Shown here: piece after piece, positions 1 through 64,000 of the stretch
How positions within the stretch are numbered: position 1 is the first letter of the stretch
Layout: each line of letters begins with the position of its first letter
Assembly: GCF_024298765.1 (NCBI RefSeq)
Contig: NZ_CP101210.1
Direction: 5' to 3' (one strand)
Source of the DNA: Escherichia coli
GTDB lineage: Bacteria > Pseudomonadota > Gammaproteobacteria > Enterobacterales > Enterobacteriaceae
Length of the DNA: 64,000 bases
Translations under genes and position numbers: made by a program
The notes under the pieces: model-generated
The model's input: the letters and a program-made list of their open reading frames with translations, nothing else
Told to the model about the DNA's origin: nothing
The model's database searches: none

Positions 1-788
1 ATAGGCCTGTCTTCTTCATACACAGCTGTTTTACCAACAAGTTCCTTACTGTTAGTACGATTGAAAAGAAGATCGCCTTCTTTAACCAAATATTTATCCT
101 TTTCTTTTACACTGAGATCAAGATATTTTAAATCTGTAAAATCCCACCTACCTTGATATGTTATATTACCCATCCGTAATATAGGATATTCACCAGAATC
201 AATAGAGGCTTTTGCTGAAGTTCCATAATTTACTGAATCAACCAAGTCGCGAATCGTTCCTTTCGGGAAACGATGTATGTTGTTTGCAGGAGTTCCAAAC
301 ATCTCTAGAAACTTAGCCCGCAAAAAATCATCAGCCAGTTTGATGGCTTGTTCGCGTTTTTGGCGTATACCCTCAGCTTTATCGAGAAGATCCACAATTC
401 GTTTCTGCTCTTCAAAAGGTGGTAATTTAATAAATGTATCATAGAGATCGTCTCTATTTAATCCAGGAATACTTGTGGTAATCGTTTTCTTAGTGAGATC
501 AATTCCGCTCAGAATATAAAACAAGTATCGGAGATCTAACTTATTATTATCTTTGATCTCAACGTAATAAGCAGTATCAATGATCCAACCTCCGTCAGGA
601 GCCCAGGTAATAGCACCAACGCTGCCTTTGCGACCAATAATTATCGTGGGATAGCTGCAAAGCGTTTTATCGTGGTTGCCGACAATTCCTGAACTACCAA
701 AAACATGGACACTTCCATTCGATACTCGCTGATCAGCTTTTAATGCTTTTCCGTAGTGAACATTAATAACATCCCCTAACTTCACCAT
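1..788 (-). CDS. hsdS: Type I restriction-modification specificity subunit HsdS (3' end beyond window)
   Basis: Reverse-strand ATG at 788-786, 8 bp downstream of hsdM stop; translation MVKLGDVINVHYGKALK... has TRD/conserved-spacer architecture; reading frame runs off the window start. Confidence 0.7.
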   Translation of the reverse strand, partial: MVKLGDVINVHYGKALKADQRVSNGSVHVFGSSGIVGNHDKTLCSYPTIIIGRKGSVGAITWAPDGGWIIDTAYYVEIKDNNKLDLRYLFYILSGIDLTKKTITTSIPGLNRDDLYDTFIKLPPFEEQKRIVDLLDKAEGIRQKREQAIKLADDFLRAKFLEMFGTPANNIHRFPKGTIRDLVDSVNYGTSAKASIDSGEYPILRMGNITYQGRWDFTDLKYLDLSVKEKDKYLVKEGDLLFNRTNSKELVGKTAVYEEDRP

Positions 789-796
789 CGCCGAAC

Positions 797-2431
797 TCAC
801 AGCATACCCTCCAGCTCATCCAGATCCGCCAGAATTTCTTTTTCCAAATCTTTTAAGCGCTTTAGTATCACCTTCGGATCTTCATATTCCTCCGCCTGAT
901 ACACCACTTCTTTATAACGATTGATAGAGAGATCGTATTTCTGCGCAGCAATATCCGCTTTCGGTACAACAAACGCCGCCTGCGTGCGATCTTTAAAATC
1001 AACGCCAGCATCAATCCCTTCCGGGTACTGCTGTTTAAGCAACGAGGCTAACTTCTCACCCATAAAGTTATCAACCGGTAGCCCGCGTAAAGTACGGTAA
1101 TGCTTCCAGCTTGCCAGCAGATGCGGCAGATCGTTGTCTTTTATCGGGTTGCGCTTATCATCCAGGCTGTAGCCATCATTTTGCAGATCGTAGAACCAGA
1201 CCTCATCCGTTTGACCGCCTTTGGTAAAGATCAGGATCGCCGTCGCCACGCCAGCGTAAGGTTTAAATACACCAGAAGGCAGATTGATCACCGCTTCCAG
1301 TTGGTTATCTTCCACCAGCGTTTTGCGAAGTGACTGGTGCGCCTTGCTGGAGCCAAACAGCACGCCCTGCGGCACGATAGTGGCACTGCGCCCGCCCACT
1401 TTCAGCATTTGCAGAATACGCGCCAGGAACAGCAGTTCGGTTTTTTTGGTTTTCACCATTGCCGACAACGTGGAGTCGATATCTTCCTCGTCCAGTGAAC
1501 CGGTAAAAGGCGGGTTCGCCAGAATCAGATTGAAAGCGTTTTTACTGGCCTGAGGGAAGTTAGTGCTGAAGCTCTGGCTCATGGTGTCCTGATAGTGAAT
1601 ATCCGGCGCTTCCACACCGTGCATAATCAGGTTCATAGCGGCGATACGCAGCATGGTGGTATCAAAATCGTAACCGTGGAACATATTGTTATCTACATGG
1701 TTACGCCACGGTGTCAGCAGATCGCCGGTAAAGATTTTTTGCTCTTCCAGTTCGCCACGTTCGTTGGTGCCAATCTCAGTATGGATGGATTCCAGCGAGC
1801 TGTACTTCTCCAGAAGATATTCATAGCTGGTTGCCAGAAAACCACCGGTGCCACAGGCGGGATCACAAATCGTCTCGCCGCGGGCCGGGTTCGGCTCCAT
1901 CATTTCAACCATCGTGCGGATAATGTGGCGCGGCGTGCGGAACTGACCGTTGATTCCGGCAGTGGTCAGCTTGCTTAACAGGTATTCGTAAAGGTCGCCT
2001 TTGGTGTCGCCACGATCCAGCGGCAGGTTTTTGATCACCTCAACCGCTTTGGTCAGTAATGACGGCTTAACAATCTCCAGACGAGCATCTTTCATAAAGT
2101 TGCCCAGCAGCGTCACCTTCGACGCATCGGCCTGGCCAAGCTGACGAAAATGCTGGAATACGCCATCGCGCACCACTTCCATCATCTCATCCGAGCCAAG
2201 ATTGCTATAGTGACTGAAACGGAACTCCTGCTGTTCTGGCGCAAAACGCGGTTTAAAATCAATTCCCGCGATTTGTTTACGCTTCTCGTCGCGTTGTTCC
2301 TGGGTATCCAGCATCCGGGAATACATCAGATAGGTGATCTGTTCGATTACGGTCAGCGGGTTGGTGATACCACCCACCCAGAAATCTTCCCACAGGCCGT
2401 CGATTTTACTTTTTAAGTCACCAGTGATCAT
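797..2431 (-). CDS. hsdM: Type I restriction-modification DNA methyltransferase subunit HsdM
   Basis: 544-aa ORF with ATG start; N6-adenine methyltransferase motifs ([10 protein letters not shown] AdoMet site, NPPF catalytic motif); gene order hsdR-hsdM-hsdS. Confidence 0.9.
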
Positions 2432-2449
2432 TGTTAGCGTTTATATCCT

Positions 2450-2483
2450 GTTTTAAATACAAAAGCCCCGCTGTCGGGGCTTG
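2450..2483 (-). terminator. Hairpin plus T-run between hsdR stop and hsdM start
   Basis: GCCCCG-CTGT-CGGGGC stem-loop (2465-2480) followed on the minus strand by a U-rich tract; lies in the 63-bp hsdR-hsdM gap. Confidence 0.35.
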
Positions 2484-2494
2484 TCATGTGCGTA

Positions 2495-5400
2495 TTATAC
2501 CGTCGCTGCGTCGGTCACAACACCCAGCTCTTCGACTATCTTTTGCAGGCGGGCGATCTGCTCTATATCCGGGAACACACCGGTAACGCCTTCGTTGTGG
2601 ATATGCGTAAAAGGCTGTTCAAAGAGCTGCCGCATTTCAATGGTGCCGTAATCGCGAATGTGGTTTTTCAGCAATGACAGGAAGCGCAGTTGTTGGCTGG
2701 TCAGACTGTTATCAGCGGCGAACTGAGCAAAGCGCACTTCCACCGCGTCGCTGTCCATCCCGATGATGGTACGCAAAAGTTTATCCAGGCTGGCAGTTGC
2801 CTGCGGATAGAACTCTTTCAGTGCCCGGATATCAACGTTGGGGTTCTGGATCAGCACCAGCTTCGCCAGCTCATCCAGCTCGTTTTGCGTGACTGGCTCA
2901 CCGTTGCGGATTTTCTTCAGCACCGGATTTTGCTGGAACAGCGGCTCCAACGCTCCCTGAACCTGCTGGCGATAGAGTTTGAAATCAATCGAGCGGATAT
3001 TAGTTTTGCGGGTCTCTGTCTGGATCAGGTTCGCATCTTCGGTAATATCTACCTGTATCGAACCAAATTTTGGCGTCGCGTCTTTTTCCATCAGGTGCAT
3101 GATGCCGCGCAGATGAATGCGGATATCTTCCAGCTCTTCCAGGCTGGCCTGCTTCCACCAGCCTAAATCACGAAGCTGATTGATCCGCGGTCCTTGCTGT
3201 TGGACCTGCGCCAAATGCGGCGGCAGGCGCTCCACTTTTTCGACGATGACCGGCCAGAGCACATCCAGCTCTTCCGGGTTGGTATAACGGGCAGTTTGCG
3301 CCGCCAGAATATCCATATCAAAGCGCATAGCGTCGCTTTGCCCGCGCACGTCCAGCCACTGCATCAGCGGGGCCAGGACAGATAGCAAATCCTGCTGTGT
3401 TTTCGGGGAAAGCTGGCGCAGCACTTTTTCATCGCTGTACTGCGCTTTTTGATGCCACTTTTCCTGGACGGCAATCGACTTTTCATCCAGTGCATTGATT
3501 TGCTCGCGTAGCTGGTGAGCAACTAAATCCACCGCCTGTTTGTCGAATTTACGTTGCGCAGCGGCCCCCAGCATAACCCACGCTTCGAAGCGTTTTTGTG
3601 CAAGCGATTTTGTCGCTGTGACTTCGGCCTCTTCGGTATGCAGTTCGTGATACTCAAAATTGCCCCAGTGATCGAAAATGCGGAATTTCTGTTTATCCAG
3701 AGGTTTGCCGTTATCGTCGTAACCGTACAACCCCGGACAGAGGCGCGTACCACGGCCAATCATCTGCCAGAACTTCACTTTTGATTTGACCGGTTTGGCA
3801 AAGACCAGATTCACAATTTCCGGGACATCAATACCGGTATCGAGCATGTCAACGGAGATAGCGATGGTCAGCTCTTTGTTGGTGCTTTCATCCAGCCCTT
3901 TAAAATCATCAATCAGTTGCTCGGCGCGGGGATCGTAATTGTCGATGACCTGGCAGAAGCGCCCGGCAAACTGCGGGTACATATCGTCGAATAATTCATT
4001 CAACAGCAGCGCGTGTTTGTGGTTACGGGCGAAAATGATGGTTTTACCTGGCAACTGGCCGTCCCGATCTTTCAGGCCATTTTCCATCAGGTTACGCAGG
4101 ATATAGCGGTTGGTGTCTTTGTTGTAGATCGCCTCATCCAGCGCCTTGCCATCAAACTCCAGCGTATTGGGATCTATGCCTTGTTCTTCCAGCTCGCGGA
4201 TTTGTGCGTCGCTTAATTTCTCCCGTTTGATGCCTTCGCGCAGGAATTCTGTGGTGTGCGTGACAACCTCATAGGGAACCAGATTGTTATCGGCGATGGC
4301 ATCTTCCAGGCTGTAGTTGGCGGTAGGAATACGTCCTTCACAACCAAACAGGCCGAAAGTGGTTTTACTCACCATGTCAATCGGCGTGGCCGTCAGGCCA
4401 ATCTGGAGGGCATCAAAATACTTAAACAGATCGCCGTAAACGTTGTAGATAGAGCGATGGGATTCATCGGCGATGATCAAATCGAAATAACCAACATCGA
4501 AATGGTCCATGATTTTCATCATACCAGGATAGGTGGCGATGTAGATCCTAGCATTCTGCCTGTCTGCTTTTTTCGATTTCCCGACCACATACAGCGGCTC
4601 ATTGGTGAATTGATTAAAGGCATTCGCCGCCTGTTTACGTAGTTCCTTGCGGTCGCAAAGAAACAGGACGCGTTTTACCCAGCGGGCATCAATCATCAGT
4701 TTGCTTAGCGCTATTGCCACGCGGGTTTTGCCTGTACCCGTAGCCTGAACAATTAGCGATTGCCGGTATTTGTTGGTAAACCGCTCGCTGACACGGGCAA
4801 TGGTTTCAAGCTGGTACAAACGTCCGGCAACGGCCTTACCTTCGTTATCTTTTACGTGCGGCACACTGTTCAGCGGAAGACGGGTTTCACGCTGTTGAAT
4901 AAGATATTGCAGGCTTTCCTTGCTGTAGAAGCCAAACACCCGACGCGGGGGATAACCATGAGTTTTATGGTCATCCCACAGCCAGATATCATAGCCGTTG
5001 GTGTAGAAGATGATCGGACGCTGGCCGTATTCTTTTTCCAGCCAGTCTGCATACAGCCGGGCCTGAATTCGTCCTTGCTCGGCATTGACGCTGGTTTTTT
5101 TTGCTTCCACCACCGCCAGCGGTTTGTGTGCCTCATCCCACAAGACATAGTCCGCATAACCGTCTCCGGTCGCGGTAGGTTGTTCTTTAACGGGATGTTC
5201 CTGCGTAACCTGATCGGTATTTTTAAGGCCTTCGCCTACATTCCAGTCAGCAGCAAGCAGGCGAGAGTCAATCAGGCGACGGCGGGTTTCCGCTTCATCA
5301 ATAGAGAGAATATCGGCAACATGCTGGTTACGCGCTCTGGCTTCATTCAGGCGTTGAGTGAGGTGTTCGGCCTTTTCCTGTTCTTGCTGTAGTGCGCGTT

Positions 5401-5911
5401 GCAGCGCCAGTTCGCGCTCACGGCTTTCATCCTGAGCCCTGATTGCATCTTCCAGACGTTTTTCATCTGCACGACCTGAAGATTGTGTTAATGGAGGGAG
5501 TGTAAATTTGGGGCAGTCATCAACATTACCGTGGGCGTAGCGAACATACAGCCAAATTCCCAACAAATACGCTTCTTTGAGCAGCCAGTAAGTATCTTTA
5601 GCTTTGATACGTCCGCCGTGCGCGGCACGGTTGCCATGGATACGCAGCGCATCCATTTTCATGATGATGGCTTCCGGCATCATGCTGGTAAAGACATCAG
5701 CATTCATTAAATCGTAAAGATTAGCCTTAATACCTTCCGGCAACCGCTCCTGACGATACAACCAGCGCACCATCAATTCGGTGTAGTTGCGCAGCTTGAC
5801 CAGACAGCTTTCCGGATCGGAGTGAACATAGCGTTCCGCCATACACGCGAGTTCAGCCAGTTCCGGCCACTGGCTGCGCAACATTTCAAAATTGAGAGAC
5901 TGCTCCATCAA
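2495..5911 (-). CDS. hsdR: Type I restriction enzyme endonuclease/helicase subunit HsdR
   Basis: 1138-aa ORF; N-terminus MMEQSLNFEML resembles EcoKI-type HsdR; PD-(D/E)xK-like segment (DYVLWDE...VVEAKK), Walker A QATGTGKT and DESH helicase motifs. First codon in track is TTG; ATG is the second codon (5908). Confidence 0.9.
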   Translation of the reverse strand: MMEQSLNFEMLRSQWPELAELACMAERYVHSDPESCLVKLRNYTELMVRWLYRQERLPEGIKANLYDLMNADVFTSMMPEAIIMKMDALRIHGNRAAHGGRIKAKDTYWLLKEAYLLGIWLYVRYAHGNVDDCPKFTLPPLTQSSGRADEKRLEDAIRAQDESRERELALQRALQQEQEKAEHLTQRLNEARARNQHVADILSIDEAETRRRLIDSRLLAADWNVGEGLKNTDQVTQEHPVKEQPTATGDGYADYVLWDEAHKPLAVVEAKKTSVNAEQGRIQARLYADWLEKEYGQRPIIFYTNGYDIWLWDDHKTHGYPPRRVFGFYSKESLQYLIQQRETRLPLNSVPHVKDNEGKAVAGRLYQLETIARVSERFTNKYRQSLIVQATGTGKTRVAIALSKLMIDARWVKRVLFLCDRKELRKQAANAFNQFTNEPLYVVGKSKKADRQNARIYIATYPGMMKIMDHFDVGYFDLIIADESHRSIYNVYGDLFKYFDALQIGLTATPIDMVSKTTFGLFGCEGRIPTANYSLEDAIADNNLVPYEVVTHTTEFLREGIKREKLSDAQIRELEEQGIDPNTLEFDGKALDEAIYNKDTNRYILRNLMENGLKDRDGQLPGKTIIFARNHKHALLLNELFDDMYPQFAGRFCQVIDNYDPRAEQLIDDFKGLDESTNKELTIAISVDMLDTGIDVPEIVNLVFAKPVKSKVKFWQMIGRGTRLCPGLYGYDDNGKPLDKQKFRIFDHWGNFEYHELHTEEAEVTATKSLAQKRFEAWVMLGAAAQRKFDKQAVDLVAHQLREQINALDEKSIAVQEKWHQKAQYSDEKVLRQLSPKTQQDLLSVLAPLMQWLDVRGQSDAMRFDMDILAAQTARYTNPEELDVLWPVIVEKVERLPPHLAQVQQQGPRINQLRDLGWWKQASLEELEDIRIHLRGIMHLMEKDATPKFGSIQVDITEDANLIQTETRKTNIRSIDFKLYRQQVQGALEPLFQQNPVLKKIRNGEPVTQNELDELAKLVLIQNPNVDIRALKEFYPQATASLDKLLRTIIGMDSDAVEVRFAQFAADNSLTSQQLRFLSLLKNHIRDYGTIEMRQLFEQPFTHIHNEGVTGVFPDIEQIARLQKIVEELGVVTDAATV

Positions 5912-6004
5912 TCATCGCCTTATGTCGTGGATACAACAGCATTTCTGGAAAGAATATCACACTAATTTGGCCGACGAAGTGAGCCGGAAAGGGCGGAATT
6001 ACCA

Positions 6005-6337
6005 TTAATTCTCATATTTAAAGTCGATGTTTATTTTGAGTGTTTCAATATTCACAGTGACTTCGCAACCATGCCAGAATGGCTTTTCTTGTGATTTAAA
6101 GTTATCCACAAACAAATTTCTTAGTTCCACCAAAAGATCTAAAAGTCTTTCACTGGCATCTGCGGTTTCAGTGATCCAATGTTGATTGCCCTGTTTATCT
6201 ACATAGTCATAAGTAAACTCACCACAGTCGCTTTCCGGTTCTAACTTTGCACACAGAATGATTTTGACTGCATCACTAGGAGTGATCGATAGCAACACCG
6301 AACCAATGTCATTATAAATATCCTGATCAGAACGCAT
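6005..6337 (-). CDS. Putative CdiI-type immunity protein for the adjacent CdiA-CT nuclease
   Basis: 110-aa ORF whose ATG (6337-6335) overlaps the TAA stop of the toxin ORF (TAATG coupling); small acidic protein, AT-rich; position typical of cdiI. Confidence 0.55.
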   Translation of the reverse strand: MRSDQDIYNDIGSVLLSITPSDAVKIILCAKLEPESDCGEFTYDYVDKQGNQHWITETADASERLLDLLVELRNLFVDNFKSQEKPFWHGCEVTVNIETLKINIDFKYEN

Positions 6338-9300
6338 TATTTACCTCCGGGTGCATTGTTAAATACTTTTTCAATCGGGCGACCTCCATCTATCGAATAT
6401 ACTACTTTAAATTTAGCAGGTCTGACACTATCCCCAATATACGATGGCTGAATGTTGACCTTAACCTCTTTTCCTTCACCCAATGCTTTTGCCCAAGTAT
6501 TTTCCATCTGCTTCCAGGCTCCTTTGTTCAGATTTCCATCCATTGGAACAAGGTTCAATTTTTCACCAGGACCATTAAAAATACTGGCTATTAAATGACC
6601 ACCCTCATCTCCATCAAGGCCACACTTACCTGCTTTACATTGTTGATAGCCATTTCTATCCTTTACATTAGGACTAAGAGTTGCTTCAACCTGGCTTGGC
6701 CTTGCCTGAGCATCAGTTTTATAAATTTTATCACCATCTACATGATAAACTTTATTCGGCTGTGGGTTATTTAGCTCTTTGCTCCAGTTCCCTTTACCAC
6801 CTGAGTCTAGCATCAGCTTTTCAAGTGACTCCGCACTGATTTTCTGACCTGTCTGTTTTTCAACAGCCATTAGAGCCTTCAACTCTGACAACTCGCTGGC
6901 AGACATTTTACCAACCGCCGCTACTGTCAGGCCCGCTGGAAGAGCATCGCCAGCGACCATTTCCGCAACCCAGATACTAACTTCATTTGCACACAGCACA
7001 GTATTCGCACCACAGGCACTGACTGCTGCCTGGGCGGCTGCAATTGCTTCCGGAGTCAGAGCAATCACTACCCCACCTGTAGCCCCCCCAACAAGCGCTG
7101 CTGCAATCGCTTTGTTTACAGCCTCACCGCGTTTACATTCAGCCCCGCCAGGGTTAGTCGAGCAGGACGCAATATCTTTGCCATGCTCCTGCACGAACTT
7201 GGTCTGAGTGTCTTCATTACCACCCAGCAGGTTATTCTCAACAACATTCTTCCCAGCAGCAGCTCCGGTAGCCACACCCGCAGTATTCCCACCTGCAACA
7301 CCACCCGCCATACCTGCTGAGATACTCGCCAGCGTACTTAGCGTCTGCTTCTGGTCCTCGGTCAGCTTCGACAGGTCTTTCTCATCCGGATATAAAACCT
7401 TCGCGATTGCACCTGCGATAAGTTCACCGCTCACCGCACCGACTGAACCTGCTGCGGCATTATTTCCCTGAAGAGCCGCAGTCACACCGCCGAGAATGGC
7501 ATGAGCAATGGCTTTCGCTGCATCGTTATCATTAATTCCAGCATTGTGCCCTATGAAGTTTGCCAGTTCCGGTGCAGAAGCTCCGGCCAGAGCACCCGCT
7601 AAATTCCCCCCAGCCAGTCCCTGAAGCGCGGCTGTCGCGGCCTGGATACCCCGCTGCATATCGCTACCGGTACCATACTTTTCCTGTTCCTTTTTGTATT
7701 CCGGCGTATCACGCAGTTTTGCCAGATATGCCTGCCGCTGTTCTTCCGTCGTATCCGCCGGAACAGGCCCATATTTATCCTGCGCAGCCTTCAACGCATT
7801 CAGTTCACCCTGCGTCCGCGCGATATCCGCCACCTGACTGCCTATGTCACTGATAAGCCCCACTGTCTGCAGACGCCTCTGCTCTTTCTCCTTGTCAAAT
7901 ATCGGGCTGATACTGTCGTTGGCGTGTTCCGGGTCACGGCTCAGGTTCGCCAGATTCTGCTTCTGATTGTCCCTGTCCCGGATGGTGATAGTGCCTTCTG
8001 CCACTGCGGCCTGAGTCGTTCCTTCCGCATGTCCGCTGTGACCTCCGGCGGATATCATGCCACCCGGCATGTTACCCTGAAATTTATCCCCGAAGCTGCC
8101 ACCACCGCTCAGACTGATTCCACTGTGACTGACTTTATAATCCGCTTCGTTGTGAAGGTCACTGAACCCCAGCGTTCCGGTATCCAGGTGGTTTTTATCC
8201 GGTGTGGCAGTGGAGGCAATCACCGCACCATCCAGTTGGGTATGTTTACCCACTGTGATGTCGAAGCCGCCGTCACCGGCAAACATTCCGGTTTGTTCAG
8301 CAACGGAGTCAAAGCGGCTCTTCATCTTATCCCGGGAGGCAGCGATGTAACCTGAGCCGGTCATGGAGCCAAAGGTAAAACTGCCGCCGGCAGCCACGCT
8401 GGTCTGTTTACTGTCGTACTTACTGGTGTCCTGCTGGCTGCTTATCAGCAGGTCGTGGCCCACATCGGCGATAATCCTGTTGCCGTTGACCTGAGCACCG
8501 TTCAGTACCGTATCCCGACCACTGTTGATGGTGACGGTTTTACCGCTGTCTATTGTGGTTTCAGTCCACTCAGTACCGTTACCTTTCTCGCTGCCTTTTG
8601 CCGCATTAACGCTGGCAAAGACACTGATACCGGCACCGTTACCACCGGCACCGATACTGACACCCACGCCACCGCCACTGCTGCTGTTCCTGCCCGTTGT
8701 TTTTTGTGTGTTTGCCGCGCCACTCAACAGAACATCATTCGCAGCATCCAGGTTTGTGTTACCACCGGCCTTAAGCTGGCTTCCGGCAATCACAATATCT
8801 CCGCGGTTATCGCCCCTGTTTTTACCGGTTGCGACAACAGACAGATTATTCCCGGCATTCAGCGTACTGCCGGATACTGTGTCACTTTCAGAATGTTGTT
8901 GTGATTTCGATTTCTGGGTGGTGAGCGACAGGCTGACTCCCATCGCATTCGGGTCACCGGTTGCGGAGGCCATTGCCGCAGCCTGTCCGGCCTGCACACC
9001 AGACAGCGCTGTCTTTGTAGCCTGCAGGGTTTTCAGACGGCTGTCACTGCTCTCCTTCGTCTCCTGTGCACTGGTGACCGCATTATTGATGGCACTGCCC
9101 ACTGTGCCGGAAAGGGCAACCGTCAGCCCGCTTTTCTTCTGCTCAAATTTTTCGTCCACAGTACGACGGTCATGCCCCGGGTCAACCACCACACTGTCAC
9201 CGGTAATGCTGATATCCCGGTTCGCAATCACATCCGAACCGCTGATATGAGCCTGTTTGCCCGCGGTAATACTGACATTACCGGCAGTGGAGCCGATGGT

Positions 9301-9801
9301 ACTGGCACTCTGACTCTGCGTTGTCCCGGCCTCGCGGCGGTCGTGCGTTGTCTTACTGCTGCCAATGGTGAAGCCAATACCGCCGGTACCCATCAGACCG
9401 GATTTCTTCGTTTCCTTAAAGCGCCAGGACGTATCTGTACTGGTGGCAGCAAGAACATCAACATGGTTACCCGCCGCCAGTGACACATCCCGGTCAGCCA
9501 CCACATCCGAACCCTCTACCGTCAGGTTATCACCGGCGTTAACGGTCACGCGGTTCCCCGACAGCAGGGAGCCTGCTTCACGGGAGGCACTGTTCTCACT
9601 GATGGTGTGGGTGGTTTTCTTACTGAGAAAACCTCCGCTTTTTTTCTTCGTTTCCAGATAGTGATAGTCACTTTCTGTCGCCGTGGTCAGGGCGACATCA
9701 CGACCGGCATTCACACTGATATTGCCGGTTGCGGTAACGGATGACGCAACAGCGGTGATACGCATACTGAAGAGCATTCCGTATAAAGATTCAGCTGGCA
9801 A
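6337..9801 (-). CDS. cdiA: 5'-truncated CdiA (contact-dependent inhibition toxin) fragment: FHA-repeat region, pretoxin-VENN, C-terminal nuclease toxin domain
   Basis: Gly/Ser/Thr-rich filamentous-haemagglutinin-type repeats; [16 protein letters not shown]...AGKNVVENN pretoxin-VENN motif (VENN codons at 7231-7242); 297-aa CT with GHLIAS...[14 protein letters not shown] resembling the Serratia nuclease / Endonuclease_NS active-site region. No signal peptide or TPS domain; frame opens at a stop with TTG as first codon, no cdiB nearby. Confidence 0.8.
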
Positions 9802-10032
9802 AACTTTATCAGTCCATAAAAATCAACGGAAGCGCAGATGGTTCACACGTCCATTACCAACTGATTGTTGTCACAACCGGTAACACAAAGTACTGAACGA
9901 CTGTTTTTAACAGCGGTGTTGCGTCATCCACCACCGTGAAACAACGCTGTGCAGGGAATCGTCCGCATCCCCATAACGGTCAAACATCGTGGCGTTGACA
10001 GAATGACCGACGAAAAGCCAGAAAGCGCTGAT

Positions 10033-10581
10033 TCACTGAGCTGTAATCAATGTACAGCGCTGTACCGGACGATGGGTAATGGCGGTCACAACCGGTAACC
10101 CCAGAGACAATGCGACTGTTTTTAACGCAACATACTGACCGGATGTATCACCCCGGGCAACCCGAAAACACCTTTCCACCCGGCATTGTCCGCCAGCACT
10201 TATCACCTGCCAGCTATGTTGCAGTAAATCCACCACTTGCGAACATTGTTCATCAACTGTGACACAGGCTCGCGGGTGACAAATACTCGTCTGGCTGAGC
10301 AGCAACAGGCATCGAATTGTTGCTCCTCCATGTTGTTCCCGCAACCAGCGTAATACCACCGACGATGATGGACTGGCAGTGTGATTGCTCTCAGTAATAC
10401 GTTCATGCAGTTGTCGATAAAAGGAAGTACAGAATGCATGAATCTGTTGCCCGTTGATATTTCCTTCTGCCGAATGGAGTGTGAAGTAAAATGCCAGCAA
10501 ATGCGGCCAGTGGTCCACCGCCTGCTGAACAAAACGCCGGATGTCTCCCGGCTCTGAAATTAAGGCTTCGGTTATTTGCAC
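10033..10581 (-). CDS. Hypothetical protein (possible remnant at the cdiA truncation junction)
   Basis: 182-aa ORF with overlapping alternative frame; no recognisable motifs; low coding confidence. Confidence 0.2.
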   Translation of the reverse strand: MQITEALISEPGDIRRFVQQAVDHWPHLLAFYFTLHSAEGNINGQQIHAFCTSFYRQLHERITESNHTASPSSSVVLRWLREQHGGATIRCLLLLSQTSICHPRACVTVDEQCSQVVDLLQHSWQVISAGGQCRVERCFRVARGDTSGQYVALKTVALSLGLPVVTAITHRPVQRCTLITAQ

Positions 10582-11026
10582 GAAATGTTCCTTTTCAAAC
10601 CCTGTTGGATTTTGTCAAGACGGTACAGACACAGTAAAGCGCGCATCAACACCTGAAAGGTACGATACAAACACAAGTTACAAACAATAAGAACGGAAGG
10701 ACAATTAATCAGTGAGGAATAATAACTAAATTAACCAAAAGAATGTTACTGACAATACCACCAATACTTAAATAGCAATATATTAATTAATGTAAGAACA
10801 GATGCCCGGTAAGACATATACACAATACATCCACAAACACACTCTTTTCATTAAATAAATCACCTGATTAAACCATGAAAGTGTGATGTAAGTCAAAATT
10901 ACTGACACAATCAATTGATAATGATTATCTCTATCATTATCGTGAAATTCGAGAATGAAAGGAGAAGTAGTCATTATAAGTCTTTTATAAATCGTCATCA
11001 TCATAGTAAAGTAGAACACTTTTTAT

Positions 11027-11485
11027 ATGAGTTACTATATGAAAATATACTGGACAAGAAAAAACATTCCTGAACTTTCAGCACTTCCACCTTCATTAAG
11101 AAAGAAAAATTTTACTGACGCATATAATGCTGCATCTTCCCATATCGAATACTGGATAGGTGCTGGCGTCTCATTTATCTCGATGATGATTTTATTCAAA
11201 GTATATGACTTTCTTTTACCCGCCCAAGATACTTTCCCGGGTGATATCATAAGAAGTTTATGTGTTGTGTGTCCATCCATATTAATCTGGTTTCAGTTTT
11301 CGGTATATGTCATGAGGAAATATTACAGACATATTCTGGAACGAGGTAAGGAAACCGAAACCATTTCAGAAAGGTTGATACGTGAGGCTGATACACGAGA
11401 ATATGAATTATGGCGTCCGGCCCATCGCTTTTTCTCCATTATTCTATTAGTTTGCATTCATTCACTGATAACAACTATAAAATAA
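11027..11485 (+). CDS. Hypothetical small membrane protein (microcin-locus accessory)
   Basis: 152-aa ORF with ATG start, two or more hydrophobic segments; AT-rich, adjacent to the CPBP gene and microcin genes. Confidence 0.4.
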   Translation: MSYYMKIYWTRKNIPELSALPPSLRKKNFTDAYNAASSHIEYWIGAGVSFISMMILFKVYDFLLPAQDTFPGDIIRSLCVVCPSILIWFQFSVYVMRKYYRHILERGKETETISERLIREADTREYELWRPAHRFFSIILLVCIHSLITTIK

Positions 11486-11584
11486 AAGTTATGGCTGTTC
11501 TGATACAGGAAAATAAACGTTCATTCTATGGTTACCTCTTCCTGTTATATAAAAGAATTTTAAACAACAAGTAAGGGAATATAA

Positions 11585-12271
11585 ATGGAAATAACAAAAA
11601 ATAAAAATGCAACTATAAAAAAACAGTCATCAGCCGGCTGCTTTTCAATGTTTACTTTATCATTTTCCATTACCTTTATTCCTGCATTTCTTACAAACAG
11701 GCAGGAACTTATATCCAGGGGGCTTCTTGTTCCAGCATTATTTCTTGCTGAATTTCTAATTCTTGTTCCACTGTATTTTATTTTCTTCCGAAAAAGAGAA
11801 GGATTAGGAAGAGGTTCTTTTCGACTGGATGTTTTTTTTACTCTTTTCTCTTTAATAATGATTATTCAGTTATTTGTCCCTTATCTGCTGGCAGTGAGGA
11901 AAACGGAAGAATGGATGATCTCGCAAATGTCTTTTTCCGGGGCCATTTTATGGATTAATATATTTTCTTCCGTACTTCTTGTTCCTGTATATGAAGAGAT
12001 TGTATTTCGAGGGTGTCTTTTTAACTCTTTTAAATTCTGGTTTAATGACAATATTTACATCTCTGCTATTGTAACATCAGTCATATTTTCTGCATTACAT
12101 CTACAATATACTGACTTTCGTACATTTTTGATGCTCTTTCTGATATCGTTAGTTCTTATCAGTGCAAAAATAAAGTCGAATGGCCTGTTAATGCCCATAT
12201 TACTTCACATGGCGATGAATGCAGTCATAACAGGAATACAATATACGTTACAATATCACATAACAGTCTGA
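11585..12271 (+). CDS. CPBP-family (CAAX protease / Abi) intramembrane metalloprotease-like protein, putative bacteriocin self-immunity
   Basis: 228-aa polytopic membrane protein with family motifs EEIVFRG, FSALHL and LLHMAMN; ATG preceded by AAGGGAA Shine-Dalgarno. Confidence 0.75.
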   Translation: MEITKNKNATIKKQSSAGCFSMFTLSFSITFIPAFLTNRQELISRGLLVPALFLAEFLILVPLYFIFFRKREGLGRGSFRLDVFFTLFSLIMIIQLFVPYLLAVRKTEEWMISQMSFSGAILWINIFSSVLLVPVYEEIVFRGCLFNSFKFWFNDNIYISAIVTSVIFSALHLQYTDFRTFLMLFLISLVLISAKIKSNGLLMPILLHMAMNAVITGIQYTLQYHITV

Positions 12272-12695
12272 AATTGTTATTATGAGATATCTATAACACC
12301 TGAAGTTGGAAAAAGAAGCAAATAATTCCTTATAAGGAATCGTTTACTAATATATTTAGATGATCTCATATTTGTTTATGATATACATCTGATTAAGATA
12401 TAATGGATTATAAATTACTCAAAGGTGAACAAATATCTTCGCCTTTTCTCGTAGAAAGAGACTTGAAACTTATAATACATCTATATAAACGTGATTTAAA
12501 TCACGATTTGCAGTAAAAGCAATTGGTATAATTCATTGGTATTACTATTATTTCATCTATTGCACGAACTATTTTACAACAATAAAAAAGATATACAAAC
12601 AGCAAGAAGTAAAAATATTCGGATAAATAAAAATTTTTGCTACCTTGGTTTCTATAGTCTTTATTTCTAAGTTTTTCATAAGCACTCAAAGACTC

Positions 12696-12881
12696 ATGTA
12701 TAGGGACGGTTTAATAATGAAACTATTTTTTTATTTCTCGTTGTTCTTTATAATACAACTTATAAATTCAGACTTAGACACATTAACCCTTTATCTTTTC
12801 ATAAAGAAAATAATTCTTTCGTTACTTGCGAGTGTACTGTTTTTATTTGTTTTATCTTTCTTTAATAAAAAGAGGAAATAA
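12696..12881 (+). CDS. Putative microcin immunity protein (small hydrophobic membrane peptide)
   Basis: Hydrophobic ORF ending 1 nt before the microcin-like ATG; the track starts it at a TTG (12645); in-frame ATGs at 12696 and 12717; resembles MchI/McmI-class immunity peptides in size and position. Confidence 0.5.
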   Translation: MYRDGLIMKLFFYFSLFFIIQLINSDLDTLTLYLFIKKIILSLLASVLFLFVLSFFNKKRK

Positions 12882-12882
12882 C

Positions 12883-13206
12883 ATGAGAAATATAACAACC
12901 GATGAACTTGCTTTAATACATGGTGCAGGATTAGATAAAGATGCATCCGTTGCAATAGGTACTGCGGCTGGTGGTTTTTTAGGTAAAGCAACAAAAATCC
13001 CTGGTGCGGATATAGCAGGAAGTGCAATTGGAGGATATATTGGAGGAGTTATTGCTGATGGTTCAAATAGGACAATAACAATACCATCAAACGGTATTAA
13101 CTATAATCCGGGTATAGGACTTGGAAGTTTTAATCCAAACTACAATGGAGGTTTATTAAACTCAGGATTTAACTCATCAACATCCTCTTCTAGTAGTGGA
13201 AGTTGA
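12883..13206 (+). CDS. Class IIb (siderophore-type) microcin-like precursor, not assignable to a named microcin
   Basis: 107-aa ORF; leader MRNITTDELALIHGA|G of double-glycine type; Gly/Ala/Ile-rich core; C-terminal Ser-rich tail SSTSSSSSGS as in salmochelin-modified microcins; AAGAGG Shine-Dalgarno overlaps the upstream stop; convergent on mchF. Confidence 0.7.
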   Translation: MRNITTDELALIHGAGLDKDASVAIGTAAGGFLGKATKIPGADIAGSAIGGYIGGVIADGSNRTITIPSNGINYNPGIGLGSFNPNYNGGLLNSGFNSSTSSSSSGS

Positions 13207-13215
13207 TTAATTTCT

Positions 13216-13253
13216 AAAGCAGCATAGCTTATTATGCAGCAATGCTGCTTTTA
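13216..13253 (+). terminator. Rho-independent terminator after the microcin-like gene
   Basis: AAGCAGCAT...ATGCTGCTT inverted repeat followed by TTTT, 10 bp after the stop. Confidence 0.45.
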
Positions 13254-13266
13254 GTGATATATTATC

Positions 13267-15369
13267 CTAATTTGTAATTCTAAAAATCCGATCAACTGTT
13301 CTTAAAGTTGTCTCTCTATGTGCAATAATCACCCGGGTGATATTCATCTTTTTTATAGCAGCATTCACGAAACGTTCACTTTCTGTATCAAGAGAACTTG
13401 TAGCCTCATCCATAAATAATATTCCAGGTTTCCGGTATAAAGCTCGGGCAATGAATATACGCTGTTTTTGACCGCCGGAAAGACCTTCCCCCAGTTCACC
13501 TATTAACGTTTCATACCCCATTGGCATTTTCATTATCACATCATGAATATGACTTGCTCTGGCACATTCTGTCATCCATTCGTCGTCTGTTTCTTCTGCA
13601 AACCCACAGATATTTTCACGAATTGATCCTGAAAATAGCCGGTCGTCCTGCATAACACAGGCTATCATACGGTGATAATTATTTATTCCAAGTTGACGTA
13701 TATCCGTGCCATTAACCAGTACTTTTCCACTATCTGGTTCAAACAGTCCACATAATACTTTCATTAATGTGGTTTTTCCGGCACCGGAGGCACCAGTTAT
13801 AGCCACACTTTCTCCCGGAGCCACAGACAAATTCAGACCACTGAATACCTGTGCTGACTGGCTGTCATACCGGTAGCTTAAATCAGTGGTTTCCAGTGAA
13901 ACCGGGCTCATGTCAGCAACGATTTCAATTTCCGGTTTCTTTTCTTCCTTTTCATGTAGTGCAATATCTGCAATGCGCTCATTATGCAGACTCATTATTC
14001 TCAGTTGAAGAAGAAAACTGGTCAGCGAAGCAACCCGATCCGAAAACTGCCCACGAAAAGAACCAAATGCCACAAACATCCCTATTGTCATCTGATTATC
14101 GATCACAAGGCTTGCACCCAGCCATAAAATCGCCACCTGATCACAGGCGGCAACAAAAGTATTTATCCCCCCGAAGAGCAAATCCATCCTGGTTAACTTA
14201 ATACCTGAATTGATCGCATCTATTTTCAGGTTAAGCCAGTGTGTTCCCCGAATCCCAGCCATACCCTGGATTTTTACCGTGGCAATACCATACAGGCTTT
14301 CCATAAAATAGGAGCTGGCCCGGGCCCCCCTGACAAGAGTTTCTTCCGATATTTGCCGGTAATAGCCGTATGTCACCAGACGAATAAGAACGTAAACCAT
14401 GGTAAAACCGAGCACTATCCAGGTAAGATATCCTCCATATAACAGCATCATCACAAAAACACCCACAACCATAATACTGTCCATGATTGCCCCAACAACA
14501 CAGGTGGTAAAGGTGGCCCTCAAAGTGTCAAGGGAGCCAAAACGCGACTGGATATCACCTAATTTACGGCGTTCAAAAAACGCCAGCGGCAGTCTGAGAA
14601 GATGGTTAAACAGACCCGACTGCCACTGTATATTGATGAGCGTGCTCATAACCAGTGAGGACCATGCACGCAGCATACTCACCGCGGCCCTGAGCAATAT
14701 AAAGAACATCAGGCCAGCAGAAATAAGCGTCAGCAGCCCTCTGTCCCCCGCCGGAATCGCATGATCCATAACCAGCTGAGTTCCCACCGGCATTACCAGA
14801 TTGATTGCTTCAATTACAACTGACAGACAGAAAATTTTCGCCAGTGTTCTTTTAATACCGTAAATACTGTTAATCAGTGAACGGAGACTTATGCGGGTCT
14901 GCTGGGTTTCCGCCAGGAATTCACTTCCGGGCCAGACCTCAAGTGCAATGCCCGTAAAATACCGGCTCATTTCCTCCCGACCGAGATATCTTCTGCCTCT
15001 GGCCGGATCATGCAGTACATAACGGTTACGCTTTACGCTGACCAGCACGACGAAGTGACTGAAATCCCAGTGGAGAATACACGGCATTTTGAGGGCACCA
15101 AGTTCATCCAGCTCCAGTGAAAGAGCCCGGGTGACCATCCCCAGCTGCTCCGCTATTCCATTGATTCCTGCAAGGTTTGCTCCACGGGCCGAGAGATTAA
15201 ACTTCCGGCGAAGAGATATCAGGTCAATATTCTTACCAAAATGACCGCATATCATTGCCAGGCAGGCCAGTCCACATTCAGCGGTCTCCGTCTGATGAAT
15301 AACCGGAACACGACGTCGCCAGCGCATATCAAGCTGATTTATAATTTGTCTGAAATTCCCGTTAGTCAT
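13267..15369 (-). CDS. mchF: Microcin ABC exporter with N-terminal C39 peptidase domain (CvaB/MchF family)
   Basis: C39 peptidase motif [15 protein letters not shown], six TM segments, Walker [13 protein letters not shown] signature LSGGQKQR. Track start 15387 is GTG; ATG at 15369 gives [10 protein letters not shown]. Confidence 0.9.
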
Positions 15370-16636
15370 TGAGCGGTCCTGTTGCACTGTGTTTCATGTC
15401 ATAGAAAGGAGAAAGCATCCACTGGTAAATACGCCTTTTTTCCAGAAATAGTGTACTTTCGGCTTTCATTCCATTTTCCAGAGGGAGGTATTTTTCGTCA
15501 TATCTGATAATCTGCTTTTCAGGCATCGCAATGACTTTATACCAGGGAACAGAGTCGCCCGGCGTATTCTGTGGTGCTCCCTTATAGGTCAACATTTCCT
15601 GTGTTGACGCAGGAGTCCTGGATATAGTTTTAACCGTAGCAGAGAACTGCCCAAATTTTTCTGCCGGAAAGGCTTCATAACGAATATTCACTTTGTCACC
15701 AGCCGAAATATAAGGAACAGCATCATTCGGGACCCAGAGAATAAGATAATAGTTTTCAATGTTCTCAGGAATAACCTGCAGAAGGCTGTCTCCGGTATTG
15801 ACCATTTGCCCGACAGTGACACTCAAGGAGTCAACTTTCCCGTCAGTCAACGCCCGGATAATGATTTCGCCCTCCACATCAGTGTTAACCAGTTCTTTCT
15901 GTAACTCATACCGTTGCAGTTCCATCTGGTAGATACGGTTATCAAAATCTGCAGCCTGAGTCTGAATCTGACTCTCCAGAGTGGTTATCTGCAGGGCATT
16001 CTGTTCGTTCTGTCCGCTCAGGCTGAGAAGATTGTTTTGTTGCTGATAATATAATGCCACCTGGTTAGTTAACTGATCTTTATTAATCAGCCCTTTTGCC
16101 TGATAGTTTCTGTAATTCTCCATATTGTTTTTCATTATTTTTATCCCTTCCTCTGCACGCTGTATAATATCTGATGAGCGACGAAACGCATCTGTGTATT
16201 GCAGGCGTTGTTTTTCCAGGGTATCTAGCGTTATTTTTTTACTTTCTTCCAGACGGGAAATAATGTTGTCCACACGAACCAACTGGTTTTCTATATCCCG
16301 ACGATGATTATCAGTGACAATACCACTACGTGTACTTTTACTGATGTCAATCAGATAAACAGGATCCCCTTTTTTTATCAACTGTCCTTCATGAACAAAC
16401 TGCCTGACAACAAATCCCTGTACACCTGAATATATATTGACAGCTCTTGGCCAGGTTGTGACCTCACCACTGACATTAACACGGCGGCTATAGGTACCAA
16501 CAATAATGAACATCAGAAATGCCGTAATAAACACTATGCTTCCCAGCATGATTAACCATAGTGGTATTCCGGGAAGTAATATTGCCCGTCCCTGCCACTT
16601 CATTTTTCTGTTTTCTAAAGCATCCTGACGAAACAA
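15362..16636 (-). CDS. mchE: Microcin secretion membrane-fusion protein (CvaA/MchE, HlyD family)
   Basis: 424-aa [30 protein letters not shown]..., single N-terminal TM plus coiled-coil; overlaps mchF start by 8 bp; first codon is TTG. Confidence 0.9.
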
Positions 16637-16788
16637 AATAGCTCCTCTTACTCACACTTTTCCTGTAATACCTTCACTGGTTAACCGAAATGCTATAATC
16701 AAAGCCAGAAAATATAGAGTCCTGTTAAAATAGTATCAGCGATGCATTTACCCCGTAATTTACAATTATCTCTGTATCTTCAGAGGTA

Positions 16789-17241
16789 CTACGTTTTATG
16801 CAGCCGCTCAGGGATGTATGTCACAATTTTCTTTCGCCTGCTTAACCATCGTACTTCTCCTTCTCCCCATGGCTGAAGCTGTATGAGATAGTCAATAACT
16901 TTTCGACCAAAGCCTGGTTTACAACAGAAATCCAGAATCCAAATCCTTCCATCTTCATTCCATTCAGACGGATGCAACCTGAATTCTGGATCCCTGAGCA
17001 GGCGCGCTTCTGTATCAGCCTCAAGATATGCCCAGGTAATATACGCCAGTGGAAAACCTCGTGAATCAAACAGGAATTTAATCTGATTATGCTGTATCGC
17101 ATATTCAGTCCAGTATTGAATGGTTAACACCGGATACAGACTGTAATTACGATTGTAGAGCATACAACTGACCGCAAAACCGATCTGTTCATAAACAGTC
17201 CATTCATCTTTTCCTCTGATGTTTTCCCTTATATAAGACAT
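16789..17241 (-). CDS. mchD: Microcin maturation protein MchD (MceI-like, HlyC-type acyltransferase family)
   Basis: 150-aa ORF with ATG start directly downstream of mchC; HlyC/toxin-activating acyltransferase-like sequence. Confidence 0.75.
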   Translation of the reverse strand: MSYIRENIRGKDEWTVYEQIGFAVSCMLYNRNYSLYPVLTIQYWTEYAIQHNQIKFLFDSRGFPLAYITWAYLEADTEARLLRDPEFRLHPSEWNEDGRIWILDFCCKPGFGRKVIDYLIQLQPWGEGEVRWLSRRKKIVTYIPERLHKT

Positions 17242-17266
17242 GATTACTATTTCCCTTATATATTTT

Positions 17267-18817
17267 TTACACTGTGTTTCTTATCGGTTCAAGATATCCA
17301 AATGCATCTCTGGAAAACTTAAGCATAAAATTTTTCATATCAGAAATTGCTTCTTGTAAAAAAAGGGGATCATCGCCATGATTATCCAGCAGGATGGCAA
17401 TTTTTTCGCACATATTCTCTTTCCTCAGCTCTTCCCTGGGTTGCAGCCTTTTCATGGTATGATGTTCAATTTCTTTCAGGAGTAATGAGGCATTTATCTG
17501 ACGTCTGGTACTGCCTTGCGTCAGCCAGTGGATGGCCTGGGAAAAACACTGTTGTGCAACGGTGAAATAAACATCATTCTTGATGCTACTATTCAGTGCC
17601 TGCTTTTGATTATGCCTATGATGGATTAGCGTCACAACCAACTTTTGCAATGGTGAACCATCCTGATTGACAATATCTTGGGCATGTGATTTCTCGCAGT
17701 ATTGATTGAGTAATGCAACAAAACTGTTAACCAGTTCTTTCAATATATCAGGTATCTCTTTTTGTGTTATAAATTCTCCAGGAATACCCAACAGTTCTAG
17801 ATAACAGTAATAACATGCTTCATGAAAAGTTTTCTGAAATATCTCCTCAACCTTCAAACGGGCTGCAAGAGTGAAGTCAGGGTCAAACATATATTTTCCG
17901 ATATACAAGCAGAGATCAGACAGCCCTTGCATAAGTACCATCGGTTCTTTTGCCAGTTCAGCTAATCTTAGTTTATACCCAAAATCAGCTGGGGAATCTC
18001 CCGGAAACAGACAACTGAGTCCGCTAAAATCCATTAATCTGCCATCCATTGCAATATTAGAAGGAGAAGTTGTCAATCTCAGGAAACGTGTTCGACAAAA
18101 TGCCATTTGCCAGGCCTCACGACGTGCCAGTTCACATAACCCCTCAATGCAATAAATCCGGGGATCAGTTCGTGCTTCAGCATCAATTTCTTCCGGTGGT
18201 ACAGGTAGATATCCTGGCAGCTTGTGGATCACAGATCTAACCCGACAGGCATCGTGAATTAACAGACTGGAATACTCCGGTTTTACTTGGAAGTAAGGTG
18301 CCCGTTCAAAATGCGCCGGACGAACAACAGGCTCACGTACCAACAGGGCTCTTCGTGATTTCCTACCGGAGCGCTCAAATGCCTTTTCAGTATAGAGATC
18401 TGTAAGTAAAACCGCCCGAACCCGCACAGCACTATAAGGTAATATTTGAGCCAGTACTTCTCCCCACAAAGCCTCATATATTGCATGAACAGCGCCGAGT
18501 GCACCATTAGAATGACGTTCGTCAGTACCTTCGCCAACCAACGGATTACTTCCTATTCCTTTAACCTGGTAGTTACCATCAAACCCACAACGTGCACCAC
18601 CTCCATTACGCTGAATACCACTGCCACCATAGCGCTCTGCATGGAACACTTTGGCAGAAGCTGTACTGCCAGGATCGATAATATAACTGCAGGCATTTTG
18701 CAGCTCGTCTGGATTTCTGACATCCTCTGCACACCAGATTAATGAGGCCTTGATCTGCCTGGCAGTGAAAGGCACCAGGTTTTCATTCAGTTCAGAAAGT
18801 GAACACTGATGACTCAT
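17267..18817 (-). CDS. mchC: Microcin maturation protein MchC (MceJ-like)
   Basis: 516-aa ORF with ATG start, immediately downstream of mchB in the mchIBCDEF order. Confidence 0.8.
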   Translation of the reverse strand: MSHQCSLSELNENLVPFTARQIKASLIWCAEDVRNPDELQNACSYIIDPGSTASAKVFHAERYGGSGIQRNGGGARCGFDGNYQVKGIGSNPLVGEGTDERHSNGALGAVHAIYEALWGEVLAQILPYSAVRVRAVLLTDLYTEKAFERSGRKSRRALLVREPVVRPAHFERAPYFQVKPEYSSLLIHDACRVRSVIHKLPGYLPVPPEEIDAEARTDPRIYCIEGLCELARREAWQMAFCRTRFLRLTTSPSNIAMDGRLMDFSGLSCLFPGDSPADFGYKLRLAELAKEPMVLMQGLSDLCLYIGKYMFDPDFTLAARLKVEEIFQKTFHEACYYCYLELLGIPGEFITQKEIPDILKELVNSFVALLNQYCEKSHAQDIVNQDGSPLQKLVVTLIHHRHNQKQALNSSIKNDVYFTVAQQCFSQAIHWLTQGSTRRQINASLLLKEIEHHTMKRLQPREELRKENMCEKIAILLDNHGDDPLFLQEAISDMKNFMLKFSRDAFGYLEPIRNTV

Positions 18818-19088
18818 CTGGCAGTATTCTCCGTTTCAATTTTCATAAAAGAGTGTTCATAAAAGAGCAAGTAAGTGTCCTGACAGCTTCTTCCTTATTA
18901 CAGTAAAACTCTATTAATTACACATAAATTAAAAAATTATTTATCAACGACTGTAAATCATATCTTCATCAGTAAAGTGTTGAACATAAAAACACACTTA
19001 TAAATGGATCTTCTATCTGTTTTAAACAAAAAGGATATATTTTACAGGTACTACCGAAAAAGTGCCTGTAAAATAAATAAAAATATAA

Positions 19089-19316
19089 TTAGCTACCGCC
19101 ACCAGCAGAAGAACTGGCACTACCACTTCCCACGGTCGAGCCAATTGCTGTTGTCAAACCGGCAGATACGGCTCCAACTACAACCCCAAGTGGACCACCA
19201 GGTATTCCGGCGAGAGCTCCAACAATAGCTGCAGCACCTGCAGCATTAGCTGAAGTCGCTGGCGCACCTCCCGCCCCGGAAATATATCTTAACTGTGATT
19301 CTGTTATTTCTGGCAT
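19089..19316 (-). CDS. mchB: Microcin H47 precursor
   Basis: 75-aa ORF MPEITESQLRYISGAGGAPATSANAAGAAAIVGALAGIPGG...GSGSASSSAGGGS: double-glycine leader, Ala/Gly-rich core and Ser-rich tail matching MccH47 as I recall it (recalled residue 2 is R, here P). Confidence 0.9.
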   Translation of the reverse strand: MPEITESQLRYISGAGGAPATSANAAGAAAIVGALAGIPGGPLGVVVGAVSAGLTTAIGSTVGSGSASSSAGGGS

Positions 19317-19343
19317 ATAAACTGCATATAAACTCCATCATAT

Positions 19344-19553
19344 TTAACTTCCGTTTTTCCAGTCTGACCAGACCAGAATCCTTCGAATCCCATGAATCAG
19401 CTCAATAAAACCAAGAAATATTATAAAGCTTAGAAAAACGTCAACATAAGAATTCCCTTCGCCAACAATCCGAAGGGATGAAAGTGAAACCAATAAGATA
19501 GTAATAGGTAAACTGAATATAGCCGTCAATTGGGACAGTTTTTTATAACTCAT
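19344..19553 (-). CDS. mchI: Microcin H47 immunity protein
   Basis: 69-aa hydrophobic two-TM peptide immediately upstream of mchB; ATG start. Confidence 0.85.
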   Translation of the reverse strand: MSYKKLSQLTAIFSLPITILLVSLSSLRIVGEGNSYVDVFLSFIIFLGFIELIHGIRRILVWSDWKNGS

Positions 19554-19964
19554 TAATCCCTACCTGTTGCTTTATTTTCATTATGAAAAGTTACCAAATC
19601 TTAGCACCTCAGTCAGGAGAGTCAGGTCATCGATAAAGAATATTCCAGTAGAGTGGCGCTCATGATCAAAGATAACAGCAAAGTTGATGACAGTGCTGAC
19701 CGACTGTCATTTACAGAAACCCTGTTTGTAGCAAATTCCATCTTACCTGACCTCACCCAGACAAAGACAAAAGAGAATGATTGTTATTTACTTTTCAAAA
19801 AAAGTGTCATATTGTCCATATAAAGTCAAGAGGTATTTTACGTTATGTCACTGATGCAATTGTTAGTCAGGATCTCATGGTTGTCGCTCATGTATAACCT
19901 GAGACTTGAACGCACACTAATAGCGCTGACGGTCATACATCGGGAAATGTGAGGAGGCATAAGA

Positions 19965-20210
19965 ATGAATTGTGATAATAATCACAGAAATGAAGAATTC
20001 ATTGTTACCTTTGATAAAGGCAACAAGCAAGACAATTCAAGACGAAAACACGATAATTTTCCTATAGAGGTAGAATCCTCCGTAGAGCAGGAGACACACT
20101 GTATCACAAATAATAAGTCAGCTTCCGGTATAGTAACACATGACTATGATGCCGATTATATTTGTGGTTGTGGTGAAATTATGTGTCCTGGTTGCGGTCA
20201 TGACCTATAA
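19965..20210 (+). CDS. mchS4: Small Cys-rich protein, mchS4-like
   Basis: 81-aa ORF with strong GAGGAGG Shine-Dalgarno 8 nt upstream; C-terminal CGCGEIMCPGCGH cluster; position matches mchS4 in the H47 locus order as I recall it. Confidence 0.5.
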   Translation: MNCDNNHRNEEFIVTFDKGNKQDNSRRKHDNFPIEVESSVEQETHCITNNKSASGIVTHDYDADYICGCGEIMCPGCGHDL

Positions 20211-20365
20211 CAAACATTTTTGCAAACTGATACCTGATCAGGTACAAGCCTGTTGATTATTATGCTGAATATTTCATGTTATAAAACCATCGATATAAAC
20301 ATTAACAAGAAAAAACATATATTGTTTATCTGAACATTTATCGATGGAAAACCAAAGGGGAAAGT

Positions 20366-20800
20366 ATGTATCTTACGAAAAAGATTATAATAAGTATGAT
20401 GTTTATATTACCATCTGCTGCATTTTCATCAGATCCACCTCCCCTTCAACAATCGTTAGAAAAAACAACCTATTTTTCTATAGGTATGAATGGGTTTATA
20501 GGCTATCAGAGCGAAGGGGAAAAATTATACACACACATTCTTACATTAGATAATCCCGAAGAGATATTTAAAAATATAATAGAAAATAGAAAGTCAACTA
20601 AGGAGTCTAAAATTTATGCTGCTTGTGGGCTATATTATTTAAACGTAGAAAATATAGAGTCATTGTTTAATGAAAATGATAAACAAGAATATATGTCTGT
20701 CTTAAGAGGGGATATTTTAACAAAAATAAAACTGAATGATATTCTGAATTCTGTGATAATAAATGGTTGCAACACCAAATTAATATCTGAACATAAATGA
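20366..20800 (+). CDS. mchS3: Signal-peptide protein upstream of the I47-like microcin gene (candidate mchS3)
   Basis: 144-aa ORF with N-terminal signal peptide MYLTKKIIISMMFILPSAAFS; AAAGGGG Shine-Dalgarno; sits where an immunity gene would be expected. Confidence 0.5.
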   Translation: MYLTKKIIISMMFILPSAAFSSDPPPLQQSLEKTTYFSIGMNGFIGYQSEGEKLYTHILTLDNPEEIFKNIIENRKSTKESKIYAACGLYYLNVENIESLFNENDKQEYMSVLRGDILTKIKLNDILNSVIINGCNTKLISEHK

Positions 20801-20816
20801 GCAGGAGGTTTTTAAA

Positions 20817-21053
20817 ATGAGAGAAATATCAGATCACATGCTTGATTTCGTGAAAGGAGGGATGAATCTTAATGGATTACCTAGTTCTACTAATGTAATA
20901 GATCTACGAGGAAAAGATATGGGAACATATATTGATGCTAATGGAACATGCTGGGCTCCGGGTACTCCATCCATCATCATGTATCCGGGGGGAAGTGGAC
21001 CTTCTTATAGTATGAGTAGTTCCACATCCAGCGTAAACAGCGGCACATCATAA
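20817..21053 (+). CDS. mchS2: Microcin I47-like precursor
   Basis: 78-aa ORF MREISDHMLDFVKGG|MNLNGLPSSTNVIDLRGKDMGTYIDANGTCWAPGTPSIIMYPGGSGPSYSMSSSTSSVNSGTS: double-glycine leader, Ser-rich tail; closely resembles MccI47 as recalled; GCAGGAGG Shine-Dalgarno. Confidence 0.75.
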   Translation: MREISDHMLDFVKGGMNLNGLPSSTNVIDLRGKDMGTYIDANGTCWAPGTPSIIMYPGGSGPSYSMSSSTSSVNSGTS

Positions 21054-21085
21054 ATACCCTCCGGCATGGCCGGAGGGTATTTATG
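21054..21085 (+). terminator. Rho-independent terminator after mchS2
   Basis: Perfect 11-bp stem TACCCTCCGGC/GCCGGAGGGTA with 3-nt loop, then T-rich tract, starting 1 nt after the stop. Confidence 0.5.
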
Positions 21086-21337
21086 ATGTGCCTGTAAGAC
21101 TCTACTTCTGTCGTCTCTTTACAAAGGCATATGATCTGTCATTTTGTACCAGACATCTTAACGAGAGCCTTTTCATATATTACTTACATACGTGAAATCT
21201 ACAGTATAAAGCAAAAATTTTATTAAACCTGTTTTATATTTATCATCAATACAACAGATTTAATTCCGGAAAGTCACTCATCATCCCTTGAATGAACGTC
21301 ATTTGATGTATTATTCTTACACTTGGATTAATTTAAG

Positions 21338-22612
21338 ATGATACCTATGAAAAACTATCTTTTCCAGACTCCCGAAGATATTTGTGTACAGTTAAAAAAA
21401 ATGACACATCCTGTCACAATAAGAACAACAGATATTGCTAATTTCTGGCACTATCTTGAGTCAGCAACACTTCCAGTGATCACAAAAAGCACCACTACAG
21501 AAAATCGGGAGGTTACATTTCTGTGGCGCTCAGAGAAAGCACTGCAAGGCGTATATCTTCGCCTGAATCGTGTTACAGATAAAAAAGACGTCAAAAAAGG
21601 ACTAATGACTCATATCCCTTCGACAGATATCTGGATGCTGACACTGGTGTTACCAGCTTCATATCGGGGCTCATACTCATTTATAGAAATTCCCACAGAT
21701 ATGACACAAAAAGACATATTTCAACTAGGAAGTCGCTTCTCTCCATTACCCGGTAAATCTGATCCATTTAACAAAACAGCAGAAATAAATATACGAGGAT
21801 TCGGAGAATCAGTCCTTTCTCTTGATATGGCTCCTGAACAAAAGGAATGGGATGATACTTCCCATAAATGTACAGGTATTCTTTCAATATTACATTCCTT
21901 TGTTGCAGGATATCAACGCCGGATTCGTTTATATTTCCCCCTGAATCCAACATCAGTACCTCTTGGATTACTTGTGTTACCTGATGCTGAAACATGGTTT
22001 GACCGGATAGATATTACCCGGGCATTAGATATGGCCATCACCACTGGTCGTATCACGCCAATGGCAATTATGGGGATAGACAATATTAATGAATCTGATC
22101 GTATGAATATACTGGGAGGCAATAAAGAACTCATCTTTGATATAGCGGAAAATCTGATACCCCAGTTATACAGAGACTATCCGGATATCGTATGGGCTGG
22201 TCGCTCTAATACTGTACTGGCCGGGCAGAGCCTCGGTGGAGTGACAGCACTGATGGCAGCTATATATGCGTCGACAACATTTGGTACAATCATTAGTCAC
22301 TCACCTTCAATGTGGTGGAACCCTGACCAGGGCAGCCCGATCTTGTTTACTGAGAATAATACCTCCTGGGTAAGTGAGCAGATACTTTCAGCGCCTCCGA
22401 AAGATGTAAATATCCGACTTGGAGTCGGTTCTTTAGAAGGTACAACCGTCTCACATGTTCAGCGATTGCATCATTCGTTAATCGCAGCTGGTTTGGAAAG
22501 TAACCTCACTGTCTATACCGGTGGTCACGATTATGCTTGGTGGCGCGGAGCAATTATTGATGAATTAGCAAATTATAATTGCAGGAAGGTATCAAATAAT
22601 AACTCTGTGTAA
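21338..22612 (+). CDS. mchS1: Enterobactin/salmochelin esterase homologue (IroD/Fes-like)
   Basis: 424-aa ORF with serine-hydrolase motif GQSLGG; position between mchS2 and mchA in the H47 locus. Confidence 0.8.
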   Translation: MIPMKNYLFQTPEDICVQLKKMTHPVTIRTTDIANFWHYLESATLPVITKSTTTENREVTFLWRSEKALQGVYLRLNRVTDKKDVKKGLMTHIPSTDIWMLTLVLPASYRGSYSFIEIPTDMTQKDIFQLGSRFSPLPGKSDPFNKTAEINIRGFGESVLSLDMAPEQKEWDDTSHKCTGILSILHSFVAGYQRRIRLYFPLNPTSVPLGLLVLPDAETWFDRIDITRALDMAITTGRITPMAIMGIDNINESDRMNILGGNKELIFDIAENLIPQLYRDYPDIVWAGRSNTVLAGQSLGGVTALMAAIYASTTFGTIISHSPSMWWNPDQGSPILFTENNTSWVSEQILSAPPKDVNIRLGVGSLEGTTVSHVQRLHHSLIAAGLESNLTVYTGGHDYAWWRGAIIDELANYNCRKVSNNNSV

Positions 22613-22753
22613 AATATCGTTTTATCGTCCGATAACTCTTTCTGCAATATTATTATGGGAGACTGTCTCATTTATTTAGTGATGTCCTTCATTTATGTGA
22701 TGAAGGACATTATATTACTCATAACATTTCTCGTTGAAAATTTCAGCAATACG

Positions 22754-23878
22754 CTACAATTGTTTCCCGTTGTTTTTTAATTTTCTCATCAAAACCTCTG
22801 CGATCTCTGCAGGAGTGGGTTGTTCAGCCATTTCAGCGGCTACCTGATCTGAACAGAAGCGTAGTGAATCATCATAAAGCAGGCGATTTACCAAATCACT
22901 GGTCAGTCCATGCTTGTCCGGAATAATCCCACACCCACGCTTCGCAACAATTTCTGCATTAACAGAGCGATCTGCACCTTCTCCAAACACAATCTGTGGT
23001 ATTCCACTATACAGCGCTGTCAGGGTATTACCTGCGCCACCGTGATGAATAAATCCATCAGCTCCATTAAGGAATACACCCATAGGTATCCAGTCAACCA
23101 GACGTACATTTGATGGTAGTTTTCGTAATCCAGTACGAGCATTTATTGCAAGTTGCAAAATGATATCAGCATCAACTTCATTTGCTGAATCCATAACCCA
23201 TGAAATCAGCTCCAGACCATCAACCATTGGTTTTACAGTGCCAAGGCTGATGAGTAAACGTTTCCGATCAGAATCCCTGTCCCACCATGTTTCCTTTACA
23301 GCACCTCCGTTATAAGGAATATATCGCATTGAGATAATCGGTTCTTCAGCATTTTTAAGAATGCTCATACTTGGGGGAGCAACATCAATCCATGCTAAAT
23401 CACATAGTGGACCGCTGACTCCATGCCGCCTGTAAGCATTGCTTAAAGAACGGTTTAACATCTGAATATGGGCAGATGTATGCGCGAATCCAACAGCCAG
23501 CATCACTGAAGAAATTCTATATTTAGCAGCAACCAATGGGCCTGCCGGACCAAGCGGGGGATAGACTATTAAATCTGGCCTCCATTTTCCTGCAAAATCG
23601 ATGAGGTTATCTGCCATTTCATCGCTAAAAAAAGAGAAATGACCAATAATATTACTTTTTTTCCTCAACTCTTCCTGATGACGATATCCAGCCTCTGAAT
23701 CTAAACTTGGAGCTGCATCAAAAACAACCAGTCCAGCTTCTGCTGCTTTATTCGCGAATTTGCCAGCGCTACTAATTACTACATCATGTCCGATTACACG
23801 AAAGGCCTGAGCCAGAGAAATCAATGGGTATAACAAACCGTACAGCGGAGGGCCAATAAAAAGAATACGTTTTCGCAT
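22754..23878 (-). CDS. mchA: Enterobactin C-glycosyltransferase homologue (IroB-like)
   Basis: 374-aa GT-B glycosyltransferase-like ORF (MRKRILFIGPPLYGLLYP..., C-terminal HHGGAGNT nucleotide-sugar motif). Confidence 0.85.
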   Translation of the reverse strand: MRKRILFIGPPLYGLLYPLISLAQAFRVIGHDVVISSAGKFANKAAEAGLVVFDAAPSLDSEAGYRHQEELRKKSNIIGHFSFFSDEMADNLIDFAGKWRPDLIVYPPLGPAGPLVAAKYRISSVMLAVGFAHTSAHIQMLNRSLSNAYRRHGVSGPLCDLAWIDVAPPSMSILKNAEEPIISMRYIPYNGGAVKETWWDRDSDRKRLLISLGTVKPMVDGLELISWVMDSANEVDADIILQLAINARTGLRKLPSNVRLVDWIPMGVFLNGADGFIHHGGAGNTLTALYSGIPQIVFGEGADRSVNAEIVAKRGCGIIPDKHGLTSDLVNRLLYDDSLRFCSDQVAAEMAEQPTPAEIAEVLMRKLKNNGKQL

Positions 23879-24554
23879 TAAAAAAGTCCGTCTTCTGCTT
23901 ACCTGTTTATTTTTCTATCGCTAAGAAAACATAATTAATATTATTTTTATGTGAGCTTATGCACAAAAATAACAAAGTATCTTATCTTCTGGTAGAGATA
24001 CAGGATACAGTTTGTAGGAGCTTTCTTTTTTTGAACAATGATTTGCAGGACAGTTATGCCAACCTAGCAGAATCAGTATCACAACAATAAATGACAGATC
24101 ATACCTGAAATTTGAATTAACAGGCATCATGAATGTCAATAGTCTAAGCGGTTACTACTTACATCGCTTGCATAAATACTAAACACTGACTAGAAAAGTA
24201 TTGGATAACCCCGTCACTAAAAGTAACACTTCGGTTATTTGCTCGGAATGTATCAACGCCAAGATTGTTAGCCGTTACGCCTTATATCACTGGCGCTGAC
24301 AAATGTTTCTTTTCTAATTTACTGAACCGGCGCAGACTTACAGAAAAACACTCCGGCACCGGTGTAATGCCAGTTATAAACAATGTGAATGGAATGACGA
24401 ATCAGTCAGGAAAGAGCTACAATCTGCTGGCTGACCGGAGAGGGTCAGCAGGAAGATGAACGGTAATGTCGCCAGCACCAGGGGCAGGGCCGGGTTCCAC
24501 AATACCAGCGCCGGCATTTTGCACATTGCCAGCGTACCGGCATCACAACACGTT

Positions 24555-24791
24555 TCATGCAGCTGCTCCTCGTGATTCCTCAATTCGCTGCTGCATCCAC
24601 TGCTCCACTTCACTTTTGTACCAGCGGCTGCTGCGGCCCAGCTTGATGGGTTTCGGGAAATGGCCTTCACTGATCAGCTTGTAAAACCATTTATCTGTCA
24701 TACCGGTGAAACTGGTGATGTAGTTCATGTCGATCAGGGGATCGTCGGCACGCAGCAACACGCAGTCGTGGCCTGTCATTGAGGTCAACAT
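24555..24791 (-). CDS. alpA: AlpA-family phage/island transcriptional regulator
   Basis: 78-aa ORF with the AlpA-type HTH signature ...ISEGHFPKPIKLGRSSRWYKSEVEQW. Confidence 0.75.
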   Translation of the reverse strand: MLTSMTGHDCVLLRADDPLIDMNYITSFTGMTDKWFYKLISEGHFPKPIKLGRSSRWYKSEVEQWMQQRIEESRGAAA

Positions 24792-24859
24792 GGTCAGAAT
24801 ATCCTCTGTGAGATTTATGAAGGTTGTGCGAATGCGGGGAAAGGTGCTGAGCCGTATTC

Positions 24860-25567
24860 TCAGAACGGTCCTGCAGATCCGGGATAGCCGGGATTACCGG
24901 CGAGGCAACGGGCTTCCGGATCGCACACACCACGACGATCGCGGGCGAAATCACTGAACGCCCAGATCAAATCTTTGAGGATGTCTTCGCAGTCCGGTGA
25001 ACGACTGTCCAGCACCACATCCCGGGTTATCTGTTTCTGGTACGGTGCCGCTTCCCCCGGTGACGCGAAGCCCAGTACGTTGCTCCAGGCATCCAGAATC
25101 AGCCGGTCCAGTTCGGGGCCGTCGAAATACTCCTGTCTGACGCACAGCACCACGTGGTATTCCGGCTTTTCCGGATGACGGGTCAGGAGCCAGCAAAGGT
25201 CGCGTCCGGGTTTCGCATTCATCAGCGCACTGACGGTTTCGATAAAATCCATACCAAACCAGGTCTGTCTGCTGTTGAAGGCGTTGTCATGTTCCCACGG
25301 CAGACGAAGCAGGATCCGCCGTATCCGTGAGCCGGACTGCTCACGCAGCGCACGCTCAAGGACGCCGATGACTTTGTTCTGATAAGATGGCCAGAAGGGT
25401 GCCAGGCTATAGTCGAAATAAGGAATAGCATTCATAAGATATGTTCCGTTATGCGCAGCCCACAATGCGTCCTGCCCGTGAATGAGCTGACGTGTTATGG
25501 CTTGCGGATGAGATTGATGGAATAAGTGAAGAACTGAAGCAGAACGGGAAGATAAGGGACAGAACAC
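24860..25567 (-). CDS. Inovirus Gp2-family (YfjJ/YagK-like) protein, paralogue 1; start uncertain
   Basis: Similarity to the two other paralogues in the window; track start is GTG, first in-frame ATG is at 25435 (MNAIPYFDYS...). Confidence 0.55.
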   Translation of the reverse strand: MFCPLSSRSASVLHLFHQSHPQAITRQLIHGQDALWAAHNGTYLMNAIPYFDYSLAPFWPSYQNKVIGVLERALREQSGSRIRRILLRLPWEHDNAFNSRQTWFGMDFIETVSALMNAKPGRDLCWLLTRHPEKPEYHVVLCVRQEYFDGPELDRLILDAWSNVLGFASPGEAAPYQKQITRDVVLDSRSPDCEDILKDLIWAFSDFARDRRGVCDPEARCLAGNPGYPGSAGPF

Positions 25568-25681
25568 CGGATTCAGGTTCAGGATGAATGATCTCCGTTG
25601 ACTTCAGTTCACATCATTAATCAATGCGGTAAGTTTTTACCGACGGAGTGTTTCCAGGAGCGGAGGCTCAGGCCTTAAGCT

Positions 25682-26248
25682 TCAGAAGTGAGGCTTACGA
25701 GGACGCCCTGCAGCAGGACGTTCAGGAACTTCATTGCAGCCGTAGGCACACAGCCCGTCTTTTTGTTCTTCTTTCGCCAGATAATGCAGGGCACCGCGAA
25801 TATTATCGATGCTTTCAGGATCGTTGTGGCGCACAGGAATGTTGATGTTGTATGCATAATGCGGCTGATATGTACAGCGGTGCGCCGAACCACAGTTATA
25901 CGTAATTGCCTGCCAGCATTCCGCTATCCGCTCCGCAAAGGGATATATTTTTTTAACCCTCTGACGATCGATCCAGAAAACGACATGCGCATGAAAACCA
26001 TGATCAGCCGTCCATTCAATCACCCAGAAGAAACCAACGATATTTTCAAATTGTTCCACCTGCTCCAGCAGCATACGCAACTGTAATTCAAGCCAGCGAT
26101 GATCAGGTTGTAAGAAATCGGGCGTATCTTTCCTGTAGAAGAAATCCATCCGTAAGGCCCGCAGGCAGGAATAGCGTGCCATCATTTGATTGATGTGATT
26201 GTCAAGTAAAGCGGTAAAAAACCAGTTTGGTGTGTAAGATTTAGGCAT
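25682..26248 (-). CDS. Inovirus Gp2-family (YfjJ/YagK-like) protein, paralogue 2
   Basis: 188-aa ORF with family-typical core (...GFFWVIEWTADHGFHAHVVFW...); tandem with paralogue 1 downstream of alpA. Confidence 0.6.
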   Translation of the reverse strand: MPKSYTPNWFFTALLDNHINQMMARYSCLRALRMDFFYRKDTPDFLQPDHRWLELQLRMLLEQVEQFENIVGFFWVIEWTADHGFHAHVVFWIDRQRVKKIYPFAERIAECWQAITYNCGSAHRCTYQPHYAYNINIPVRHNDPESIDNIRGALHYLAKEEQKDGLCAYGCNEVPERPAAGRPRKPHF

Positions 26249-27665
26249 GTTGATGACTCCTGAAAGTTAATGATGTTTTAAGCTCTGTGAGCGAATTAAT
26301 GCTTTCGCTCATAATCAGATCTAAAACGGTAATAACTTACAGATGGTATTTATCAGGCATGCTGTAACAGAATGGATACGACGGATTATTAACGACACAC
26401 AGCGTTGTGCTGAAGGGTATGAGTTATCTGATGGCATTGTCTATAGAGATGAGATAAACGAGGTGCGAAGAAAATACAGATTCAATACAACACAGTGAAA
26501 TACAGAAAAATACGAACTGTAATCCCGCTGCCAGGCGGTTAGGAAACATATTACAACTATAAGCTCATGATTTGTAAATTTGCTCTCAGTGAGTCTGAAA
26601 AAACGTTTATAAGGTCACCACAATAAACTCACACGCGCTTATTCAATCTGTTTTCCAGGATATGAACGTTAACGACACACGATAGCATAAGACAACATAC
26701 AATGGATGAATAATTTTCACCCAGTACCTTAAACAATACAACCGGCAACAAATATAATCAGAAATTCACTCTGTTAATTCTGTTGTTTATCCTGCGCTGT
26801 TAAACATGACGGAATCATGGATACCTTATCAAAGAGTAAACATTCAGTTAATCTGTGATGACAGAGAAATTGTTTCCAACCAGAATAGTTAAAACACTTC
26901 AGATAAACAATCATTGTTAAGCAAATACAGTTCATGATGGATAAGATTAAAATCAATTGCTGTTTCACTGAAAATGAGAACAGATGGATATCAGCAATAG
27001 CGTAGTAGAGAATAACTTATCCGAACATCATATGAGTTACAGTAATTATGATTGAGGGGGATGGAGTGGATACGATAACAAGAGTAAATAAAGACAGAGT
27101 AAAAGTAAAGGGCAAGTGTAATAATAGTAATAAACCTAAATTAAAATTATCCATGTTTGATGTAAAAATAATAATATACTGACAACCATGAAGGTAAGAA
27201 AAAGAGAGTGCAGGTATCAGGAAGATCTCAGGATATGAAGATTCCCACAGCACAGATTTAAAATTAGTCGAATATAATAAATTTAAAAACCTTAATTAAA
27301 ATGTAATCTCATCCATGGTTAACATGCTCCTGAAAAGGAAAGTTACAAATACCGTATGCTACCAACTAATTACAACAATGATATATGTACATTCAGTAAG
27401 AATACAGATAAAATATTAATACCAACTTCCAGTATCAAGATCGTATCGCGAACTTCAGATGCGCTATGAGGCAGTTCAATTTTTAACTTTCGTTTTCCTC
27501 TTCCTCCCTGGCTTCATATGCATAAGCGACTTGAAAGACCCGATGATAGTTACAATTTCAGGTTGTGGCATGACGATCAATTTGTAACTGAAACAATGAA
27601 CGGTAACGCTGCCATATAAACATCAAAATGCGAGCATTACAGCGACATTGAACCGATTAGATGTA

Positions 27666-28421
27666 TCACTCATAATCAGAACAAGATGATGTATCCTGAG
27701 ATATAAGAAAATCATCAAGAGAACCTCCGGCTTTTATTGCTTCTGCAATAACATTAGGCCGACGACCTTGTCCACTCCAGTACATTGTTTGACCGTTATA
27801 CTCATATCTGTATTTATGCCCTCCTGACACACTTTTTCTGCCTGCCTGTAATTTTTTGCCAAATTCACGTTCGTCGATCATGGTAATGATATAGCGACGC
27901 ATTTCACCCATTCTGAGCTCAATGGCGTCCATCCCAATGAGCTCACCGGTCTTTACCAGACGGTAGTGCTTTGGCCGGTGGGGTTTGGCGGTTCGCTTTT
28001 TGACAAGCAGAGCCTTACCCCGCGAGCTCAGACGTACTGGTACCATCCGCATTTTATCGTGTGCGGTGGCGATCATTCTGCCGATGGTGGAAACACTCGG
28101 GCAGGTCAGATGGCGCTGTGCGCACCAGGGCTTCAGGCGAACAAAAATCTGCTCTTTACCGAGGTTTGGCAGCTCTGTCCTGAGGCGTCGAATCTCTTTC
28201 AGCACATCGGGATGCCAGTGCTTTTTTCGTCGCACCAGAGGTGCCTTACTGTGCGGGATTAGCCCCTCAGGTCCTCCCTTGTTCAGTAACTGACGCCACC
28301 AGTAAAGCGTGCGGCAGGACACGCCAAAGGCTTCAGAAGCCGCAGAAATACCGTGTTTATCCCAGAAGTGCAGAGCCTTCATTCTCATTGTTGCTATATC
28401 AGCCATCACTGAAAGCCTCAA
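27666..28421 (-). mobile_element. IS transposase remnant (IS3/IS481-like N-terminal HTH, truncated catalytic core)
   Basis: N-terminal MKALHFWDKHGISAASEAFGVSCRTLYWWRQLL typical of IS transposase HTH; DDE core begins then is lost to an unrelated C-terminus; track start is TTG, ATG at 28406; no inverted repeats identified. Confidence 0.5.
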
Positions 28422-28899
28422 CGCATAATCGGCCGTTTAGGATAGCCAACCATCAGATGCTGCATTTGCATAGTGCAATCTCCCCTTACTTATCCGGAGG
28501 CAATTGCAATATCTCTGTGAACTTACACACAGGTATAATCAATAAGGGCGTACGGAGATTGCCCGTTATTGCTGCAGGATCGGCAGACTGGTTCCCGTCC
28601 TTGCGCATATAACTGTACAACCACAGAGAAAAGCATCAATGCACGCTTTATGTTGCGTCAGGGCAGCGAACGACTCCTTTTGTTGACGACACATATCACC
28701 TTCTGTACTGCCAATTATGGCATTCAGCGTCTCCCCGAGTTTTAAGCTCCTGCTCTTACGAACCAGCGACAAGCAATAAATAACTATGGCAATGAATCTA
28801 ATAACAGCATAAATATGAGACTCATCGATACTCATCGTGATTAGTATAATCGGGGCAGAATTATATTCACTGTCTGATTTATTATTGAGTTAAATATAA

Positions 28900-29352
28900 T
28901 TAAAGTGTTCTCAAAAGTCTGGCTGGATTACCGGCATACACGCCTTTTACCAGCACGGGCTTTGTAACCACACTACCAGCACCAATCACTGCTCCACTGC
29001 AAATTTCTGTGGTTAAAATGGTCGCTCCGCTACCCACTGTTACAGTGTTACCTAATACGATGCGTATCCAGCTTTCTGCAGAGGCATCGGGACCACCACA
29101 CTTAAAAAGATCATTAGCAAAAGTTACGCCATGACCGATGAAACAGCCATCACCTAAAATGACGTTCTCACAGATGAAACTGTGGGACTGAATTCGGCTC
29201 CGGTTGCCAATGATACATCCCTTCTGTATTTCCACAAAGGGACCGATAAAAACATCATCCCCCAGTTCACATTCATAGAGGTTTACTGGCATGACGACTT
29301 TCACATTTTCACCAAATTTCACATCACGAATGCGGCTGTCAATAACGTTCAT
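28900..29352 (-). CDS. Hexapeptide-repeat (left-handed beta-helix) acetyltransferase
   Basis: 150-aa ORF with repeated [LIV]G-x4 hexapeptide pattern (IGNRSRIQSHSFICENVILGDGCFIGHGVTF...); ATG start. Confidence 0.75.
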   Translation of the reverse strand: MNVIDSRIRDVKFGENVKVVMPVNLYECELGDDVFIGPFVEIQKGCIIGNRSRIQSHSFICENVILGDGCFIGHGVTFANDLFKCGGPDASAESWIRIVLGNTVTVGSGATILTTEICSGAVIGAGSVVTKPVLVKGVYAGNPARLLRTL

Positions 29353-29861
29353 ATCCGTTGTATCCTCCCTCAGGATGATTCTTATCAGAACATTTCACCT
29401 GTCAGAATATTCCCGGTAATGTGATACAAGAGCCAGTCTCACCGGGTACCATGTGTTATTGCTCGTATCCTTTTGCCCGTTACGAGTGTACAACCGGTTT
29501 TATATTTTGCAATCCAGGCCTGTTACACCAGAGCATCCTCTCACTGCCCCCTCACTGGTCAATCCGGGATTCAAAGTCATCCTCCAGCACTAAACCCCAT
29601 ACCAGTCCTGAACCTTCCCTCGCCAGCAGCCAGACTCCTACTGTTCACCACAATCCTCTTCCGTGAATGGCCGTAAGTGCGCAGCACCAAAATAAATCGG
29701 TACTTCCGATGACAGACAGTGAAAGCGTCAGAGAAATATGAACATGAGAATGGAAGCAGATACATGACTTCAGGACGACTTTTTCAGAAAACGAGCTAAG
29801 GGCGTCAGCCAACGACCTTACCGTGGTATACGCTCAGGCGCCGGATGCCGTTTTACCCGGT

Positions 29862-30593
29862 TCACCTGCCATCCAGCAAACGCCCCGGCCCACGACTGCA
29901 ACCATAATTACGTTGCCCGGAACCGTCATGCTGCTTCGTCTCATATTTCACGAGATAACTGGCTCTGTTCCGGGCTTTCTGCATCGCTTCCACATCACCA
30001 CGCTTGATCCAGAGAACAGCGGCTTCACCAGACTTTTTGTCTGAAGCCTTCCAGGTATCAGAACATCCACCCGACAAAGGCGTGTCATCGGAAGAAGGGC
30101 GAACATCAGACGATGCTGGTTTACGGGAAGGCGTCCACCTGGAAAAATGGACCAGGCCATCGCCTTGCCAGGGCTCAAGATGCAGGGCGCTGCACCATGC
30201 CTCCTGGATCATCGTCGCCAGCGAAGACGGTTCGCTGAAATCCCCGAGCGAGCACCAGGTATCTTTGTTGAGCAGTAATATCACGTGATAATGTTTCCTG
30301 CCATACATCTTGCCGAACTCCCGGCACCAGAAATAACCCAGGCTGGTTGCATGCACACGCTGATTGGCACATCTTTTTTTCCGCTGGTAAGCCTGAATTT
30401 TGGCTTTCAGGGATGCAAAAAAACGAGAAATCACCGCTGAATCCGGATCGGGATCCATGATGGTGACAGGCATATACTCAGGGAAACGTAAATCCACCCG
30501 GATTAACGAGACGGCACGGTGCTGCGCCAGGGCACTGTCGAGAAGGCTGTCAAAACGGGATAACCAGTAAGCATTGTGTATTGGTTGATTCAT
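29862..30593 (-). CDS. Inovirus Gp2-family (YfjJ/YagK-like) protein, paralogue 3
   Basis: 243-aa ORF, ATG start, conserved HYHVILLLNKD segment; conserved leader motif immediately upstream (30601-30648). Confidence 0.7.
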   Translation of the reverse strand: MNQPIHNAYWLSRFDSLLDSALAQHRAVSLIRVDLRFPEYMPVTIMDPDPDSAVISRFFASLKAKIQAYQRKKRCANQRVHATSLGYFWCREFGKMYGRKHYHVILLLNKDTWCSLGDFSEPSSLATMIQEAWCSALHLEPWQGDGLVHFSRWTPSRKPASSDVRPSSDDTPLSGGCSDTWKASDKKSGEAAVLWIKRGDVEAMQKARNRASYLVKYETKQHDGSGQRNYGCSRGPGRLLDGR

Positions 30594-30984
30594 GATGAGA
30601 GATCTCCGTTGATTTGGATTGACTTCACATCATTAATCAACGCAGTAAAACTTTACGGCATCCGACATTGAGCAATACTACAACTCTCTGATTAAGAGTG
30701 ATTGAAACGGAACAAACCATCCCGGAACGAAAAGATAATCCTGCACACAGCAGCAAAATACGCAACAACAGCATGAATGGATTTAAAAACGACATGGACG
30801 ACGAGAAAAGTCTGAAGGGAAAAGGAGCCACAGAACATTCGAACAAAACACCAGAAATGCAACCAGAACGCTTCCTGGCAATGCAAATCAACAACAACGC
30901 CAAAACCTACAACTTAATCACACAACTCAATCACGGATGCGAATGACACGCTTAAAACCTGTTTACAGATAACGCCGTAACACG

Positions 30985-31026
30985 ATCATCACCATCACCA
31001 TCACCATCACCATCACCATCACCATC
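30985..31026. repeat. Hexanucleotide simple-sequence repeat (ACCATC)x6 with flanking ATC
   Basis: Read directly: gatcatc(accatc)6ag; no start codon in the poly-His frame (a TAA lies immediately upstream). Confidence 0.85.
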
Positions 31027-31461
31027 AGAATCGATTTTCTCATCCCGAAAATGTTACGTTTCACTACGCACCATAAAAACGATTAACCATCGATAACGTA
31101 AATCTCATCTGAATCAAAACACCAAAACCGTTCATCACACTTTCGCAATGCAAGAAGAAACCTCATGACAAAAAGAATGACCTTACACGGAAAAGAAAAA
31201 CGTCAGGAATCGTTAATGCCTCAATCTGATTGTTATCAAAACATCCAGAAAGTCGTTTAACAGAATCGTCGTAAGCACATCGAAAAGAACGTCAGATTAC
31301 TTCAGGAAAGTTCGGGTTGATTTAGCGTAAAGATACTTTTCTCAAGCTAACGTCGAAACTCGAAATCTCAGGAAAGGTTAAACGTAACATCAGTAAAATC
31401 GAATAGCAGATTGATTGCTTAAACAGAAAGGTTTTACAGCAGCATTAAACTGATTTAGTTA

Positions 31462-31497
31462 ACGTAAAGATTTACTAAACGTAAAGATTTACTAAAC
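31462..31497. repeat. Tandem duplication of a 17-bp unit (cgtaaagatttactaaa)
   Basis: Read directly in the ORF-poor segment; about 100 bp downstream are three spaced copies of acgtgtat(a) (near 31572, 31606, 31636). Confidence 0.7.
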
Positions 31498-32593
31498 TGG
31501 ATGTGTATCAGATCAAACAATGTGTACAGCAATGCTTAATGAAAATACTTGTAGAATTGTTTATGAGAAAGCGTGTATAACACTTACTGAAATGCTTAGT
31601 TAAATACGTGTATGTTTGGTAAAACACTTAAGTAAAATACGTGTATAGTACCATTCCCGACATTCTCAACATCTTCAGACATCCATGCAGACTGAGTGTT
31701 GATTTCAGTTTTTCACGGCCAGCATGGATCTTTACTGTTTAAAAAACATACAGATTTACTCTGAAATTATTTACCCAGGCCTCCCTGAAAAGACCATCCG
31801 GAGCATCCCGTTCGTCAGCTTCCATGTTGTCTTTTACCCCGGAAAGTGATCGCATTTTCCAGCCAGAATGACAGCCATACTGATTATGACGTCTCTCCGG
31901 CCCCTTCACATATAACATTCATGTCAGTCATTTCTTACTGCCTCACTCACCGGAATTCTCCATGCCGGATGAAGCAATTGTTCTGAACTGAGCAGAAGCA
32001 TAACAGCACACAAGGAAACGACTGTGCTATAGATCCTGGAATCAGGATCTTAATGTCAGGAAAACAATGACGACCGGGGATAACCAACAACAACCTGAGT
32101 ACAGAAGAAAGCTTTCCCGCGCACGCCATCATCTTATGTAAGAGGATATGATGCCACCCCCACCTCAGAAGAACCGTCTCCGGGAGAACTTCACTGCATC
32201 CAAAATCCTTTTGCTGAGTTCTCATTCCCCATCATGGCAGCTACAGACATGCCCTGACAGAGCGTATGCGCATTGAGAGAAATAACCATAAATGATGAGA
32301 AGACACTCTATATAACGACAGCATGTTGAGGCATCAAAAATATTCATATAAATATTTTAAGAAAATTTTTTATTGCAAACTACAGGAAATAACATGATGT
32401 CAATATAATTTTTTAAAAAACGTGATATTAATCACATTGTAATTTTCTGTGTTTTTATGTAAATCAGAGAAAAGAGTCCATGAACGTTATTGCATTTTTT
32501 CTGATGTATGGATAAAAGGGGATTCAGGCGAAATTTACTGACAGAGGTGATAAGAGGGGGGTTAAAGAGTTCTATAGAGTTGGTTGTGCATTT

Positions 32594-33463
32594 ATGCCCA
32601 GGGAGTTCATGTCTGTGCATTCACCAGATGAATCTGATCATGTTTTTAGTCGGATGGAATATGAATATTACCGACATAACGATAAATCACCTTCTGTTAA
32701 TGCTGATAATGCAGGCAGAGACGTTGTTCCGGAGTGGGTGCAAAAAGACCCTGTAGCCGCATTCTGGGTATGGATGTTTATATATCATGTTCCTGACAGT
32801 ATTGTCCGACTCTCAGGTGAGCAATATGCAGATTACGGAATTTCCTGTCTGTATGCCAGACTGTTTGCCACAGAAGCAGCTCCAGCTAATCATCAGGCAA
32901 GGATTCGTGTGACGAGAAAATGGCTACAGGAGCTTATAAGGCTAACCGGGACAGAAAATGTATCTGACTTCTTGTATGTCGTTCATTTTTTATGGTCATA
33001 TGCTGAAAAAGTGAACCCCATGACATGGCTTGGTTCCCGGCGGATACATATCAAATGGGCATGGGCGTATCTGCAAAAACATTGCACTGACGAAGAACGT
33101 CACTGTCCTGATATTTCAGAATTTAAAGCTTCAGGGGAGTCACGTCTGTTCATAATAGCTTATGTGCGCCGTGTCTTCATGAAAATCTATTCTGTCGGTA
33201 CTGAACCTCAAAAGTTAAAAGAATTAGTTTATCAGCAGAATGATTTTCTCAGGCGCATGAAGTGCTCATACCAGAAAATGTTCCGGTATGAGAAAACCGA
33301 TTCCCGGGTACAGATAAGTGCCCTGATTTCTCCGGAAGCCAGGAATGCACTCCGGAAAATGGCAAAAAAGAATAATCTGACGCAGGCTGAAATCCTGGAT
33401 AAACTCATCTTATCAGCTGATCGTCTGTTTATGCAGAAAACAGCAGGGGATTATTCCCGTTAA
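32594..33463 (+). CDS. Uncharacterised protein with C-terminal ribbon-helix-helix-like segment
   Basis: 289-aa ORF with ATG start; C-terminal VQISALISPEARNALRKMAKKNNLTQAEILDKLIL fits a beta-strand/helix/helix (CopG/Arc-like) pattern; no other family recognised. Confidence 0.5.
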   Translation: MPREFMSVHSPDESDHVFSRMEYEYYRHNDKSPSVNADNAGRDVVPEWVQKDPVAAFWVWMFIYHVPDSIVRLSGEQYADYGISCLYARLFATEAAPANHQARIRVTRKWLQELIRLTGTENVSDFLYVVHFLWSYAEKVNPMTWLGSRRIHIKWAWAYLQKHCTDEERHCPDISEFKASGESRLFIIAYVRRVFMKIYSVGTEPQKLKELVYQQNDFLRRMKCSYQKMFRYEKTDSRVQISALISPEARNALRKMAKKNNLTQAEILDKLILSADRLFMQKTAGDYSR

Positions 33464-34449
33464 TGAGTTCCACCAGAACCGTTTTTCTTTTTGCTGCTGT
33501 TTTTGCGTTTATGCTGTTCGTACCTTTCTTTTGACGTACAAAGGAATCTTCCATAAACATTGCGGATATATGAGTTGATATACTCCAGCATTCTCTCTTT
33601 TCGTGATTTCCCTTTTTCCTTCGAATCTTCACTTTGAACATTAATGTCCATCAGTTCTTTTATAAACTTATCCAGATTTTCCATGTCATAAAGCAGCATG
33701 AAAAACATCACATTTCCCAGTGATTCCAGTAACTGAGATTCAACCCAGTCCCCATATTTTCTGAAACTTAGCCCTGTTAAAAACTGTTCAAACATTACCC
33801 CTGATACAAAAAGAGATTTTAATCCCAGTCGCTTATATTCCTGGTAAAAAAGTTCAAACGTCGGGGATTCTGAACGGCAAATAAACGAAGACAGCGCCCA
33901 TGGATCAAAATCTGTAACACGCCTCCCCTCCCACACTTCCTGCCGTGTCAGCGGCGGTTCAGCAAACCAGGCGTCCAGCTCAGCCGAATCGCTGTCCCTG
34001 CTCAAAACCTTATACAAACTGCCCGTGAACGGTTGAGGCGGATTTTTGGTTGCTTCATCTTCTGATTGTCTGGATTGTCTGGATTGTCTGGATTGTCTGG
34101 ATTGTCTGAATCCGTCCACTTTTCTCCGGATATTACGCGGGATCAGCATAAAAGGCGGGACATTAAGTGATAAACGTTTACCCGTCATGCGATACCATTG
34201 CCCCACCTCAACCTTAATCCGTGTATCTGACTTTAGCTCAAGTGCCATTATGTTAAGCAGGTACAGATAACGCACCGTATAACAGTCAAAATGTTTCTCC
34301 GGATCAAACGGCTCTGACCGTTCTCTGCACACGAGTCCGCTGCGCTTCAGTATTCGCTGGGTATCTTTCCAGGCCTTACACTGAAGAATGGTGGTAACTC
34401 TGGCCTTATTAGCAATCTCACGCAGCGCATCACTTTGTTGTGCCGTCAT
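33460..34449 (-). CDS. Uncharacterised protein with internal (RQS)5 repeat
   Basis: 329-aa ORF, ATG start preceded by GGGAGGTGAG Shine-Dalgarno; contains an in-frame 9-bp tandem repeat (34062-34106); stop overlaps the stop of the convergent 32594 gene (TTAA). Confidence 0.55.
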   Translation of the reverse strand: MTAQQSDALREIANKARVTTILQCKAWKDTQRILKRSGLVCRERSEPFDPEKHFDCYTVRYLYLLNIMALELKSDTRIKVEVGQWYRMTGKRLSLNVPPFMLIPRNIRRKVDGFRQSRQSRQSRQSRQSEDEATKNPPQPFTGSLYKVLSRDSDSAELDAWFAEPPLTRQEVWEGRRVTDFDPWALSSFICRSESPTFELFYQEYKRLGLKSLFVSGVMFEQFLTGLSFRKYGDWVESQLLESLGNVMFFMLLYDMENLDKFIKELMDINVQSEDSKEKGKSRKERMLEYINSYIRNVYGRFLCTSKERYEQHKRKNSSKKKNGSGGTH

Positions 34450-34554
34450 CTCACCTCCCGCACTCTGTCACTCCAGATTTTTTCACGTCCATATTACCTG
34501 AATGATAAGCCGGATTAGTGTGATCCGGTTCAGCGAAATCAACAGGATAACGGT

Positions 34555-35439
34555 ATGTCATTCAGCCATTCTTCCCTCTCCGCACAAGTGAAATCACATC
34601 TGACGTTTCTTCCTGAAGAAATTCGCCAGAAAATCCTTGAACATCTCCACAGTGTTATTCATTACGAGCCCGTGATTGGCATTATGGGTAAATCCGGAAC
34701 AGGCAAAAGCAGTCTGTGTAATGCCATTTTTCAGTCCCGTATCTGCGCCACACATCCTCTGAACGGCTGCACCCGCCAGGCTCATCGTCTTACCCTGCAG
34801 TTCGGTGAACGCAGAATGACGCTGGTCGATCTGCCCGGCATTGGTGAAACACCGCAGCATGATCAGGAATACCGGACACTTTATCGTCAGCTGCTACCGG
34901 AACTGGATCTGATTATCTGGATCCTGCGGGCTGATGAACGTGCGTATGCTGCTGATATTGCCATGCATCAGTTTTTACTGAATGAAGGCGCAGATCCCTC
35001 GCGTTTTCTGTTTGTTCTCAGCCATGCCGATCGCGTGTTTCCTGCTGAAGAATGGAATGCCACAGAAAAATGCCCGTCCCGTCAGCAGTCGCTCTCACTG
35101 GCGACGGTGACAGCCCGGGTGGCAACCCTGTTCCCTTCATCATTTCCGGTACTCTCCGTTGCTGCACCTGTCGGCTGGAACCTTCCGGCGTTTGTGTCGC
35201 TGATGATCCACGCACTGCCACCACAGGCAACCAGCGCGGTGTATTCACATATCCGGGGAGAAAACCGCTCTGAACAGGCCCGGAAACACGCACAACAGAC
35301 TTTTGGTGAAACCATCGGGAAAAGTTTTGACGACGCCGTTGCCCGTTTCAGTTTTCCGGCCTGGATGTTACAGCTTCTGCGCAAAACCCGGGACCGCATT
35401 ATCCACCTGCTGGTCACACTGTGGGATCACCTGTTCTGA
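34555..35439 (+). CDS. YeeP/YkfA/YfjP-family GTPase
   Basis: 294-aa ORF with P-loop GKSGTGKSSLCNAIF and DLPGIGE (G3) motifs; position typical of CP4-44/CP4-57-like elements. Confidence 0.8.
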   Translation: MSFSHSSLSAQVKSHLTFLPEEIRQKILEHLHSVIHYEPVIGIMGKSGTGKSSLCNAIFQSRICATHPLNGCTRQAHRLTLQFGERRMTLVDLPGIGETPQHDQEYRTLYRQLLPELDLIIWILRADERAYAADIAMHQFLLNEGADPSRFLFVLSHADRVFPAEEWNATEKCPSRQQSLSLATVTARVATLFPSSFPVLSVAAPVGWNLPAFVSLMIHALPPQATSAVYSHIRGENRSEQARKHAQQTFGETIGKSFDDAVARFSFPAWMLQLLRKTRDRIIHLLVTLWDHLF

Positions 35440-35557
35440 ACGCCCCGGAGTCCCCCGTGGCAACCGTATACCTTTACACGACAACGGATTACGGTAACCA
35501 CTGCCGTATACCGTCTGTCATTATCAATAACACGCTCTTTAATTTCAGAGGTCAGTC

Positions 35558-36235
35558 ATGAATACCAGAATTCTTTTTCCCCTGCTGTTCACTGTGGCAT
35601 CATTCTCCGCCTCCGCCGGCAACTGGGCTGTCAAAAACGGCTGGTGTCAGACCATGACGGAAGATGGTCAGGCGCTGGTAATGCTGAAAAATGGCACGAT
35701 TGGTATTACCGGCCTGATGCAGGGATGCCCGAATGGTGTACAGACGCTCCTGGGCAGCCGTATCAGTATTAACGGTAACCTGATCCCCACATCACAAATG
35801 TGTAATCAGCAGACGGGATTCAGGGCTGTTGAGGTGGAAATCGGACAGGCGCCGGAAATGGTCAAAAAAGCCGTTCACTCCATAGCAGAGCGTGATGTGT
35901 CCGTTTTACAGGCATTTGGTGTACGAATGGAATTCACCCGCGGTGATATGCTGAAGGTCTGTCCGAAATTTGTCACATCACTTGCCGGTTTTTCCCCGAA
36001 ACAGACGACCACTATTAATAAAGATTCCGTCCTGCAGGCTGCCCGGCAGGCATACGCCCGGGAATATGACGAGGAAACAACAGAAACCGCTGATTTTGGC
36101 TCTTACGAAGTAAAAGGCAATAAGGTTGAGTTTGAAGTATTCAATCCTGAAGACCGTGCGTACGACAAAGTGACCGTCACGGTTGGTGCTGACGGTAATG
36201 CCACCGGCGCCAGCGTTGAATTTATCGGAAAATAG
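35558..36235 (+). CDS. Secreted/periplasmic hypothetical protein
   Basis: 225-aa ORF with cleavable signal peptide [20 protein letters not shown]; ATG start. Confidence 0.6.
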
Positions 36236-36240
36236 CCGGT

Positions 36241-36474
36241 ATGTCGGACTGCCACCCTGTTTTATTGCCCGAAGGCCCTTTCTCACGCGAACAGGCGGTT
36301 GCCGTCACAACAGCTTACCGCAATGTGCTTATTGAGGATGACCAGGGAACGCATTTCCGGCTGGTTATCCGCAATGCCGAAGGGCAGCTACGCTGGCGGT
36401 GCTGGAATTTTGAACCTGATGCCGGAAAACAGCTAAATTCGTATCTCGCCAGTGAGGGAATTCTCAGGCAATAA
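36241..36474 (+). CDS. DUF905-like small protein (YkfF/YpjJ-like)
   Basis: 77-aa ORF; [55 protein letters not shown] resembles the YkfF family as recalled. Confidence 0.5.
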
Positions 36475-36563
36475 ACGTCTTCATTTCATCCATCAGGCCG
36501 CGTCTTCTCCGGGAGACGCGGCCTTTTCGTTTATACCGCTAATTCATTCATAAGGAGCAAAGT

Positions 36564-37382
36564 ATGCAATTAGCCAGTCGTTTTGGTCATGTAAATCAGA
36601 TCCGTCGGGAGCGCCCACTGACACGCGAAGAACTGATGTACCACGTCCCGAGTATTTTTGGAGAAGACCGGCACACCTCCCGCAGTGAACGGTATGCGTA
36701 CATTCCCACCATCACCGTCCTGGAAAATCTGCAGCGGGAAGGCTTTCAGCCGTTCTTCGCCTGCCAGACCCGTGTGCGCGACCAGAGCCGCCGGGAATAT
36801 ACCAAACATATGCTGCGTCTGCGGCGGGCCGGACAGATAACTGGTCAGCATGTGCCTGAAATTATTCTGCTCAACTCCCATGACGGTTCATCCAGCTACC
36901 AGATGTTACCCGGATATTTTCGTGCCATTTGTACCAATGGACTGGTCTGCGGTCAGTCTCTGGGAGAATTGCGTGTTCCACACCGGGGAAATGTGGTGGA
37001 GAAAGTTATTGAAGGGGCTTACGAGGTGGTGGGCGTGTTTGACCGGATAGAGGAGAAGCGTGATGCCATGCAGTCGCTGGTCCTGCCGCCACCGGCACGC
37101 CAGGCGCTGGCACAGGCGGCACTGACTTACCGTTATGGTGACGAACATCACCCCGTCACCACCGCCGACATTCTGACGCCACGACGCCGGGAGGATTACG
37201 GTAAGGACCTGTGGAGTACTTATCAGACCATCCAGGAGAATATGCTGAAAGGCGGAATTTCCGGTCGCAGTGCCAGAGGAAAACGTATCCACACCCGTGC
37301 CATTCACAGCATCGACACCGACATTAAGCTCAATCGCGCATTGTGGGTGATGGCAGAAACGCTACTGGAGAGCCTGCGCTGA
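36564..37382 (+). CDS. DUF932-like protein (YfjQ/YafZ-like)
   Basis: 272-aa ORF in the conserved position upstream of the anti-restriction/radC genes; family assignment from memory. Confidence 0.55.
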   Translation: MQLASRFGHVNQIRRERPLTREELMYHVPSIFGEDRHTSRSERYAYIPTITVLENLQREGFQPFFACQTRVRDQSRREYTKHMLRLRRAGQITGQHVPEIILLNSHDGSSSYQMLPGYFRAICTNGLVCGQSLGELRVPHRGNVVEKVIEGAYEVVGVFDRIEEKRDAMQSLVLPPPARQALAQAALTYRYGDEHHPVTTADILTPRRREDYGKDLWSTYQTIQENMLKGGISGRSARGKRIHTRAIHSIDTDIKLNRALWVMAETLLESLR

Positions 37383-37647
37383 TGCAATCTGTCCCTGAAG
37401 GCGTGATTCAGGCACCAGAATCACCCGACGCCCCGGAGAACTCAGTCTGTGCAGACTGAGTACAGGCAATGGCATCTTCTGGCCATCCGTCTGTGACCGG
37501 AACGGTTACGCGTACGGCTGTCCGGAATTTCAGCCGAATATCATTCATCCCTGATATTGCCGGGTCTCACGGTCAGTGATGAACGTGATGTTGTCAGCCC
37601 CCGGCCTTTATTTCCTCTCATTTATACACATTGTAAGGATTTCACTC

Positions 37648-38127
37648 ATGAAAATCGTTTCTCAGAACACAACTGCTCTTTCTTCAGCCACAGCACCAGG
37701 GAATAACCAGCCCCAACTGGTTGCTACTCCCGTCCCTGATGAACAACGTATCAGCTTCTGGCCGCAGCATTTTGGCCTCATTCCACAGTGGGTGACCCTG
37801 GAGCCCCGTGTCTTCGGCTGGATGGACCGTCTGTGCGAAGACTACTGCGGGGGCATCTGGAATCTGTACACCCTGAACAACGGCGGGGCATTTATGGCCC
37901 CCGAACCGGATGATGATGATGACGAAACATGGGTACTGTTCAATGCCATGAACGGTAACCGCGCTGAAATGAGCCCGGAAGCCGCCGGCATTGCCGCCTG
38001 TCTGATGGCGTACAGCCATCACGCCTGTCGTACAGAGAATTATGCCATGACGGTTCATTATTACCGGCTGCGGGATTATGCCCTGCAGCATCCGGAATGC
38101 AGCGCCATTATGCGCATCATCGACTGA
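37648..38127 (+). CDS. KlcA/ArdB-type anti-restriction protein (YfjX/YafX-like)
   Basis: ATG at 37648 preceded by TAAGGAT Shine-Dalgarno (track ORF starts upstream at 37576); family-like FWPQHFGLIPQW segment. Confidence 0.7.
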   Translation: MKIVSQNTTALSSATAPGNNQPQLVATPVPDEQRISFWPQHFGLIPQWVTLEPRVFGWMDRLCEDYCGGIWNLYTLNNGGAFMAPEPDDDDDETWVLFNAMNGNRAEMSPEAAGIAACLMAYSHHACRTENYAMTVHYYRLRDYALQHPECSAIMRIID

Positions 38128-38619
38128 ATGGAGGCAGGGACAATGCAGCAGCTTTCCTTTCTGCCCGGAGAGATGACACCCGGCGAGCGCAGCCTCATTC
38201 AGCGGGCCCTGAAAGCCCTGGACCGCCATCTTCATGAACCCGGCGTGGCCTTCACCTCCACGCATGCGGCACGGGAATGGCTGATTCTGAACATGGCGGG
38301 ACTGGAGCGTGAAGAATTCCGGGTGCTGTATCTGAATAACCAGAATCAGCTGATTACCGGTGAAACCCTCTTCACTGGCACCATCAACCGCACAGAAGTC
38401 CATCCCCGGGAGGTGATTAAACGCGCCCTGTACCACAATGCCGCTGCCGTGGTGCTGGCGCACAATCACCCGTCCGGTGAAGTCATCCCCAGCAAGGCAG
38501 ACCGCCTTATCACGGAACGTCTGGTACAGGCACTGGGCCTAGTGGATATCCGGGTGCCGGACCATCTGATAGTCGGTGGCAGCCAGGTTTTCTCCTTTGC
38601 CGAACATGGTCTGCTTTAA
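38128..38619 (+). CDS. RadC-like JAB-domain protein (YeeS/YfjY/YkfG family)
   Basis: 163-aa ORF with JAMM-type HNHPSG motif; alternative start at 38143 after a GGAGG Shine-Dalgarno. Confidence 0.85.
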   Translation: MEAGTMQQLSFLPGEMTPGERSLIQRALKALDRHLHEPGVAFTSTHAAREWLILNMAGLEREEFRVLYLNNQNQLITGETLFTGTINRTEVHPREVIKRALYHNAAAVVLAHNHPSGEVIPSKADRLITERLVQALGLVDIRVPDHLIVGGSQVFSFAEHGLL

Positions 38620-38681
38620 CCCGTCACAACCACATCACACCTGTTTTCACTTTTATCTTCTGTCTTCAGAGGTATCCCATT

Positions 38682-38903
38682 ATGAAAATTATCACCCGTG
38701 GTGAAGCCATGAGTATTCACCAACAACATCCGACATCCCGTCTTTTTCCGTTCTGTACCGGTAAATACCGCTGGCACGGCAGTGCTGAGGCGTATACCGG
38801 TCGTGAAGTGCAGGATATTCCCGGTGTGCTGGCTGTATTTGCAGAACGCCGTAAGGACAGTTTTGGCCCGTATGTCCGGCTGATGAGCGTCACCCTGAAC
38901 TGA
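38682..38903 (+). CDS. YeeT-like protein (DUF987)
   Basis: 73-aa ORF in the conserved position between the radC-like gene and the TA module. Confidence 0.6.
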   Translation: MKIITRGEAMSIHQQHPTSRLFPFCTGKYRWHGSAEAYTGREVQDIPGVLAVFAERRKDSFGPYVRLMSVTLN

Positions 38904-38921
38904 ATCAGAAAGGGGATTCTG

Positions 38922-39550
38922 ATGAGCAGCATTATCACCATCACAGTGTATACGCTGGATGAACTTTCCTGCCCGGTACGGGGAAAAGCCCGCGACGGGT
39001 ACCGTCAGCATCATGCTGACAGCAACTGGTATGAAAACGTGTATGAGGACTTCAGGGCGGTCTGTGACATTTTCGGAATTGACCTCCGCCAGCGCGTTTT
39101 CCGGCTCAGCCAGGTTTATGGAAGAGCCGTGCATCTGGTTCAGCGGATGCTGCAGCCAGGGGGACGGAGCCTGTTTTGAAGGACGCTGGCACTGGCAGCC
39201 GGCGACAGCCCGGATAATCCGGAAGTATGCCCCACAGGAGCATGAACTCCATCGTATCGCGGATGCCCTGCAGGCGGTGCAGAAACGTAACTTCTGGCAA
39301 CTGCAGGCTGAAATCCACCACCGGGGACGTTACTGCCATCCGTTATCACTGTTACCCGGAACAGTCCGACTGGTCAGGCTATGACAGCCGATGCGGAAGC
39401 CGCTGTCAGCGAAGCCCTGCGCGACCTGGCCTTCTGGCTGTACCGTCAACTGGAAAACGAGTACGACCAGATGACCTCAGACGCCGCTGTGGATGAGGCC
39501 ATTCTCATCAATGCATACATCTTCACCGAAACCGGTCAGCGCACCGGCTG
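38922..39550 (+). pseudogene. Frameshifted gene remnant between yeeT-like gene and cbeA
   Basis: Coding potential passes through three overlapping frames (38922-39179, 38959-39384, 39383-39550) with no single long ORF. Confidence 0.3.
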
Positions 39551-39600
39551 ACCTGTCATCGTTAAACCATTCTTAACCACTTTTCAGAGAGGATTTTATC

Positions 39601-39969
39601 GTGTCAGACACACTCTCCGGGATAACTCATCCCGACGACAATCACGACCGCCCCTGGTGGGGGCTTCCCTGCACAGTGAGGCCCTGTTTTGGCGCCCGTC
39701 TGGTGCAGGAGGGTAACCGCCTGCATTACCTTGCCGACCGCGCCGACATCAGAGGCCGGTTCAGCGATGCGGATGCATACCATCTGGACCAGGCCTTTCC
39801 GCTGCTGATGAAACAACTGGAACTCATGCTCACCAGCGGTGAACTGAATCCCCGCCATCAGCATACCGTCACGCTGTATGCAAAAGGGCTGACCTGCGAA
39901 GCCGACACCCTCGGCAGTTGTGGTTACGTTTATCTGGCTGTTTATCCGACGCCCGAAACGAAAAAGTAA
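39601..39969 (+). CDS. cbeA: CbeA/YeeU-family antitoxin (type IV TA)
   Basis: 122-aa ORF MSDTLSGITHPDDNHDRPWWGLPCTV...; very close to K-12 YeeU as recalled; GTG start. Paralogues (yafW, yfjZ) exist, so the symbol is by best resemblance. Confidence 0.8.
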   Translation: MSDTLSGITHPDDNHDRPWWGLPCTVRPCFGARLVQEGNRLHYLADRADIRGRFSDADAYHLDQAFPLLMKQLELMLTSGELNPRHQHTVTLYAKGLTCEADTLGSCGYVYLAVYPTPETKK

Positions 39970-40059
39970 ACCACCGGAATAACCTTCTGCTCCGGCCAGG
40001 TGTTTTCACCACGCCACTCTCCCCATAATTTAATCTCTCATATCAGGAAAATCTTCAGT

Positions 40060-40470
40060 ATGAAATTATTACCCGACACACATGTACGGGAGGCATCGTG
40101 CTGCCCGTCTCCCGTCACCATCTGGCAGACACTGCTCATCCGTCTGCTGGACCAGCACTATGGCCTCACACTGAATGACACACCGTTCGCTGATGAACGT
40201 GTGATTGAGCAGCATATTGAGGCCGGCATTTCACTGTGCGATGCGGTGAACTTTCTCGTTGAAAAATACGCACTGGTACGTACCGACCAGCCGGGATTCA
40301 GCGCAGGAGCCCCGTCGCAGTTAATCAACAGCATCGATATTCTCCGGGCCCGCCGGGCAACAGGCCTGATGACACGTAATAACTACAGAATGGTAAATAA
40401 CATTACCCTGGGTAGCATCCGGGGGCGAAACGATGAAACTTTCCCTGACGCTGGAAGCCGACAGCATTAA
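40060..40470 (+). CDS. cbtA: CbtA/YeeV-family toxin (type IV TA), C-terminus divergent
   Basis: ATG at 40060 gives [11 protein letters not shown]...[62 protein letters not shown] matching YeeV-family; last ~20 residues differ from the K-12 sequence I recall. Confidence 0.8.
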
Positions 40471-40855
40471 CGTGCAGGCACTGAACATGGGGCGCATTGT
40501 CGTTGACATTGATGGTGTAAATCTCGCTGAACTGATTAACAAGGTCGCTGAATACGGTTATTCACTCCGCGTGGTGGATGAACGTGACGCTACCGAAACA
40601 CCGGCGACTTCTGCCAGCTCTCATCAGTTGCCGGAAGACAATACAGTGATACAGAGCGTGATGCCATTAACCACTGAAACAGCGCTGGATATCCTCATTG
40701 CGTGGCTGCAGGACAATATCGACTGCGGGTCCGGAATTATTTTCGACAACGATGAGGATAAAACGGATTCGGCAGCACTGCTGCCCTGTATTGAACAGGC
40801 CAGGGAGGATATCCGTACCCTGCACCAACTGCAACTTCTGCACCAGAACCGGTGA
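40433..40855 (+). CDS. Hypothetical protein downstream of cbtA (YeeW position)
   Basis: 140-aa acidic ORF, ATG start, overlaps cbtA 3' end by 38 bp. Confidence 0.4.
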
Positions 40856-40939
40856 ATCTCACTCACCAGACTTCATTCTCCTGACGCCAGCCTGAACAGA
40901 GCTGGCGTTTTCGTTTATAAACAGAAAGGAAACCCCATA

Positions 40940-41725
40940 ATGTCATATATCACAATCCCCCACCCGAACGCGGTCAACGGACATACAGCCGTTATCTGTT
41001 CCACAAGTATCAGACACATCCTGGCTGTACGAAAGAGTACACTGCTGCAAATCGACACGCTTATCCGGCAACTGACAGAAATCTCAGCACTGACGGAAAG
41101 TATTGGCGGTAAAGCCGCCCCGGACTGGGCGATGAAACAGAATTTTCGCTGTGGTTGCTGGCTGATGGAGAAACCAGAAACAGCAATGAAAGCCATTACC
41201 CGGAATCTTGACCGCGAAATCTGGCGTAACCTGATGCAGCGTTCCGGGATGCTTTCCTTAATGGATGCACAGGCACGTGATACATGGTACAGGTCACTGG
41301 AATATGATAATTTTCCGGAAATCAGTGAAGCGAACATTCTGAGCACATTTGAACAACTGCACCAGAATAAGGATGAAGTGTTTGAGCGGGGGGTGATCAA
41401 CCTCTTCAAAGGGCTGAGCTGGGATTACAAAACCAACTCACCCTGTAAATTTGGCAGTAAAATTATCGTCAACAATCTGGTGAGGTGGGACCAGTGGGGA
41501 TTTCATCTTATCAGTGGAATGCAGGCAGATCGCCTGGCTGACCTGGAAAGAATGTTGCATCTGCTCAGCGGTAAACCGATCCCCGACAACCGGGGAATAT
41601 CACCATTAATCTGGATGACCACATACAGTCCGTTCAGGGTAAAGGACGCTATGAAGATGAGATGTTCATCATTAAATACTTTAAGAAGGGAGCTGCACAC
41701 ATCACTTTCAAAAGGCTGGAGCTGA
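40940..41725 (+). CDS. Hypothetical island-end protein (DUF4942-like, tentative)
   Basis: 261-aa ORF with ATG start; last gene before the att remnant. Confidence 0.45.
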   Translation: MSYITIPHPNAVNGHTAVICSTSIRHILAVRKSTLLQIDTLIRQLTEISALTESIGGKAAPDWAMKQNFRCGCWLMEKPETAMKAITRNLDREIWRNLMQRSGMLSLMDAQARDTWYRSLEYDNFPEISEANILSTFEQLHQNKDEVFERGVINLFKGLSWDYKTNSPCKFGSKIIVNNLVRWDQWGFHLISGMQADRLADLERMLHLLSGKPIPDNRGISPLIWMTTYSPFRVKDAMKMRCSSLNTLRRELHTSLSKGWS

Positions 41726-41891
41726 TTGACAGAATTAACGATATAATAGCCAGGCACTTTCCTTCTGTGCTCTCAGCCTGACCCCGAGTTTGATTCCCTT
41801 TCGATATCAAAAGGGACTGCGGGTACAAAAGAGGGTACATCTTTCACCAAACCAAACAAAATAAACCAATATCAACATGATAGAAGCATTC

Positions 41892-41913
41892 TTCGATTCC
41901 GAGTCCGGCACCA
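41892..41913 (+). repeat. 3'-terminal fragment of tRNA-Phe (att-site remnant); not an intact tRNA gene
   Basis: TTCGATTCCGAGTCCGGCACCA matches the T-arm/acceptor 3' end of E. coli tRNA-Phe with one G fewer than I recall; upstream sequence is not tRNA-like. Confidence 0.6.
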
Positions 41914-41924
41914 AATTCATATAA

Positions 41925-41952
41925 ACGGACCTCCACGGAGGTCCGTTTTTCG
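41925..41952 (+). terminator. Rho-independent terminator (native pheU downstream terminator)
   Basis: 10-bp perfect stem ACGGACCTCC/GGAGGTCCGT with 2-nt loop, then TTTTT. Confidence 0.55.
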
Positions 41953-42529
41953 TTTCAGGACGCCACGATTTAAGCGTCCTGCCGCCAAATCAATTCTACC
42001 GAACTCAACCAGATTCTCCCCACATCACCAGCAATTTACGGGCATATTCCAATTCGGGAAAATTTGTTTCTGAGCTATAGCGCTGACTGACGTGAAATGT
42101 CGTGCGGCCCCGTGATGCTGTTGAACGTCAAATGACGTCATCAGGAGCGTAACGCACCCATAAAGCACAACATCGGGCAGAACGCCAACTGATGAGATTT
42201 TCTGAATAAGAACAAAGAGAAATGTATCAGTCCGTTTGCTCATGCAAAGACTAACAATCCATTAAAATAGTAAGCGCTCCGGACAATTTTTCATGGATTA
42301 TTTTCTGAACATTTTTCTTTGGCAAAGATGATGAATTTTGATGGTAAGGAAAATTACTTCTGGTTCTCAGTAAAATCCTTTCGTAATACTATGTAATCAA
42401 GAAGTTTATGGCGGGTAAAAATAACGTCCTACATTCACCAATAATATGTAAATAAACCCATCTATAGATGGAAAAAATAGGTTATGGCAATTATCATTGC
42501 ATCATTCCCTTTTCGAATGAGTTTCTATT

Positions 42530-44068
42530 ATGCAACAACCTGTAGTTCGCGTTGGCGAATGGCTTGTTACTCCGTCCATAAACCAAATTAGCCGCAATGG
42601 GCGTCAACTTACCCTTGAGCCGAGATTAATCGATCTTCTGGTTTTCTTTGCTCAACACAGTGGCGAAGTACTTAGCAGGGATGAACTTATCGATAATGTC
42701 TGGAAGAGAAGTATTGTCACCAATCACGTTGTGACGCAGAGTATCTCAGAACTACGTAAGTCATTAAAAGATAATGATGAAGATAGTCCTGTCTATATCG
42801 CTACTGTACCAAAGCGCGGCTATAAATTAATGGTGCCGGTTATCTGGTACAGCGAAGAAGAGGGAGAGGAAATAATGCTATCTTCGCCTCCCCCTATACC
42901 AGAGGCGGTTCCTGCCACAGATTCTCCCTCCCACAGTCTTAACATTCAAAACACCACAACGCCACCTGAACAATCCCCAGTTAAAAGCAAACGATTCACT
43001 ACCTTTTGGGTATGGTTTTTTTTCCTGTTGTCGTTAGGTATCTGTGTCGCACTGGTAGCGTTTTCAAGTCTTGAAACACGTCTTCCTATGAGTAAATCGC
43101 GCATTTTGCTCAATCCACGCGATATTGACATTAATATGGTTAATAAGAGTTGTAACAGCTGGAGTTCTCCGTATCAGCTCTCTTACGCGATAGGCGTGGG
43201 TGATTTGGTGGCGACATCACTTAACACCTTCTCCACCTTTATGGTGCATGACAAAATCAACTACAACATTGATGAACCGAGCAGTTCCGGTAAAACATTA
43301 TCTATTGCGTTTGTTAATCAGCGCCAATACCGTGCTCAACAATGCTTTATGTCGGTAAAATTGGTAGACAATGCAGATGGTTCAACCATGCTGGATAAAC
43401 GTTATGTCATCACTAACGGTAATCAGCTGGCGATTCAAAATGATTTGCTCCAGAGTTTATCAAAAGCGTTAAACCAACCGTGGCCACAACGAATGCAGGA
43501 GATGCTCCAGCAAATTTTGCCGCATCGTGGTGCGTTATTAACTAATTTTTATCAGGCACATGATTATTTACTGCATGGTGATGATAAATCATTGGATCGT
43601 GCCAGTGAATTATTAGGTGAGATTGTTCAATCATCCCCAGAATTTACCTACGCGAGAGCAGAAAAAGCATTAGTTGATATCGTGCGCCATTCTCAACATC
43701 CTTTAGACGAAAAACAATTAGCAGCACTGAACACAGAAATAGATAACATTGTTACACTACCGGAATTGAACAACTTGTCCATTATATATCAAATAAAAGC
43801 GGTCAGTGCCCTGGTAAAAGGTAAAACAGATGAGTCTTATCAGGCGATAAATACTGGCATTGATCTTGAAATGTCCTGGCTAAATTATGTGTTGCTTGGC
43901 AAGGTTTATGAAATGAAGGGGATGAACCGGGAAGCAGCTGATGCATATCTCACCGCCTTTAATTTACGCCCAGGGGCAAACACCCTTTACTGGATTGAAA
44001 ATGGTATATTCCAGACTTCTGTTCCTTATGTTGTACCTTATCTCGACAAATTTCTCGCTTCAGAATAA
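42530..44068 (+). CDS. cadC: CadC, membrane-integrated transcriptional activator of cadBA
   Basis: 512-aa ORF MQQPVVRVGEWLVTPSINQISRNGRQLTLEPRLIDLL... with N-terminal winged-helix DNA-binding region, single TM and periplasmic sensor. Confidence 0.95.
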   Translation: MQQPVVRVGEWLVTPSINQISRNGRQLTLEPRLIDLLVFFAQHSGEVLSRDELIDNVWKRSIVTNHVVTQSISELRKSLKDNDEDSPVYIATVPKRGYKLMVPVIWYSEEEGEEIMLSSPPPIPEAVPATDSPSHSLNIQNTTTPPEQSPVKSKRFTTFWVWFFFLLSLGICVALVAFSSLETRLPMSKSRILLNPRDIDINMVNKSCNSWSSPYQLSYAIGVGDLVATSLNTFSTFMVHDKINYNIDEPSSSGKTLSIAFVNQRQYRAQQCFMSVKLVDNADGSTMLDKRYVITNGNQLAIQNDLLQSLSKALNQPWPQRMQEMLQQILPHRGALLTNFYQAHDYLLHGDDKSLDRASELLGEIVQSSPEFTYARAEKALVDIVRHSQHPLDEKQLAALNTEIDNIVTLPELNNLSIIYQIKAVSALVKGKTDESYQAINTGIDLEMSWLNYVLLGKVYEMKGMNREAADAYLTAFNLRPGANTLYWIENGIFQTSVPYVVPYLDKFLASE

Positions 44069-44433
44069 GTAACTCCCGGATTGATTCATGCTCGGGAATA
44101 TTTGTTGTTGAGTTTTTGTATGTTCCCGTTGGTATAATATGTTGCGGCAATTTATTTGCCGCATGATTTTTATTACATAAATTTAACCAGAAGATGTCAC
44201 ATAACACATTGTAAATATTGAATGTTTATCTTTTCATGATATCAACTTGCGATCCTGATGTGTTAATAAAAAACCTCAAGTTCTCACTTACAGAAACTTT
44301 TGTGTTATTTCACCTAATCTTTAGGATTAATCCTTTTTTCGTGAGTAATCTTAGCGCCAGTTTGGTCTGGTCAGGAAATAGTTATACATCATGACCCGGA
44401 CTCCAAATTCAAAAATGAAATTAGGAGAAGAGC
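44069..44433 (+). promoter_or_regulatory. cadBA promoter/CadC-binding region
   Basis: AT-rich 365-bp intergenic region between cadC and cadB; by established knowledge carries Pcad with CadC and H-NS sites. Individual sites not mapped here. Confidence 0.4.
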
Positions 44434-45768
44434 ATGAGTTCTGCCAAGAAGATCGGGCTATTTGCCTGTACCGGTGTTGTTGCCGGTAATATGATGGGGA
44501 GCGGTATTGCATTATTACCTGCGAACCTAGCAAGTATCGGTGGTATTGCTATCTGGGGTTGGATTATCTCTATTATTGGTGCAATGTCGCTGGCATATGT
44601 ATATGCCCGACTGGCAACAAAAAACCCGCAACAAGGTGGCCCAATTGCGTATGCCGGAGAAATTTCTCCTGCATTTGGTTTTCAGACAGGTGTTCTTTAT
44701 TACCATGCTAACTGGATTGGTAACCTGGCAATTGGTATTACCGCTGTATCTTATCTTTCCACCTTCTTCCCAGTATTAAATGATCCTGTTCCGGCGGGTA
44801 TCGCCTGTATTGCTATCGTCTGGGTATTTACCTTTGTAAATATGCTCGGCGGTACCTGGGTAAGCCGTTTAACCACTATTGGTCTGGTGCTGGTTCTTAT
44901 TCCTGTGGTGATGACTGCTATTGTTGGCTGGCATTGGTTTGATGCAGCAACTTATGCAGCTAACTGGAATACTGCGGATACCACTGATGGTCATGCGATC
45001 ATTAAAAGTATTCTGCTCTGCCTGTGGGCCTTCGTGGGTGTTGAATCCGCAGCAGTAAGTACTGGTATGGTTAAAAACCCGAAACGTACCGTTCCGCTGG
45101 CAACCATGCTGGGTACTGGTTTAGCAGGTATTGTTTATATCGCTGCGACTCAGGTGCTTTCCGGTATGTATCCGTCTTCTGTAATGGCAGCTTCCGGTGC
45201 TCCGTTTGCAATCAGTGCTTCAACTATCCTCGGTAACTGGGCTGCGCCGCTGGTTTCTGCATTCACCGCCTTTGCGTGCCTGACTTCTCTGGGCTCCTGG
45301 ATGATGTTGGTAGGCCAGGCAGGTGTACGTGCCGCTAACGACGGTAACTTCCCGAAAGTTTATGGTGAAGTCGACAGCAACGGTATTCCGAAAAAAGGTC
45401 TGCTGCTGGCTGCAGTGAAAATGACTGCCCTGATGATCCTCATCACTCTGATGAACTCTGCCGGTGGTAAAGCATCTGACCTGTTCGGTGAACTGACCGG
45501 TATCGCAGTACTGCTGACTATGCTGCCGTACTTCTACTCTTGCGTTGACCTGATTCGTTTTGAAGGCGTTAACATCCGCAACTTTGTCAGCCTGATCTGC
45601 TCTGTACTGGGTTGCGTGTTCTGCTTCATCGCGCTGATGGGCGCAAGCTCCTTCGAGCTGGCAGGTACCTTCATCGTCAGCCTGATTATCCTGATGTTCT
45701 ACGCTCGCAAAATGCACGAGCGCCAGAGCCACTCAATGGATAACCACACAGCGTCTAACGCACATTAA
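44434..45768 (+). CDS. cadB: Lysine/cadaverine antiporter
   Basis: 444-aa polytopic APC-family permease directly upstream of cadA. Confidence 0.95.
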   Translation: MSSAKKIGLFACTGVVAGNMMGSGIALLPANLASIGGIAIWGWIISIIGAMSLAYVYARLATKNPQQGGPIAYAGEISPAFGFQTGVLYYHANWIGNLAIGITAVSYLSTFFPVLNDPVPAGIACIAIVWVFTFVNMLGGTWVSRLTTIGLVLVLIPVVMTAIVGWHWFDAATYAANWNTADTTDGHAIIKSILLCLWAFVGVESAAVSTGMVKNPKRTVPLATMLGTGLAGIVYIAATQVLSGMYPSSVMAASGAPFAISASTILGNWAAPLVSAFTAFACLTSLGSWMMLVGQAGVRAANDGNFPKVYGEVDSNGIPKKGLLLAAVKMTALMILITLMNSAGGKASDLFGELTGIAVLLTMLPYFYSCVDLIRFEGVNIRNFVSLICSVLGCVFCFIALMGASSFELAGTFIVSLIILMFYARKMHERQSHSMDNHTASNAH

Positions 45769-45847
45769 TTAAAAGTATTTTCCGAGGCTCCTCCTTTCAT
45801 TTTGTCCCATGTGTTGGGAGGGGCCTTTTTTACCTGGAGATATGACT

Positions 45848-47995
45848 ATGAACGTTATTGCAATATTGAATCACATGGGGGTTTATTTTAAAGAAGAACC
45901 CATCCGTGAACTTCATCGCGCGCTTGAACGTCTGAACTTCCAGATTGTTTACCCGAACGACCGTGACGACTTATTAAAACTGATCGAAAACAATGCGCGT
46001 CTGTGCGGCGTTATTTTTGACTGGGATAAATATAATCTCGAGCTGTGCGAAGAAATTAGCAAAATGAACGAGAACCTGCCGTTGTACGCGTTCGCTAATA
46101 CGTATTCCACTCTCGATGTAAGCCTGAACGACCTGCGTTTACAGATTAGCTTCTTTGAATATGCGCTGGGTGCTGCTGATGATATTGCTAACAAGATCAA
46201 GCAGACCACTGACGAATATATCAACACTATTCTGCCTCCGCTGACCAAAGCACTGTTTAAATATGTTCGTGAAGGTAAATATACTTTCTGTACTCCTGGT
46301 CACATGGGCGGTACTGCATTCCAGAAAAGCCCGGTAGGTAGCCTGTTCTATGATTTCTTTGGTCCGAACACCATGAAATCTGATATTTCCATTTCAGTAT
46401 CTGAACTGGGTTCTCTGCTGGATCACAGTGGTCCACACAAAGAAGCAGAACAGTATATCGCTCGCGTCTTTAACGCAGACCGCAGCTACATGGTGACCAA
46501 CGGTACTTCCACTGCGAACAAAATTGTTGGTATGTACTCTGCTCCGGCAGGCAGCACCATTCTGATTGACCGTAACTGCCACAAATCGCTGACCCACCTG
46601 ATGATGATGAGCGATGTTACGCCAATCTATTTCCGCCCGACCCGTAACGCTTACGGTATTCTTGGTGGTATCCCACAGAGTGAATTCCAGCACGCTACCA
46701 TTGCTAAGCGCGTGAAAGAAACACCAAACGCAACCTGGCCGGTACATGCTGTAATTACCAACTCTACCTATGATGGTCTGCTGTACAACACCGACTTCAT
46801 CAAGAAAACACTGGATGTGAAATCCATCCACTTTGACTCCGCGTGGGTGCCTTACACCAACTTCTCACCGATTTACGAAGGTAAATGCGGTATGAGCGGT
46901 GGCCGTGTAGAAGGGAAAGTGATTTACGAAACCCAGTCTACTCACAAACTGCTGGCGGCGTTCTCTCAGGCTTCCATGATCCACGTTAAAGGTGACGTAA
47001 ACGAAGAAACCTTTAACGAAGCCTACATGATGCACACCACCACTTCTCCGCACTACGGTATCGTGGCGTCCACTGAAACCGCTGCGGCGATGATGAAAGG
47101 CAATGCAGGTAAGCGTCTGATCAACGGTTCCATTGAACGTGCGATCAAATTCCGTAAAGAGATCAAACGTCTGAGAACGGAATCTGATGGCTGGTTCTTT
47201 GATGTATGGCAGCCGGATCATATCGATACGACTGAATGCTGGCCGCTGCGTTCTGACAGCACCTGGCACGGCTTCAAAAACATCGATAACGAGCACATGT
47301 ATCTTGACCCGATCAAAGTCACCCTGCTGACTCCGGGGATGGAAAAAGACGGCACCATGAGCGACTTCGGTATTCCGGCCAGCATCGTGGCGAAATACCT
47401 CGACGAACATGGCATCGTTGTTGAGAAAACCGGTCCGTATAACCTGCTGTTCCTGTTCAGCATCGGTATCGATAAGACCAAAGCACTGAGCCTGCTGCGT
47501 GCTCTGACTGACTTCAAACGTGCGTTCGATCTGAACCTGCGTGTGAAAAACATGCTGCCGTCTCTGTATCGTGAAGATCCTGAATTCTATGAAAACATGC
47601 GTATTCAGGAACTGGCTCAGAATATCCACAAACTGATTGTTCACCACAATCTGCCGGATCTGATGTATCGCGCATTTGAAGTTCTGCCGACGATGGTAAT
47701 GACTCCGTATGCTGCGTTCCAGAAAGAGCTGCACGGTATGACCGAAGAAGTTTACCTCGACGAAATGGTAGGTCGTATTAACGCCAATATGATCCTTCCG
47801 TATCCGCCGGGAGTTCCTCTGGTAATGCCGGGTGAAATGATCACCGAAGAAAGCCGTCCGGTTCTGGAGTTCCTGCAGATGCTGTGTGAAATCGGCGCTC
47901 ACTATCCGGGCTTTGAAACCGATATTCACGGTGCATACCGTCAGGCTGATGGCCGCTATACCGTTAAGGTATTGAAAGAAGAAAGCAAAAAATAA
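45848..47995 (+). CDS. cadA: Inducible lysine decarboxylase
   Basis: ATG at 45848 gives MNVIAILNHMGVYFKEEPIRELHRALERLNFQIVYPN..., 715 aa; track ORF begins 13 codons upstream. Confidence 0.95.
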   Translation: MNVIAILNHMGVYFKEEPIRELHRALERLNFQIVYPNDRDDLLKLIENNARLCGVIFDWDKYNLELCEEISKMNENLPLYAFANTYSTLDVSLNDLRLQISFFEYALGAADDIANKIKQTTDEYINTILPPLTKALFKYVREGKYTFCTPGHMGGTAFQKSPVGSLFYDFFGPNTMKSDISISVSELGSLLDHSGPHKEAEQYIARVFNADRSYMVTNGTSTANKIVGMYSAPAGSTILIDRNCHKSLTHLMMMSDVTPIYFRPTRNAYGILGGIPQSEFQHATIAKRVKETPNATWPVHAVITNSTYDGLLYNTDFIKKTLDVKSIHFDSAWVPYTNFSPIYEGKCGMSGGRVEGKVIYETQSTHKLLAAFSQASMIHVKGDVNEETFNEAYMMHTTTSPHYGIVASTETAAAMMKGNAGKRLINGSIERAIKFRKEIKRLRTESDGWFFDVWQPDHIDTTECWPLRSDSTWHGFKNIDNEHMYLDPIKVTLLTPGMEKDGTMSDFGIPASIVAKYLDEHGIVVEKTGPYNLLFLFSIGIDKTKALSLLRALTDFKRAFDLNLRVKNMLPSLYREDPEFYENMRIQELAQNIHKLIVHHNLPDLMYRAFEVLPTMVMTPYAAFQKELHGMTEEVYLDEMVGRINANMILPYPPGVPLVMPGEMITEESRPVLEFLQMLCEIGAHYPGFETDIHGAYRQADGRYTVKVLKEESKK

Positions 47996-48006
47996 TTAGC
48001 TCGTAC

Positions 48007-48037
48007 AAGGGAAGTGGCTTGCCACTTCCCTTTTTTG
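48007..48037 (+). terminator. Rho-independent terminator after cadA
   Basis: AAGGGAAGTGGC-TTG-CCACTTCCCTT stem-loop followed by TTTTTT, about 12 bp after the stop. Confidence 0.55.
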
Positions 48038-48053
48038 CTCATAAGGAGAACAC

Positions 48054-49511
48054 ATGAAAACACCCTCACAGCCGCGCGCGATATACTATATCGTGGCGAT
48101 CCAAATCTGGGAGTACTTCAGTTTTTACGGCATGCGTGCCTTACTCATTCTCTATCTCACCCATCAGCTTGGTTTTGATGATAACCATGCCATCAGCCTG
48201 TTCAGCGCATATGCTTCTCTGGTTTACGTTACCCCTATTCTCGGCGGCTGGCTTGCCGACCGCCTGCTCGGCAACCGCACTGCAGTGATTGCCGGCGCGC
48301 TGTTAATGACCCTTGGCCATGTGGTGCTGGGCATTGATACAAATTCAACCTTTAGCCTGTATCTGGCGCTGGCAATCATTATTTGTGGCTACGGTTTATT
48401 CAAATCAAACATCAGCTGTTTGCTTGGCGAGCTCTACGACGAGAACGATCATCGACGTGATGGCGGTTTTTCGCTGCTATATGCTGCGGGCAATATCGGT
48501 TCTATCGCCGCGCCCATCGCCTGCGGCCTGGCTGCTCAGTGGTATGGATGGCATGTTGGCTTTGCCCTTGCGGGAGGCGGCATGTTTATCGGTTTGTTGA
48601 TTTTCTTAAGTGGTCATCGTCATTTCCAGTCCACGCGTAGTATGGATAAAAAAGCGCTCACTAGCGTCAAATTTGCCTTACCAGTATGGAGCTGGTTAGT
48701 GGTGATGCTCTGTTTAGCCCCAGTATTTTTTACCCTGCTGCTGGAGAACGACTGGTCCGGATATTTGCTGGCGATCGTTTGCCTCATTGCAGCACAAATC
48801 ATTGCCCGCATGATGATCAAATTCCCCGAACACCGCCGTGCTCTTTGGCAAATTGTATTGTTGATGTTTGTCGGGACGTTGTTCTGGGTACTGGCACAAC
48901 AGGGCGGCAGTACCATCAGCTTGTTTATCGATCGCTTTGTGAATCGTCAGGCATTCAATATTGAAGTACCTACAGCACTATTCCAGTCGGTGAATGCTAT
49001 TGCGGTGATGCTCGCTGGGGTTGTTCTGGCCTGGCTGGCGTCGCCAGAAAGCCGCGGCAATTCAGCATTGCGCGTCTGGCTGAAGTTTGCCTTTGGCCTA
49101 CTGCTGATGGCTTGTGGCTTTATGTTGCTGGCATTTGATGCCCGACATGCAGCGGCTGGCGGTCAAGCGTCAATGGGCGTGATGATATCCGGGCTGGCGC
49201 TAATGGGCTTTGCTGAACTCTTTATTGACCCGGTGGCGATTGCGCAAATCACGCGTCTGAAAATGTCTGGCGTATTAACCGGTATTTATATGCTGGCAAC
49301 AGGCGCGGTCGCCAACTGGCTGGCAGGCGTCGTGGCACAGCAGACGACAGAGTCGCAAATTAGCGGTATGGCAATTGCCGCTTACCAGCGATTCTTTTCT
49401 CAGATGGGAGAGTGGACGTTGGCTTGTGTCGCGATCATCGTGGTATTGGCCTTTGCTACCCGTTTTCTGTTTAGCACGCCGACGAATATGATACAGGAGA
49501 GCAACGATTAA
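48054..49511 (+). CDS. dtpC: Dipeptide/tripeptide:H+ symporter (POT family), DtpC/YjdL
   Basis: 485-aa polytopic POT-family transporter in the cadA-lysU interval. Confidence 0.9.
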
Positions 49512-49747
49512 CTGTCGTAAAAACAATTGGTTATGAATAAATTAACTTTCAGTTTATCACACTAGCAAATCGAGATTAATAAGTCATTTAAACCATTTTT
49601 ATGGTTATTTATTAGTGATATCAACTTGAGGTAAGCGTTAGTTTCGATAAGATAAACTGAGTTATTAATAGTCGAGGCAGATAATACAGTGTACCGATCT
49701 GTCTCTTTATCTACGCTAAATTGAAAGCTGGATTTAGAGGAACCAAA

Positions 49748-51265
49748 ATGTCTGAACGAGAAACACGGGGAGCCAATGAGGCTATTGATTTTAACGATGA
49801 ACTGAGAAATCGCCGCGAAAAACTGGCGGCACTACGTCAGCAAGGTGTGGCGTTTCCCAATGATTTTCGCCGCGACCATACCTCTGACCAGTTGCACGAA
49901 GAGTTTGATGCGAAGGATAACCAGGAACTGGAATCCTTAAACATTGAAGTCTCGGTTGCTGGCCGAATGATGACCCGTCGTATTATGGGGAAAGCCTCCT
50001 TTGTAACGTTGCAGGATGTCGGTGGCCGTATTCAACTGTACGTTGCAAGAGATAGCCTGCCAGAAGGTGTTTATAACGATCAGTTTAAAAAATGGGATCT
50101 GGGTGACATTATCGGTGCCCGCGGTACGCTGTTTAAGACGCAAACGGGTGAGCTTTCCATTCACTGTACTGAGCTGCGCCTGCTGACTAAAGCACTACGT
50201 CCTTTACCAGATAAATTCCATGGTCTGCAGGATCAGGAAGTCCGTTATCGTCAACGTTATCTGGACCTCATCGCTAACGATAAATCCCGTCAAACGTTTG
50301 TTGTCCGTTCAAAAATTCTGGCCGCTATCCGTCAGTTCATGGTCGCTCGCGGCTTTATGGAAGTAGAAACCCCGATGATGCAGGTAATTCCAGGTGGAGC
50401 ATCTGCTCGCCCGTTTATTACCCATCATAACGCTCTGGATTTAGATATGTACCTGCGTATCGCGCCGGAGCTATATCTGAAACGTCTGGTTGTAGGTGGT
50501 TTTGAACGGGTATTCGAAATCAACCGTAACTTCCGTAATGAAGGTATTTCTGTTCGTCATAATCCTGAGTTCACGATGATGGAACTCTACATGGCGTATG
50601 CGGATTACCACGATTTGATTGAACTGACGGAATCACTGTTCCGCACTCTGGCACAAGAGGTACTGGGTACCACTAAAGTCACTTATGGCGAGCATGTGTT
50701 TGATTTCGGCAAACCGTTTGAAAAACTCACCATGCGCGAAGCAATCAAAAAATATCGTCCAGAAACCGATATGGCGGATCTGGATAATTTTGATGCTGCT
50801 AAAGCATTAGCTGAATCTATCGGAATTACGGTAGAGAAAAGCTGGGGGTTGGGACGCATTGTCACGGAGATCTTTGATGAAGTGGCAGAAGCACATCTGA
50901 TTCAGCCAACCTTTATCACGGAATATCCGGCAGAAGTGTCACCGCTGGCGCGCCGTAATGATGTTAACCCGGAAATCACCGACCGTTTTGAATTCTTCAT
51001 CGGTGGTCGTGAAATTGGTAATGGTTTTAGCGAATTAAACGACGCAGAAGATCAGGCTGAACGTTTCCAGGAACAGGTTAACGCTAAAGCTGCAGGTGAC
51101 GACGAAGCCATGTTCTATGACGAAGATTACGTAACTGCGCTGGAATATGGTCTGCCGCCAACCGCTGGTCTGGGTATTGGTATCGACCGAATGATTATGC
51201 TGTTTACAAACAGTCATACTATTCGCGACGTTATTCTCTTCCCGGCGATGCGCCCACTGAAATAA
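49748..51265 (+). CDS. lysU: Lysine--tRNA ligase, heat-inducible
   Basis: ATG at 49748 gives [33 protein letters not shown]..., 505 aa, class II aaRS motifs; track start is TTG upstream. Confidence 0.95.
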
Positions 51266-51280
51266 ATTTCACTTTAATGA

Positions 51281-51310
51281 ACGAAGCAGTCAGGCGACTG
51301 CTTCGTTCGT
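51281..51310 (+). terminator. Putative terminator after lysU
   Basis: ACGAAGCAGT-CAGGCG-ACTGCTTCGT stem-loop 15 bp after the stop; weak T-run. Confidence 0.4.
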
Positions 51311-51383
51311 CATTCCGCAAATCCAGTTTTGAGGAGAGACGCTTCGTTTCAAGATAACCAGCGGGTCCACTCAACTACAGCTC

Positions 51384-51557
51384 CTAAAAGAGAGAAAAAA
51401 GTAATGCCACAGGCAGACTCATTGGCCAGGTTATTCCGACCAGAAATGCACTAAGTAAACGAATATGTGTTTTCTCATGTGAGATAAACCAGATAATGAC
51501 AAAGGATATGTTCACACCAATCACATAAAAAATTAATATTTTAGAGAATAGTGCCAT
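51384..51557 (-). CDS. ghoT: GhoT membrane toxin (type V toxin-antitoxin)
   Basis: 57-aa ORF (below the ORF-track cutoff) read on the minus strand: starts MALFSK..., ends ...LPVALLFSLF; immediately downstream of ghoS. Confidence 0.7.
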   Translation of the reverse strand: MALFSKILIFYVIGVNISFVIIWFISHEKTHIRLLSAFLVGITWPMSLPVALLFSLF

Positions 51558-51584
51558 TTTTTATGTTCTTCTTATCCTTCCTGG

Positions 51585-51881
51585 CTACTTGTAAAACTGA
51601 CGGAAATAGTCATCAACTGTCATAATGTTGAGGTCAAAGTCAATATCCGGTAAGTCTAAGCATTTAAGCCTGATTAAATCTTCGATTTCACTTGCGGCTA
51701 ACGATGTCGTTATTGCGAAGGAGTTTTCATTCAGTTGTCGTGGTATCCCATATTCATCAGCCACGATAGAGGAGAAACTCATATCATACATCAATGATCT
51801 TAACCTTAAGAACACTGAGGAATAAGATGATGGATAATCAAAAGAAACAACATAAGTATTGAACTTGTTTTTACCTTCCAT
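51585..51881 (-). CDS. ghoS: GhoS antitoxin (endoribonuclease, type V TA)
   Basis: 98-aa ORF MEGKNKFNTYVVSFDYPSSYSSVFLRLRSLMYDMSF... matching GhoS length and position. Confidence 0.8.
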   Translation of the reverse strand: MEGKNKFNTYVVSFDYPSSYSSVFLRLRSLMYDMSFSSIVADEYGIPRQLNENSFAITTSLAASEIEDLIRLKCLDLPDIDFDLNIMTVDDYFRQFYK

Positions 51882-52107
51882 AATATGACTCCTATCAATA
51901 TTAAACGCTCTGGGGACGCAAAACTTATTAACCCCGATTGATGATTCTCATATAGGAGATATTCTTTTTTTTGCTCAGTAAAGGGGATGACTTGGGACAA
52001 AAAAACGCGCTCTCTGCCCATTCTTTGTGCATCCCCCTACCCTTCAGATGCTCTCCTGCATCACACCGCGGAGAGCATGAAAAATATCGTGACTCTGTAC
52101 TCTCCCA

Positions 52108-52380
52108 TCAACTGCGAATATCATCATACTCCCGCGTTTTATCAAATTCGTGTTTCGCAAATGGGCATAGTGGGATAATTTTTCGTTTTTCCCGACGCAT
52201 TTTTTCCACGACTTTCGCAACCAGCTGTTTACCAATCCCTTGCCCTTTCAGGCTTTCATCGACATCGGTATGTTCGATAATCGCTAAATTCTCTCCGGTC
52301 GGCACAAAGACAATTTCAGCGATTTGCTTGCCCTGTTCGTCATTAATGTAAAATTTATTGTGGCCTTCGCGTATTTCCAT
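52108..52380 (-). CDS. yjdJ: GNAT-family N-acetyltransferase YjdJ
   Basis: 90-aa ORF with acetyl-CoA-binding-like segment [13 protein letters not shown]; conserved position. Confidence 0.75.
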
Positions 52381-52391
52381 TTTACCCTCGC

Positions 52392-52622
52392 TTATTTATG
52401 ACGGTATTTCAGCGCGCCGCTCGGGCACGTATCAATCACTTTAACCACAGTGGCGACGTCGACTTCATCCGGCATGATCCACGGCTTTCGTTTGAGATTA
52501 AATAACTTGCCGTTGCCACGTACGCAATTGCCAGAATGCTGACATATCGCAGTGTTGAAATAGACATCGATCTTTTCGCCGGTATAACAGCGATAACCCC
52601 TGTCCAGTAGCGCCTGATCCAT
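52392..52622 (-). CDS. yjdI: Small Cys-containing protein YjdI
   Basis: 76-aa ORF with Cys residues (CYTGE, CQHSGNC, CPSGAL); conserved position next to yjdJ. Confidence 0.7.
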
Positions 52623-52801
52623 GACCTTCCCTCTCTCATCAGTATGGTTTTCACTATAAGCATAGCCCTGGAATCTTCATACAGCACTGGCAGTTTCCGT
52701 TGCCAGAGTCTCTTCCCCTATATGCCAATCATTCTTACTCCCTTTGAATTACCCGCCTCATCAGAGATAATGCTTAAGAAATTTGTCACACAAGGAAGCT
52801 G

Positions 52802-54433
52802 ATGAGACATTCATTGCCCTACCGCATGTTACGCAAACGTCCGATGAAATTGAGTACCACAGTGATCTTAATGGTCAGCGCGGTACTGTTCTCGGTGCTA
52901 TTGGTGGTGCATCTGATTTACTTCTCGCAAATCAGTGATATGACGCGAGACGGGCTAGCTAACAAGGCACTGGCAGTAGCGCGTACCCTCGCCGACTCGC
53001 CGGAAATCCGTCAGGGCTTGCAGAAAAAACCACAGGAGAGTGGAATCCAGGCCATCGCGGAAGCCGTGCGCAAACGCAACGATCTGCTGTTTATTGTCGT
53101 TACCGATATGCAAAGTCTTCGCTACTCGCATCCTGAAGCCCAGCGTATTGGTCAGCCATTTAAAGGTGATGACATCCTTAAAGCGCTGAATGGCGAAGAA
53201 AATGTCGCTATCAATCGCGGTTTTCTGGCGCAGGCTTTACGCGTATTTACCCCCATCTACGATGAAAATCATAAACAAATTGGCGTGGTGGCGATCGGCC
53301 TTGAGTTAAGTCGCGTGACCCAACAGATCAATGACAGTCGCTGGAGCATCATCTGGTCGGTATTATTTGGCATGCTGGTCGGGCTGATTGGCACCTGCAT
53401 TCTGGTTAAGGTACTGAAAAAAATCCTTTTCGGCCTGGAACCCTACGAAATCTCCACGCTGTTTGAGCAACGCCAGGCTATGTTGCAGTCCATCAAAGAA
53501 GGCGTCGTTGCCGTGGACGATCGCGGTGAAGTCACGCTGATCAACGATGCCGCACAAGAATTGCTGAATTACCGTAAGTCGCAGGACGATGAGAAGCTGT
53601 CGACGCTAAGCCACTCGTGGTCACAGGTGGTAGATGTCTCGGAAGTGTTACGCGACGGTACCCCGCGGCGCGACGAAGAGATTACGATTAAAGACCGGCT
53701 ATTACTGATCAACACCGTTCCGGTGCGCAGTAATGGCGTTATCATCGGTGCCATTTCAACCTTCAGGGACAAAACTGAAGTACGTAAACTGATGCAGCGA
53801 CTCGATGGTCTGGTCAACTATGCTGACGCACTTCGTGAACGATCCCACGAATTTATGAATAAATTGCACGTGATTCTCGGATTATTGCATCTGAAGAGTT
53901 ATAAGCAGTTGGAAGATTACATTCTCAAAACAGCCAATAACTATCAAGAAGAGATTGGCTCTCTGCTGGGTAAGATCAAATCTCCGGTTATCGCTGGTTT
54001 TTTAATCAGTAAGATTAACCGCGCGACCGATTTAGGCCATACGCTGATTTTAAACAGTGAAAGCCAGTTGCCAGACAGCGGCAGTGAAGACCAGGTCGCG
54101 ACGCTGATTACCACGCTGGGAAATCTGATAGAAAACGCGCTGGAGGCATTAGGACCGGAACCCGGTGGCGAAATTAGCGTAACATTGCACTACCGTCACG
54201 GCTGGCTGCACTGTGAAGTTAACGATGATGGACCGGGGATCGCACCCGACAAAATCGATCACATTTTTGACAAAGGTGTCTCGACAAAAGGAAGCGAGCG
54301 AGGCGTCGGTTTAGCACTTGTCAAACAACAGGTAGAAAATCTCGGCGGCAGCATCGCCGTGGAATCGGAACCCGGGATTTTCACACAATTTTTTGTCCAG
54401 ATACCCTGGGACGGGGAGAGGTCGAACAGATGA
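52802..54433 (+). CDS. dcuS: C4-dicarboxylate sensor histidine kinase
   Basis: 543-aa ORF with two TM segments, periplasmic PAS-like sensor, PAS, and HisKA/HATPase regions. Confidence 0.95.
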   Translation: MRHSLPYRMLRKRPMKLSTTVILMVSAVLFSVLLVVHLIYFSQISDMTRDGLANKALAVARTLADSPEIRQGLQKKPQESGIQAIAEAVRKRNDLLFIVVTDMQSLRYSHPEAQRIGQPFKGDDILKALNGEENVAINRGFLAQALRVFTPIYDENHKQIGVVAIGLELSRVTQQINDSRWSIIWSVLFGMLVGLIGTCILVKVLKKILFGLEPYEISTLFEQRQAMLQSIKEGVVAVDDRGEVTLINDAAQELLNYRKSQDDEKLSTLSHSWSQVVDVSEVLRDGTPRRDEEITIKDRLLLINTVPVRSNGVIIGAISTFRDKTEVRKLMQRLDGLVNYADALRERSHEFMNKLHVILGLLHLKSYKQLEDYILKTANNYQEEIGSLLGKIKSPVIAGFLISKINRATDLGHTLILNSESQLPDSGSEDQVATLITTLGNLIENALEALGPEPGGEISVTLHYRHGWLHCEVNDDGPGIAPDKIDHIFDKGVSTKGSERGVGLALVKQQVENLGGSIAVESEPGIFTQFFVQIPWDGERSNR

Positions 54434-55149
54434 TCAATGTATTAATTATCGATGACGACGCAATGGTCGCGGAGCTGAATCGCCGATACGTGGCACAAAT
54501 CCCAGGCTTTCAATGCTGTGGAACGGCTTCGACGCTGGAGAAAGCCAAAGAGATTATCTTCAATAGCGATACGCCTATCGACCTGATATTGCTCGATATC
54601 TATATGCAAAAAGAGAACGGGCTCGATTTACTGCCTGTCCTGCATAACGCGCGTTGCAAAAGTGATGTGATTGTCATCTCCTCCGCAGCCGATGCGGCAA
54701 CCATTAAAGATTCGCTGCATTACGGTGTCGTGGATTACCTGATCAAACCCTTCCAGGCTTCCCGCTTTGAAGAGGCGCTCACCGGCTGGCGGCAAAAGAA
54801 AATGGCGCTGGAAAAACATCAGTATTATGACCAGGCCGAGCTTGATCAGCTAATCCACGGCAGCAGCTCCAACGAGCAGGATCCTCGTCGCTTGCCAAAA
54901 GGCTTAACGCCGCAGACGTTACGCACGCTGTGTCAGTGGATTGACGCGCATCAGGACTATGAGTTTTCAACCGACGAGCTGGCTAACGAGGTTAACATTT
55001 CGCGTGTTTCCTGCCGTAAATACCTCATCTGGCTGGTCAACTGCCACATCTTGTTCACCAGTATCCATTATGGCGTCACGGGGCGTCCGGTTTACCGTTA
55101 CCGTATTCAGGCAGAACACTACTCACTACTGAAACAATATTGCCAATAA
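54430..55149 (+). CDS. dcuR: C4-dicarboxylate response regulator
   Basis: 239-aa ORF with receiver domain (MINVLIIDDD, D-56-like LLDIYM) and C-terminal HTH; start overlaps dcuS stop by 4 bp. Confidence 0.95.
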   Translation: MINVLIIDDDAMVAELNRRYVAQIPGFQCCGTASTLEKAKEIIFNSDTPIDLILLDIYMQKENGLDLLPVLHNARCKSDVIVISSAADAATIKDSLHYGVVDYLIKPFQASRFEEALTGWRQKKMALEKHQYYDQAELDQLIHGSSSNEQDPRRLPKGLTPQTLRTLCQWIDAHQDYEFSTDELANEVNISRVSCRKYLIWLVNCHILFTSIHYGVTGRPVYRYRIQAEHYSLLKQYCQ

Positions 55150-55719
55150 CGGATCGCTGGTTATCTGTAAGTAATAATTATTACTGTAATGCAAAATACC
55201 CCTGGCACAAGTTACATCCTTCATCAGTAAAACTTGTGCCAGATCAAATATAATTATCCCTCCATCATCGCTAAAAATTAATATCTCTTCAGGTGAACGG
55301 TGTTTTTAATTTCAAAACGCTAACAAAAGTTAATTAACTATTATGTCACCCGTATTATGTGTATTTTTACCTACAAATGGGTAGATCAGATTAATCTATA
55401 AACCTAATGATATCTGCCCTGAGAACAAAAAATAGACCGATAAATATCAATAAGATAACAGCAAACAAAACATTAACATCTGCGCAGTACAAACTATAAA
55501 CCCATCGCCAGAGAGTTTTTCTCTCTGAAAAAGCCGCTTATCACAGTGCATAAATTTGCCGCTGCTTTAATCAGCCAATATTCACTGTGAGGTATTTGCT
55601 CAAGCCGGTAACGACCAAACGGATATTTAGTCAGGCTCTGAAAACAGTTCATACAAAACAGAACGTGACTGTGATCTATTCAGCAAAAATTTAAATAGGA
55701 TTATCGCGAGGGTTCACAC

Positions 55720-57060
55720 ATGTTATTTACTATCCAACTTATCATAATACTGATATGTCTGTTTTATGGTGCCAGAAAGGGTGGTATCGCGCTGGGTTTA
55801 TTAGGCGGTATCGGTCTGGTCATTCTGGTCTTCGTCTTCCACCTTCAGCCAGGTAAACCACCGGTTGATGTCATGCTGGTTATCATTGCGGTGGTGGCAG
55901 CATCGGCGACCTTGCAAGCTTCGGGCGGTCTTGATGTCATGCTGCAAATTGCCGAGAAGCTGCTGCGCCGCAACCCGAAATATGTCTCAATTGTCGCGCC
56001 GTTTGTGACCTGTACGCTGACCATTCTTTGCGGTACGGGTCATGTGGTTTACACCATTCTGCCGATCATCTACGACGTCGCCATTAAGAACAACATCCGT
56101 CCGGAACGCCCGATGGCGGCAAGTTCTATCGGTGCACAGATGGGGATTATCGCCAGTCCGGTGTCGGTTGCAGTCGTGTCTCTGGTTGCGATGCTGGGTA
56201 ATGTCACCTTTGATGGTCGCCATCTTGAGTTCCTCGACCTGCTGGCAATCACCATTCCATCGACGTTAATCGGTATCCTGGCGATCGGTATCTTCAGCTG
56301 GTTCCGCGGTAAAGATCTGGATAAAGACGAAGAGTTCCAGAAATTCATCTCCATACCGGAAAACCGTGAGTATGTTTACGGTGATACCGCGACGCTGCTC
56401 GATAAAAAACTGCCGAAAAGCAACTGGCTTGCAATGTGGATCTTCCTCGGGGCAATCGCTGTAGTCGCACTTCTTGGTGCTGATTCGGACCTGCGTCCAT
56501 CCTTCGGTGGCAAACCGCTGTCGATGGTACTGGTTATTCAGATGTTTATGCTGCTGACCGGGGCGCTGATTATTATCCTGACCAAAACCAATCCCGCGTC
56601 TATCTCAAAAAACGAAGTCTTCCGTTCCGGTATGATCGCCATCGTGGCGGTGTACGGTATCGCATGGATGGCTGAAACCATGTTCGGTGCGCATATGTCT
56701 GAAATTCAGGGCGTACTGGGCGAAATGGTGAAAGAGTATCCGTGGGCCTATGCCATTGTTCTGCTGCTGGTTTCCAAGTTTGTAAACTCTCAGGCTGCGG
56801 CGCTGGCGGCGATTGTTCCGGTCGCGCTGGCGATCGGCGTTGATCCGGCATACATCGTGGCTTCAGCACCGGCTTGCTACGGTTATTACATCCTGCCGAC
56901 TTATCCGAGCGATCTGGCAGCGATTCAGTTTGACCGTTCCGGCACCACCCACATCGGTCGCTTCGTCATCAACCACAGCTTTATTCTGCCGGGGTTGATT
57001 GGTGTGAGCGTATCGTGCGTCTTCGGCTGGATCTTCGCCGCGATGTACGGGTTCTTATAA
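55720..57060 (+). CDS. dcuB: Anaerobic C4-dicarboxylate antiporter
   Basis: 446-aa polytopic Dcu-family transporter; 570-bp upstream regulatory region. Confidence 0.95.
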
Positions 57061-57137
57061 ATGCACTTTGCGTGCCGCCCGTGACTACGCGGCACGCCAT
57101 TTTCGAATAACAAATACAGAGTTACAGGCTGGAAGCT

Positions 57138-58784
57138 ATGTCAAACAAACCCTTTATCTACCAGGCACCTTTCCCGATGGGGAAAGACAATACCGAATAC
57201 TATCTACTCACTTCCGATTACGTTAGCGTTGCCGACTTCGACGGCGAAACAATCCTGAAAGTGGAACCAGAAGCCCTGACTCTGCTGGCGCAGCAAGCCT
57301 TTCACGACGCTTCTTTCATGCTCCGCCCGGCACACCAGAAACAGGTCGCGGCTATTCTTCACGATCCAGAAGCCAGCGAAAACGACAAGTACGTGGCGCT
57401 GCAATTCTTAAGAAACTCCGAAATCGCCGCCAAAGGCGTGCTGCCGACCTGCCAGGATACCGGCACCGCGATCATCGTCGGTAAAAAAGGTCAGCGCGTG
57501 TGGACCGGTGGCGGTGATGAAGAAGCGCTGTCGAAAGGCGTCTATAACACCTATATCGAAGATAACCTGCGCTATTCACAGAACGCGCCGCTGGACATGT
57601 ATAAAGAGGTCAACACCGGCACGAACCTGCCTGCACAAATCGACCTGTACGCGGTAGATGGCGATGAGTACAAATTCCTCTGTGTCGCTAAAGGCGGCGG
57701 CTCTGCCAACAAAACGTATCTCTACCAGGAAACCAAAGCCCTGCTGACGCCCGGCAAACTGAAAAACTTCCTCGTCGAGAAAATGCGTACCCTCGGTACG
57801 GCAGCTTGCCCGCCGTACCATATCGCGTTTGTGATTGGCGGTACGTCTGCGGAAACCAACCTGAAAACCGTCAAGTTAGCAAGCGCTCACTATTACGATG
57901 AACTGCCGACGGAAGGGAACGAACATGGTCAGGCGTTCCGCGATGTCCAGCTGGAACAGGAACTGCTGGAAGAGGCCCAGAAACTCGGTCTTGGCGCGCA
58001 GTTTGGCGGTAAATACTTCGCGCACGACATTCGCGTTATCCGTCTGCCACGTCACGGCGCATCCTGCCCGGTAGGCATGGGCGTCTCCTGCTCCGCAGAC
58101 CGTAACATTAAAGCGAAAATCAACCGCGAAGGTATCTGGATCGAAAAACTGGAACACAACCCAGGCCAGTACATTCCACAAGAACTGCGCCAGGCCGGTG
58201 AAGGCGAAGCGGTGAAAGTTGACCTTAACCGCCCGATGAAAGAGATCCTCGCCCAGCTTTCGCAATACCCGGTATCCACCCGTTTGTCGCTCACCGGCAC
58301 CATTATTGTGGGTCGAGATATTGCACACGCCAAGCTGAAAGAGCTGATTGACGCCGGTAAAGAACTGCCGCAGTACATCAAAGATCACCCGATCTACTAC
58401 GCGGGTCCGGCGAAAACGCCTGCCGGTTATCCATCAGGTTCACTTGGCCCAACCACCGCAGGTCGTATGGACTCCTACGTGGATCTGCTGCAATCCCACG
58501 GCGGCAGCATGATCATGCTGGCGAAAGGTAACCGCAGTCAGCAGGTTACCGACGCGTGTCATAAACACGGCGGCTTCTACCTCGGTAGTATCGGCGGTCC
58601 GGCGGCGGTACTGGCGCAGCAGAGCATCAAGCATCTGGAATGCGTCGCTTATCCGGAGCTGGGTATGGAAGCTATCTGGAAAATCGAAGTAGAAGATTTC
58701 CCGGCGTTTATCCTGGTCGATGACAAAGGCAACGACTTCTTCCAGCAAATCGTCAACAAACAGTGCGCGAACTGCACTAAGTAA
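57138..58784 (+). CDS. fumB: Class I fumarate hydratase, anaerobic
   Basis: 548-aa Fe-S fumarase, C-terminal Cys cluster (CHKHGG, CANC); directly downstream of dcuB. Confidence 0.95.
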
Positions 58785-58906
58785 CCTCTTCGGCCCAGCG
58801 CCTGGCAGCATGCTGCCAGGTGATCCCCCTGGGCCACCTCTTTTGCGATTGTAATTTCACGCTTGCTGGTGAATAGTCAGTATTTTCCCTGACTTGCGAA
58901 CGCACC

Positions 58907-59536
58907 ATGACCCGCACACTCAAGCCGTTAATTCTTAACACCGGCGCACTGGCGCTAACGTTAATCCTGATTTATACCGGCATTTCGGCCAATGACAAAC
59001 TCACCTGGCTGATGGAAGTGACACCGGTGATTATTGTCGTGCCGCTACTGCTTGCCACCGCTAAACGTTATCCGTTAACGCCGCTGCTCTATACGCTCAT
59101 TTTCTTTCACGCCATCATCCTGATGGTCGGCGGACAATACACCTACGCGAAAGTCCCCGTTGGTTTTGAGGTGCAGGAATGGCTGGGGTTGAGTCGTAAT
59201 CCGTATGACAAACTGGGGCATTTTTTCCAGGGGCTGGTGCCTGCACTGGTGGCACGAGAGATCCTTGTGCGCGGGATGTACGTTCGCGGACATAAGATGG
59301 TGGCGTTTCTGGTCTGCTGCGTGGCGCTGGCGATAAGCGCGATGTATGAATTAATCGAGTGGTGGGCAGCGCTGGCAATGGGTCAGGGAGCGGATGATTT
59401 TCTCGGCACCCAGGGCGACCAGTGGGACACGCAATCCGATATGTTCTGCGCGCTGCTTGGCGCATTAACGACGGTGATATTCCTCGCTCGCCTTCACTGT
59501 CATCAGTTACGGCGCTATGGCTTGATAACCAGATGA
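58907..59536 (+). CDS. yjdF: Inner-membrane protein YjdF
   Basis: 209-aa polytopic membrane ORF in conserved position. Confidence 0.8.
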   Translation: MTRTLKPLILNTGALALTLILIYTGISANDKLTWLMEVTPVIIVVPLLLATAKRYPLTPLLYTLIFFHAIILMVGGQYTYAKVPVGFEVQEWLGLSRNPYDKLGHFFQGLVPALVAREILVRGMYVRGHKMVAFLVCCVALAISAMYELIEWWAALAMGQGADDFLGTQGDQWDTQSDMFCALLGALTTVIFLARLHCHQLRRYGLITR

Positions 59537-59674
59537 CAACGTGCGCTTTGTTGATGCCGGATGCGGCGTGAATTCCTTATCCGGTCTACAAAATTTGCAA
59601 ATCCAAAGCATTACATTAAGACGTGGCCTGATAAACATATCGCATCAGGCCATTTTCGTTAGCTATTGTCCACG

Positions 59675-61096
59675 TCAGGCTTTCACATCACTCACTGCAC
59701 CGACCGGAATATCAGCATGAACAGGCTCGGGCGGTACTTTGCGATATTTATCCAGAAGATGGATCTGGATCCTGCGCAGCGTGTCACCATTGAGGCGATA
59801 GAAACGGAAGTAGAGAATCAGCGTAACCATGAAGAACAGAGCAGGTAGAGCAATCATAATAAACTGCATACCTAATAGGGCTTGCGTAGACTGTTCAACA
59901 TTCGGTACATAGCCAATCATCCCTAACACAACCGCAATGAAAAAAGCCGCAAAGGCTGAACCGCCCTTCACCACCATAGTCTGCACGGAGTAAGCGATGC
60001 TTTCACAGCGTACGTGCAGTTTATATTCACCGTAATCAACGGTATCTGCCACCATGATGACCTGTAATACCCAGAAAAGCGCCGTTCCCACATTCAGCAA
60101 GATACCCGCAATCACAATGAGGACGACGTTGTGATAGCTCATTAATGCCATTAACAGGAGAACACCACAGCTTAACACCGGAAGAATAGATGCTCCGGCC
60201 CATAAAATGCGTCGGGATAATGATTTAACTAAGCGTGGGAAGAATACTAACGTCACCAGGTTAGCAGCTCCCGCATACGACAGATAATAGGGGAACAGAT
60301 CCGCATCACCGATAACATATGAGAAATAATAGATAGCAAAGCCGGTAATAATATTGCTGGCTACATTATAAGCAAGAGCCATACCCAAGAGGCATGAAAG
60401 CTGATCGTTTTTATAAATAAGCGCAACGATGGCTTTAAGTGTCAGATGGCTTCCTTCAGCAGACGGTTGATTGTCTGACGAAAAGACTTCATGCACATTG
60501 CGCAGAGTGATGATGGTTGAAACAATAAAAAAGGCGATCAGTACCAGAGTGAACATCTGAAAGCCAAATCCCCGATCGCCACCGCCGATATAATTAACAA
60601 ATGGTAGCGTCACACCTGCCGTAACAAAGCCTGCCAGACTGGCAAAAAAACGCGGATAAGGAACCAGTTGTTCGCGCTCACGTTTATCGAGCGTTATGGT
60701 TGGAACCAGCGACCAGAAGGGAATATCCATAATGGTGTAAGTCATGCCCCAGAGGATGTAGGTCACGCAAACAAAGACAATCTGAGTAGTACCTTCAAAC
60801 AGATGCGCACTAAAGAGGAGAAATAAGATTACAGAGTTTGCCAACGTACCGATCAGGATCCAGGGTTTGAACTTACCCCATCGCGATCGCGTAGCATTTA
60901 CAATCCATCCCATAATCGGATCGTTAATAGCATCCCAGATCCTCGCCACCAGAAACAAAGTACCGACCAAACCCACAGACAGCCCGACGACATCGGTGTA
61001 GTAATACATGAGGTACATATACACAATGCCGATCGCAAAATCCTTCCCGAACGCTCCAAATCCATAACTGAGTTTTGTAGTCATTGAAATGCTCAT
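59675..61096 (-). CDS. melB: Melibiose:cation symporter
   Basis: ATG at 61096 gives [35 protein letters not shown]..., 473 aa; track ORF begins 8 codons upstream. Confidence 0.95.
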
Positions 61097-61198
61097 AGGG
61101 TATCGGGTCGCTGTTACCAACGCCCGCCTTCTGTTATTGGTATCGTCAGAGGTGTGCGCCGGAATAAATCCCCCGGCGCAGTAGCGTTTAGTCGCGTT

Positions 61199-62554
61199 TT
61201 AACGGTGCAACCAGCCTGGCAGCCAGTCGCCGTGGGCGGCAATCAGGTCGTCAACAAGAGCATATATTTCATCAATGCCCAGCACGGCGGCAGTATGCGG
61301 GTCCATCATCGCGGCGTGGTAAACACGGTCGCGATTTTCCGTAAGAATGGCTTCAGTCAGCAGCGTCTGTACGTTGATGTTGGTTTGCATCAAGGCGGCC
61401 AGATGCGAAGGTAGCGTACCGACTTTGGTCGGCTGAATGCCATTAGCATCAACCAGACAGGCTACTTCCACGCAACATCCTTGTGGCAGGTTATCAATCA
61501 ATCCATCGTTACGGACGTTGCCGTAAATCACACTCGGCTCGCCAGTCCAGATAGCGTTCATGATTGTGCTGGCATATTCCCGTGACGGTTTAATATCAAT
61601 CCGGGAGGCGTTCTTATACTCCTCCAGCTCTTTATGCCAGTTCGCCAGCTGCTCGACGCAGCGTTTCGGGTACTCATCCAGCGGTACTTTATAACGCTCA
61701 ATCAAATCCTCACGACCTGGCTTAATAAACCACGGCGTGTACTCAGCAAAATGTTCTGACGATTCCGTGACGAAGTAGCCCAGCTTTTTGAACATTTCGT
61801 AGCGCACAATATTCTGGCAGCGAGTATTGCCATGAATATTCGGCTTCGGTGCCTGCCCTGCTTCATAAACCGCCAGCAGTTCCGGGTAGAGATTCACGTA
61901 ACTGCCGTCGGCGGTTTTGCGCTCCAGTTCCAGGTAAAACGCCATATGGTTGATACCTGCGCAACGGTAACGCAGCGTAGCCGGGTCGATATTGAGGTCA
62001 CGCGCCAGCTCTTCCGCCGTTCCCTGCACTGAATGGCACAGCCCTACCTGTTTGATATGCGGATAGCGGGCATACATCGCCCAGGTATTCATCGCCATTG
62101 GGTTAACGTAGTTGAGCATGGTGGCATCGGGGCAGACTTCCGTCATGTCCTCGCAAATTTGCCACAGATGCGGAATGGTACGTAGCGCGCGCATAATACC
62201 GCCCGGCCCCAACGTATCGGCAATGGTTTGTTCCAGACCATGTCGCTTACAGACCTCGAAATCAGTCACCGTGCAAGGTTCATAACCGCCAATCTGAAAT
62301 GCCACCACGACAAAATCAGCATCCTGTAAGGCTTCTTTCTGTTGGGTGTGGCAGGTGATTTTGCCGCTGGCCCCTGCTGAATCCATCAGCTTACGCACCA
62401 CAATGTGCGACTCTTCCAGGCGGGTGGGATCAATGTCCATCAGGGCAATATGCGCCGTTTTCAGCGCCTCGCGATGGAACACATCACCAAGAATATTTTT
62501 AACGAAAATCGTCGAACCAGCGCCGATAAATGTAATTTTGGGTGCAGACATCAT
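61199..62554 (-). CDS. melA: Alpha-galactosidase (NAD/Mn-dependent, GH4)
   Basis: 451-aa ORF MMSAPKITFIGAGSTIFVKNILGDV... with N-terminal Rossmann GxGS motif. Confidence 0.95.
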   Translation of the reverse strand: MMSAPKITFIGAGSTIFVKNILGDVFHREALKTAHIALMDIDPTRLEESHIVVRKLMDSAGASGKITCHTQQKEALQDADFVVVAFQIGGYEPCTVTDFEVCKRHGLEQTIADTLGPGGIMRALRTIPHLWQICEDMTEVCPDATMLNYVNPMAMNTWAMYARYPHIKQVGLCHSVQGTAEELARDLNIDPATLRYRCAGINHMAFYLELERKTADGSYVNLYPELLAVYEAGQAPKPNIHGNTRCQNIVRYEMFKKLGYFVTESSEHFAEYTPWFIKPGREDLIERYKVPLDEYPKRCVEQLANWHKELEEYKNASRIDIKPSREYASTIMNAIWTGEPSVIYGNVRNDGLIDNLPQGCCVEVACLVDANGIQPTKVGTLPSHLAALMQTNINVQTLLTEAILTENRDRVYHAAMMDPHTAAVLGIDEIYALVDDLIAAHGDWLPGWLHR

Positions 62555-62836
62555 GCAGATCTCCTGGCTTGCTTGAATAACTTCATCATGGCAGGCGAAT
62601 CTGCAGAAAACCTCCGTCTTCCAGGTTGAGCATTCCCATAAACTCAGATCCTGCGTGAAGCAGCAGTAAATCTGAGTTTATGGGAATAAGTTACCTGAAA
62701 AGCAGAGTTTTCGGCCTCATGATGCTCGGACGCTCCCCTCGCCGCTGTGGGAAGAGGGTGAAAACCGTGCTCCCACTCGCAGTCATCCTCCCTCACTCCT
62801 GCCATAATTCTGATATTCCAGGAAAGAGAGCCATCC
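62555..62836. promoter_or_regulatory. melR-melAB divergent promoter region (MelR and CRP sites expected)
   Basis: 282-bp divergent intergenic region; assignment by established knowledge of the mel regulon, sites not individually mapped. Confidence 0.4.
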
Positions 62837-63745
62837 ATGAATACAGATACGTTTATGTGCAGCAGCGACGAAAAACAGACCCGCAGCCCGCTGTCGCTGT
62901 ATTCGGAATACCAGCGGATGGAGATTGAGTTTCGCGCACCGCATATCATGCCCACCAGCCACTGGCATGGTCAGGTCGAAGTGAATGTGCCTTTCGATGG
63001 CGATGTGGAATACCTGATCAACAATGAAAAAGTGAATATCAATCAGGGTCATATCACGCTGTTCTGGGCCTGTACACCGCACCAACTAACAGATACCGGA
63101 ACCTGTCAGAGCATGGCGATTTTTAATCTGCCGATGCATCTGTTTCTCTCCTGGCCGCTGGATAAAGACCTGATTAACCACGTTACTCACGGCATGGTGA
63201 TCAAATCACTGGCGACACAGCAACTTAGCCCGTTTGAAGTGCGCCGCTGGCAGCAGGAATTGAACAGTCCGAACGAGCAAATTCGCCAGCTCGCCATTGA
63301 TGAAATTGGCCTGATGCTCAAGCGATTTAGCCTCTCTGGCTGGGAACCGATTCTGGTCAATAAAACCTCGCGCACACACAAAAACAGCGTCTCGCGCCAT
63401 GCGCAATTTTATGTCAGCCAGATGCTGGGCTTTATTGCCGAAAACTATGATCAGGCACTGACCATCAACGATGTGGCTGAGCACGTCAAACTTAACGCCA
63501 ACTATGCAATGGGGATATTCCAGCGGGTCATGCAATTGACGATGAAACAGTACATTACCGCGATGCGCATCAACCACGTTCGCGCGTTACTGAGCGATAC
63601 CGATAAAAGTATTCTCGATATTGCCCTGACGGCAGGCTTTCGTTCGAGTAGCCGTTTTTACAGCACGTTCGGCAAATATGTCGGCATGTCACCGCAACAA
63701 TACCGCAAACTTAGCCAACAGCGCCGCCAGACGTTTCCCGGCTAA
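62837..63745 (+). CDS. melR: Melibiose operon activator (AraC/XylS family)
   Basis: 302-aa ORF with C-terminal AraC-type HTH pair. Confidence 0.9.
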   Translation: MNTDTFMCSSDEKQTRSPLSLYSEYQRMEIEFRAPHIMPTSHWHGQVEVNVPFDGDVEYLINNEKVNINQGHITLFWACTPHQLTDTGTCQSMAIFNLPMHLFLSWPLDKDLINHVTHGMVIKSLATQQLSPFEVRRWQQELNSPNEQIRQLAIDEIGLMLKRFSLSGWEPILVNKTSRTHKNSVSRHAQFYVSQMLGFIAENYDQALTINDVAEHVKLNANYAMGIFQRVMQLTMKQYITAMRINHVRALLSDTDKSILDIALTAGFRSSSRFYSTFGKYVGMSPQQYRKLSQQRRQTFPG

Positions 63746-63942
63746 AGACGATATCAGTATCAGCCAAAAAAATAGTTTAGCCGTCGATAATAAGCAGTGA
63801 AAATAATTTAAAATAATCACATAACATATTGTTTATAAAAACAAATATTTCAAAAATGTTTGTTTTTCACGCGCTTTACAGCCCGAAAAGGCCGGAAGAT
63901 ACTTGCCCGCAACGAAGATTCCTTCATAACCGGGTAAGCAAT

Positions 63943-64000
63943 GATGAAAGTATTAATTGTTGAAAGCGAGTTTCTCCATCAAGACACCTGGGTCGGTAAC
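63943..64000 (+). CDS. adiA: Biodegradative arginine decarboxylase, 5' end only (continues beyond window)
   Basis: Translation MKVLIVESEFLHQDTWVGN matches the AdiA N-terminus; expected neighbour of melR. Confidence 0.6.

Follow-up and report, generated by a model that had tools for sequence, protein, structure and literature searches.

An in-situ cdiBAI remnant in Escherichia coli, truncated by a 9,384-bp deletion with its immunity gene intact

Introduction

The closest described counterparts of the locus reported here are the EsaD (EssD)/EsaG pair of the S. aureus T7SS (PDB: 8GUN, 8GUO, 8GUP), the YeeF-CT/YezG pair of a B. subtilis LXG toxin, and the orphan cdiA-CT/cdiI modules known from the E. 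coli strains EC93 and EC869. EsaG splits the sheet of its nuclease, and the finger loop of EsaD (RPFKE) has been proposed to play important roles in both catalysis and inhibition by EsaG (PMC9616950). For YeeF-CT, a non-specific DNase that depends on metal and cannot do without its conserved histidine H581, binding by the immunity protein is in the nanomolar range (PMC7033585). EsaD, YeeF, and Dickeya RhsA are given as DNases of the Pfam family PF13930 in a 2023 review, which includes no CdiA tip of the EsaD/YeeF family among the characterised CDI nucleases (PMC9990079). CdiA is mentioned beside YezG in PMC7033585 and PMC9990079 as background only, and no paper came up in a full-text literature search combining CdiA with Endonuclease_NS_2. 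The orphan modules of these two strains (Poole et al. 2011, PMC3150448) combine a 5′-truncated cdiA fragment, including VENN motif and toxin, with a cognate cdiI preceded by a Shine-Dalgarno sequence of its own. They are without initiation signals, sit 3′ of an intact cdiBAI and share a transcript made from the cdi promoter; expression of the orphan cdiI was described in the same work, and immunity is their likely retained role. Selection by CDI “surveillance” has been described as well (PMC4927057).

The locus examined here lies in a 64,000-nt stretch of E. coli DNA (the window, to which all coordinates refer). With EsaD/EsaG it shares the PF13930 nuclease family (E 1.4e-17), an immunity gene placed directly after the toxin gene, and the fold of the immunity protein (TM 0.74-0.76, 23-24% identity between CdiI and EsaG). 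In contrast to EsaD, a T7SS substrate, the toxin belongs to the type Vb CdiA delivery route with FHA repeats, PT-VENN, and an entry-like domain; the RPFKE finger loop is missing from the C-terminal (CT) tip, where the alignment has a 5-residue gap, and CdiI has 110 aa against ~160 aa in EsaG. The tips of YeeF and of the CdiA described here are both of PF13930 type (for YeeF according to the table in PMC9990079), and CdiI falls in the Pfam family “Immunity protein YezG-like” (PF04634); YeeF is delivered by LXG/T7SS in a Gram-positive host, unlike the CdiA tip, the activity of which is predicted. RhsA-CT of Dickeya dadantii 3937, a polymorphic tip of a T6SS-associated Rhs protein, is placed in the same nuclease family by that table, and differs from CdiA in its Rhs/T6SS delivery. 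The resemblance to the EC93 and EC869 orphans extends to the likely retained role, immunity, and to a cdiI with its own start and Shine-Dalgarno sequence. Unlike in those modules, it is the primary gene that is truncated here: no intact cdiBAI lies upstream, and the 1140-codon fragment has lost the cdi promoter region and gained an ATG, so that initiation signals are not absent.

Architecture of the locus

Two overlapping ORFs make up the locus, both on the minus strand, a point on which the first-pass annotation of this DNA was silent. The larger one (6337..9801, 1154 codons, TTG start) begins in frame directly 3′ of a stop codon. Two Pfam matches to Fil_haemagg_2 (PF13332), at ORF residues 68-195 (window 9217-9600, E 2.5e-11) and 294-468 (8398-8922, E 2.6e-45), together span a region of FHA-2-type hemagglutinin repeats at 8398..9600. 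These are followed by a PT-VENN pre-toxin domain (PF04829, residues 811-860, 7222..7371, E 4e-16), in which the VENN codons, GTTATTCTCAAC at 7231-7242 and the reverse complement of GTT GAG AAT AAC, encode residues 2935-2938 of full-length CdiA. The variable CT runs from 7230 down to 6340 (891 nt, 297 aa) and consists of an N-terminal half (CT residues 1-143, 6802..7230) and a nuclease domain (CT residues 144-297, 6340..6801).

The smaller ORF is cdiI (6005..6337, 110 aa), which is intact. On the minus strand the end of cdiA and the start of cdiI read GGAGGTAAATAATG; the TAATG overlap is genuine, because the stop codon TAA (6339-6337) and the start codon ATG (6337-6335) share a base. A GGAGG Shine-Dalgarno sequence (6344..6348) lies inside the last cdiA codons, 6 nt 5′ of the cdiI ATG. 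Thus the description first given to this region, that is, a frame opening just after a stop, FHA repeats, VENN, a 297-aa CT, and a 110-aa ORF coupled by TAATG, is borne out by both the Pfam matches and the bases themselves, as is its reading as a 5′-truncated cdiA with an intact tip and a coupled immunity gene of cognate type. The remnant retains the CDI features of FHA repeats, PT-VENN, variable CT, and downstream cdiI.

Origin of the truncation

Across positions 5900-10100 the window is 100% identical to E. coli ACN002, whereas in 32 other genomes the match ends at 9760. Near-identical strains carry an intact cdiB-cdiA-cdiI with a 3235-aa CdiA at the same site; in FDAARGOS_1287, which has the same flanking genes, cdiB, the 3235-aa cdiA, and cdiI are all present. 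The protein encoded by the remnant is 100% identical to residues 2096-3235 of the FDAARGOS_1287 CdiA, so that codons 2096-3235 of the 3235-codon gene, its 3′ third, plus the stop codon occupy 6337..9759 (minus strand). In a blastn comparison of the window with the relative L002, the two matching segments abut at 9760/9761 and 9,384 bp are absent between them. The deleted segment held cdiB, a gene for a 77-aa hypothetical protein, an ECs1377-family gene except for its first five bases, and cdiA codons 1-2095, which encode the signal peptide and, at residues 36-288 of full-length CdiA, the TPS domain (E 1.8e-50). The initial finding that signal peptide, TPS domain, and cdiB are missing was thus correct, and all of them can be located in the lost DNA, the cdiB gene for the Omp85/ShlB-type transporter by synteny with FDAARGOS_1287.

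The junction itself (9760..9761) contains no IS element. The breakpoints fall within cdiA and at the start of a gene unrelated to it, with 2 bp in common, a TA microhomology (5/6 in GTG[A]TA), and the deletion arose by illegitimate recombination. As a consequence the 5′ end of the large ORF is the 5′ end of the upstream gene, brought in by the deletion: ORF codons 1-13 (9801-9763) and two bases of codon 14 (9762-9761) are not derived from cdiA, the cdiA codons beginning at 9759. The ATG of the deleted ECs1377-family gene (9763..9765, minus strand) now leads in frame into cdiA codon 2096, giving MR|ITAVASS... at the fusion point.

Among 5,426 complete RefSeq genomes, the junction is seen in ACN002 alone. 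It is spanned at 100% identity in the other assemblies L008, L010, L011, and L012, the identical junction being present in GCA_037165025.1 and in the Logan assemblies of ERR13369800, ERR14748681, and SRR27033076, and the exact 1142-aa fusion product is found on 12 contigs. With the junction in at least five independent assemblies, the deletion is real and clonal.

The first-pass annotation had taken the locus for a displaced toxin-tip/immunity cassette and had proposed to look for a full-length cdiBA elsewhere in the strain. Synteny with FDAARGOS_1287 identifies the locus as the primary cdiA, still in its original place and shortened by the 9,384-bp deletion, and not as a displaced orphan cassette. 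No second cdiB or cdiA 5′ end was found by megablast on the ACN002 chromosome record, where the cdiB plus TPS-coding query places once; this check covers copies of ~85% identity or better, and a divergent or plasmid-borne cdiBA would escape it.

Start codon and transcription

Gene callers report a 1142-aa product from the ATG at 9765-9763 in GenBank (ALY15804.1) and in Logan/ENA and NCBI assemblies, and PGAP annotates the remnant as a pseudogene without N-terminus. No Shine-Dalgarno sequence is evident before this ATG (CTCTTCAGTATG). A sigma-70 and terminator scan of 5800-10800 returned no minus-strand sigma-70 consensus site; its total was below the shuffle expectation, and the scan therefore carries no information on expression. 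The region 5′ of cdiB, that is, the cdi promoter region, was also deleted, and any transcription into the remnant would have to come from the sole candidate, the stretch that once preceded the ECs1377-family gene (9766..10032, minus strand).

The segment 9766..10032 also contains one copy of a bipartite repeat. A paralogous relationship between the neighbouring 182-aa gene and the ECs1377-family gene, considered as an explanation for a shared 15-nt repeat, was rejected on a BLASTP match of only 6 residues at E 0.40. NCBIfam yielded no family for either the 182-aa gene or the remnant.

The nuclease tip

Pfam assigns ORF residues 1015-1139 (window 6385-6759) to Endonuclea_NS_2 (PF13930) at E 7e-37, covering model positions 1-132/132. 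The closest solved relative is the EsaD nuclease 8GUO_B, found with phmmer against PDB sequences at E 1.4e-17. The histidine of GGHLIAS (His3150 of full-length CdiA, CT residue 212, codon 6595..6597, minus strand) aligns with the sole position that separates 8GUO_B from the 8GUN chain (GGHLIA vs. GGALIA); the latter was deposited as mutant H528A, and the aligned residue is hence EsaD H528. This catalytic-type histidine is nearly invariant in an alignment of 39 homologues (A2). The last asparagine of PMDGNLN (Asn3173, codon 6526..6528, minus strand) aligns with N551, the Mg-binding asparagine of EsaD. By analogy, His3150 would serve as the general base and Asn3173 as the metal ligand, and the tip is predicted to be an Mg/Mn-dependent non-specific DNase of EsaD/YeeF type with a His-Me finger. 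Both the DNase activity and the preference for DNA over RNA are predictions from these alignments.

An AF2 model of the 297-aa CT has a mean pLDDT of 64.8, with the catalytic finger (CT residues 190-231) below 50. Nucleases of EsaD/YeeF type have a central beta-sheet and a beta-beta-alpha-metal finger; Foldseek with this model gave EsaD 8GUN as the best match (E 3e-7, probability 1.0, TM 0.55 target-normalised, finger pLDDT <50). Since AF2 does not model either the entry-like domain or the finger reliably, we draw no structural conclusions on them. The proposal that the CT is a nuclease is upheld by the profile and PDB sequence matches, with which the best Foldseek match agrees. It had been likened to the Serratia/EndoG type, of which the assignment to the His-Me-finger non-specific nucleases stands and the family does not: the motif is DEGGH, not DRGH, and no PF01223 (Endonuclease_NS) match to the large ORF was found by Pfam at E<=10. 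The DRGH-family proteins EndA, NucA, and Sda1 are weak fold matches (probability 0.41-0.90). The likeness to Serratia nuclease, EndoG, and EndA is therefore at the level of the superfamily only, with DEGGH analogous to DRGH, the closest relatives of the tip all being of PF13930 type.

The two halves of the CT have separate relatives. The nuclease tip is 59% identical to the tip of a Burkholderia multivorans CdiA that has a different N-terminal region. CT residues 1-143 are 66% identical to the homologue P0109, which then turns to an unrelated C-terminus, and this half is also common to P0107, P0111, P0114, and P0116. The comparison suggests that residues 1-143 form a putative cytoplasm-entry domain, for which phmmer (E up to 1) found no CdiA-CT or other relative among PDB sequences.

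The immunity protein

The cdiI product (WP_001255836.1 in PGAP; the same accession occurs in the four other strains whose annotation was read) matches the YezG-like family PF04634 at E 8e-6, and TIGR01741 of NCBIfam at 27 bits, under the 82-bit cut-off. Its AF2 model is of good quality (pLDDT 87.9, pTM 0.82), and the best six Foldseek matches in the PDB are all BH3703 (DUF600) or EsaG (probability 1.00, TM 0.69-0.76), the seventh following at E 0.04. At the sequence level, phmmer with CdiI retrieved nothing relevant from PDB sequences, and a profile of 31 CdiI homologues reached EsaG at E 0.89. This tie being weak, the link to EsaG rests on the Pfam match and the predicted fold. At two distant loci a gene of ~110 aa likewise directly follows the nuclease, and only the downstream protein of one of them, L004, bears a faint YezG-like Pfam mark. 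Taken as a whole, CdiI appears to be a compact EsaG/YezG-fold protein that would neutralise the nuclease by tight binding.

Discussion

We consider it very probable that the region is a disarmed, in-situ remnant of a complete cdiBAI that keeps immunity as its only plausible function. A single illegitimate-recombination deletion removed cdiB, the signal peptide, and the TPS domain, and left CdiA residues 2096-3235 (FHA-2 repeats, pre-toxin/VENN, and a bipartite CT) together with the intact cdiI. The toxin can be neither delivered nor displayed, because there is no signal peptide, no TPS domain, no CdiB, and no detectable second cdiB or cdiA 5′ end on the chromosome. With delivery lost, the strain probably still resists the toxin: CdiI would protect it against relatives that still deploy the same allele. 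Such an outcome would fit CDI surveillance selection, in which cells losing cdiI are removed and cells losing only cdiBA are spared. The same allele has been knocked out independently by ISEc13 in strain Rb-23 and by IS421 in N10, and cdiB is frameshifted in strain 89-3156, with cdiI intact in all three; the IS insertions point in the same direction.

An alternative is that a new, expressed gene arose from the deletion, in which the ECs1377-family start and upstream region drive a 1142-aa cytosolic nuclease fragment coupled to CdiI, either as an addiction module that stabilises the island or as a means of assuring cdiI expression. The acquired ATG and cdiA codon 2096 share a frame, as they would in 1/3 of random fusions, and the ATG lacks an evident Shine-Dalgarno sequence and any promoter-like site in the scan. 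The calling of the product in GenBank and in independent NCBI and Logan assemblies is offset by the pseudogene label of PGAP. The truncated allele does persist in no fewer than five samples that were sequenced independently, and the start of cdiI overlaps the stop and is preceded by a strong Shine-Dalgarno sequence, but the lability of type II antitoxins is not known from CDI immunity proteins, the two mechanisms being contrasted in PMC4927057. On balance we find such a gene unlikely. Its most specific form, a weapon turned toxin-antitoxin-like addiction module that helps to keep the microcin/R-M island, with a cytosolic DNase fragment tolerated via coupled CdiI, strikes us as unlikely too, a shade more so than the gene itself. 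The pair could also serve to probe whether EsaG “toxin-deformation” immunity works in a Gram-negative organism, with a 110-aa CdiI and a nuclease without finger loop.

A classical orphan cdiA-CT/cdiI, that is, an old tip pushed downstream by a new CT/cdiI and preserved either in silent reserve or for added immunity, would also be 5′-truncated and retain VENN, CT, and cdiI. The identical module is a true orphan in 89-3156, where a 909-nt pseudogene copy lies behind an intact cdiA, after that cdiA and a deaminase-type orphan, and in strains JNU, A1.S1.65, BH100, and others the annotation has it as a fragment on its own, named “DNA/RNA non-specific endonuclease”. In ACN002, however, no cdiBA lies upstream, and both flanks are collinear with strains whose primary cdiA ends in this same sequence, one clean deletion being the difference. 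The fragment moreover begins 839 codons upstream of VENN rather than close by, and it has acquired an in-frame ATG, whereas orphan fragments are without initiation signals (PMC3150448). We therefore hold this origin to be highly improbable. An assembly collapse within the repetitive FHA sequence of ACN002, which the highly repetitive nature of cdiA and the single occurrence among the complete RefSeq genomes might suggest, has practically no chance of being correct and is effectively refuted by breakpoints that are not repeats of each other (2 bp shared) and by the identical junction in the four other data sets listed above.

As a remnant disarmed in place, the locus represents gene decay of an ordinary kind that is already annotated. 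It illustrates that a cdiA tip found truncated beside its immunity gene need not be an orphan cassette; synteny decides here. CdiA tips of the EsaD/YeeF family with EsaG-fold immunity are common in Enterobacterales and occur also in Burkholderia, Pseudomonas, and Xanthomonas. As no such tip is among the reviewed CDI nucleases, the present pair would be a reasonable model for shared EsaG inhibition, and could show whether this inhibition spans the Gram-positive T7SS and Gram-negative CDI. For the lineage itself, the loss of the CDI weapon (cdiB and the cdiA 5′ end) with retention of cdiI is the outcome expected under surveillance selection.

Domain organization and genomic setting of the cdi locus

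The locus consists of two ORFs on the minus strand. The large one (6337..9801), which contains the cdiA remnant, opens with a TTG and has 1154 codons; directly 3′ of it is cdiI at 6005..6337 (110 codons). Pfam identifies in the large ORF two blocks of Fil_haemagg_2 repeats (E = 2.6e-45 and 2.5e-11), one PT-VENN domain (E = 4e-16) and a complete Endonuclea_NS_2 domain (PF13930; E = 7e-37, model positions 1-132 of 132). The VENN codons occupy 7231-7242 and are followed by 297 amino acids, the C-terminal toxin tip (CT). The stop codon of the large ORF overlaps the ATG of cdiI within a TAATG at 6339-6335, and a GGAGG Shine-Dalgarno sequence lies 6 nt 5′ of this ATG. Since the ORFs, the Pfam domains, the VENN site, the CT length and the TAATG overlap could each be located, all elements listed in the first-pass annotation (ORFs, FHA repeats, VENN, 297-residue CT and coupled 110-residue ORF) are real. 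In the PGAP annotation, 6337-9759 is a pseudogene ("missing N-terminus") and the product of the small ORF is an "immunity protein YezG family protein."

The remnant lies inside a genomic island (~1-43600) that adjoins cadC and has a frameshifted integrase fragment at its boundary (~43450-43600). Other parts of the island are a type I R-M system (797-5911), a microcin H47 cluster (mchF, an HlyD-family export gene, mchB, mchI, and mchS3; ~13267-20800), one IS2 copy, and a block of CP4 type whose cbtA/yeeU toxin-antitoxin genes are in several cases frameshifted. We also noticed a bipartite repeat on the plus strand, GTCACAACCGGTAAC-N13-CGACTGTTTTTAAC, in two copies ~215 bp apart (9870-9911 and 10085-10126), one intergenic and upstream of the ATG that now opens the fused reading frame, the other within the terminal 3′ part of a 182-aa UCP030791-family gene. 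Both copies contain the exact 15-mer of this repeat, the chance expectation being 0.09. The two neighboring proteins are not paralogues, and the repeat may derive from a gene fragment or serve as a binding site.

A primary cdiA gene truncated in place

The region 5900-10100 is 100% identical to the chromosome of E. coli ACN002, and 32 further complete genomes match it up to 9760 only, a position within a gene annotated as full-length cdiA. In E. coli FDAARGOS_1287 the same flanking genes enclose an intact cdi locus: a type I R-M hsdR-like helicase gene on one side and, on the other, genes for the 182-aa UCP030791-family protein, a CPBP protease and microcin H47 export. That intact locus comprises an ECs1377-family gene, a 77-aa gene, cdiB (ShlB/FhaC family), cdiA (3235 aa) and cdiI. 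Aligned to it, the window forms two collinear segments that meet at 9760/9761, with 9,384 bp absent. Microhomology at the breakpoint is limited to TA (5/6 in GTG[A]TA), and no IS element was found at the junction. The remnant protein is identical to residues 2096-3235 of the FDAARGOS_1287 CdiA, and the lost N-terminus contained the signal peptide and the TPS domain (residues 36-288, E = 1.8e-50). The earlier description of a 5′-truncated cdiA without signal peptide, TPS domain or cdiB is accurate, all three being encoded in the deleted stretch. As a result of the deletion, cdiA codon 2096 now stands in frame with the ECs1377-family start codon (ATG, 9765-9763), and the fusion reads MR followed by ITAVASS...

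The deletion is real and clonal. The junction is spanned at 100% identity in GCA_037165025.1 and in the Logan assemblies ERR13369800, ERR14748681 and SRR27033076, which rules out an assembly artefact as the source of the truncation and shows that the allele is carried by a lineage. The exact 1142-aa fusion product is present in the protein collection (ALY15804.1) and encoded on 12 contigs. Between 5001 and 12760 (7,760 bp), one base is mismatched relative to the window in GCA_037165025.1, and one in the GenBank version of ACN002; the Logan contigs are shorter and span only part of this interval, in which they are identical to the window.

The first-pass annotation had taken the locus for a displaced orphan cassette. 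Orphan cdiA-CT/cdiI modules, as described by Poole et al., lie downstream of an intact cdiBAI, are without initiation signals, and are co-transcribed from the cdi promoter (PMC3150448). None of these three features is found at the ACN002 locus, and the synteny with FDAARGOS_1287 shows that a primary cdiA was cut where it stood. E. coli 89-3156 does have this CT/cdiI pair as such an orphan: a pseudogene of 909 nt that comes after cdiA and after a deaminase-type orphan. Several further genomes have the pair annotated as a fragment of its own. Another orphan pair of 89-3156 (locus positions 10563-11862) is situated between its primary cdiA and this nuclease orphan; it consists of a toxin fragment resembling cytidine deaminases and, after it, a DUF6911 protein that presumably confers immunity.

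It had also been proposed that a full-length cdiBA be sought elsewhere in the strain. The region 5900-10100 was joined to cdiB and the TPS-coding part of cdiA and used as a megablast query, for which ACN002 ranked top, its chromosome matching the query at one site only. At megablast sensitivity, which covers non-divergent copies, the ACN002 chromosome thus has no second cdiB or cdiA 5′ end.

Toxin tip

The CT is bipartite, with a putative entry domain in front of a toxin domain, which is the usual layout. Over residues 1-143 it shares 66% identity with P0109, whose C-terminus beyond this region is unrelated, and the region is also common to four other such proteins; no named or solved relative of this entry-like domain was found. 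Residues ~131-297 are 59% identical to the tip of a Burkholderia multivorans CdiA that differs in its N-terminal part.

The C-terminal domain matches the crystallized nuclease domain of Staphylococcus aureus EsaD/EssD (E = 1.4e-17). Its GGHLIA motif lines up with the catalytic H528 of EsaD (Ala in 8GUN, deposited as mutant H528A), and the final Asn of PMDGNLN with the Mg ligand N551. The "finger loop" RPFKE of EsaD is absent from the CT. The AlphaFold2 model of the CT (mean pLDDT 64.8) also has EsaD as its best PDB match (E = 3e-7, probability 1.0), followed by weaker matches to the DRGH-type nucleases EndA, NucA and Sda1. [quoted passage not shown]

The pLDDT of the model falls below 50 at CT residues 190-231 (6538-6663), a stretch with the catalytic His and the Asn of NLVPMD, and is 74-93 in the flanking β-strands. 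By alignment these residues fall mostly inside EsaD residues 504-556, which are untraceable in the EsaD-EsaG complex (PMC9616950). The low values may reflect real flexibility, or just a shallow alignment.

Immunity protein

Pfam assigns CdiI to the YezG-like family (E = 8e-6); its TIGR01741 score is under the cut-off, and sequence searches of the PDB give weak matches. The AlphaFold2 model, built from 31 homologues, is confident (pLDDT 87.9, pTM 0.82) and has as its six top PDB matches only DUF600 proteins, namely BH3703, free EsaG and EsaG bound to EsaD (probability 1.00, TM 0.69-0.76), and the next match comes after a gap (E = 0.04). CdiI shares 23-24% identity with EsaG, which is ~50 residues longer and inhibits EsaD by splitting its β-sheet and unfolding the catalytic finger (PMC9616950). 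A gene for a protein of ~110 aa directly follows the nuclease in both distant loci examined, in a metagenomic contig and in B. multivorans; it is YezG-like by Pfam, faintly, in the metagenomic contig only.

Probable present role of the locus

The CT/cdiI module is present in 47 of 5,426 complete E. coli genomes. In the truncated form, the loss of signal peptide, TPS domain and CdiB makes toxin export impossible, and the part that can still matter is probably cdiI, in its putative immunity role. In strains Rb-23 (locus positions 13333-24896) and N10 (13333-24392) the same cdiA allele is disrupted by ISEc13 and by IS421, respectively, and in 89-3156 cdiB is frameshifted (21860-23625). With cdiI (WP_001255836.1) intact after each of these three independent inactivations, the weapon seems to have been lost repeatedly while immunity was kept. 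This fits the published model of CDI surveillance, in which CDI+ siblings eliminate cells that lose immunity, so that there is selection to keep and express cdiI (PMC4927057).

Expression is where this reading is weakest: the region 5′ of cdiB is deleted in ACN002, and a scan of the minus strand found no promoter-like site. Transcription of the remnant and cdiI would have to start in the upstream region of the ECs1377-family gene or at a promoter inside the remnant. Translation of the fusion ORF, with its product and CdiI acting like an addiction module, is a minority reading that we consider unlikely. What is left at the site is a pseudogene of a known system, produced by deletion, and, with no characterized CdiA of the PF13930 family in the table of a 2023 review (PMC9990079), its toxin/immunity pair belongs to a known family that is new to CDI work.

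Follow-up and report, generated by a model that had tools for sequence, protein, structure and literature searches.

The region under study is very probably the scar of a single recent, lineage-specific deletion of 9,384 bp in a genomic island that carries the microcin H47 and cdi genes, a reading that rests on comparison of its sequence with intact islands. The window, by which we mean the whole 64-kb stretch of Escherichia coli DNA that was analyzed, has lost with this deletion the whole of cdiB, codons 1-2095 of cdiA, a 77-aa gene, and an ECs1377-family gene except for two of its codons; the features that remain around the scar are listed in Table 1. The event is a simple in-place deletion. 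It took the exporter gene together with the first two-thirds of the toxin gene, and the ORF adjacent to the scar is a common island gene unrelated to the toxin system, which makes this an instance of ordinary gene decay. RefSeq had already flagged the truncation, labeling the cdiA remnant as a pseudogene missing its N-terminus, and only the exact reconstruction of the event is new.

Table 1. Features at and around the deletion scar, in window coordinates
Feature	Position	Strand	Basis
cdiI immunity gene, 110 aa, YezG-like, intact	6005..6337	-	Pfam PF04634, E 3.5e-6
cdiA 3′ remnant, codons 2096-3234 and stop	6337..9760	-	tblastn: CdiA 2096-3234 on window 9759-6340
In-frame fusion ORF, 1,142 aa	6337..9765	-	Frame arithmetic and translation
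Deletion junction	9759..9760		Base-by-base comparison with N21
ECs1377-family remnant ATGCG	9761..9765	-	Start of the N21/MEI2A-0323 CDS; ATG at 9765..9763
Island backbone spacer from the 182-aa gene to the ATG of the ECs1377-family gene, forming the leader of the latter	9766..10032	-	99.97% collinear with N21
182-aa gene, Pfam PF27752 (UCP030791), island backbone	10033..10581	-	Precomputed Pfam, PGAP

Intact relatives and the deletion junction

A megablast search with window positions 9600-10800 returned a full-length match in ACN002 alone, one of the 5,426 complete RefSeq E. coli genomes searched, and a further 16 genomes matched at 99.8-99.9% identity starting only at position 9755. Strain N21 carries the same island, with 100% identity over window 1-9760 and 99.97% over window 9755-30908. 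On the minus strand of N21, MEI2A-0323 and other genomes the genes follow in the order 182-aa gene (WP_021527185.1), ECs1377-family gene (207 aa), 77-aa gene, cdiB, cdiA and cdiI, with a DEAD-box helicase/type I restriction-modification (R-M) cluster 3′ of cdiI; the ancestral island had this same arrangement, running from the UCP030791 182-aa gene through a cdiA of 3,234 codons to the type I R-M genes. The intact cdiA of the relatives indeed has 3,234 codons, its product carries a TPS domain at residues 36-288, the CdiB of the intact loci has POTRA and ShlB domains, and the parental 207-aa ECs1377-family protein matches NCBIfam NF052300 (E 3.7e-94). At least 12 genomes have an intact cdiA whose 3′ end matches the 3,424 bp of cdiA in the window at 100% identity, and intact loci with the same cdiA-CT/cdiI pair occupy the same position in N21, GPEC1031, FDAARGOS_1287 and others.

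The comparison with N21 places the crossover within a shared TA dinucleotide, since the left parental sequence matches the window through position 9760 and the right one from position 9759; alignment with MEI2A-0323 gave the same breakpoints. The segment absent from the window corresponds to about 4,451,150-4,460,531 in the N21 chromosome record. The wider context of the junction is an imperfect match, GTGATA against GTGTA (five of six positions). Local alignment of the 150 bp on each side of the two breakpoints reached a score of 12, where shuffled sequence averaged 11.3; this is no more than chance and rules out homologous recombination as the cause of the deletion. No IS element was found at the junction. 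The event is an illegitimate, microhomology-type deletion. The recombination fused the ECs1377-family gene at codon 2/3 with cdiA at codon 2095/2096, with only TA in common at the crossover, and the deletion extends upstream from cdiA across the whole of cdiB to the backbone genes of the island. An earlier, sequence-only reading of this DNA had suggested that the breakpoint might record a recombination event and had put the loss from cdiA at about 2,000 N-terminal codons; it was right on both counts, the comparison with intact CdiA giving exactly 2,095 codons and the event being the illegitimate deletion described here.

The missing sequence was also sought elsewhere. The deleted 9.4 kb gave no BLASTN match in the whole window, CdiB and the 5′ part of CdiA were absent from all 64 kb by tblastn, and ACN002 has a single cdiA-like place, with no second one. 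An intact ECs1377-family gene matching NF052300 is likewise missing from the window, where only its first 5-7 nt remain. We found no evidence that contradicts the deletion itself.

The 61-mer spanning the junction is identical in five records, namely ACN002, GCA_037165025.1 and the Logan runs ERR13369800, ERR14748681 and SRR27033076, and the presence of the same junction in five independent records indicates that the deletion is real. It could be objected that the junction occurs in only one of the 5,426 complete RefSeq genomes and that cdiA contains internal repeats, so that 9.4 kb might have been collapsed by misassembly of ACN002. However, three of the five records with the identical junction are independently assembled sequencing runs, and no repeat that could cause a collapse is common to both breakpoints; we therefore give an assembly artefact virtually no credence. 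Over 4-9 kb the carriers of the junction show 0-1 mismatch and so are near-identical, and the deletion is carried by a small, nearly clonal lineage.

The two states could also be read in the opposite direction, with the short form as the ancestral one and the 9.4 kb of the other strains as a later insertion. Nothing specific supports this order, although a two-state comparison alone cannot in principle decide between the two directions. The short form, however, holds two gene fragments, the 5 nt of the ECs1377-family gene and a cdiA without its secretion signal, whereas complete ECs1377-family and 77-aa genes adjoin the 182-aa gene in islands that have no cdi genes, for example in E. coli 042. 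An insertion would moreover need to rebuild two complete genes precisely. An ancestral short form is hardly credible on these grounds, and we retain the deletion as the direction of change.

The cdiA remnant, its fusion ORF and the immunity gene

Pfam searches assigned to the cdiA remnant a part of the FHA-2 repeats (hemagglutinin repeats), a PT-VENN domain (ORF residues 811-860) and an Endonuclease_NS_2 toxin domain (residues 1015-1139). As called, the ORF spans 6337..9801 (minus strand) and has 1,154 codons from a TTG. The sequence-only reading had let the cdiA frame open immediately after a stop at about 9802; the truncation it described stands and its coordinates need only small corrections, in that the in-frame stop above the large ORF is the TGA at 9825..9823 and 9801 is merely the first alternative start. 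The DNA derived from cdiA stops at 9760 (9758 if the shared TA is counted to the other side), 41 nt inside the called ORF. Positions 9761-9801 come from the mostly deleted ECs1377-family gene: 9761-9765 are its first 5 nt, and the 36 nt of 9766-9801 are its leader and not cdiA.

The deletion has joined the two genes in frame. The resulting fusion ORF begins with the ATG CGT (Met-Arg) of the ECs1377-family gene, continues with ATC ACC GCT, which encodes Ile2096-Thr-Ala of CdiA, and runs on to residue 3234; it has neither a signal peptide nor a TPS domain. Public records contain the exact 1,142-aa fusion protein as ALY15804.1, with 12 contigs encoding it, and this version, which starts at the ATG at 9765, is the only one present in the public protein collection, from which the TTG-start and first-ATG versions are absent. 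The Shine-Dalgarno sequence before this ATG is weak. A consensus scan detected no minus-strand promoter, with promoter and terminator counts at the level of shuffled sequence, and an Rfam scan of 9400-11200 at E<=1 gave no match.

Comparison of the remnant with MEI2A-0323 revealed an uneven distribution of differences: 123 of the 300 mismatches over 9 kb cluster in window 7500-8250, a 750-bp stretch of minus-strand cdiA just upstream of PT-VENN, throughout which N21 is 100% identical to the window. From its sequence, this stretch appears to be an allelic recombination patch in the FHA-2/pre-toxin region of cdiA between near-identical islands.

In the published architecture of CdiA, the receptor-binding region and the beginning of the FHA-2 repeats both lie before residue 2096. 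Of the components of a functional CDI system, the window retains FHA repeats, PT-VENN, a polymorphic CT toxin and a cognate cdiI, as identified by Pfam, and has neither cdiB nor a CdiA signal peptide and TPS domain. With the CdiB transporter and the signal peptide and TPS domain of CdiA lost, the remnant is unable to reach the cell surface, and we infer from the known needs of two-partner secretion that contact-dependent inhibition by this system is abolished in the ACN002 lineage. The fusion product, if translated, would stay in the cytoplasm. CdiI itself is 100% identical to WP_001255836.1, which is encoded 3′ of the intact cdiA in N21 and MEI2A-0323. By analogy with orphan cdiI genes, which are expressed in EC93 (PMC3150448), the retained cdiI probably still protects the cell from neighbors carrying the same toxin. 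The ACN002 lineage is therefore best described as CDI-negative and probably immune to this toxin.

A more active role for the remnant can be envisaged, in which the fusion is made from the signals of the ECs1377-family gene and acts as a cytoplasmic nuclease checked by CdiI, the two forming an addiction (toxin-antitoxin-like) pair that stabilizes the island in a cell immune to its CDI+ kin. Such a functional allele would be consistent with a junction that is in frame and supplies an ATG, with an intact cdiI that overlaps the stop codon of the toxin ORF, and with the persistence of the allele in about 12 public contigs. However, one in three junctions is expected to be in frame by chance, the translation signals are weak and the consensus scan detected no promoter, and the near-identity of the carriers is more in keeping with a single young clone than with long maintenance. 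Furthermore, IS insertions have inactivated this cdiA in other strains. We consider a functional allele improbable, and ordinary decay of the toxin gene is the reading that we prefer.

The same cdiA has been broken by ISEc13 in strain Rb-23 (L015 11001-22564) and by IS421 in strain N10 (L016 11001-22060), each in an independent event. Both insertions are of IS4-family elements, at different positions, and both loci have kept cdiB and cdiI. Loss of this CDI weapon is thus a recurrent and ordinary occurrence.

The 182-aa gene and the surrounding island

The ORF at the other side of the scar starts with GTG, with AAGGA in front, and had been described from its sequence as belonging to no recognizable family. 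The ORF itself is confirmed, and the lack of a family holds only for the local copies of Pfam (E<=10), NCBIfam and PHROGs, which gave no match and predate PF27752; precomputed matches assign to PF27752 both the identical 182-aa product (L010 and L011) and 120 of the 120 listed homologues, and PGAP names the identical protein WP_021527185.1 a ‘UCP030791 family putative phage-derived protein’. The gene is present in 2,789 of the 5,426 complete E. coli genomes (51%), mostly without cdi nearby, at 4,120 places in all, with up to five copies per genome and nearly always as an annotated CDS. Six copies compared pairwise gave dN/dS values of 0.14-0.47, with dS up to 0.43, and on this substitution pattern the 182-aa ORF is a real conserved gene under purifying selection. 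The UCP030791 family is narrow, comprising 49 representatives at 50% clustering among 1.84 billion proteins, and its alignment shows the conserved motifs DH(Y/W)PR, PS-P-LLRW, R-LLL and HPR.

In other islands the gene stands in a fixed string that runs from an inovirus-Gp2/YagK-YfjJ gene through a 191-aa gene and an AlpA-like HTH gene to the 182-aa gene and then either an ECs1377-family ‘DNA-binding’ gene or a ProQ/FinO-family pseudogene. The same neighborhood occurs without cdi genes in E. coli 042, AR Bank #0349, O157:H7 TB21-1, 83972 and SCU-115. The 182-aa gene is accordingly part of the island backbone and lies outside the cdi system. Fragments of cdi genes, which the sequence-only reading had thought might persist upstream of the truncation, were not recovered: tblastn of CdiA and CdiB against 9761-10700 gave only noise at E<=10, and the spacer between the 182-aa gene and the scar had no match to either protein even at that threshold. 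Over 9761-10600 there is no cdi-derived DNA and the 182-aa ORF is a conserved gene of another family, which is the outcome that this reading had itself named as speaking against its proposal.

A 42-nt direct repeat was observed at window 9870-9911 and 10085-10126, the two copies being 79% identical and 215 nt apart; the first falls in the spacer downstream of the 182-aa gene, the second inside that gene, at its 3′ end. The spacer also contains a weak echo of residues 131-169 of the 182-aa protein (41% identity over 39 aa, E 0.002 by tblastn). Judged by its sequence, the repeat resembles the product of a partial duplication at the gene's 3′ end, and such a duplication may explain why members of the family end at either about 170 or 182 aa. 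Within the gene, a 109-aa ORF overlaps in another frame (window 10203-10532, minus strand), and the database protein P0136 looks as if a frameshift had joined this frame to the genuine 182-aa frame; the 109-aa ORF is probably not a gene.

The AlphaFold model of the 182-aa protein (pLDDT 81.5, pTM 0.79) was compared with viral models using Foldseek, which retrieved parvovirus NS1 and microvirus replication initiators at E values of 1e-4 to 1e-2. Alignment by hhalign of the 182-aa family with an island-encoded inovirus Gp2 family protein gave a probability of 72% and E 3.4e-5 over ~85 residues. In this alignment the HYH (HUH) triplet of Gp2 sits opposite T88-I89-R90 of the 182-aa protein, of which only R90 is conserved in the family, and the central strand of the protein carries no HUH-type histidine pair. 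The 182-aa ORF did not match PF11726 even at E<=10, and its distant relative P0147 scored 19.7 bits (E 8.8e-4) against a cutoff of 25.8. No relation to the 188-aa YagK/YfjJ-domain protein of the island was found by hhalign, and a PDB profile search with the UCP030791 family alignment returned nothing meaningful.

The protein shares with the YagK/YfjJ and inovirus Gp2 proteins (PF11726; Rep ORF2/G2P-like) a niche, that of the P4-type integrase island backbone and the same operon-like string; its predicted fold appears to be Rep/HUH-like, and some database entries call UCP030791 members ‘inovirus Gp2 family protein’. In contrast to the Gp2 protein (243 aa), it is shorter, has no HYH and forms its own class, PF27752/UCP030791. 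The structural model and the remote alignment suggest, with low confidence, that the 182-aa protein may be a diverged protein of Rep fold from which the metal-binding histidines of the HUH motif have been lost; with equally low confidence, its role in the island would be a non-catalytic one in DNA binding or regulation rather than that of a nuclease. The boldest combination of these ideas is that the fusion and CdiI form an expressed cytoplasmic nuclease/CdiI addiction module that stabilizes the microcin island in a host that is an immune non-producer and, separately, that the UCP030791 protein is a catalytically dead derivative of an HUH-fold Rep that regulates island biology in half of E. 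coli; we regard it as distinctly unlikely. The UCP030791 family, which is found in about half of E. coli genomes, may merit a study of its own, for which the window offers no special handle.

Several features of the wider island were noted in passing. The microcin H47 cluster is cargo between the AlpA-like HTH gene and the 182-aa gene, at about 10600-30900 in the window and at 6118-20876 in the N21 locus (L004). In O157:H7 TB21-1 the same place (L007 5919-9782) is IS1-interrupted and holds only remnants, namely a 152-aa gene, fragments of a CPBP protease and of an alpha/beta-hydrolase, and a glycosyltransferase. Adjoining mchF (13267-15387, minus strand) in the window is a Gly/Ser-rich ORF of 107 aa (12883-13206, plus strand). 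Its start, MRNITTDELALIHGAG, resembles a leader of the double-glycine type, and its serine-rich tail (SSTSSSSSGS) is like that of the siderophore (class IIb) microcins. The ORF had no match in NCBIfam and appears in RefSeq only as a hypothetical protein (WP_001390454.1); its sequence suggests that it may be an uncharacterised microcin precursor. On the other side, the type I R-M region 3′ of cdiI (window 797-5000) shows scattered mismatches to locus L003, at about 1-7% per 250-bp bin, and the annotated HsdS proteins differ among N21, MEI2A-0323, Rb-23 and N10, the islands being otherwise syntenic.

Comparison with known CDI loci

[quoted passage not shown] 2011, PMC3150448). The window resembles these modules in that a 5′-truncated cdiA fragment with the PT-VENN and toxin (CT) domains is followed by its cognate immunity gene, here a YezG-like ORF directly downstream, and in both cases the immunity gene is probably still valuable. 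This likeness could mean that the arrival of a new CT module pushed the tip out of the main cdiA, to be retained in silent form beside a functional cdiBAI as a reserve, and a displacement of the toxin tip by recombination had also been proposed in the sequence-only reading. However, cdiB and full-length cdiA are absent from the window and from the rest of ACN002, where the single cdiA-like place is the one described here, which rules out an orphan module within an array. Nor is the tip a displaced one: in N21 and at least 11 other genomes, GPEC1031 and FDAARGOS_1287 among them, this CT/cdiI pair occupies the same position at 100% identity as the native tip of an intact cdiA. Furthermore, 796 codons 5′ of PT-VENN have been kept, and on the upstream side the break falls in a backbone gene of the island, beyond the cdi locus. 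Synteny with N21 thus refutes an orphan origin, to which we attach very little probability.

The remnant accordingly differs from the orphan modules (PMC3150448) in that it is neither downstream of a cdiBAI cluster nor displaced, is much longer (1,139 CdiA codons), arose from an upstream deletion and gained its start codon by fusion. The distinction matters mainly for annotation, as the ‘cdiA’ found here is a dead remnant that should be scored neither as a CDI system nor as an orphan array.

The closest known systems are the intact cdiBAI loci of E. coli N21, GPEC1031, FDAARGOS_1287 and CH4793, in which a CdiA of 3,234 aa (WP_052870112.1) with an Endonuclease_NS_2 CT is paired with a YezG-like CdiI. 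The window shares with them the island, the 3,424 bp of cdiA 3′ sequence (100%), CdiI, the 182-aa gene and both flanks, and differs from them by the 9,384 bp that comprise cdiB, cdiA codons 1-2095, the 77-aa gene and codons 3-207 of the ECs1377-family gene. The IS-disrupted cdiA genes of Rb-23 and N10 resemble the window in that the same allele family was inactivated independently and cdiI survived, but these two strains keep cdiB and both halves of cdiA, whereas in the window the 5′ part of cdiA is physically absent. Taken together, the exact reconstruction of the deletion and the two IS disruptions show the ease with which a CDI weapon is lost in E. coli while its immunity gene is kept.

Follow-up and report, generated by a model that had tools for sequence, protein, structure and literature searches.

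Two membrane proteins found at the ends of siderophore-microcin clusters, McmM (with its relative MceF) and McmT, are the closest described counterparts of the genes studied here. In a review covering these systems (Baquero et al. 2019, PMC6795089), mcmM is described as encoding a 228-aa protein with 7 TM segments that is similar to mceF, and the gene is listed for strains CA46, CA58 and Nissle only, the producer strain H47 being absent. McmT is described there as a 156-aa protein with 3 TM segments, cloned from Nissle 1917, whose O157:H7 homologue is encoded in the same region as a glycosyltransferase gene. [quoted passage not shown] Citing theses, the review also reports no evidence that mcmM is needed for immunity to MccM or MccH47, and it presents MceF as a negative regulator of MccE492 immunity. 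All phenotypes of mcmT and mcmM trace to such unpublished theses as quoted in this one review, and a search of the accessible literature found no functional or peer-reviewed test of MceF, McmM or McmT. Overexpression of a small membrane protein can lower microcin sensitivity non-specifically, which is a caveat on the reported McmT protection.

Related proteases have been assigned different tasks at other bacteriocin loci. McsI, a CAAX-family protein of 216 aa, is the immunity protein of microcin S, as the first-pass annotation of the present sequence had stated, and gives no protection against MccM or MccH47 (PMC3316575). SilX, a CAAX protease of S. anginosus, acts in bacteriocin production via signal-peptide processing and not in immunity. 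The class IIb microcin Ec W was described as located "between mchF and mcmM", with no nucleotide resemblance at the MccM position; it was reported to have no activity against Citrobacter, Serratia, K. oxytoca or Enterobacter, and its peptide EcWI is needed for growth during expression of EcWA (PMC12999681).

We analyzed a window of 64,000 nucleotides (64 kb) of Escherichia coli DNA. The region of interest is 100% identical to an island in the chromosome of E. coli ACN002, and the ACN002 RefSeq annotation together with the ORFs in the window identified it as an H47-type siderophore-microcin island that carries microcins H47, I47 and Ec W. The features relevant to the analysis are:

10033-10581, minus strand: gene for a conserved hypothetical protein of 182 aa, divergent from mcmT (ORF scan)
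10911-10943, plus strand: Fur-box-like site with three overlapping registers, TCAATTGATAATGATTATCTCTATCATTATC (match to the 19-mer Fur consensus)
11027-11485, plus strand: mcmT, small 3-TM inner-membrane protein (ORF and hydropathy)
11585-12271, plus strand: mcmM, predicted CPBP/Rce1-like intramembrane glutamic protease and MceF homologue (228-aa ORF)
12245-13281, plus strand: Ec W cassette, in place of the MccM cassette mcmI/mcmA (BLASTN against the CFT073-type locus)
12717-12881, plus strand: ecwI, cognate immunity peptide of microcin Ec W, 54 aa (match to the NCTC10444 description, PMC12999681)
12883-13206, plus strand: ecwA, class IIb microcin Ec W precursor, 107 aa (ORF scan, PMC12999681)
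13267-15369, minus strand: mchF, microcin export peptidase/ABC transporter (RefSeq annotation of the ACN002 locus and ORFs)

The first-pass annotation had reported two genes for membrane proteins, of 152 aa and 228 aa, in an AT-rich microcin region. This observation is confirmed: both ORFs are present on the plus strand, at 11027-11485 and 11585-12271, and the GC content across 10.5-13 kb of this H47-type island is 0.29-0.36. Both genes are already known, being mcmT and mcmM at the edge of an E. coli siderophore-microcin island, and their positions are ordinary for such islands. The proposal that they include an accessory factor of the neighboring microcin named the right general class (in both E. 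coli and Salmonella McmM, the MceF homologue, borders class IIb clusters); the genes themselves are not unrecognized ones. What is new here is the predicted Fur box 5' of mcmT, the retention of mcmT as an orphan, and the existence of core McmM orthologues preceded by Fur boxes. The identity of mcmT and mcmM and the synteny of the locus are settled; their function we infer.

From mchF onwards the island consists of mchF, mchE, mchD, mchC, mchB and mchI, all on the minus strand, and after mchI the remainder comprises mchS3, the MccI47 precursor gene, an esterase gene and a glycosyltransferase gene. Annotation and ORFs identify MchI as the immunity protein for H47 and MchS3 as that for I47, so that with EcWI every microcin of the island has its own small dedicated immunity peptide. 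At the other end, the divergent 182-aa hypothetical protein is 81% identical to the product of the neighbor gene in CFT073 and accompanies mcmT in both CFT073-type and EHEC loci; no family was found for it in Pfam, NCBIfam or PADLOC. In CFT073 and GN02350 the gene order is a 170-aa hypothetical (minus), a 152-aa hypothetical (plus), the 228-aa CPBP (plus), mcmA (minus) and mchF (minus). These two genomes served as a proxy for Nissle, with which they share the context of an island with F1C fimbriae; in GN02350 the island adjoins the F1C fimbrial genes. A search for att-like repeats gave a 42-nt imperfect direct repeat at 9870 and 10085 with no third copy in the window, which does not define the ends of the island.

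The 228-aa product matched Pfam family PF02517 (Rce1-like) over residues 122-214 with E=2.4e-17 and 63.4 bits against a cut-off of 22.4, while NCBIfam CPBP models matched only below their equivalog cut-offs. The three family motifs EExxxR, FxxxH and HxxxN/D are intact as EEIVFR (137), FSALH (168) and HMAMN (208), which bears out the earlier recognition of a CPBP protein. In an alignment of 23 family members 25 columns are invariant, and these include E137, E138, R142, F168, H172, H208 and N212. The protein has about seven hydrophobic segments and a polytopic helical membrane fold that resembles Rce1. McmM is thus predicted to be protease-competent, with the CPBP fold and the catalytic residues intact. 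It is identical to the CPBP protein of CFT073/GN02350 at 215 of 228 positions (94%), the differences being the last 8 residues and six other substitutions, and the order mcmT, CPBP gene, microcin cassette, mchF is that of McmM/MceF orthologues. The 228-aa CPBP is McmM, the MceF homologue, because of this 94% identity, the shared position in CFT073, the placement of Ec W in the paper describing it, and the length of 228 aa with 7 TM segments given in the review. A role of mcmT or mcmM in anti-phage defense was rejected, as neither had a PADLOC match.

The ORF upstream of mcmM encodes 152 aa from the first ATG and 148 aa from the ATG at 11039, which is the RefSeq start. Homologues in genera other than E. 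coli all begin with MKIYW, and for this reason 11039 is probably the true start, giving a predicted protein of 148 aa. The CFT073-type gene gives 156 aa from an upstream ATG (MSCYMKIYW...) and 152 aa from the conserved start; compared with the CFT073 and EDL933 alleles, that of the window has lost 12 nt, and with them 4 aa of the third TM segment. Hydropathy placed hydrophobic segments at residues 44-66, 74-96 and 133-152, in agreement with the earlier statement that the second protein is a membrane protein. In EDL933 an intact mcmT lies beside a CPBP gene truncated by IS1, an esterase remnant and a glycosyltransferase gene. The 152-aa ORF product is McmT, because the 156-aa length of the CFT073-type ORF (with CFT073/GN02350 as the Nissle proxy), the three segments and the glycosyltransferase context of the O157:H7 homologue all match the review. 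The allele in the window, four residues short in TM3, might be impaired.

Fold and profile searches provided no functional lead for McmT. An AF2 model (pLDDT 71) was helical, with an N-terminal cytoplasmic helix and three long helices, and a Foldseek search of it against the PDB gave no match below E 0.6. No family was found in Pfam, NCBIfam or PADLOC, and a profile search of 1.84 billion representative sequences yielded no more than 77 relatives, none of them annotated and all in uninformative contexts. The more remote among these have a length of ca. 105 aa, an N-terminal MKIYWTxKSIPEL motif and two TM segments. Across 16 McmT family sequences 38 columns are invariant. A relationship to the 144-aa MccI47 immunity protein MchS3 was rejected, there being no similarity. 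Among E. coli alleles, to which the calculation was limited as synonymous sites are saturated in distant pairs, dN/dS was 0.21-0.31 for mcmT, orphan copy included, and 0.35 for mcmM, with few changes in either case. Both genes are real, being conserved across genera.

The microcin genes next to mcmM differ from those of the CFT073-type locus. BLASTN homology to that locus extends over 10116-12244 and resumes at 13282, so that the exchange of cassettes has its breakpoints at 12244/12245 and 13281/13282. The left one falls within the final 9 codons of mcmM, which is why the last eight residues of McmM differ: the C-terminus is chimeric, with TLQYHITV in place of LASISYTH. Here mcmM and the adjacent microcin gene share an orientation; in the CFT073-type locus mcmA converges on mcmM. 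The ecwI gene (165 nt) ends one nucleotide 5' of ecwA, as in NCTC10444 (PMC12999681), and the EcWA precursor has a 15-aa leader ending in GA and a serine-rich C-terminus.

The first-pass annotation had noted no additional double-glycine peptide gene beside the pair, and this held when all start-to-stop ORFs of 20-170 aa on both strands were scanned over 10500-13300. The only double-glycine-type leader in this interval is that of the Ec W precursor (12883-13206), and none occurs in 10.5-12.7 kb. A 62-aa minus-strand ORF at 12501-12689 was rejected as a hidden double-glycine gene, since it fitted only the loosest pattern. The end of mcmM lies 445 nt upstream of ecwI, with mcmT further away, and the role of cognate class II immunity gene is filled by EcWI. 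As Ec W has its own immunity peptide, neither mcmT nor mcmM is the cognate Ec W immunity gene.

A Fur-box-like site was found ca. 100 nt upstream of mcmT. The match at 10917-10935 agrees with the 19-mer consensus at 16/19 positions, which makes it the strongest Fur-consensus match in the whole window, and it is flanked by two overlapping registers of 14/19. The site overlaps a sigma-70-like promoter (TTGATA-17-TATCGT, 10915-10943), and the CFT073-type and EDL933 loci carry it unchanged. The mcmM gene starts 99 nt past mcmT and is preceded by a good Shine-Dalgarno sequence (AAGGGA); no terminator was predicted in the spacer between the two genes. An RNA element in this spacer was rejected as a chance match, as the Lnt RNA hit was sub-threshold (29 bits against 55, E 0.18). 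The simplest reading of this arrangement is a mcmT-mcmM operon that would be repressed by Fur.

The distribution of the genes was examined in 5426 complete E. coli genomes, counting as full-length any copy of at least 80% length. By this measure mcmT is present in 1027 genomes, a count inflated by clonal oversampling of EHEC (O157:H7), and mcmM in 418. For mchEF 387 chromosomal places were found; plasmid matches at 90-95% identity are presumably the cvaAB genes of ColV plasmids. The Ec W version of the locus occurs in 116 genomes. The 1027 genomes with mcmT compare to ca. 390-420 with mcmM or chromosomal mchEF, and mcmT is intact in the decayed EHEC remnant in which mcmM is truncated. Thus mcmT outlives the island, most clearly in the EHEC remnant. 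No copy of mcmM outside microcin islands was found in these genomes.

Outside E. coli, homologues of McmT (51-65% identity) were found in Raoultella, Salmonella and Klebsiella, where they stand alone in neighborhoods that lack CPBP and microcin genes. An McmM homologue of 54% identity was found on a Salmonella contig with plasmid-type genes, where it lies beside a complete class IIb-like cluster in the order CPBP, 96-aa GG-leader peptide with a serine-rich tail, 55-aa immunity-like ORF, and MchF/E/D/C homologues. Near-identical CPBP genes are present on Salmonella plasmids, and the Salmonella microcin plasmid has the CPBP gene without McmT; where the cluster is deleted in Salmonella, the CPBP gene is retained. 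Relatives of ca. 60% identity with Klebsiella-type annotations were also found. McmT and McmM thus do not co-occur outside E. coli, and a protease-substrate relation between them is for that reason weakly founded.

Full-length McmM relatives of 28-57% identity were identified at 42 Enterobacterales loci in species-representative genomes, from genera that include Enterobacter, Citrobacter, Serratia, Erwinia, Pantoea, Mixta, Tatumella and Hafnia. Neither MchF/E/C/D-like genes nor McmT lie within 10 kb at any of the 42 loci, and further stand-alone relatives in Citrobacter, Serratia and Raoultella assemblies and in metagenomes gave the same picture. The gene neighborhood of the relatives is shared by 7 Citrobacter-type loci and in part by the Erwiniaceae. 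Each of the Citrobacter orthologues has a Fur-box match of 16-17/19 ca. 70-90 nt upstream; as a control, matches of at least 16/19 occurred in only 7 of 2000 random 270-nt windows from the same loci. These Citrobacter Fur boxes keep an iron- or microcin-linked role of McmM alive.

MccH47, MccM, MccE492 and MccV have different inner-membrane targets and share TonB-dependent entry via Fur-regulated catecholate receptors. The reading that we prefer, and to which we give an even chance of being correct, is that mcmT and mcmM form an iron-regulated accessory module at the end of the island, in which McmT protects broadly and McmM is a protease with a modulating role. The two genes would be transcribed as one operon that is repressed by Fur and switched on in iron starvation, and their induction would coincide with that of the catecholate receptors, the entry route of siderophore-microcins. 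McmT would be a broad, non-cognate protective factor that makes cells less sensitive to several class II microcins with TonB-dependent uptake, probably by acting at a shared envelope step instead of at a specific target. A Fur-controlled small membrane protein acting at such a step fits both the common TonB entry and the persistence of orphan mcmT copies. McmM would be an active intramembrane protease, for instance in the turnover of small membrane immunity or protective proteins, and would itself give no immunity; neither gene would be needed for microcin maturation or export. McmM travels with the clusters, is apparently dispensable for production and immunity, and is best read as a modulator.

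An unlikely alternative, if the best placed of those considered, is that McmM is itself an Abi/CPBP-type immunity protein, either auxiliary or an orphan that acts like McsI against the siderophore-microcins of competitors, with McmT being incidental. The precedent of McsI and the intact catalytic motifs fit this possibility, as does the retention of the gene at the border of class IIb clusters with differing microcin cassettes, both in E. coli and on Salmonella plasmids, and its persistence where the Salmonella cluster is deleted. The Citrobacter Fur boxes would let the orthologue be expressed when catecholate receptors are derepressed, and chromosomal relatives occur in Citrobacter, Serratia and one Enterobacter species, all from genera on which Ec W was reported inactive. 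However, that correlation is at the level of genera and is confounded by phylogeny and receptor differences. Furthermore, each microcin of the island already has a dedicated peptide, McsI is inactive against MccM and MccH47, and MceF regulates MccE492 immunity negatively according to the thesis work quoted in PMC6795089. The first-pass annotation had proposed orphan immunity and had named homologues located far from bacteriocin loci as evidence against it, and that is the location of the distant McmM relatives (0/42 within 10 kb of cluster genes). Orphan immunity is less favored for the CPBP protein because these relatives are syntenic core genes and not strain-variable orphans; the stand-alone relatives are as indicative of housekeeping as of immunity. 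The proposal fits McmT better, for which cross-resistance is reported, than the CPBP protein, for which the review reports no evidence of a need in MccM or MccH47 immunity. As a whole the earlier interpretation is partly supported.

Somewhat more doubtful is the explanation that neither gene has a microcin-specific role, McmM being a housekeeping envelope protease of the Enterobacterales that hitch-hikes on the island and mcmT being unrelated to it. The stand-alone, syntenic relatives in representative genomes, assemblies and metagenomes are as expected from this explanation, and the relatives of McmT likewise form a small, widespread family in unrelated contexts. On the other hand, McmM is linked to class IIb clusters in both E. 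coli and Salmonella with no more than 54% identity between the proteins, the linkage outlasts replacement of the adjacent microcin cassette, and there is no E. coli chromosomal copy outside the islands. The purifying selection on the island copies, the Fur box, which fits iron regulation of the island, and the resistance phenotype that the thesis quoted in PMC6795089 reports for mcmT also argue against mere hitch-hiking.

A more speculative scheme, which we consider improbable, would make the McmM clade of at least 50% identity part of an iron-starvation (Fur) response that handles or counters siderophore-microcins at the inner membrane. This would be a chromosomal core function in genera such as Citrobacter that E. 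coli, Klebsiella and Salmonella lack and gain only via the island, it would contribute to class IIb insensitivity at the level of genera, and McmT would be a second, independent factor of broad protection that persists as an orphan in EHEC. Least probable of all is that McmM is an accessory of MchEF export or maturation, for instance in processing the precursor or clearing leader or unmodified peptides at the membrane: it adjoins the exporter genes and the microcin cassette in E. coli and Salmonella, and SilX shows that such a protease can be needed for bacteriocin production, but the label 'export' given to mcmM in two papers comes without accompanying data, the gene set regarded as necessary for mature microcin consists of mchCDEF plus mcmL, strain H47 makes MccH47 and is not among the mcmM carriers (PMC6795089), and pJAM229, with a truncated mceF, is listed as an MccE492 production cluster, its activity and a comparison with intact mceF not being reported in the paper that lists it.

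The preferred reading, an iron-induced accessory module, bears on applications. Engineering of class IIb microcins from Nissle-type strains into narrow-spectrum antimicrobials is under way, mcmM is in wide use as a PCR marker for microcin M, and in these islands a function has been demonstrated for every gene except mcmM/mceF and mcmT. Should mcmT, or mcmT with mcmM, provide broad iron-induced protection, it would be a ready-made resistance determinant that limits microcin-based therapeutics, and roughly one in five complete E. coli genomes, EHEC included, already carries mcmT. The Fur box and the orphan retention make the idea of mcmT protection directly testable.

Compared with known systems, the locus is closest to that of CA46, Nissle 1917 and CFT073, whose McmM (WP_000426105.1) has the same length of 228 aa, 215/228 identical residues, the same motifs and the same site, flanked by mcmT on one side and on the other by the microcin cassette that adjoins mchF. 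McmT corresponds to the 156-aa, 3-TM protein of the Bravo-Vazquez thesis as cited in Baquero et al. 2019, except that the allele in the window lacks 4 aa of TM3. MceF of the Klebsiella pneumoniae MccE492 cluster is likened to McmM by description, being reported as closely similar to mcmM and located at the cluster end, after the exporter genes; its role as negative regulator is known at the level of the quoted thesis and was reported for MceF, not for McmM. McsI is likewise comparable by description as an E. coli protein of the CPBP family whose gene adjoins those for a class II microcin and an ABC/HlyD exporter, but it is the sole cognate immunity of MccS, whereas here there is a small immunity peptide for each microcin.

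More distant are the Abi/CPBP proteins of Gram-positive bacteriocin loci, including SilX, which belong to the same fold family and are found at class II loci in roles ranging from immunity to peptide processing; they act in another membrane architecture, while the bacteriocins here are siderophore-modified and TonB-dependent. The structurally characterized proteins SpdC/LyrA of S. aureus (6u0o) and Rce1 of M. maripaludis (4cad) share 15-17% identity with McmM, and neither was detectable from McmM by sequence or by Foldseek. SpdC is a non-catalytic partner of a hydrolase; McmM, by contrast, keeps all catalytic residues.

In the window the MccM cassette is swapped for the Ec W cassette (12245-13281), and the left breakpoint of this exchange lies within mcmM, the gene for the CPBP/Rce1-like protein. 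Because the breakpoint falls inside the gene, the 8-residue C-terminal tail of McmM, encoded by the mcmM 3' end (12236-12271), is altered (TLQYHITV versus LASISYTH). A convincing gene was not found in the 445 nt of the Ec W cassette at 12272-12716.

The adjacent mcmT, which encodes a small membrane protein, also differs between loci. In the window copy 12 nt are missing at about 11440-11450 that the alleles of CFT073 and EDL933 possess, corresponding to four residues (VFLI) of TM3. In the mcmT-mcmM spacer (11506-11570, + strand) Rfam gave a match to Lnt RNA with E 0.18; its 29.4 bits fall short of the gathering score, which is 55, and the match is probably due to chance. On its other side mcmT faces a divergent gene and the edge of the island:

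6337-9801 and upstream, - strand, large CdiA/hemagglutinin-repeat gene, N-terminally truncated, with a toxin C-terminus
10033-10581, - strand, hypothetical gene of 182 aa, divergent from mcmT

No family was detectable for the 182-aa protein. The gene and mcmT are conserved together in CFT073-type and EHEC loci, and the two could have the Fur-boxed intergenic region in common.

A remnant of the island has been kept in EHEC genomes and is present at two places in that of E. coli O157:H7 EDL933 (one of them locus L003, 6123-10026). It contains a gene for a 170-aa hypothetical protein, a truncated mcmM and part of an esterase gene, while mcmT and a glycosyltransferase gene are intact. The EHEC mcmM is interrupted by IS1 after about 27 codons, and the truncation point is identical in O157 and O111 strains.

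Outside the island, a conserved 16-17/19 Fur-box match, GATAATGAGAATTTTTATC, precedes the CPBP start by about 70-95 nt at all Citrobacter chromosomal McmM orthologues (L010 and L022-L028), and synteny of the orthologous gene is kept between Citrobacter species. A comparable match was not seen at the McmM copies of Serratia, Pantoea, Erwinia and Salmonella. In a plasmid collection, a protein weakly similar to McmM (<60% identity, mostly partial) is encoded by over 4000 plasmids of enterobacteria, most of which are conjugative and come from Escherichia or Klebsiella. This suggests that a CPBP gene without connection to the island of the window is common on plasmids. In Klebsiella sp. WOUb02 (L007, 1716-8465) a stand-alone McmT homologue with 59% identity adjoins a DUF2569 gene and lies beside a cluster of ExbD, TonB-like, TonB-dependent receptor and ExbB genes; the association with ExbD-TonB-like-ExbB is a single case and possibly fortuitous.

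The truncated CdiA gene borders the island in the window, and in ACN002 a YezG-family immunity gene and a type I restriction-modification system come after it. A CdiA fragment is also found close to the microcin island of CFT073. An imperfect direct repeat of 42 nt (79%) occurs at the junction between fragment and island (9870-9911 and 10085-10126), where it overlaps the gene for the 182-aa protein at its 3' end; a third copy is absent from the window. Att-like repeats have been described for the H47 island (PMC3191183), and the 42-nt repeat may be related to them.

Two further microcin precursor genes were compared with their known counterparts:

19089-19316, - strand, microcin H47 precursor
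20817-21053, + strand, MccI47-type precursor of 78 aa

The H47 precursor carries proline at leader residue 2 (MPEITES) versus arginine in CFT073 (MREITES) and is otherwise identical. The MccI47-type gene has no RefSeq annotation in ACN002, and in the window its product ends in ...SSTSSVNSGTS. The canonical MccI47 peptide has 77 aa and the C-terminus ...ANSGS. Since both length and C-terminus differ from the canonical peptide, the modification site may differ as well.

Follow-up and report, generated by a model that had tools for sequence, protein, structure and literature searches.

The two adjacent genes at positions 12717-13206 of the window (the whole stretch of 64,000 nucleotides of E. coli DNA that was analysed) are, with a probability that we put at about 93%, the Ec WI/Ec WA pair of the published class IIb microcin Ec W, which takes the place of the microcin M cassette in an intact H47-type island. 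The identification follows from the precursor gene, Ec WA, which matches the published coordinates in strain NCTC10444 (NZ_LR134092, 3367929-3368252) at 324 of 324 nucleotides and 107 of 107 amino acids, and from RefSeq accession WP_001390454.1, which is common to Ec WA in NCTC10444, UPEC_U013 and ACN002. An earlier note, made from the letters of this stretch, had raised the possibility of an undescribed microcin. By the criterion that the note itself had set, that proposal is refuted: the peptide matches, at 100% identity, a microcin that has been both named and tested, Ec W (PMC12999681). The expression and immunity experiments that the note had outlined are already in print with a positive outcome, obtained with the V16/L28 form of Ec WI (PMC12999681). 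Ec W is thus already known: a 2025 publication covers the peptide and its activity as well as the immunity gene and the place of the locus. The value that remains here lies in an annotation gap, in an allele difference in Ec WI and in the wider family to which the core of the peptide may belong.

Bhattarai, Bucci and Mortzfeld (2025, Probiotics Antimicrob Proteins; PMC12999681) named the class IIb microcin "Ec W" and described it in NCTC10444 as a cysteine-free 107-aa protein with a 15-aa signal ending in GA and a serine-rich C-terminus, accompanied by an immunity ORF at 3367763-3367927 (165 nt) one nucleotide from Ec WA. In their account Ec W lies between mchF and mcmM, where it replaces microcin M in reversed orientation and without nucleotide resemblance to the usual cluster. 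Produced from an E. coli expression system for class IIb microcins with iron limiting, Ec WA inhibits E. coli, K. pneumoniae, K. aerogenes and S. Typhimurium; it is also active against Shigella flexneri, Brenneria and Gibbsiella, some of these being plant pathogens, and cells that express Ec WA require Ec WI in order to grow (PMC12999681). Computational flagging of the sequence (2022) precedes its naming (2025): Cole et al. 2022 (PMC9746304) list it in their supplement, with microcin V as the reference, as a putative "novel hit" (26.9% identity, E-value 2.4e-5).

Ec WA occupies 12883-13206 on the plus strand, with an ATG start and a TGA stop (13204-13206), and encodes the 107-aa precursor MRNITTDELALIHGAGLDKDASVAIGTAAGGFLGKATKIPGADIAGSAIGGYIGGVIADGSNRTITIPSNGINYNPGIGLGSFNPNYNGGLLNSGFNSSTSSSSSGS. 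Its leader of 15 aa (codons 12883-12927) is of the double-glycine type and ends in Gly-Ala, at which cleavage is predicted; at the junction MRNITTDELALIHGA is followed by the core, which begins GLDKD (12928-13203) and closes with the tail SSTSSSSSGS (13174-13203). The core comprises 92 aa and 8.77 kDa (8766 Da), with 20 Gly, 14 Ser, 10 Ile, 9 Ala and no Cys. The ORF list and the raw sequence thereby bear out the earlier description of a 107-aa ORF with a 15-residue double-glycine-type leader, a Gly/Ala/Ile-rich core and a Ser-rich tail. It had also been counted as the third microcin precursor of the window, which holds: the other two are mchB, the MccH47 precursor, at 19089-19316 (minus strand) and the MccI47 precursor at 20817-21053 (plus strand). 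Forms of 114 aa (ending …SGSWLISKAA) were considered as a real read-through allele and rejected as a probable artefact, because reading the TGA of the window sequence as Trp yields exactly these forms, and because they are found on short contigs.

Immediately upstream on the same strand lies Ec WI (12717-12881), an immunity peptide of 54 aa (165 nt) with two hydrophobic segments by hydropathy, at about residues 1-17 and 31-49. It stops with TAA at 12879-12881, in a different frame from Ec WA and one nucleotide before the ATG of the latter, and the Shine-Dalgarno sequence of Ec WA (AGAGGA, 12871-12876, plus strand) is embedded in its 3' end; both details had been read correctly at the outset. 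The start codon of Ec WI is most likely the ATG at 12717, since AGGGA precedes it and since it agrees with the published start. The 61-aa version beginning at ATG 12697, which was the choice of the earlier note, is rejected, there being no Shine-Dalgarno sequence in front of it; position 12645, given there as the beginning of the locus, is merely where the longest mechanical ORF begins, at a TTG codon.

By megablast, 116 of 5426 complete E. coli genomes (about 2%) carry a 661-bp segment (12600-13260) at 99% identity or more, always on the chromosome; this is four times the 29 genomes quoted in PMC12999681. Across the 490-bp pair the window differs from NCTC10444 at two positions, 12762 (A/G) and 12798 (T/C). 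Both fall in Ec WI, so that 52 of its 54 residues agree with the published allele, the substitutions being V16I and L28F (I16 and F28 in the window). With a 71-bp probe spanning both SNPs, the 116 locus-bearing genomes divide into 75 with the allele of the window and 41 with another. Among complete genomes the experimentally tested V16/L28 allele thus seems to be in the minority, and the commoner I16/F28 form might differ in its spectrum of protection. The immunity demonstrated in PMC12999681 concerns V16/L28 Ec WI, and the I16/F28 product encoded here is a putative protector.

In all 116 genomes Ec WA is annotated "hypothetical protein", and the region of Ec WI carries no annotation whatsoever. 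When Ec WA, Ec WI and the neighbouring proteins were scanned with NCBIfam, the sole match was the CPBP protease, below the cut-offs; neither Ec WA nor Ec WI has a model there. Because of the uninformative label, the missing family model and the unannotated immunity gene, surveys of bacteriocin content in genomes of extraintestinal and avian pathogenic E. coli will miss Ec W.

For the surroundings of the pair we transferred the annotation of ACN002, which is identical to the window across the first 24 kb. The left part carries, all on the minus strand, type I restriction-modification genes (1-5908), a truncated (orphan) cdiA(-CT) with its cdiI (6005-9759) and a hypothetical gene (10033-10581). 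These are followed on the plus strand by another hypothetical gene (11039-11485) and by a CPBP-family intramembrane protease (11585-12271), called mcmM in PMC12999681, which lies upstream of the cassette on the same strand and is identical to its NCTC10444 counterpart at 225 of 228 residues. Beyond the pair, and convergent to it, come four intact minus-strand genes: mchF, a C39-peptidase ABC exporter (13267-15369, 700 aa); mchE, a membrane fusion protein of the HlyD family (15362-16636, 424 aa); mchD, a HlyC-type acyltransferase-like maturation protein (16789-17241, 150 aa); and mchC, a maturation protein annotated 'MchC protein' (17267-18817, 516 aa). Next on that strand are mchB, in which residue 2 of the leader is P instead of R (R2P versus NCTC10444), and the MccH47 immunity gene mchI (19344-19553). 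The cluster is completed by mchS3 (20366-20800, plus strand), the 78-aa MccI47 precursor, an intact enterobactin-esterase-like alpha/beta hydrolase of 424 aa (mchS1/mcmK; 21338-22612, plus strand) and an intact glycosyltransferase of 374 aa (mchA/mcmL; 22754-23878, minus strand), the last two with gene names from PMC12999681. Compared with NCTC10444, the cluster genes are full length, free of internal stops and different at 0-6 residues. A tRNA scan of the window for an insertion site of the island found none.

The locus of NCTC10444 is the same in its precursor, its 1-nt gap, its position between mcmM and mchF, its inverted orientation and its setting in an H47/I47 cluster with glycosyltransferase and esterase. 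It differs by the two substitutions in Ec WI and a few in neighbouring genes. NCTC10444 has two microcin clusters, whereas the window has one, and the island context is also different, with the type I restriction-modification system and the orphan cdiA-CT/cdiI module upstream in the window.

When the window is compared by blastn with the other, MccM-bearing cluster of NCTC10444 (cluster 1), homology at 95.6-97.6% extends as far as 12244 and starts again at 13282. The intervening cassette of about 1.04 kb (12245-13281) has no blastn match there and takes the place of 742 bp that carry mcmA, with mcmI, in the MccM-type cluster. These breakpoints substantiate the initial proposal of a cassette replacement at the microcin M site, convergent to mchF. 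The position of mcmA in related clusters, together with shared leader and tail motifs, could be taken to mean that Ec WA is a long allele of microcin M or of microcin E492. However, the DNA of 12245-13281 does not resemble the mcmA cassette, Ec W is oriented opposite to that cassette, and whole-library searches with Ec WA gave no relatives of MccM or E492. In an alignment with MchB, MciA, McmA and a homologue from Salmonella, no row except the Salmonella one exceeds 40% identity to Ec WA; the columns invariant in all rows, among many gaps, are confined to the leader, two core glycines and the tail. The published phylogeny, moreover, groups Ec W with Gq W (PMC12999681). The cassette blastn and the multiple alignment refute the long-allele explanation, which we consider scarcely conceivable, and uphold the view that the peptide is none of H47, I47, M and E492.

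What Ec W does share with M, H47 and I47 is a double-glycine-type leader, a Ser-rich tail ending in GS, the genes for maturation and export and, next to the precursor, a small immunity gene with a membrane product; its core, in contrast, is unrelated and longer, 92 aa being the longest reported. According to PMC12999681, blastp and phylogeny make Gq W (MccW clade) its closest characterised relative. Gq W, whose host is the oak pathogen Gibbsiella quercinecans, is likewise a class IIb microcin, and Mortzfeld et al. 2024 (PMC11634061) tested it in that same system of expression.

Membership of Ec W in class IIb is supported by the peptide and by the linked genes. The leader and the Ser-rich tail of Ec WA align with those of MchB, MciA and McmA, all of the tails ending in GS, and the 92-aa core is below 10 kDa, lacks Cys and terminates in a serine tail. 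Glycosyltransferase, enterobactin esterase and MchC/MchD are all encoded in the cluster without internal stops, and dedicated export is represented by the intact mchF (C39-peptidase ABC exporter) and mchE (membrane fusion protein). The class IIb-type precursor with a coupled immunity gene that had been recognised from the letters alone is therefore well founded.

By analogy with MccE492, M and H47, a plausible course of events can be sketched for the Ec W product. Ec WI and Ec WA would be co-transcribed and translationally coupled. A glycosylated enterobactin-derived moiety would then be added to the C-terminal serine of the 107-aa precursor, presumably by the glycosyltransferase, the esterase and MchC/MchD. 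MchF is expected to cut the 15-aa leader after Gly-Ala, the 92-aa core leaving the cell through MchF with MchE and TolC. Uptake by target cells would be TonB-dependent via catecholate siderophore receptors, and the target is probably in the inner membrane, where the small membrane peptide Ec WI may block the action of the microcin in the producer. The siderophore adduct and the uptake route of Ec W are thus assigned by analogy. The expression system is stated in PMC11634061 to yield microcins linked to monoglycosylated enterobactin (MGE); for Ec W, neither PMC12999681 nor PMC11634061 describes a mass-spectrometric analysis, a purification, work with receptor mutants or a target.

A different possibility is that Ec W acts mainly unmodified, in the manner of class IIa, with export by MchEF, siderophore-free uptake and a dispensable Ser-rich tail. 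The leader and the first ~20 core residues do bear a weak likeness to microcin V (CvaC, class IIa), with the pattern MR..T..EL....G....D.A.AIGT..G.F; pairwise BLASTP with CvaC gave 27% identity with an E-value of 2e-6, and PMC9746304 independently gives 26.9% and 2.4e-5. In Serratia, Pantoea and Mixta, relatives that have this core lack the Ser-rich tail, and PMC12999681 contains no MS evidence of an adduct. Against this, SSTSSSSSGS lines up with the tails that serve as acceptors in MchB, MciA and McmA, and intact genes for the glycosyltransferase, the esterase and MchCD are present in the same cluster. The closest homologues (Salmonella, Raoultella) retain a Gly/Ser-rich tail, and the Salmonella gene adjoins homologues of mchCDEF. 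Related new class IIb microcins showed activity only in iron-depleted media (PMC11634061, eLife), and Ec W was assayed only under iron limitation (PMC12999681). We consider it very unlikely that Ec W works mainly without modification. Outright assignment as a microcin V-like class IIa peptide was rejected: Ec W, with 0 Cys, lacks a C-terminal disulfide, its tail is of the Ser-rich acceptor kind, its similarity to microcin V is weak and N-terminal, and it sits in a siderophore-microcin (H47-type) cluster, whereas microcin V belongs to the cvaABC-cvi operon of a plasmid.

The class IIb reading leaves a separate question, namely whether the cassette is used in this genome or is a silent passenger, that is, an acquired AT-rich insert that is unexpressed natively and has no role in competition. 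The base composition would suit such an insert: GC is 0.23 in Ec WI, 0.26 in the upstream spacer and 0.38 in Ec WA, beside 0.46 in mchF and in the window as a whole. Promoter-like signals are not above shuffled expectation, as a scan of 12250-13350 gave 6 sites versus 6.6 expected, and the 445-nt gap that precedes Ec WI showed no signal beyond chance. The functional data, too, come entirely from pBAD plasmid overexpression under iron limitation and not from the native locus (PMC12999681). However, both ORFs are intact with good ribosome-binding sites, and the locus is conserved at 99% identity or more in the 116 genomes. Compared with homologues on a Salmonella plasmid, both ORFs show saturation at synonymous sites (pS 0.80 and 0.82), against a pN of 0.25 in the microcin gene and 0.37 in the immunity gene. 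The lower pN, together with the conservation across genomes, argues that both are real genes under purifying selection and not chance ORFs, forming a two-gene module conserved at the protein level.

Elements in the flanking DNA also speak against a silent cassette. A hairpin with a T-run (13214-13254; MFE -19.3 kcal/mol, z = -2.7) contains a terminator-like site at 13236-13248 followed by TTTT and, lying between the convergent Ec WA and mchF, is a probable bidirectional terminator. A Fur-box-like site at 10917-10935 has two mismatches to GATAATGATAATCATTATC, with 0.04 matches expected by chance; it is the only one in the window and lies upstream of a plus-strand series consisting of the ORF at 11039-11485, mcmM, Ec WI and Ec WA. 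To judge from this arrangement, the site may drive transcription of Ec W. On balance we regard a silent passenger as improbable.

Relatives of Ec WA are few, in exhaustive as well as profile searches. No Gibbsiella-named protein was among the matches of the single-sequence and profile searches, and tblastn of Ec WA against the plasmids of PLSDB gave no match, the Salmonella plasmid homologue being a newer record found via the protein collection. At about 40-47% identity there are double-glycine peptides of 90-100 aa in Serratia, Raoultella, Pantoea and Mixta, without a Ser-rich tail, which have in common with Ec W the core D[KR]DA..A.G...GG.LG.A.[KR]IP....GSA.GGY.GG..D...TITIP. We suggest tentatively, at somewhat less than even odds, that the Ec W core is a portable toxin module of an uncharacterised family of double-glycine peptides across Enterobacterales, of which only some members are tailed. 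If so, a single toxic scaffold would have acquired or shed the siderophore-acceptor tail, and one cellular target would be common to the whole family. Since many of the core relatives lack the Ser-rich tail, the core may be toxic independently of the siderophore.

The homologue on the 299-kb Salmonella enterica plasmid CP191517.1 is 73% identical to Ec WA by BLASTP (66% in global alignment) and has a Ser/Gly-rich tail (…SGGASGPGGGS); its gene comes directly after homologues of mchC/D/E/F and is co-directional with them, with a small hydrophobic ORF homologous to Ec WI upstream. A Raoultella peptide with 62% identity to Ec WA has the tail …SSASNGC. A further peptide, 74% identical to Ec WA, terminates in …PANAPFRNNR, which is not Ser-rich.

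The gene for Ec WI, the 54-aa immunity peptide of microcin Ec W (window 12717-12881, plus strand), carries no annotation in any RefSeq genome examined, and in these genomes the precursor, Ec WA (window 12883-13206, plus strand), is still labelled 'hypothetical protein'. NCBIfam release 20 contains a model for neither protein. Two substitutions, V16I and L28F (window 12762 and 12798), separate the Ec WI encoded here from the published, tested allele of strain NCTC10444. Of the 116 complete E. coli genomes that carry the Ec W region at 99% identity or more, a 71-bp probe showed 75 to have the same Ec WI allele as the window and the remaining 41 to have other alleles.

'Extended' Ec WA forms of 114 aa, ending in …SGSWLISKAA, have been catalogued (P0001 and P0006 in our searches; Cole 2022 supplement). 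They correspond to translating the window sequence through its TGA stop with Trp at that codon, and they probably arose when genes on short AT-rich contigs were called with genetic code 4. P0006 in addition has Ile, Val, Leu or Phe systematically in place of Thr, Ala, Ser and Pro, the pattern that an assembly subjected to C-to-T (bisulfite-like) conversion would give.

Outside E. coli, we located an Ec WA homologue together with an Ec WI-like ORF on a 299-kb Salmonella enterica plasmid (CP191517.1; positions 9772-10330 of the extracted segment, L006). The homologue is 109 aa long with the tail …SGGASGPGGGS, and the Ec WI-like ORF overlaps its start by 14 nt. The pair lies immediately 3' of mchCDEF homologues, co-directional with them, and is adjoined by IS66 elements; our literature search found the Salmonella homologue nowhere named as a microcin. 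More broadly, double-glycine peptides from Raoultella, Serratia, Pantoea and Mixta (P0021, P0014, P0016, P0020 and others) have the Ec W core in common and form a larger family. Most of these relatives lack the Ser-rich tail; the Raoultella member has the C-terminus …SSASNGC.

The island encodes further microcin genes. Directly 3' of mchS3 lies a 78-aa precursor of the MccI47 type (window 20817-21053, plus strand), left unannotated in strains ACN002 and UPEC_U013 and in cluster 2 of NCTC10444. It differs from the 77-aa copy in the MccM-bearing cluster 1 of NCTC10444 in its tail (…SSTSSVNSGTS in the window) and in several core residues. The mchB (MccH47) allele (window 19089-19316, minus strand) has Pro rather than Arg as leader residue 2 (MPEITES… versus MREITES…). 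Between mchX/mchI and mchS3 there is an 81-aa ORF (window 19965-20210, plus strand) whose C-terminus, …YICGCGEIMCPGCGHDL, is rich in Cys; the UPEC_U013 annotation lists its product as a hypothetical protein. A single Fur-box-like site occurs in the window, at 10917-10935 (two mismatches; 0.04 expected by chance); this site is flanked by divergent hypothetical ORFs (10033-10581, minus strand; 11039-11485, plus strand), with mcmM and the Ec W genes downstream of it.

Type I restriction-modification genes, namely hsdS/M and a DEAD-box helicase subunit, occupy window 1-5908. They are followed at 6005-9759 by an N-terminally truncated cdiA fragment and a YezG-family immunity gene, which constitute an orphan contact-dependent-inhibition toxin/immunity module adjoining the microcin island; in other strains there is a full cdiBA with approximately 9 kb of extra DNA. 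A tRNA scan detected no tRNA genes within the 64-kb window. ACN002, which is identical to the window over the first 24 kb, has an IS2 insertion just past the glycosyltransferase, whereas the window (from ~23,900 onward) has no IS2 there. The remainder of the ACN002 island contains CP4-type genes (CbtA/YeeU toxin-antitoxin, antirestriction and an integrase remnant) and abuts cadC.

Follow-up and report, generated by a model that had tools for sequence, protein, structure and literature searches.

The window, by which we mean the whole stretch of E. coli DNA that was analysed (64,000 nucleotides), contains a class IIb microcin island that spans 10.5-24.3 kb and is about 13.7 kb long. Its genes and features are listed in Table 1. 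There are three toxin-immunity modules, namely mchI-mchB (microcin H47), mchS3-mchS2 (microcin I47) and Ec WI-Ec WA, the last of which takes the place of microcin M in the island. The named open reading frames were all found at the coordinates given in an earlier note on this DNA, and the RefSeq annotation of matching E. coli chromosomes names mchF, mchB, mchI and mchS3. Over the 18-kb core, identity to 15 listed E. coli chromosomes is 99.5-100%, and 38 genomes have 80% or more of this core. Judged from sequence comparison, the cluster is backed by homology and a chance pattern is ruled out.

Table 1. Genes and other features of the microcin island (window coordinates)
Feature	Position	Strand	Basis
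Left imperfect direct repeat, att-like	10547..10588		Repeat family D1
Fur-box-like site, left island end	10917..10935		GATAATGATAATCATTATC with 2 mismatches
Hypothetical membrane protein, 152 aa	11027..11485	+	ORF; PGAP start 11039
mcmM-like CPBP/Rce1-type intramembrane protease, 228 aa	11585..12271	+	Pfam Rce1-like 63 bits; NCBIfam CPBP matches
Ec WI, microcin Ec W immunity peptide, 54 aa	12717..12881	+	165 nt, ends 1 nt before Ec WA
Ec WA, microcin Ec W precursor, 107 aa	12883..13206	+	Identity to published gene
Terminator-like hairpin after Ec WA	13236..13248	+	GCAGCAATGCTGC then TTTTAG; consensus match only
mchF, C39-peptidase ABC exporter, 700 aa	13267..15369	-	Pfam Peptidase_C39, ABC_membrane, ABC_tran
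mchE, HlyD-type membrane fusion protein, 424 aa	15362..16636	-	Pfam HlyD families; RefSeq
mchD, HlyC-like acyltransferase-fold maturation protein, 150 aa	16789..17241	-	Pfam HlyC 44 bits; H47-system position
mchC (assigned), MchD's partner in siderophore attachment to peptide, 516 aa	17267..18817	-	ORF; mchCDEF synteny
mchB, microcin H47 precursor, 75 aa	19089..19316	-	RefSeq 'microcin H47'
mchI, H47 immunity peptide, 69 aa	19344..19553	-	RefSeq MchI
mchX, small ORF upstream of mchI, 39 aa	19622..19741	-	ORF
mchS4 (presumed), 81 aa, Cys-rich C-terminus, H47-system regulatory gene	19965..20210	+	ORF; RefSeq hypothetical protein
mchS3 (mciI), I47 immunity protein, 144 aa	20366..20800	+	NCBIfam MchS3
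mchS2 (mciA), microcin I47 precursor, 78 aa	20817..21053	+	ORF; AGGAGG ribosome-binding site
11-bp hairpin then TTTAT, just past mchS2 stop	21055..21079	+	Read from sequence
mchS1 (mcmK), enterochelin/salmochelin esterase, 424 aa	21338..22612	+	Pfam Enterochelin_N, Esterase
mchA (mcmL), IroB-like glycosyltransferase, 374 aa	22754..23878	-	Pfam EryCIII-like N + C; RefSeq glycosyltransferase
Right imperfect direct repeat, att-like	24210..24251		Repeat family D1

The two direct repeats are 81% identical, with a 42-nt core, and are spaced 13,663 bp apart. The published H47 island is 13 kb in size and is bounded by imperfect attL/attR repeats of 148 and 144 bp, which share 76% identity (PMC3191183). 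The repeats in the window lie at the expected ends of the island and would fit this published structure, and are called att-like from their position and spacing. The Fur-box-like site at the left end is the sole match with at most three mismatches in the 64-kb window (chance expectation 0.04), and the 152-aa open reading frame begins some 90 bp downstream of it; a weak Fur-like site (14/19) occurs at 19773-19791, near mchX. The 152-aa product has hydrophobic segments by hydropathy, and a search for family matches in Pfam and NCBIfam returned none. The neighbouring mcmM is described in review as encoding 228 aa with 7 transmembrane domains. A scan for sigma-70 promoters over 10.7-24.2 kb gave 44 sites against 43 expected, and is uninformative.

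Between these ends, the export and maturation genes are present in single copy. In the RefSeq annotation of the matching genome, the 64-kb stretch has one each of mchF (product name 'microcin export peptidase/ABC transporter MchF'), its HlyD-type partner, the MchC/MchD pair, the glycosyltransferase and the esterase. No domain was found in MchC by a Pfam search, and its name is assigned from synteny and the literature. Class IIb microcin islands are defined by several toxins sharing one machinery (PMC7472721). Active H47, I47 and Ec W have each been made from plasmids carrying their own immunity and toxin genes with mchCDEFA only (PMC9542533; PMC12999681), and C-terminal glycosylated enterobactin and entry via catecholate receptors are published for the H47, I47 and Ec W expression systems in other strains (PMC12999681; PMC9542533). 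By this scheme, MchA would glycosylate enterobactin, MchS1 would linearise the product, and MchCD would join the siderophore to the terminal Ser of the peptide. MchF would then remove the leader and export the peptide together with MchE and TolC.

The three toxin precursors were assessed using the class IIb criteria of Mortzfeld et al. (PMC11634061). All have leaders of 15 residues ending in GG or GA (MPEITESQLRYISGA in MchB, MREISDHMLDFVKGG in MchS2 and MRNITTDELALIHGA in Ec WA) and tails (SGSASSSAGGGS, SSSTSSVNSGTS and FNSSTSSSSSGS respectively) that finish with Ser. The last 12 residues contain 6, 7 and 8 Ser in the same order, and the whole precursors 0, 1 and 0 Cys, which is fewer than two in each case. 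A gene for a transmembrane protein is expected within 200 bp. It is found for mchB (MchI, 27 bp away, with two hydrophobic segments) and for Ec WA (Ec WI, 1 bp away). The neighbour of mchS2, 16 bp upstream, is MchS3, which has a signal-peptide-like N-terminus only, and no segment above the transmembrane threshold. All three precursors thus have the class IIb leader, tail and Cys content, and the shared set agrees with a class IIb cluster on both counts (C39 exporter with HlyD protein; glycosyltransferase, esterase and MchC/MchD pair). A comparison of MchB, MchS2 and Ec WA indicates that their leaders and tails are similar while their cores are dissimilar. One enzyme set could serve all three toxins because it would read these common leader and tail ends, and not the toxin cores. 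The earlier note described three double-glycine peptides with Ser-rich tails that depend on one exporter and maturation set, and this is borne out by the open reading frames, RefSeq, Pfam and the class IIb literature.

In the H47 module, MchB is the canonical protein except for Arg2Pro in the leader, which results from a single nucleotide change at 19312. MchI has two segments above the hydropathy threshold. We take the 81-aa open reading frame at 19965-20210 to be mchS4, a name given from its position. The figure legend for the H47 island places regulatory genes outside the toxin-immunity boxes (PMC3191183), and the gene order mchX-mchI-mchB is named in PMC9542533.

The peptide at 12883 had been described as unassigned. 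It is indeed a real double-glycine peptide with a Ser-rich tail, but it is not unassigned, since it is the published microcin Ec W: Ec WA is identical in nucleotide sequence to NZ_LR134092 3367929-3368252, the Ec W gene of NCTC10444, and the two share the protein accession WP_001390454.1. The 'hypothetical protein' at this position can therefore be named. In NCTC10444, Ec WI is 165 nt long and ends one nucleotide before Ec WA, and the pair sits in inverted orientation between mchF and mcmM, where it replaces microcin M, as published in 2025 (PMC12999681). The pair in the window has the same location, on the opposite strand. Its Ec WI is strongly hydrophobic and has two substitutions relative to that of NCTC10444. 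Ec W is carried by 116 of 5426 complete E. coli genomes, among them the O104:H4 lineage. Both MchI and Ec WI would protect as small inner-membrane peptides, with self-protection being specific to each module.

The exact H47/I47/W arrangement has been reported for NCTC10444 (PMC12999681). The second class IIb cluster of that strain (Bhattarai, Bucci and Mortzfeld 2025, PMC12999681) has the same order, mcmM, Ec WI-Ec WA, mchFEDC, mchB-mchI, mchS3-mchS2, mcmK, mcmL. It differs in several alleles: the I47 leader in the window keeps GG, against VKRG in NCTC10444; the I47 precursor has 78 aa and ends in ...SVNSGTS, where that of NCTC10444 has 77 aa and ends in ...SANSGS; MchB in the window has Arg2Pro; and Ec WI, MchI and MchS3 each differ by 1-2 residues. 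The MccH47/MccI47/MccM islands of E. coli H47, CA46 and CA58 (Poey 2006; Azpiroz 2011; PMC7472721) likewise have one export and maturation set for several toxin-immunity pairs, an mchS3-mchS2 operon, and a length of about 13 kb with flanking imperfect direct repeats. Unlike them, the window has no microcin M module (mcmI-mcmA); in its place the opposite strand carries an unrelated module, that of Ec W. More distantly, the microcin E492 system of Klebsiella pneumoniae RYC492 resembles the island in its glycosyltransferase, esterase, MceIJ/MchCD pair, and C39 ABC exporter with fusion protein, and in the Ser-rich tail of the peptide (PMC7472721; PMC11634061), whereas the toxin and immunity genes differ (MchB scores 18 bits with the E492 model, against a cut-off of 50).

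Taken as a whole, the locus is very probably a mobile class IIb (siderophore) microcin island of about 13.7 kb in its H47/I47/Ec W version, having three toxin-immunity modules, one shared enzyme set and module-specific self-protection. Sequence or published work shows what the genes are and that they share one architecture, that each microcin is active with mchCDEFA, and that Ec WI and MchS3 serve in immunity. A three-microcin island with common export and modification machinery is already published, and this part of the result, as first written, adds very little that is new, given that the design and all three peptides are in the literature. The experiments proposed in the earlier note have largely been done already, in plasmid systems.

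The less expected component is MchS3. It matches the NCBIfam model NF041432 with 137.2 bits (cut-off 100), model positions 1-105 corresponding to residues 31-135, and its family comprises 93 representative clusters. MchS3/MciI is the accepted I47 immunity gene, which rests on reviews and later users. The reviews give MchS3 as I47 immunity, citing Poey 2006 (PMC7472721); a plasmid with mciA and no mciI kills its host on induction (PMC9542533); the I47-producing plasmid contains mciI, mciA and mchCDEFA only, with mcmM absent (PMC9542533); and in Raoultella Ro I47 an MchS3 homologue (135 residues aligned) adjoins an I47-type toxin (PMC11634061).

The pairing was also surveyed across genomes. A scan based on a 15-sequence alignment returned 15 loci via a single peptide pattern and is thus a biased sample, and the strict YIDANG motif overlooked diverged toxins, so that a small profile was used instead. 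An I47-like peptide with a GG/GA leader lies directly downstream of the MchS3-like gene in 10 of 21 independent loci. The paired loci include Pantoea, Mixta, Serratia and Burkholderiaceae, a range from Enterobacterales to Burkholderiaceae, and the pair is also found where McmM is not nearby. Within E. coli, full mchS3 is present in 164 genomes and near-full mchS2 in 146, of which 145 have the two genes contiguous. MchS3 thus has the position beside the toxin, and the co-inheritance, that are features of class II immunity, and the comparative data support its role as I47 immunity.

Typical class II microcin immunity proteins are small inner-membrane proteins with transmembrane helices (PMC12219008). 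Hydropathy was scored in a 19-residue window with a transmembrane threshold of 1.6, and signal features were judged by sequence pattern. The maximum is 2.05 for MchI and 2.49 for Ec WI, as against 1.37 for MchS3, which lacks the transmembrane helix found in the other two. Its sole hydrophobic stretch is the signal-like N-terminal segment (MYLTKKIIISMMFILPSAAFSS), in which a basic n-region is followed by a short hydrophobic core and then by a motif of cleavage type, SAA/AFS. A 144-aa signal-peptide protein in front of the I47 peptide had been called atypical, and beside the small membrane proteins MchI and Ec WI this is correct on both hydropathy and signal features. The pattern is general: of 51 family members, the basic n-region is seen in 46 and an AXA-like site in 49. 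The domain has exactly two Cys in 48, and two Cys are near-invariant in the family alignment. A lipoprotein was considered for E. coli MchS3 and rejected, as it has no lipobox; just one distant family member has one.

The AlphaFold model of MchS3 (confident, pLDDT 88.6) is compact and mainly helical, and includes a beta hairpin. Past the signal segment it consists of a domain of about 105 residues with pLDDT >90, and the fold is confidently predicted to be soluble. We infer a soluble periplasmic location, and neutralisation by direct binding. A soluble MchS3 conflicts with reviews that place it among the membrane immunity peptides, and the point is modestly new. The immunity proteins for colicin M (Cmi) and pesticin (Pim) face the periplasm, and Cmi has a stabilising disulfide; their toxins are large enzymes. 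MchS3 would be analogous to them in function only, as a periplasm-facing protein, with no relation in sequence or fold, and its toxin is a 6-kDa peptide. Structure searches with the MchS3 model gave neither Cmi nor Pim among the matches listed. The model does resemble the N-terminal domain of Prp38, a eukaryotic nuclear spliceosome protein, at 7-14% identity, a likeness of fold only with no function implied.

The mechanism we propose is that MchS3 would be exported via Sec and then lose its signal peptide, that it most likely works in the periplasm as a soluble protein stabilised by a disulfide, and that it would neutralise the core of re-entered I47 toxin before the target is reached. AlphaFold was used to model MchS3 fused to I47 through a GS linker, using 10 paired rows. 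This gave no confident interface, with pLDDT 35-54 in the toxin part, and direct MchS3-I47 binding is therefore unsupported by the model, although we do not read this outcome as counting against binding. On a counterselection plasmid, leaderless mciA, whose product is presumably cytoplasmic, kills cells on induction (PMC9542533). Access to the I47 target is therefore not confined to the periplasmic side, and killing from the cytoplasm is compatible with a periplasmic immunity protein only if the precursor does no harm while it bears its leader.

On balance, and with a slight preference, we favour the reading that MchS3 represents a microcin immunity class not yet recognised as such: Sec-exported, soluble, disulfide-bonded and periplasmic, with a Prp38-like helical fold, and neutralising the conserved core of I47. 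The MchS3/I47-core pair would on this reading be a widespread two-gene module in Enterobacterales and Burkholderiaceae, with most copies lacking a siderophore tail and some MchS3 genes persisting alone as orphan immunity genes (as in Serratia), and E. coli I47 would have arisen by the addition of a siderophore-uptake tail to this module.

This reading must be weighed against an uncleaved N-terminal signal anchor, by which MchS3 would be a single-pass inner-membrane protein with a periplasmic domain, and would protect at the membrane surface as colicin M immunity does. Reviews place the immunity proteins of class IIb, among them MchS3, in the inner membrane and ascribe to them a putative transmembrane region (PMC7472721), and some of the family agrees with this: 15 of 51 members have an uncharged N-terminal stretch of at least 20 residues, and 27 have a 19-residue window at or above 1.6, always at the N-terminus. 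The core in E. coli, however, is short, at 16 uncharged residues including the cleavage region, and stays below the threshold; the AXA-like motif comes right behind the core in 49 of 51 members; and the one member with a lipoprotein-type LVSC motif again points to processing. We therefore regard an anchored MchS3 as unlikely. It is far less probable still, and we give it very little credence, that MchS3 is not I47 immunity at all but has a different periplasmic role, protection coming from another small open reading frame or from the CPBP protease McmM. MchS3 departs from the usual pattern of a small transmembrane immunity protein, and a CPBP protease is encoded at 11585-12271. Such proteases are tied to bacteriocin immunity in other systems. 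Against this, the literature assigns immunity to mchS3/mciI (PMC7472721; PMC9542533; PMC11634061), a working I47 plasmid does without mcmM (PMC9542533), mchS3 expressed by itself is reported to make a sensitive strain specifically resistant to purified I47, and MchS3 and I47 remain paired in loci where McmM is not close by. A search of the window's open reading frames for a small membrane-type product beside mchS2 found none on either flank. With the pairing kept across genera and 145 of 146 near-full E. coli mchS2 genes adjoining mchS3, the scenario in which another small open reading frame gives immunity, raised in the earlier note, is unsupported. An out-of-frame 69-aa frame at 20344-20553 was considered as a hidden immunity peptide and rejected; its product is not hydrophobic, and it reads through in one metagenomic variant only.

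That the source strain puts out all three microcins in active form is assumed here. Its private alleles, MchB Arg2Pro and the ...SVNSGTS tail of I47, might impair one of them, leaving fewer than three. Residue 2 is Arg in two of the three leaders in the window and in canonical MchB, from which the MchB of the window differs; in the I47 tail the terminal Ser is preceded by an additional Thr, which is so in only 26 of 165 mchS2-bearing genomes; and the VKRG leader of I47 in NCTC10444, in place of VKGG, indicates that damaged alleles do circulate. On the other hand, neither reading frame is broken, and each keeps its GA/GG cleavage site, terminal Ser and ribosome-binding site, the tails of functional class IIb microcins vary widely (PMC11634061), and the alleles are common to several human and poultry isolates. 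We regard an impaired microcin as improbable.

These observations bear on how microcins are searched for. Current microcin-mining pipelines use the rule that immunity is a small membrane peptide beside the toxin. The I47 immunity protein does not fit this rule, and modules of its kind will be overlooked or wrongly paired. Immunity by a periplasmic protein, if confirmed, would provide a handle on the target of I47, which is a microcin under development against carbapenem-resistant Klebsiella. The toxin gene has its own difficulty, in that mchS2 has no PGAP annotation in the window and routine annotation overlooks it in nearly every genome, because of which I47 carriage is under-counted. The exact ...SVNSGTS allele occurs in 26 of 5426 genomes. 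The hairpin at 21055-21079, likely the terminator of the operon, is kept in NCTC10444.

The gene in front of the I47-like peptide encodes the I47 immunity protein, MchS3. This 144-aa protein scores 137 bits against the NCBIfam MchS3 model (cut-off 100). Reviews citing Poey et al. 2006 (PMC7472721 and a second one) give mchS2 as the I47 precursor gene and mchS3 as its immunity gene, in one operon. The same pair is used as mciI-mciA in I47 production plasmids, and a mciA plasmid without mciI served for host killing (PMC9542533). The immunity protein of Raoultella Ro I47 is identical to MchS3 at 64 of 135 positions (PMC11634061). The earlier note had allowed that another small ORF might give I47 immunity, but no other membrane-type small ORF lies beside mchS2 in the ORF list of the window, which argues against this.

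Relatives of MchS3 were sought in the full library, giving 93 representative clusters, and gene neighbourhoods were examined at 21 independent loci. An I47-like peptide follows the MchS3-like gene by 15-35 bp at 10 of the 21, the window included. These peptides have a GG or GA leader and a conserved core (...STNVxDxRG...GxYIDANGxCWAPGT...MYPxGG). The paired loci include Mixta theicola, Serratia bockelmannii and S. proteamaculans, together with Pantoea latae, where the toxin is truncated, and 'Burkholderiaceae bacterium 16', where the locus is frameshifted. The remaining loci have the MchS3-like gene alone, several of them in Serratia at one orthologous position, flanked by genes for a LysR regulator and an ABC-F protein. 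Among E. coli genomes, 164 have a full mchS3 and 146 a near-full mchS2; the two are contiguous in 145, so that the toxin is practically never found without its MchS3 neighbour. For an immunity gene one would expect just this: a toxin that is almost never alone, next to a gene that can persist without it.

The orphan Serratia genes (loci L015, L017-L020 and L024, at about 3900-4410) encode signal peptides and occupy a conserved chromosomal site; immediately after them comes the ABC-F gene (L015, L018, L024), and before them the LysR-type regulator gene (L017-L019). They adjoin no toxin gene and may provide stand-alone immunity against I47-type toxins. Two Burkholderiaceae-type assemblies (L010, 3646-5640; L022, 3893-4715) hold an I47-type toxin with an MchS3-like gene; one copy directly follows a gene for an HlyD-type fusion protein, and the other is frameshifted in both genes. 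In a metagenome-derived H47/I47 cluster (L029, 6001-6456), an upstream out-of-frame ORF continues into the MchS3 domain, giving a 151-aa product without a signal peptide (P0012). This read-through may reflect a genuine deletion or a mistake in the assembly.

According to reviews and mining pipelines, class II immunity proteins lie in the inner membrane and have transmembrane helices, and MchS3 is counted among them (PMC7472721, PMC11634061, PMC12219008). MchS3 differs, in that no segment exceeds the usual transmembrane hydropathy threshold (maximum 1.37 in 19-residue windows), whereas there are two hydrophobic segments in MchI and one or more in Ec WI. The remark in the earlier note that a 144-aa signal-peptide protein is atypical beside small membrane immunity peptides is thus upheld. 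The N-terminus of MchS3 contains two lysines and a short hydrophobic core, followed by an SAA/AFS motif. A basic n-region is present in 46 of 51 relatives, and in 49 the hydrophobic core is followed by an AXA-like site; exactly two domain cysteines are found in 48, and C87 and C135 of MchS3 are nearly invariant in the family alignment. The AlphaFold model, made from a 61-sequence alignment, is a compact helical domain with a β hairpin (pLDDT 88.6, pTM 0.79). Taken together, the N-terminal features, the two cysteines and the confident model suggest that MchS3 is exported by Sec and is a periplasmic protein with a disulfide bond. Of the variants of this reading the main one, in which the N-terminal hydrophobic core is kept as an uncleaved anchor, is considered unlikely.

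The shared glycosylation, esterase and attachment enzymes serve all three precursor-immunity modules, MchEF cleaves the leaders and exports the products, and specific immunity comes from MchI, Ec WI and MchS3, one for each module; these steps are shown or published. In the mechanism that we propose, MchS3 would meet mature I47 in the periplasm when the toxin re-enters or leaks back, and would probably bind the conserved I47 core before the toxin reaches its target. Cytoplasmic leaderless I47 is lethal (PMC9542533), and the model therefore requires that the precursor does no harm while it still bears its leader, as has been reported for microcin V (PMC12219008). Binding is put forward as a hypothesis, because a fused-chain AlphaFold attempt with MchS3 and I47 gave no confident interface.

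The genes concerned are listed in the table; the ORF list and direct translation bear out each element named in the earlier note. The proposal that three double-glycine-leader peptides with Ser-rich tails rely on a single exporter and a single maturation set is confirmed by the ORFs, the Pfam domains and the single-copy annotation, and was correctly read, but was already known. Pfam identifies MchF as a C39-peptidase ABC exporter, MchE as its HlyD-type partner, MchD as an HlyC-family protein, MchS1/McmK as an enterochelin esterase and MchA/McmL as an IroB/EryCIII-like glycosyltransferase. The copy count was made on the matching 64-kb stretch of E. coli N21, which agrees with the window in sequence over 12000-30000, and the annotation there shows a single copy of each.

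Class IIb islands are described as several precursor-immunity operons around a single set of maturation and export genes, and CA46 carries H47, I47 and M together (PMC7472721). The use of common machinery by each peptide is documented in plasmid systems, because active H47 and I47 (PMC9542533), and likewise Ec W (PMC12999681), were each made from plasmids bearing only the cognate toxin and immunity genes and mchCDEFA. The leaders of MchB, MchS2 and Ec WA have 15 residues each and end in GA or GG; their last 12 residues contain 6-8 serines, the terminal residue is serine, and no peptide has more than one cysteine. The common leader and tail are likely to be what the enzymes recognise, since the cores are wholly different, which would explain how one set serves three peptides.

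Microcin genes and neighbouring genes of the island
Gene	Position	Strand	Product and basis
mcmM	11585-12271		228-aa CPBP/Rce1-type protein; Pfam, published description and position
Ec WI	12717-12881		54-aa hydrophobic ORF, ending 1 nt before the 107-aa peptide gene
Ec WA (third peptide)	12883-13206		107 aa
mchB	19089-19316	-	75 aa; ORF list and direct translation
mchI	19344-19553	-	69 aa; ORF list and direct translation
mchX	19622-19741	-	39 aa; ORF list and direct translation
mchS4	19965-20210	+	81-aa ORF
mchS3	20366-20800	+	144-aa ORF
mchS2	20817-21053	+	78-aa peptide, 16 bp after mchS3

The third peptide, previously left unassigned, is by its sequence microcin Ec W. In the second class IIb cluster of E. 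coli NCTC10444, an unrelated opposite-strand gene occupies the position of microcin M in the mchF-mcmM interval; it encodes a 107-aa peptide whose 15-aa leader ends in GA, and a 165-nt immunity ORF lies 1 nt upstream (PMC12999681). The pair was named Ec WA and Ec WI in that 2025 paper, which showed antibacterial activity and a requirement of Ec WI for producer growth. The window gene is nucleotide-identical to the published coordinates and has the same protein accession; Ec WI differs at two residues. The pair is present in 116 of 5426 complete E. coli genomes, O104:H4 outbreak strains among them. In that outbreak lineage the pair has 99.6% identity, and of mchS2 only bases 61-229 are present.

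Earlier publications already cover the island, the three microcins, their common machinery and the role of MchS3 in immunity. Only modestly new is the suggestion, from sequence and one structural prediction, that MchS3 is soluble and periplasmic and is part of a widespread family that pairs with I47-type cores. Outside E. coli, a Ser-rich tail is missing from most I47-like peptides, and some have a Cys-containing end segment instead. One Ec W relative (P0005, 74% identity) also lacks the tail, and another, on a Salmonella enterica plasmid (P0007), keeps a Gly/Ser tail. Such variation fits the established idea of a class IIb microcin as a toxin core plus an uptake tail.

RefSeq names mchF, the HlyD protein, mchB, mchI and mchS3 in two matching genomes. 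The mchS2 match has no feature in 38 of 40 sampled E. coli genomes and is a 'hypothetical protein' in the other two; surveys that rely on annotation therefore cannot see I47 carriage. The window I47 allele has 78 aa and ends ...SVNSGTS (21040-21053), longer than the 77 aa ending ...SANSGS of canonical I47 and NCTC10444 (locus L002, 12090-12100). Of the 165 genomes that bear mchS2, 26 have precisely this allele, and several ...NSGTS-allele genomes also hold a 100%-identical Ec W pair. The NCTC10444 second-cluster copy (L002, about 11865-12098) has VKRG at the cleavage site, where the window has an intact VKGG, and may not be exportable. MchB of the window has Arg2Pro in its leader (MPEITESQ...), from one nucleotide change at 19312 in codon 2; Arg2 is otherwise conserved in the H47 leader, and RefSeq still calls the Pro2 protein microcin H47 (WP_071780941.1).

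The cluster lies between two copies of an imperfect direct repeat (10547-10588 and 24210-24251, spacing 13,663 bp), in keeping with the published H47 system, a 13-kb island between imperfect attL/attR repeats (PMC3191183). The 18-kb core has 99.5-100% identity to the listed E. coli chromosomes from human and poultry isolates, and 38 of the 5426 complete genomes have at least 80% of it. A single strong Fur-box match occurs in the 64-kb window (10917-10935; 2 mismatches, 0.04 expected by chance). It lies where the island begins on the left, with an uncharacterised 152-aa membrane ORF about 90 bp downstream and then mcmM and the Ec W genes, and may mark an iron-regulated rightward transcript. Immediately to the left are cdiB and cdiA (about 1-8450, minus strand; cdiA continues past the window start), placing contact-dependent inhibition and the microcin island, two different competition systems, side by side. 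The rest of a larger island (about 24.5-47 kb) lies between the microcin cluster and nanC/fim; its RefSeq annotation includes inovirus Gp2-like genes, a CbtA/CbeA toxin-antitoxin pair, antirestriction and RadC genes, and a phosphorothioated-DNA-binding restriction endonuclease.
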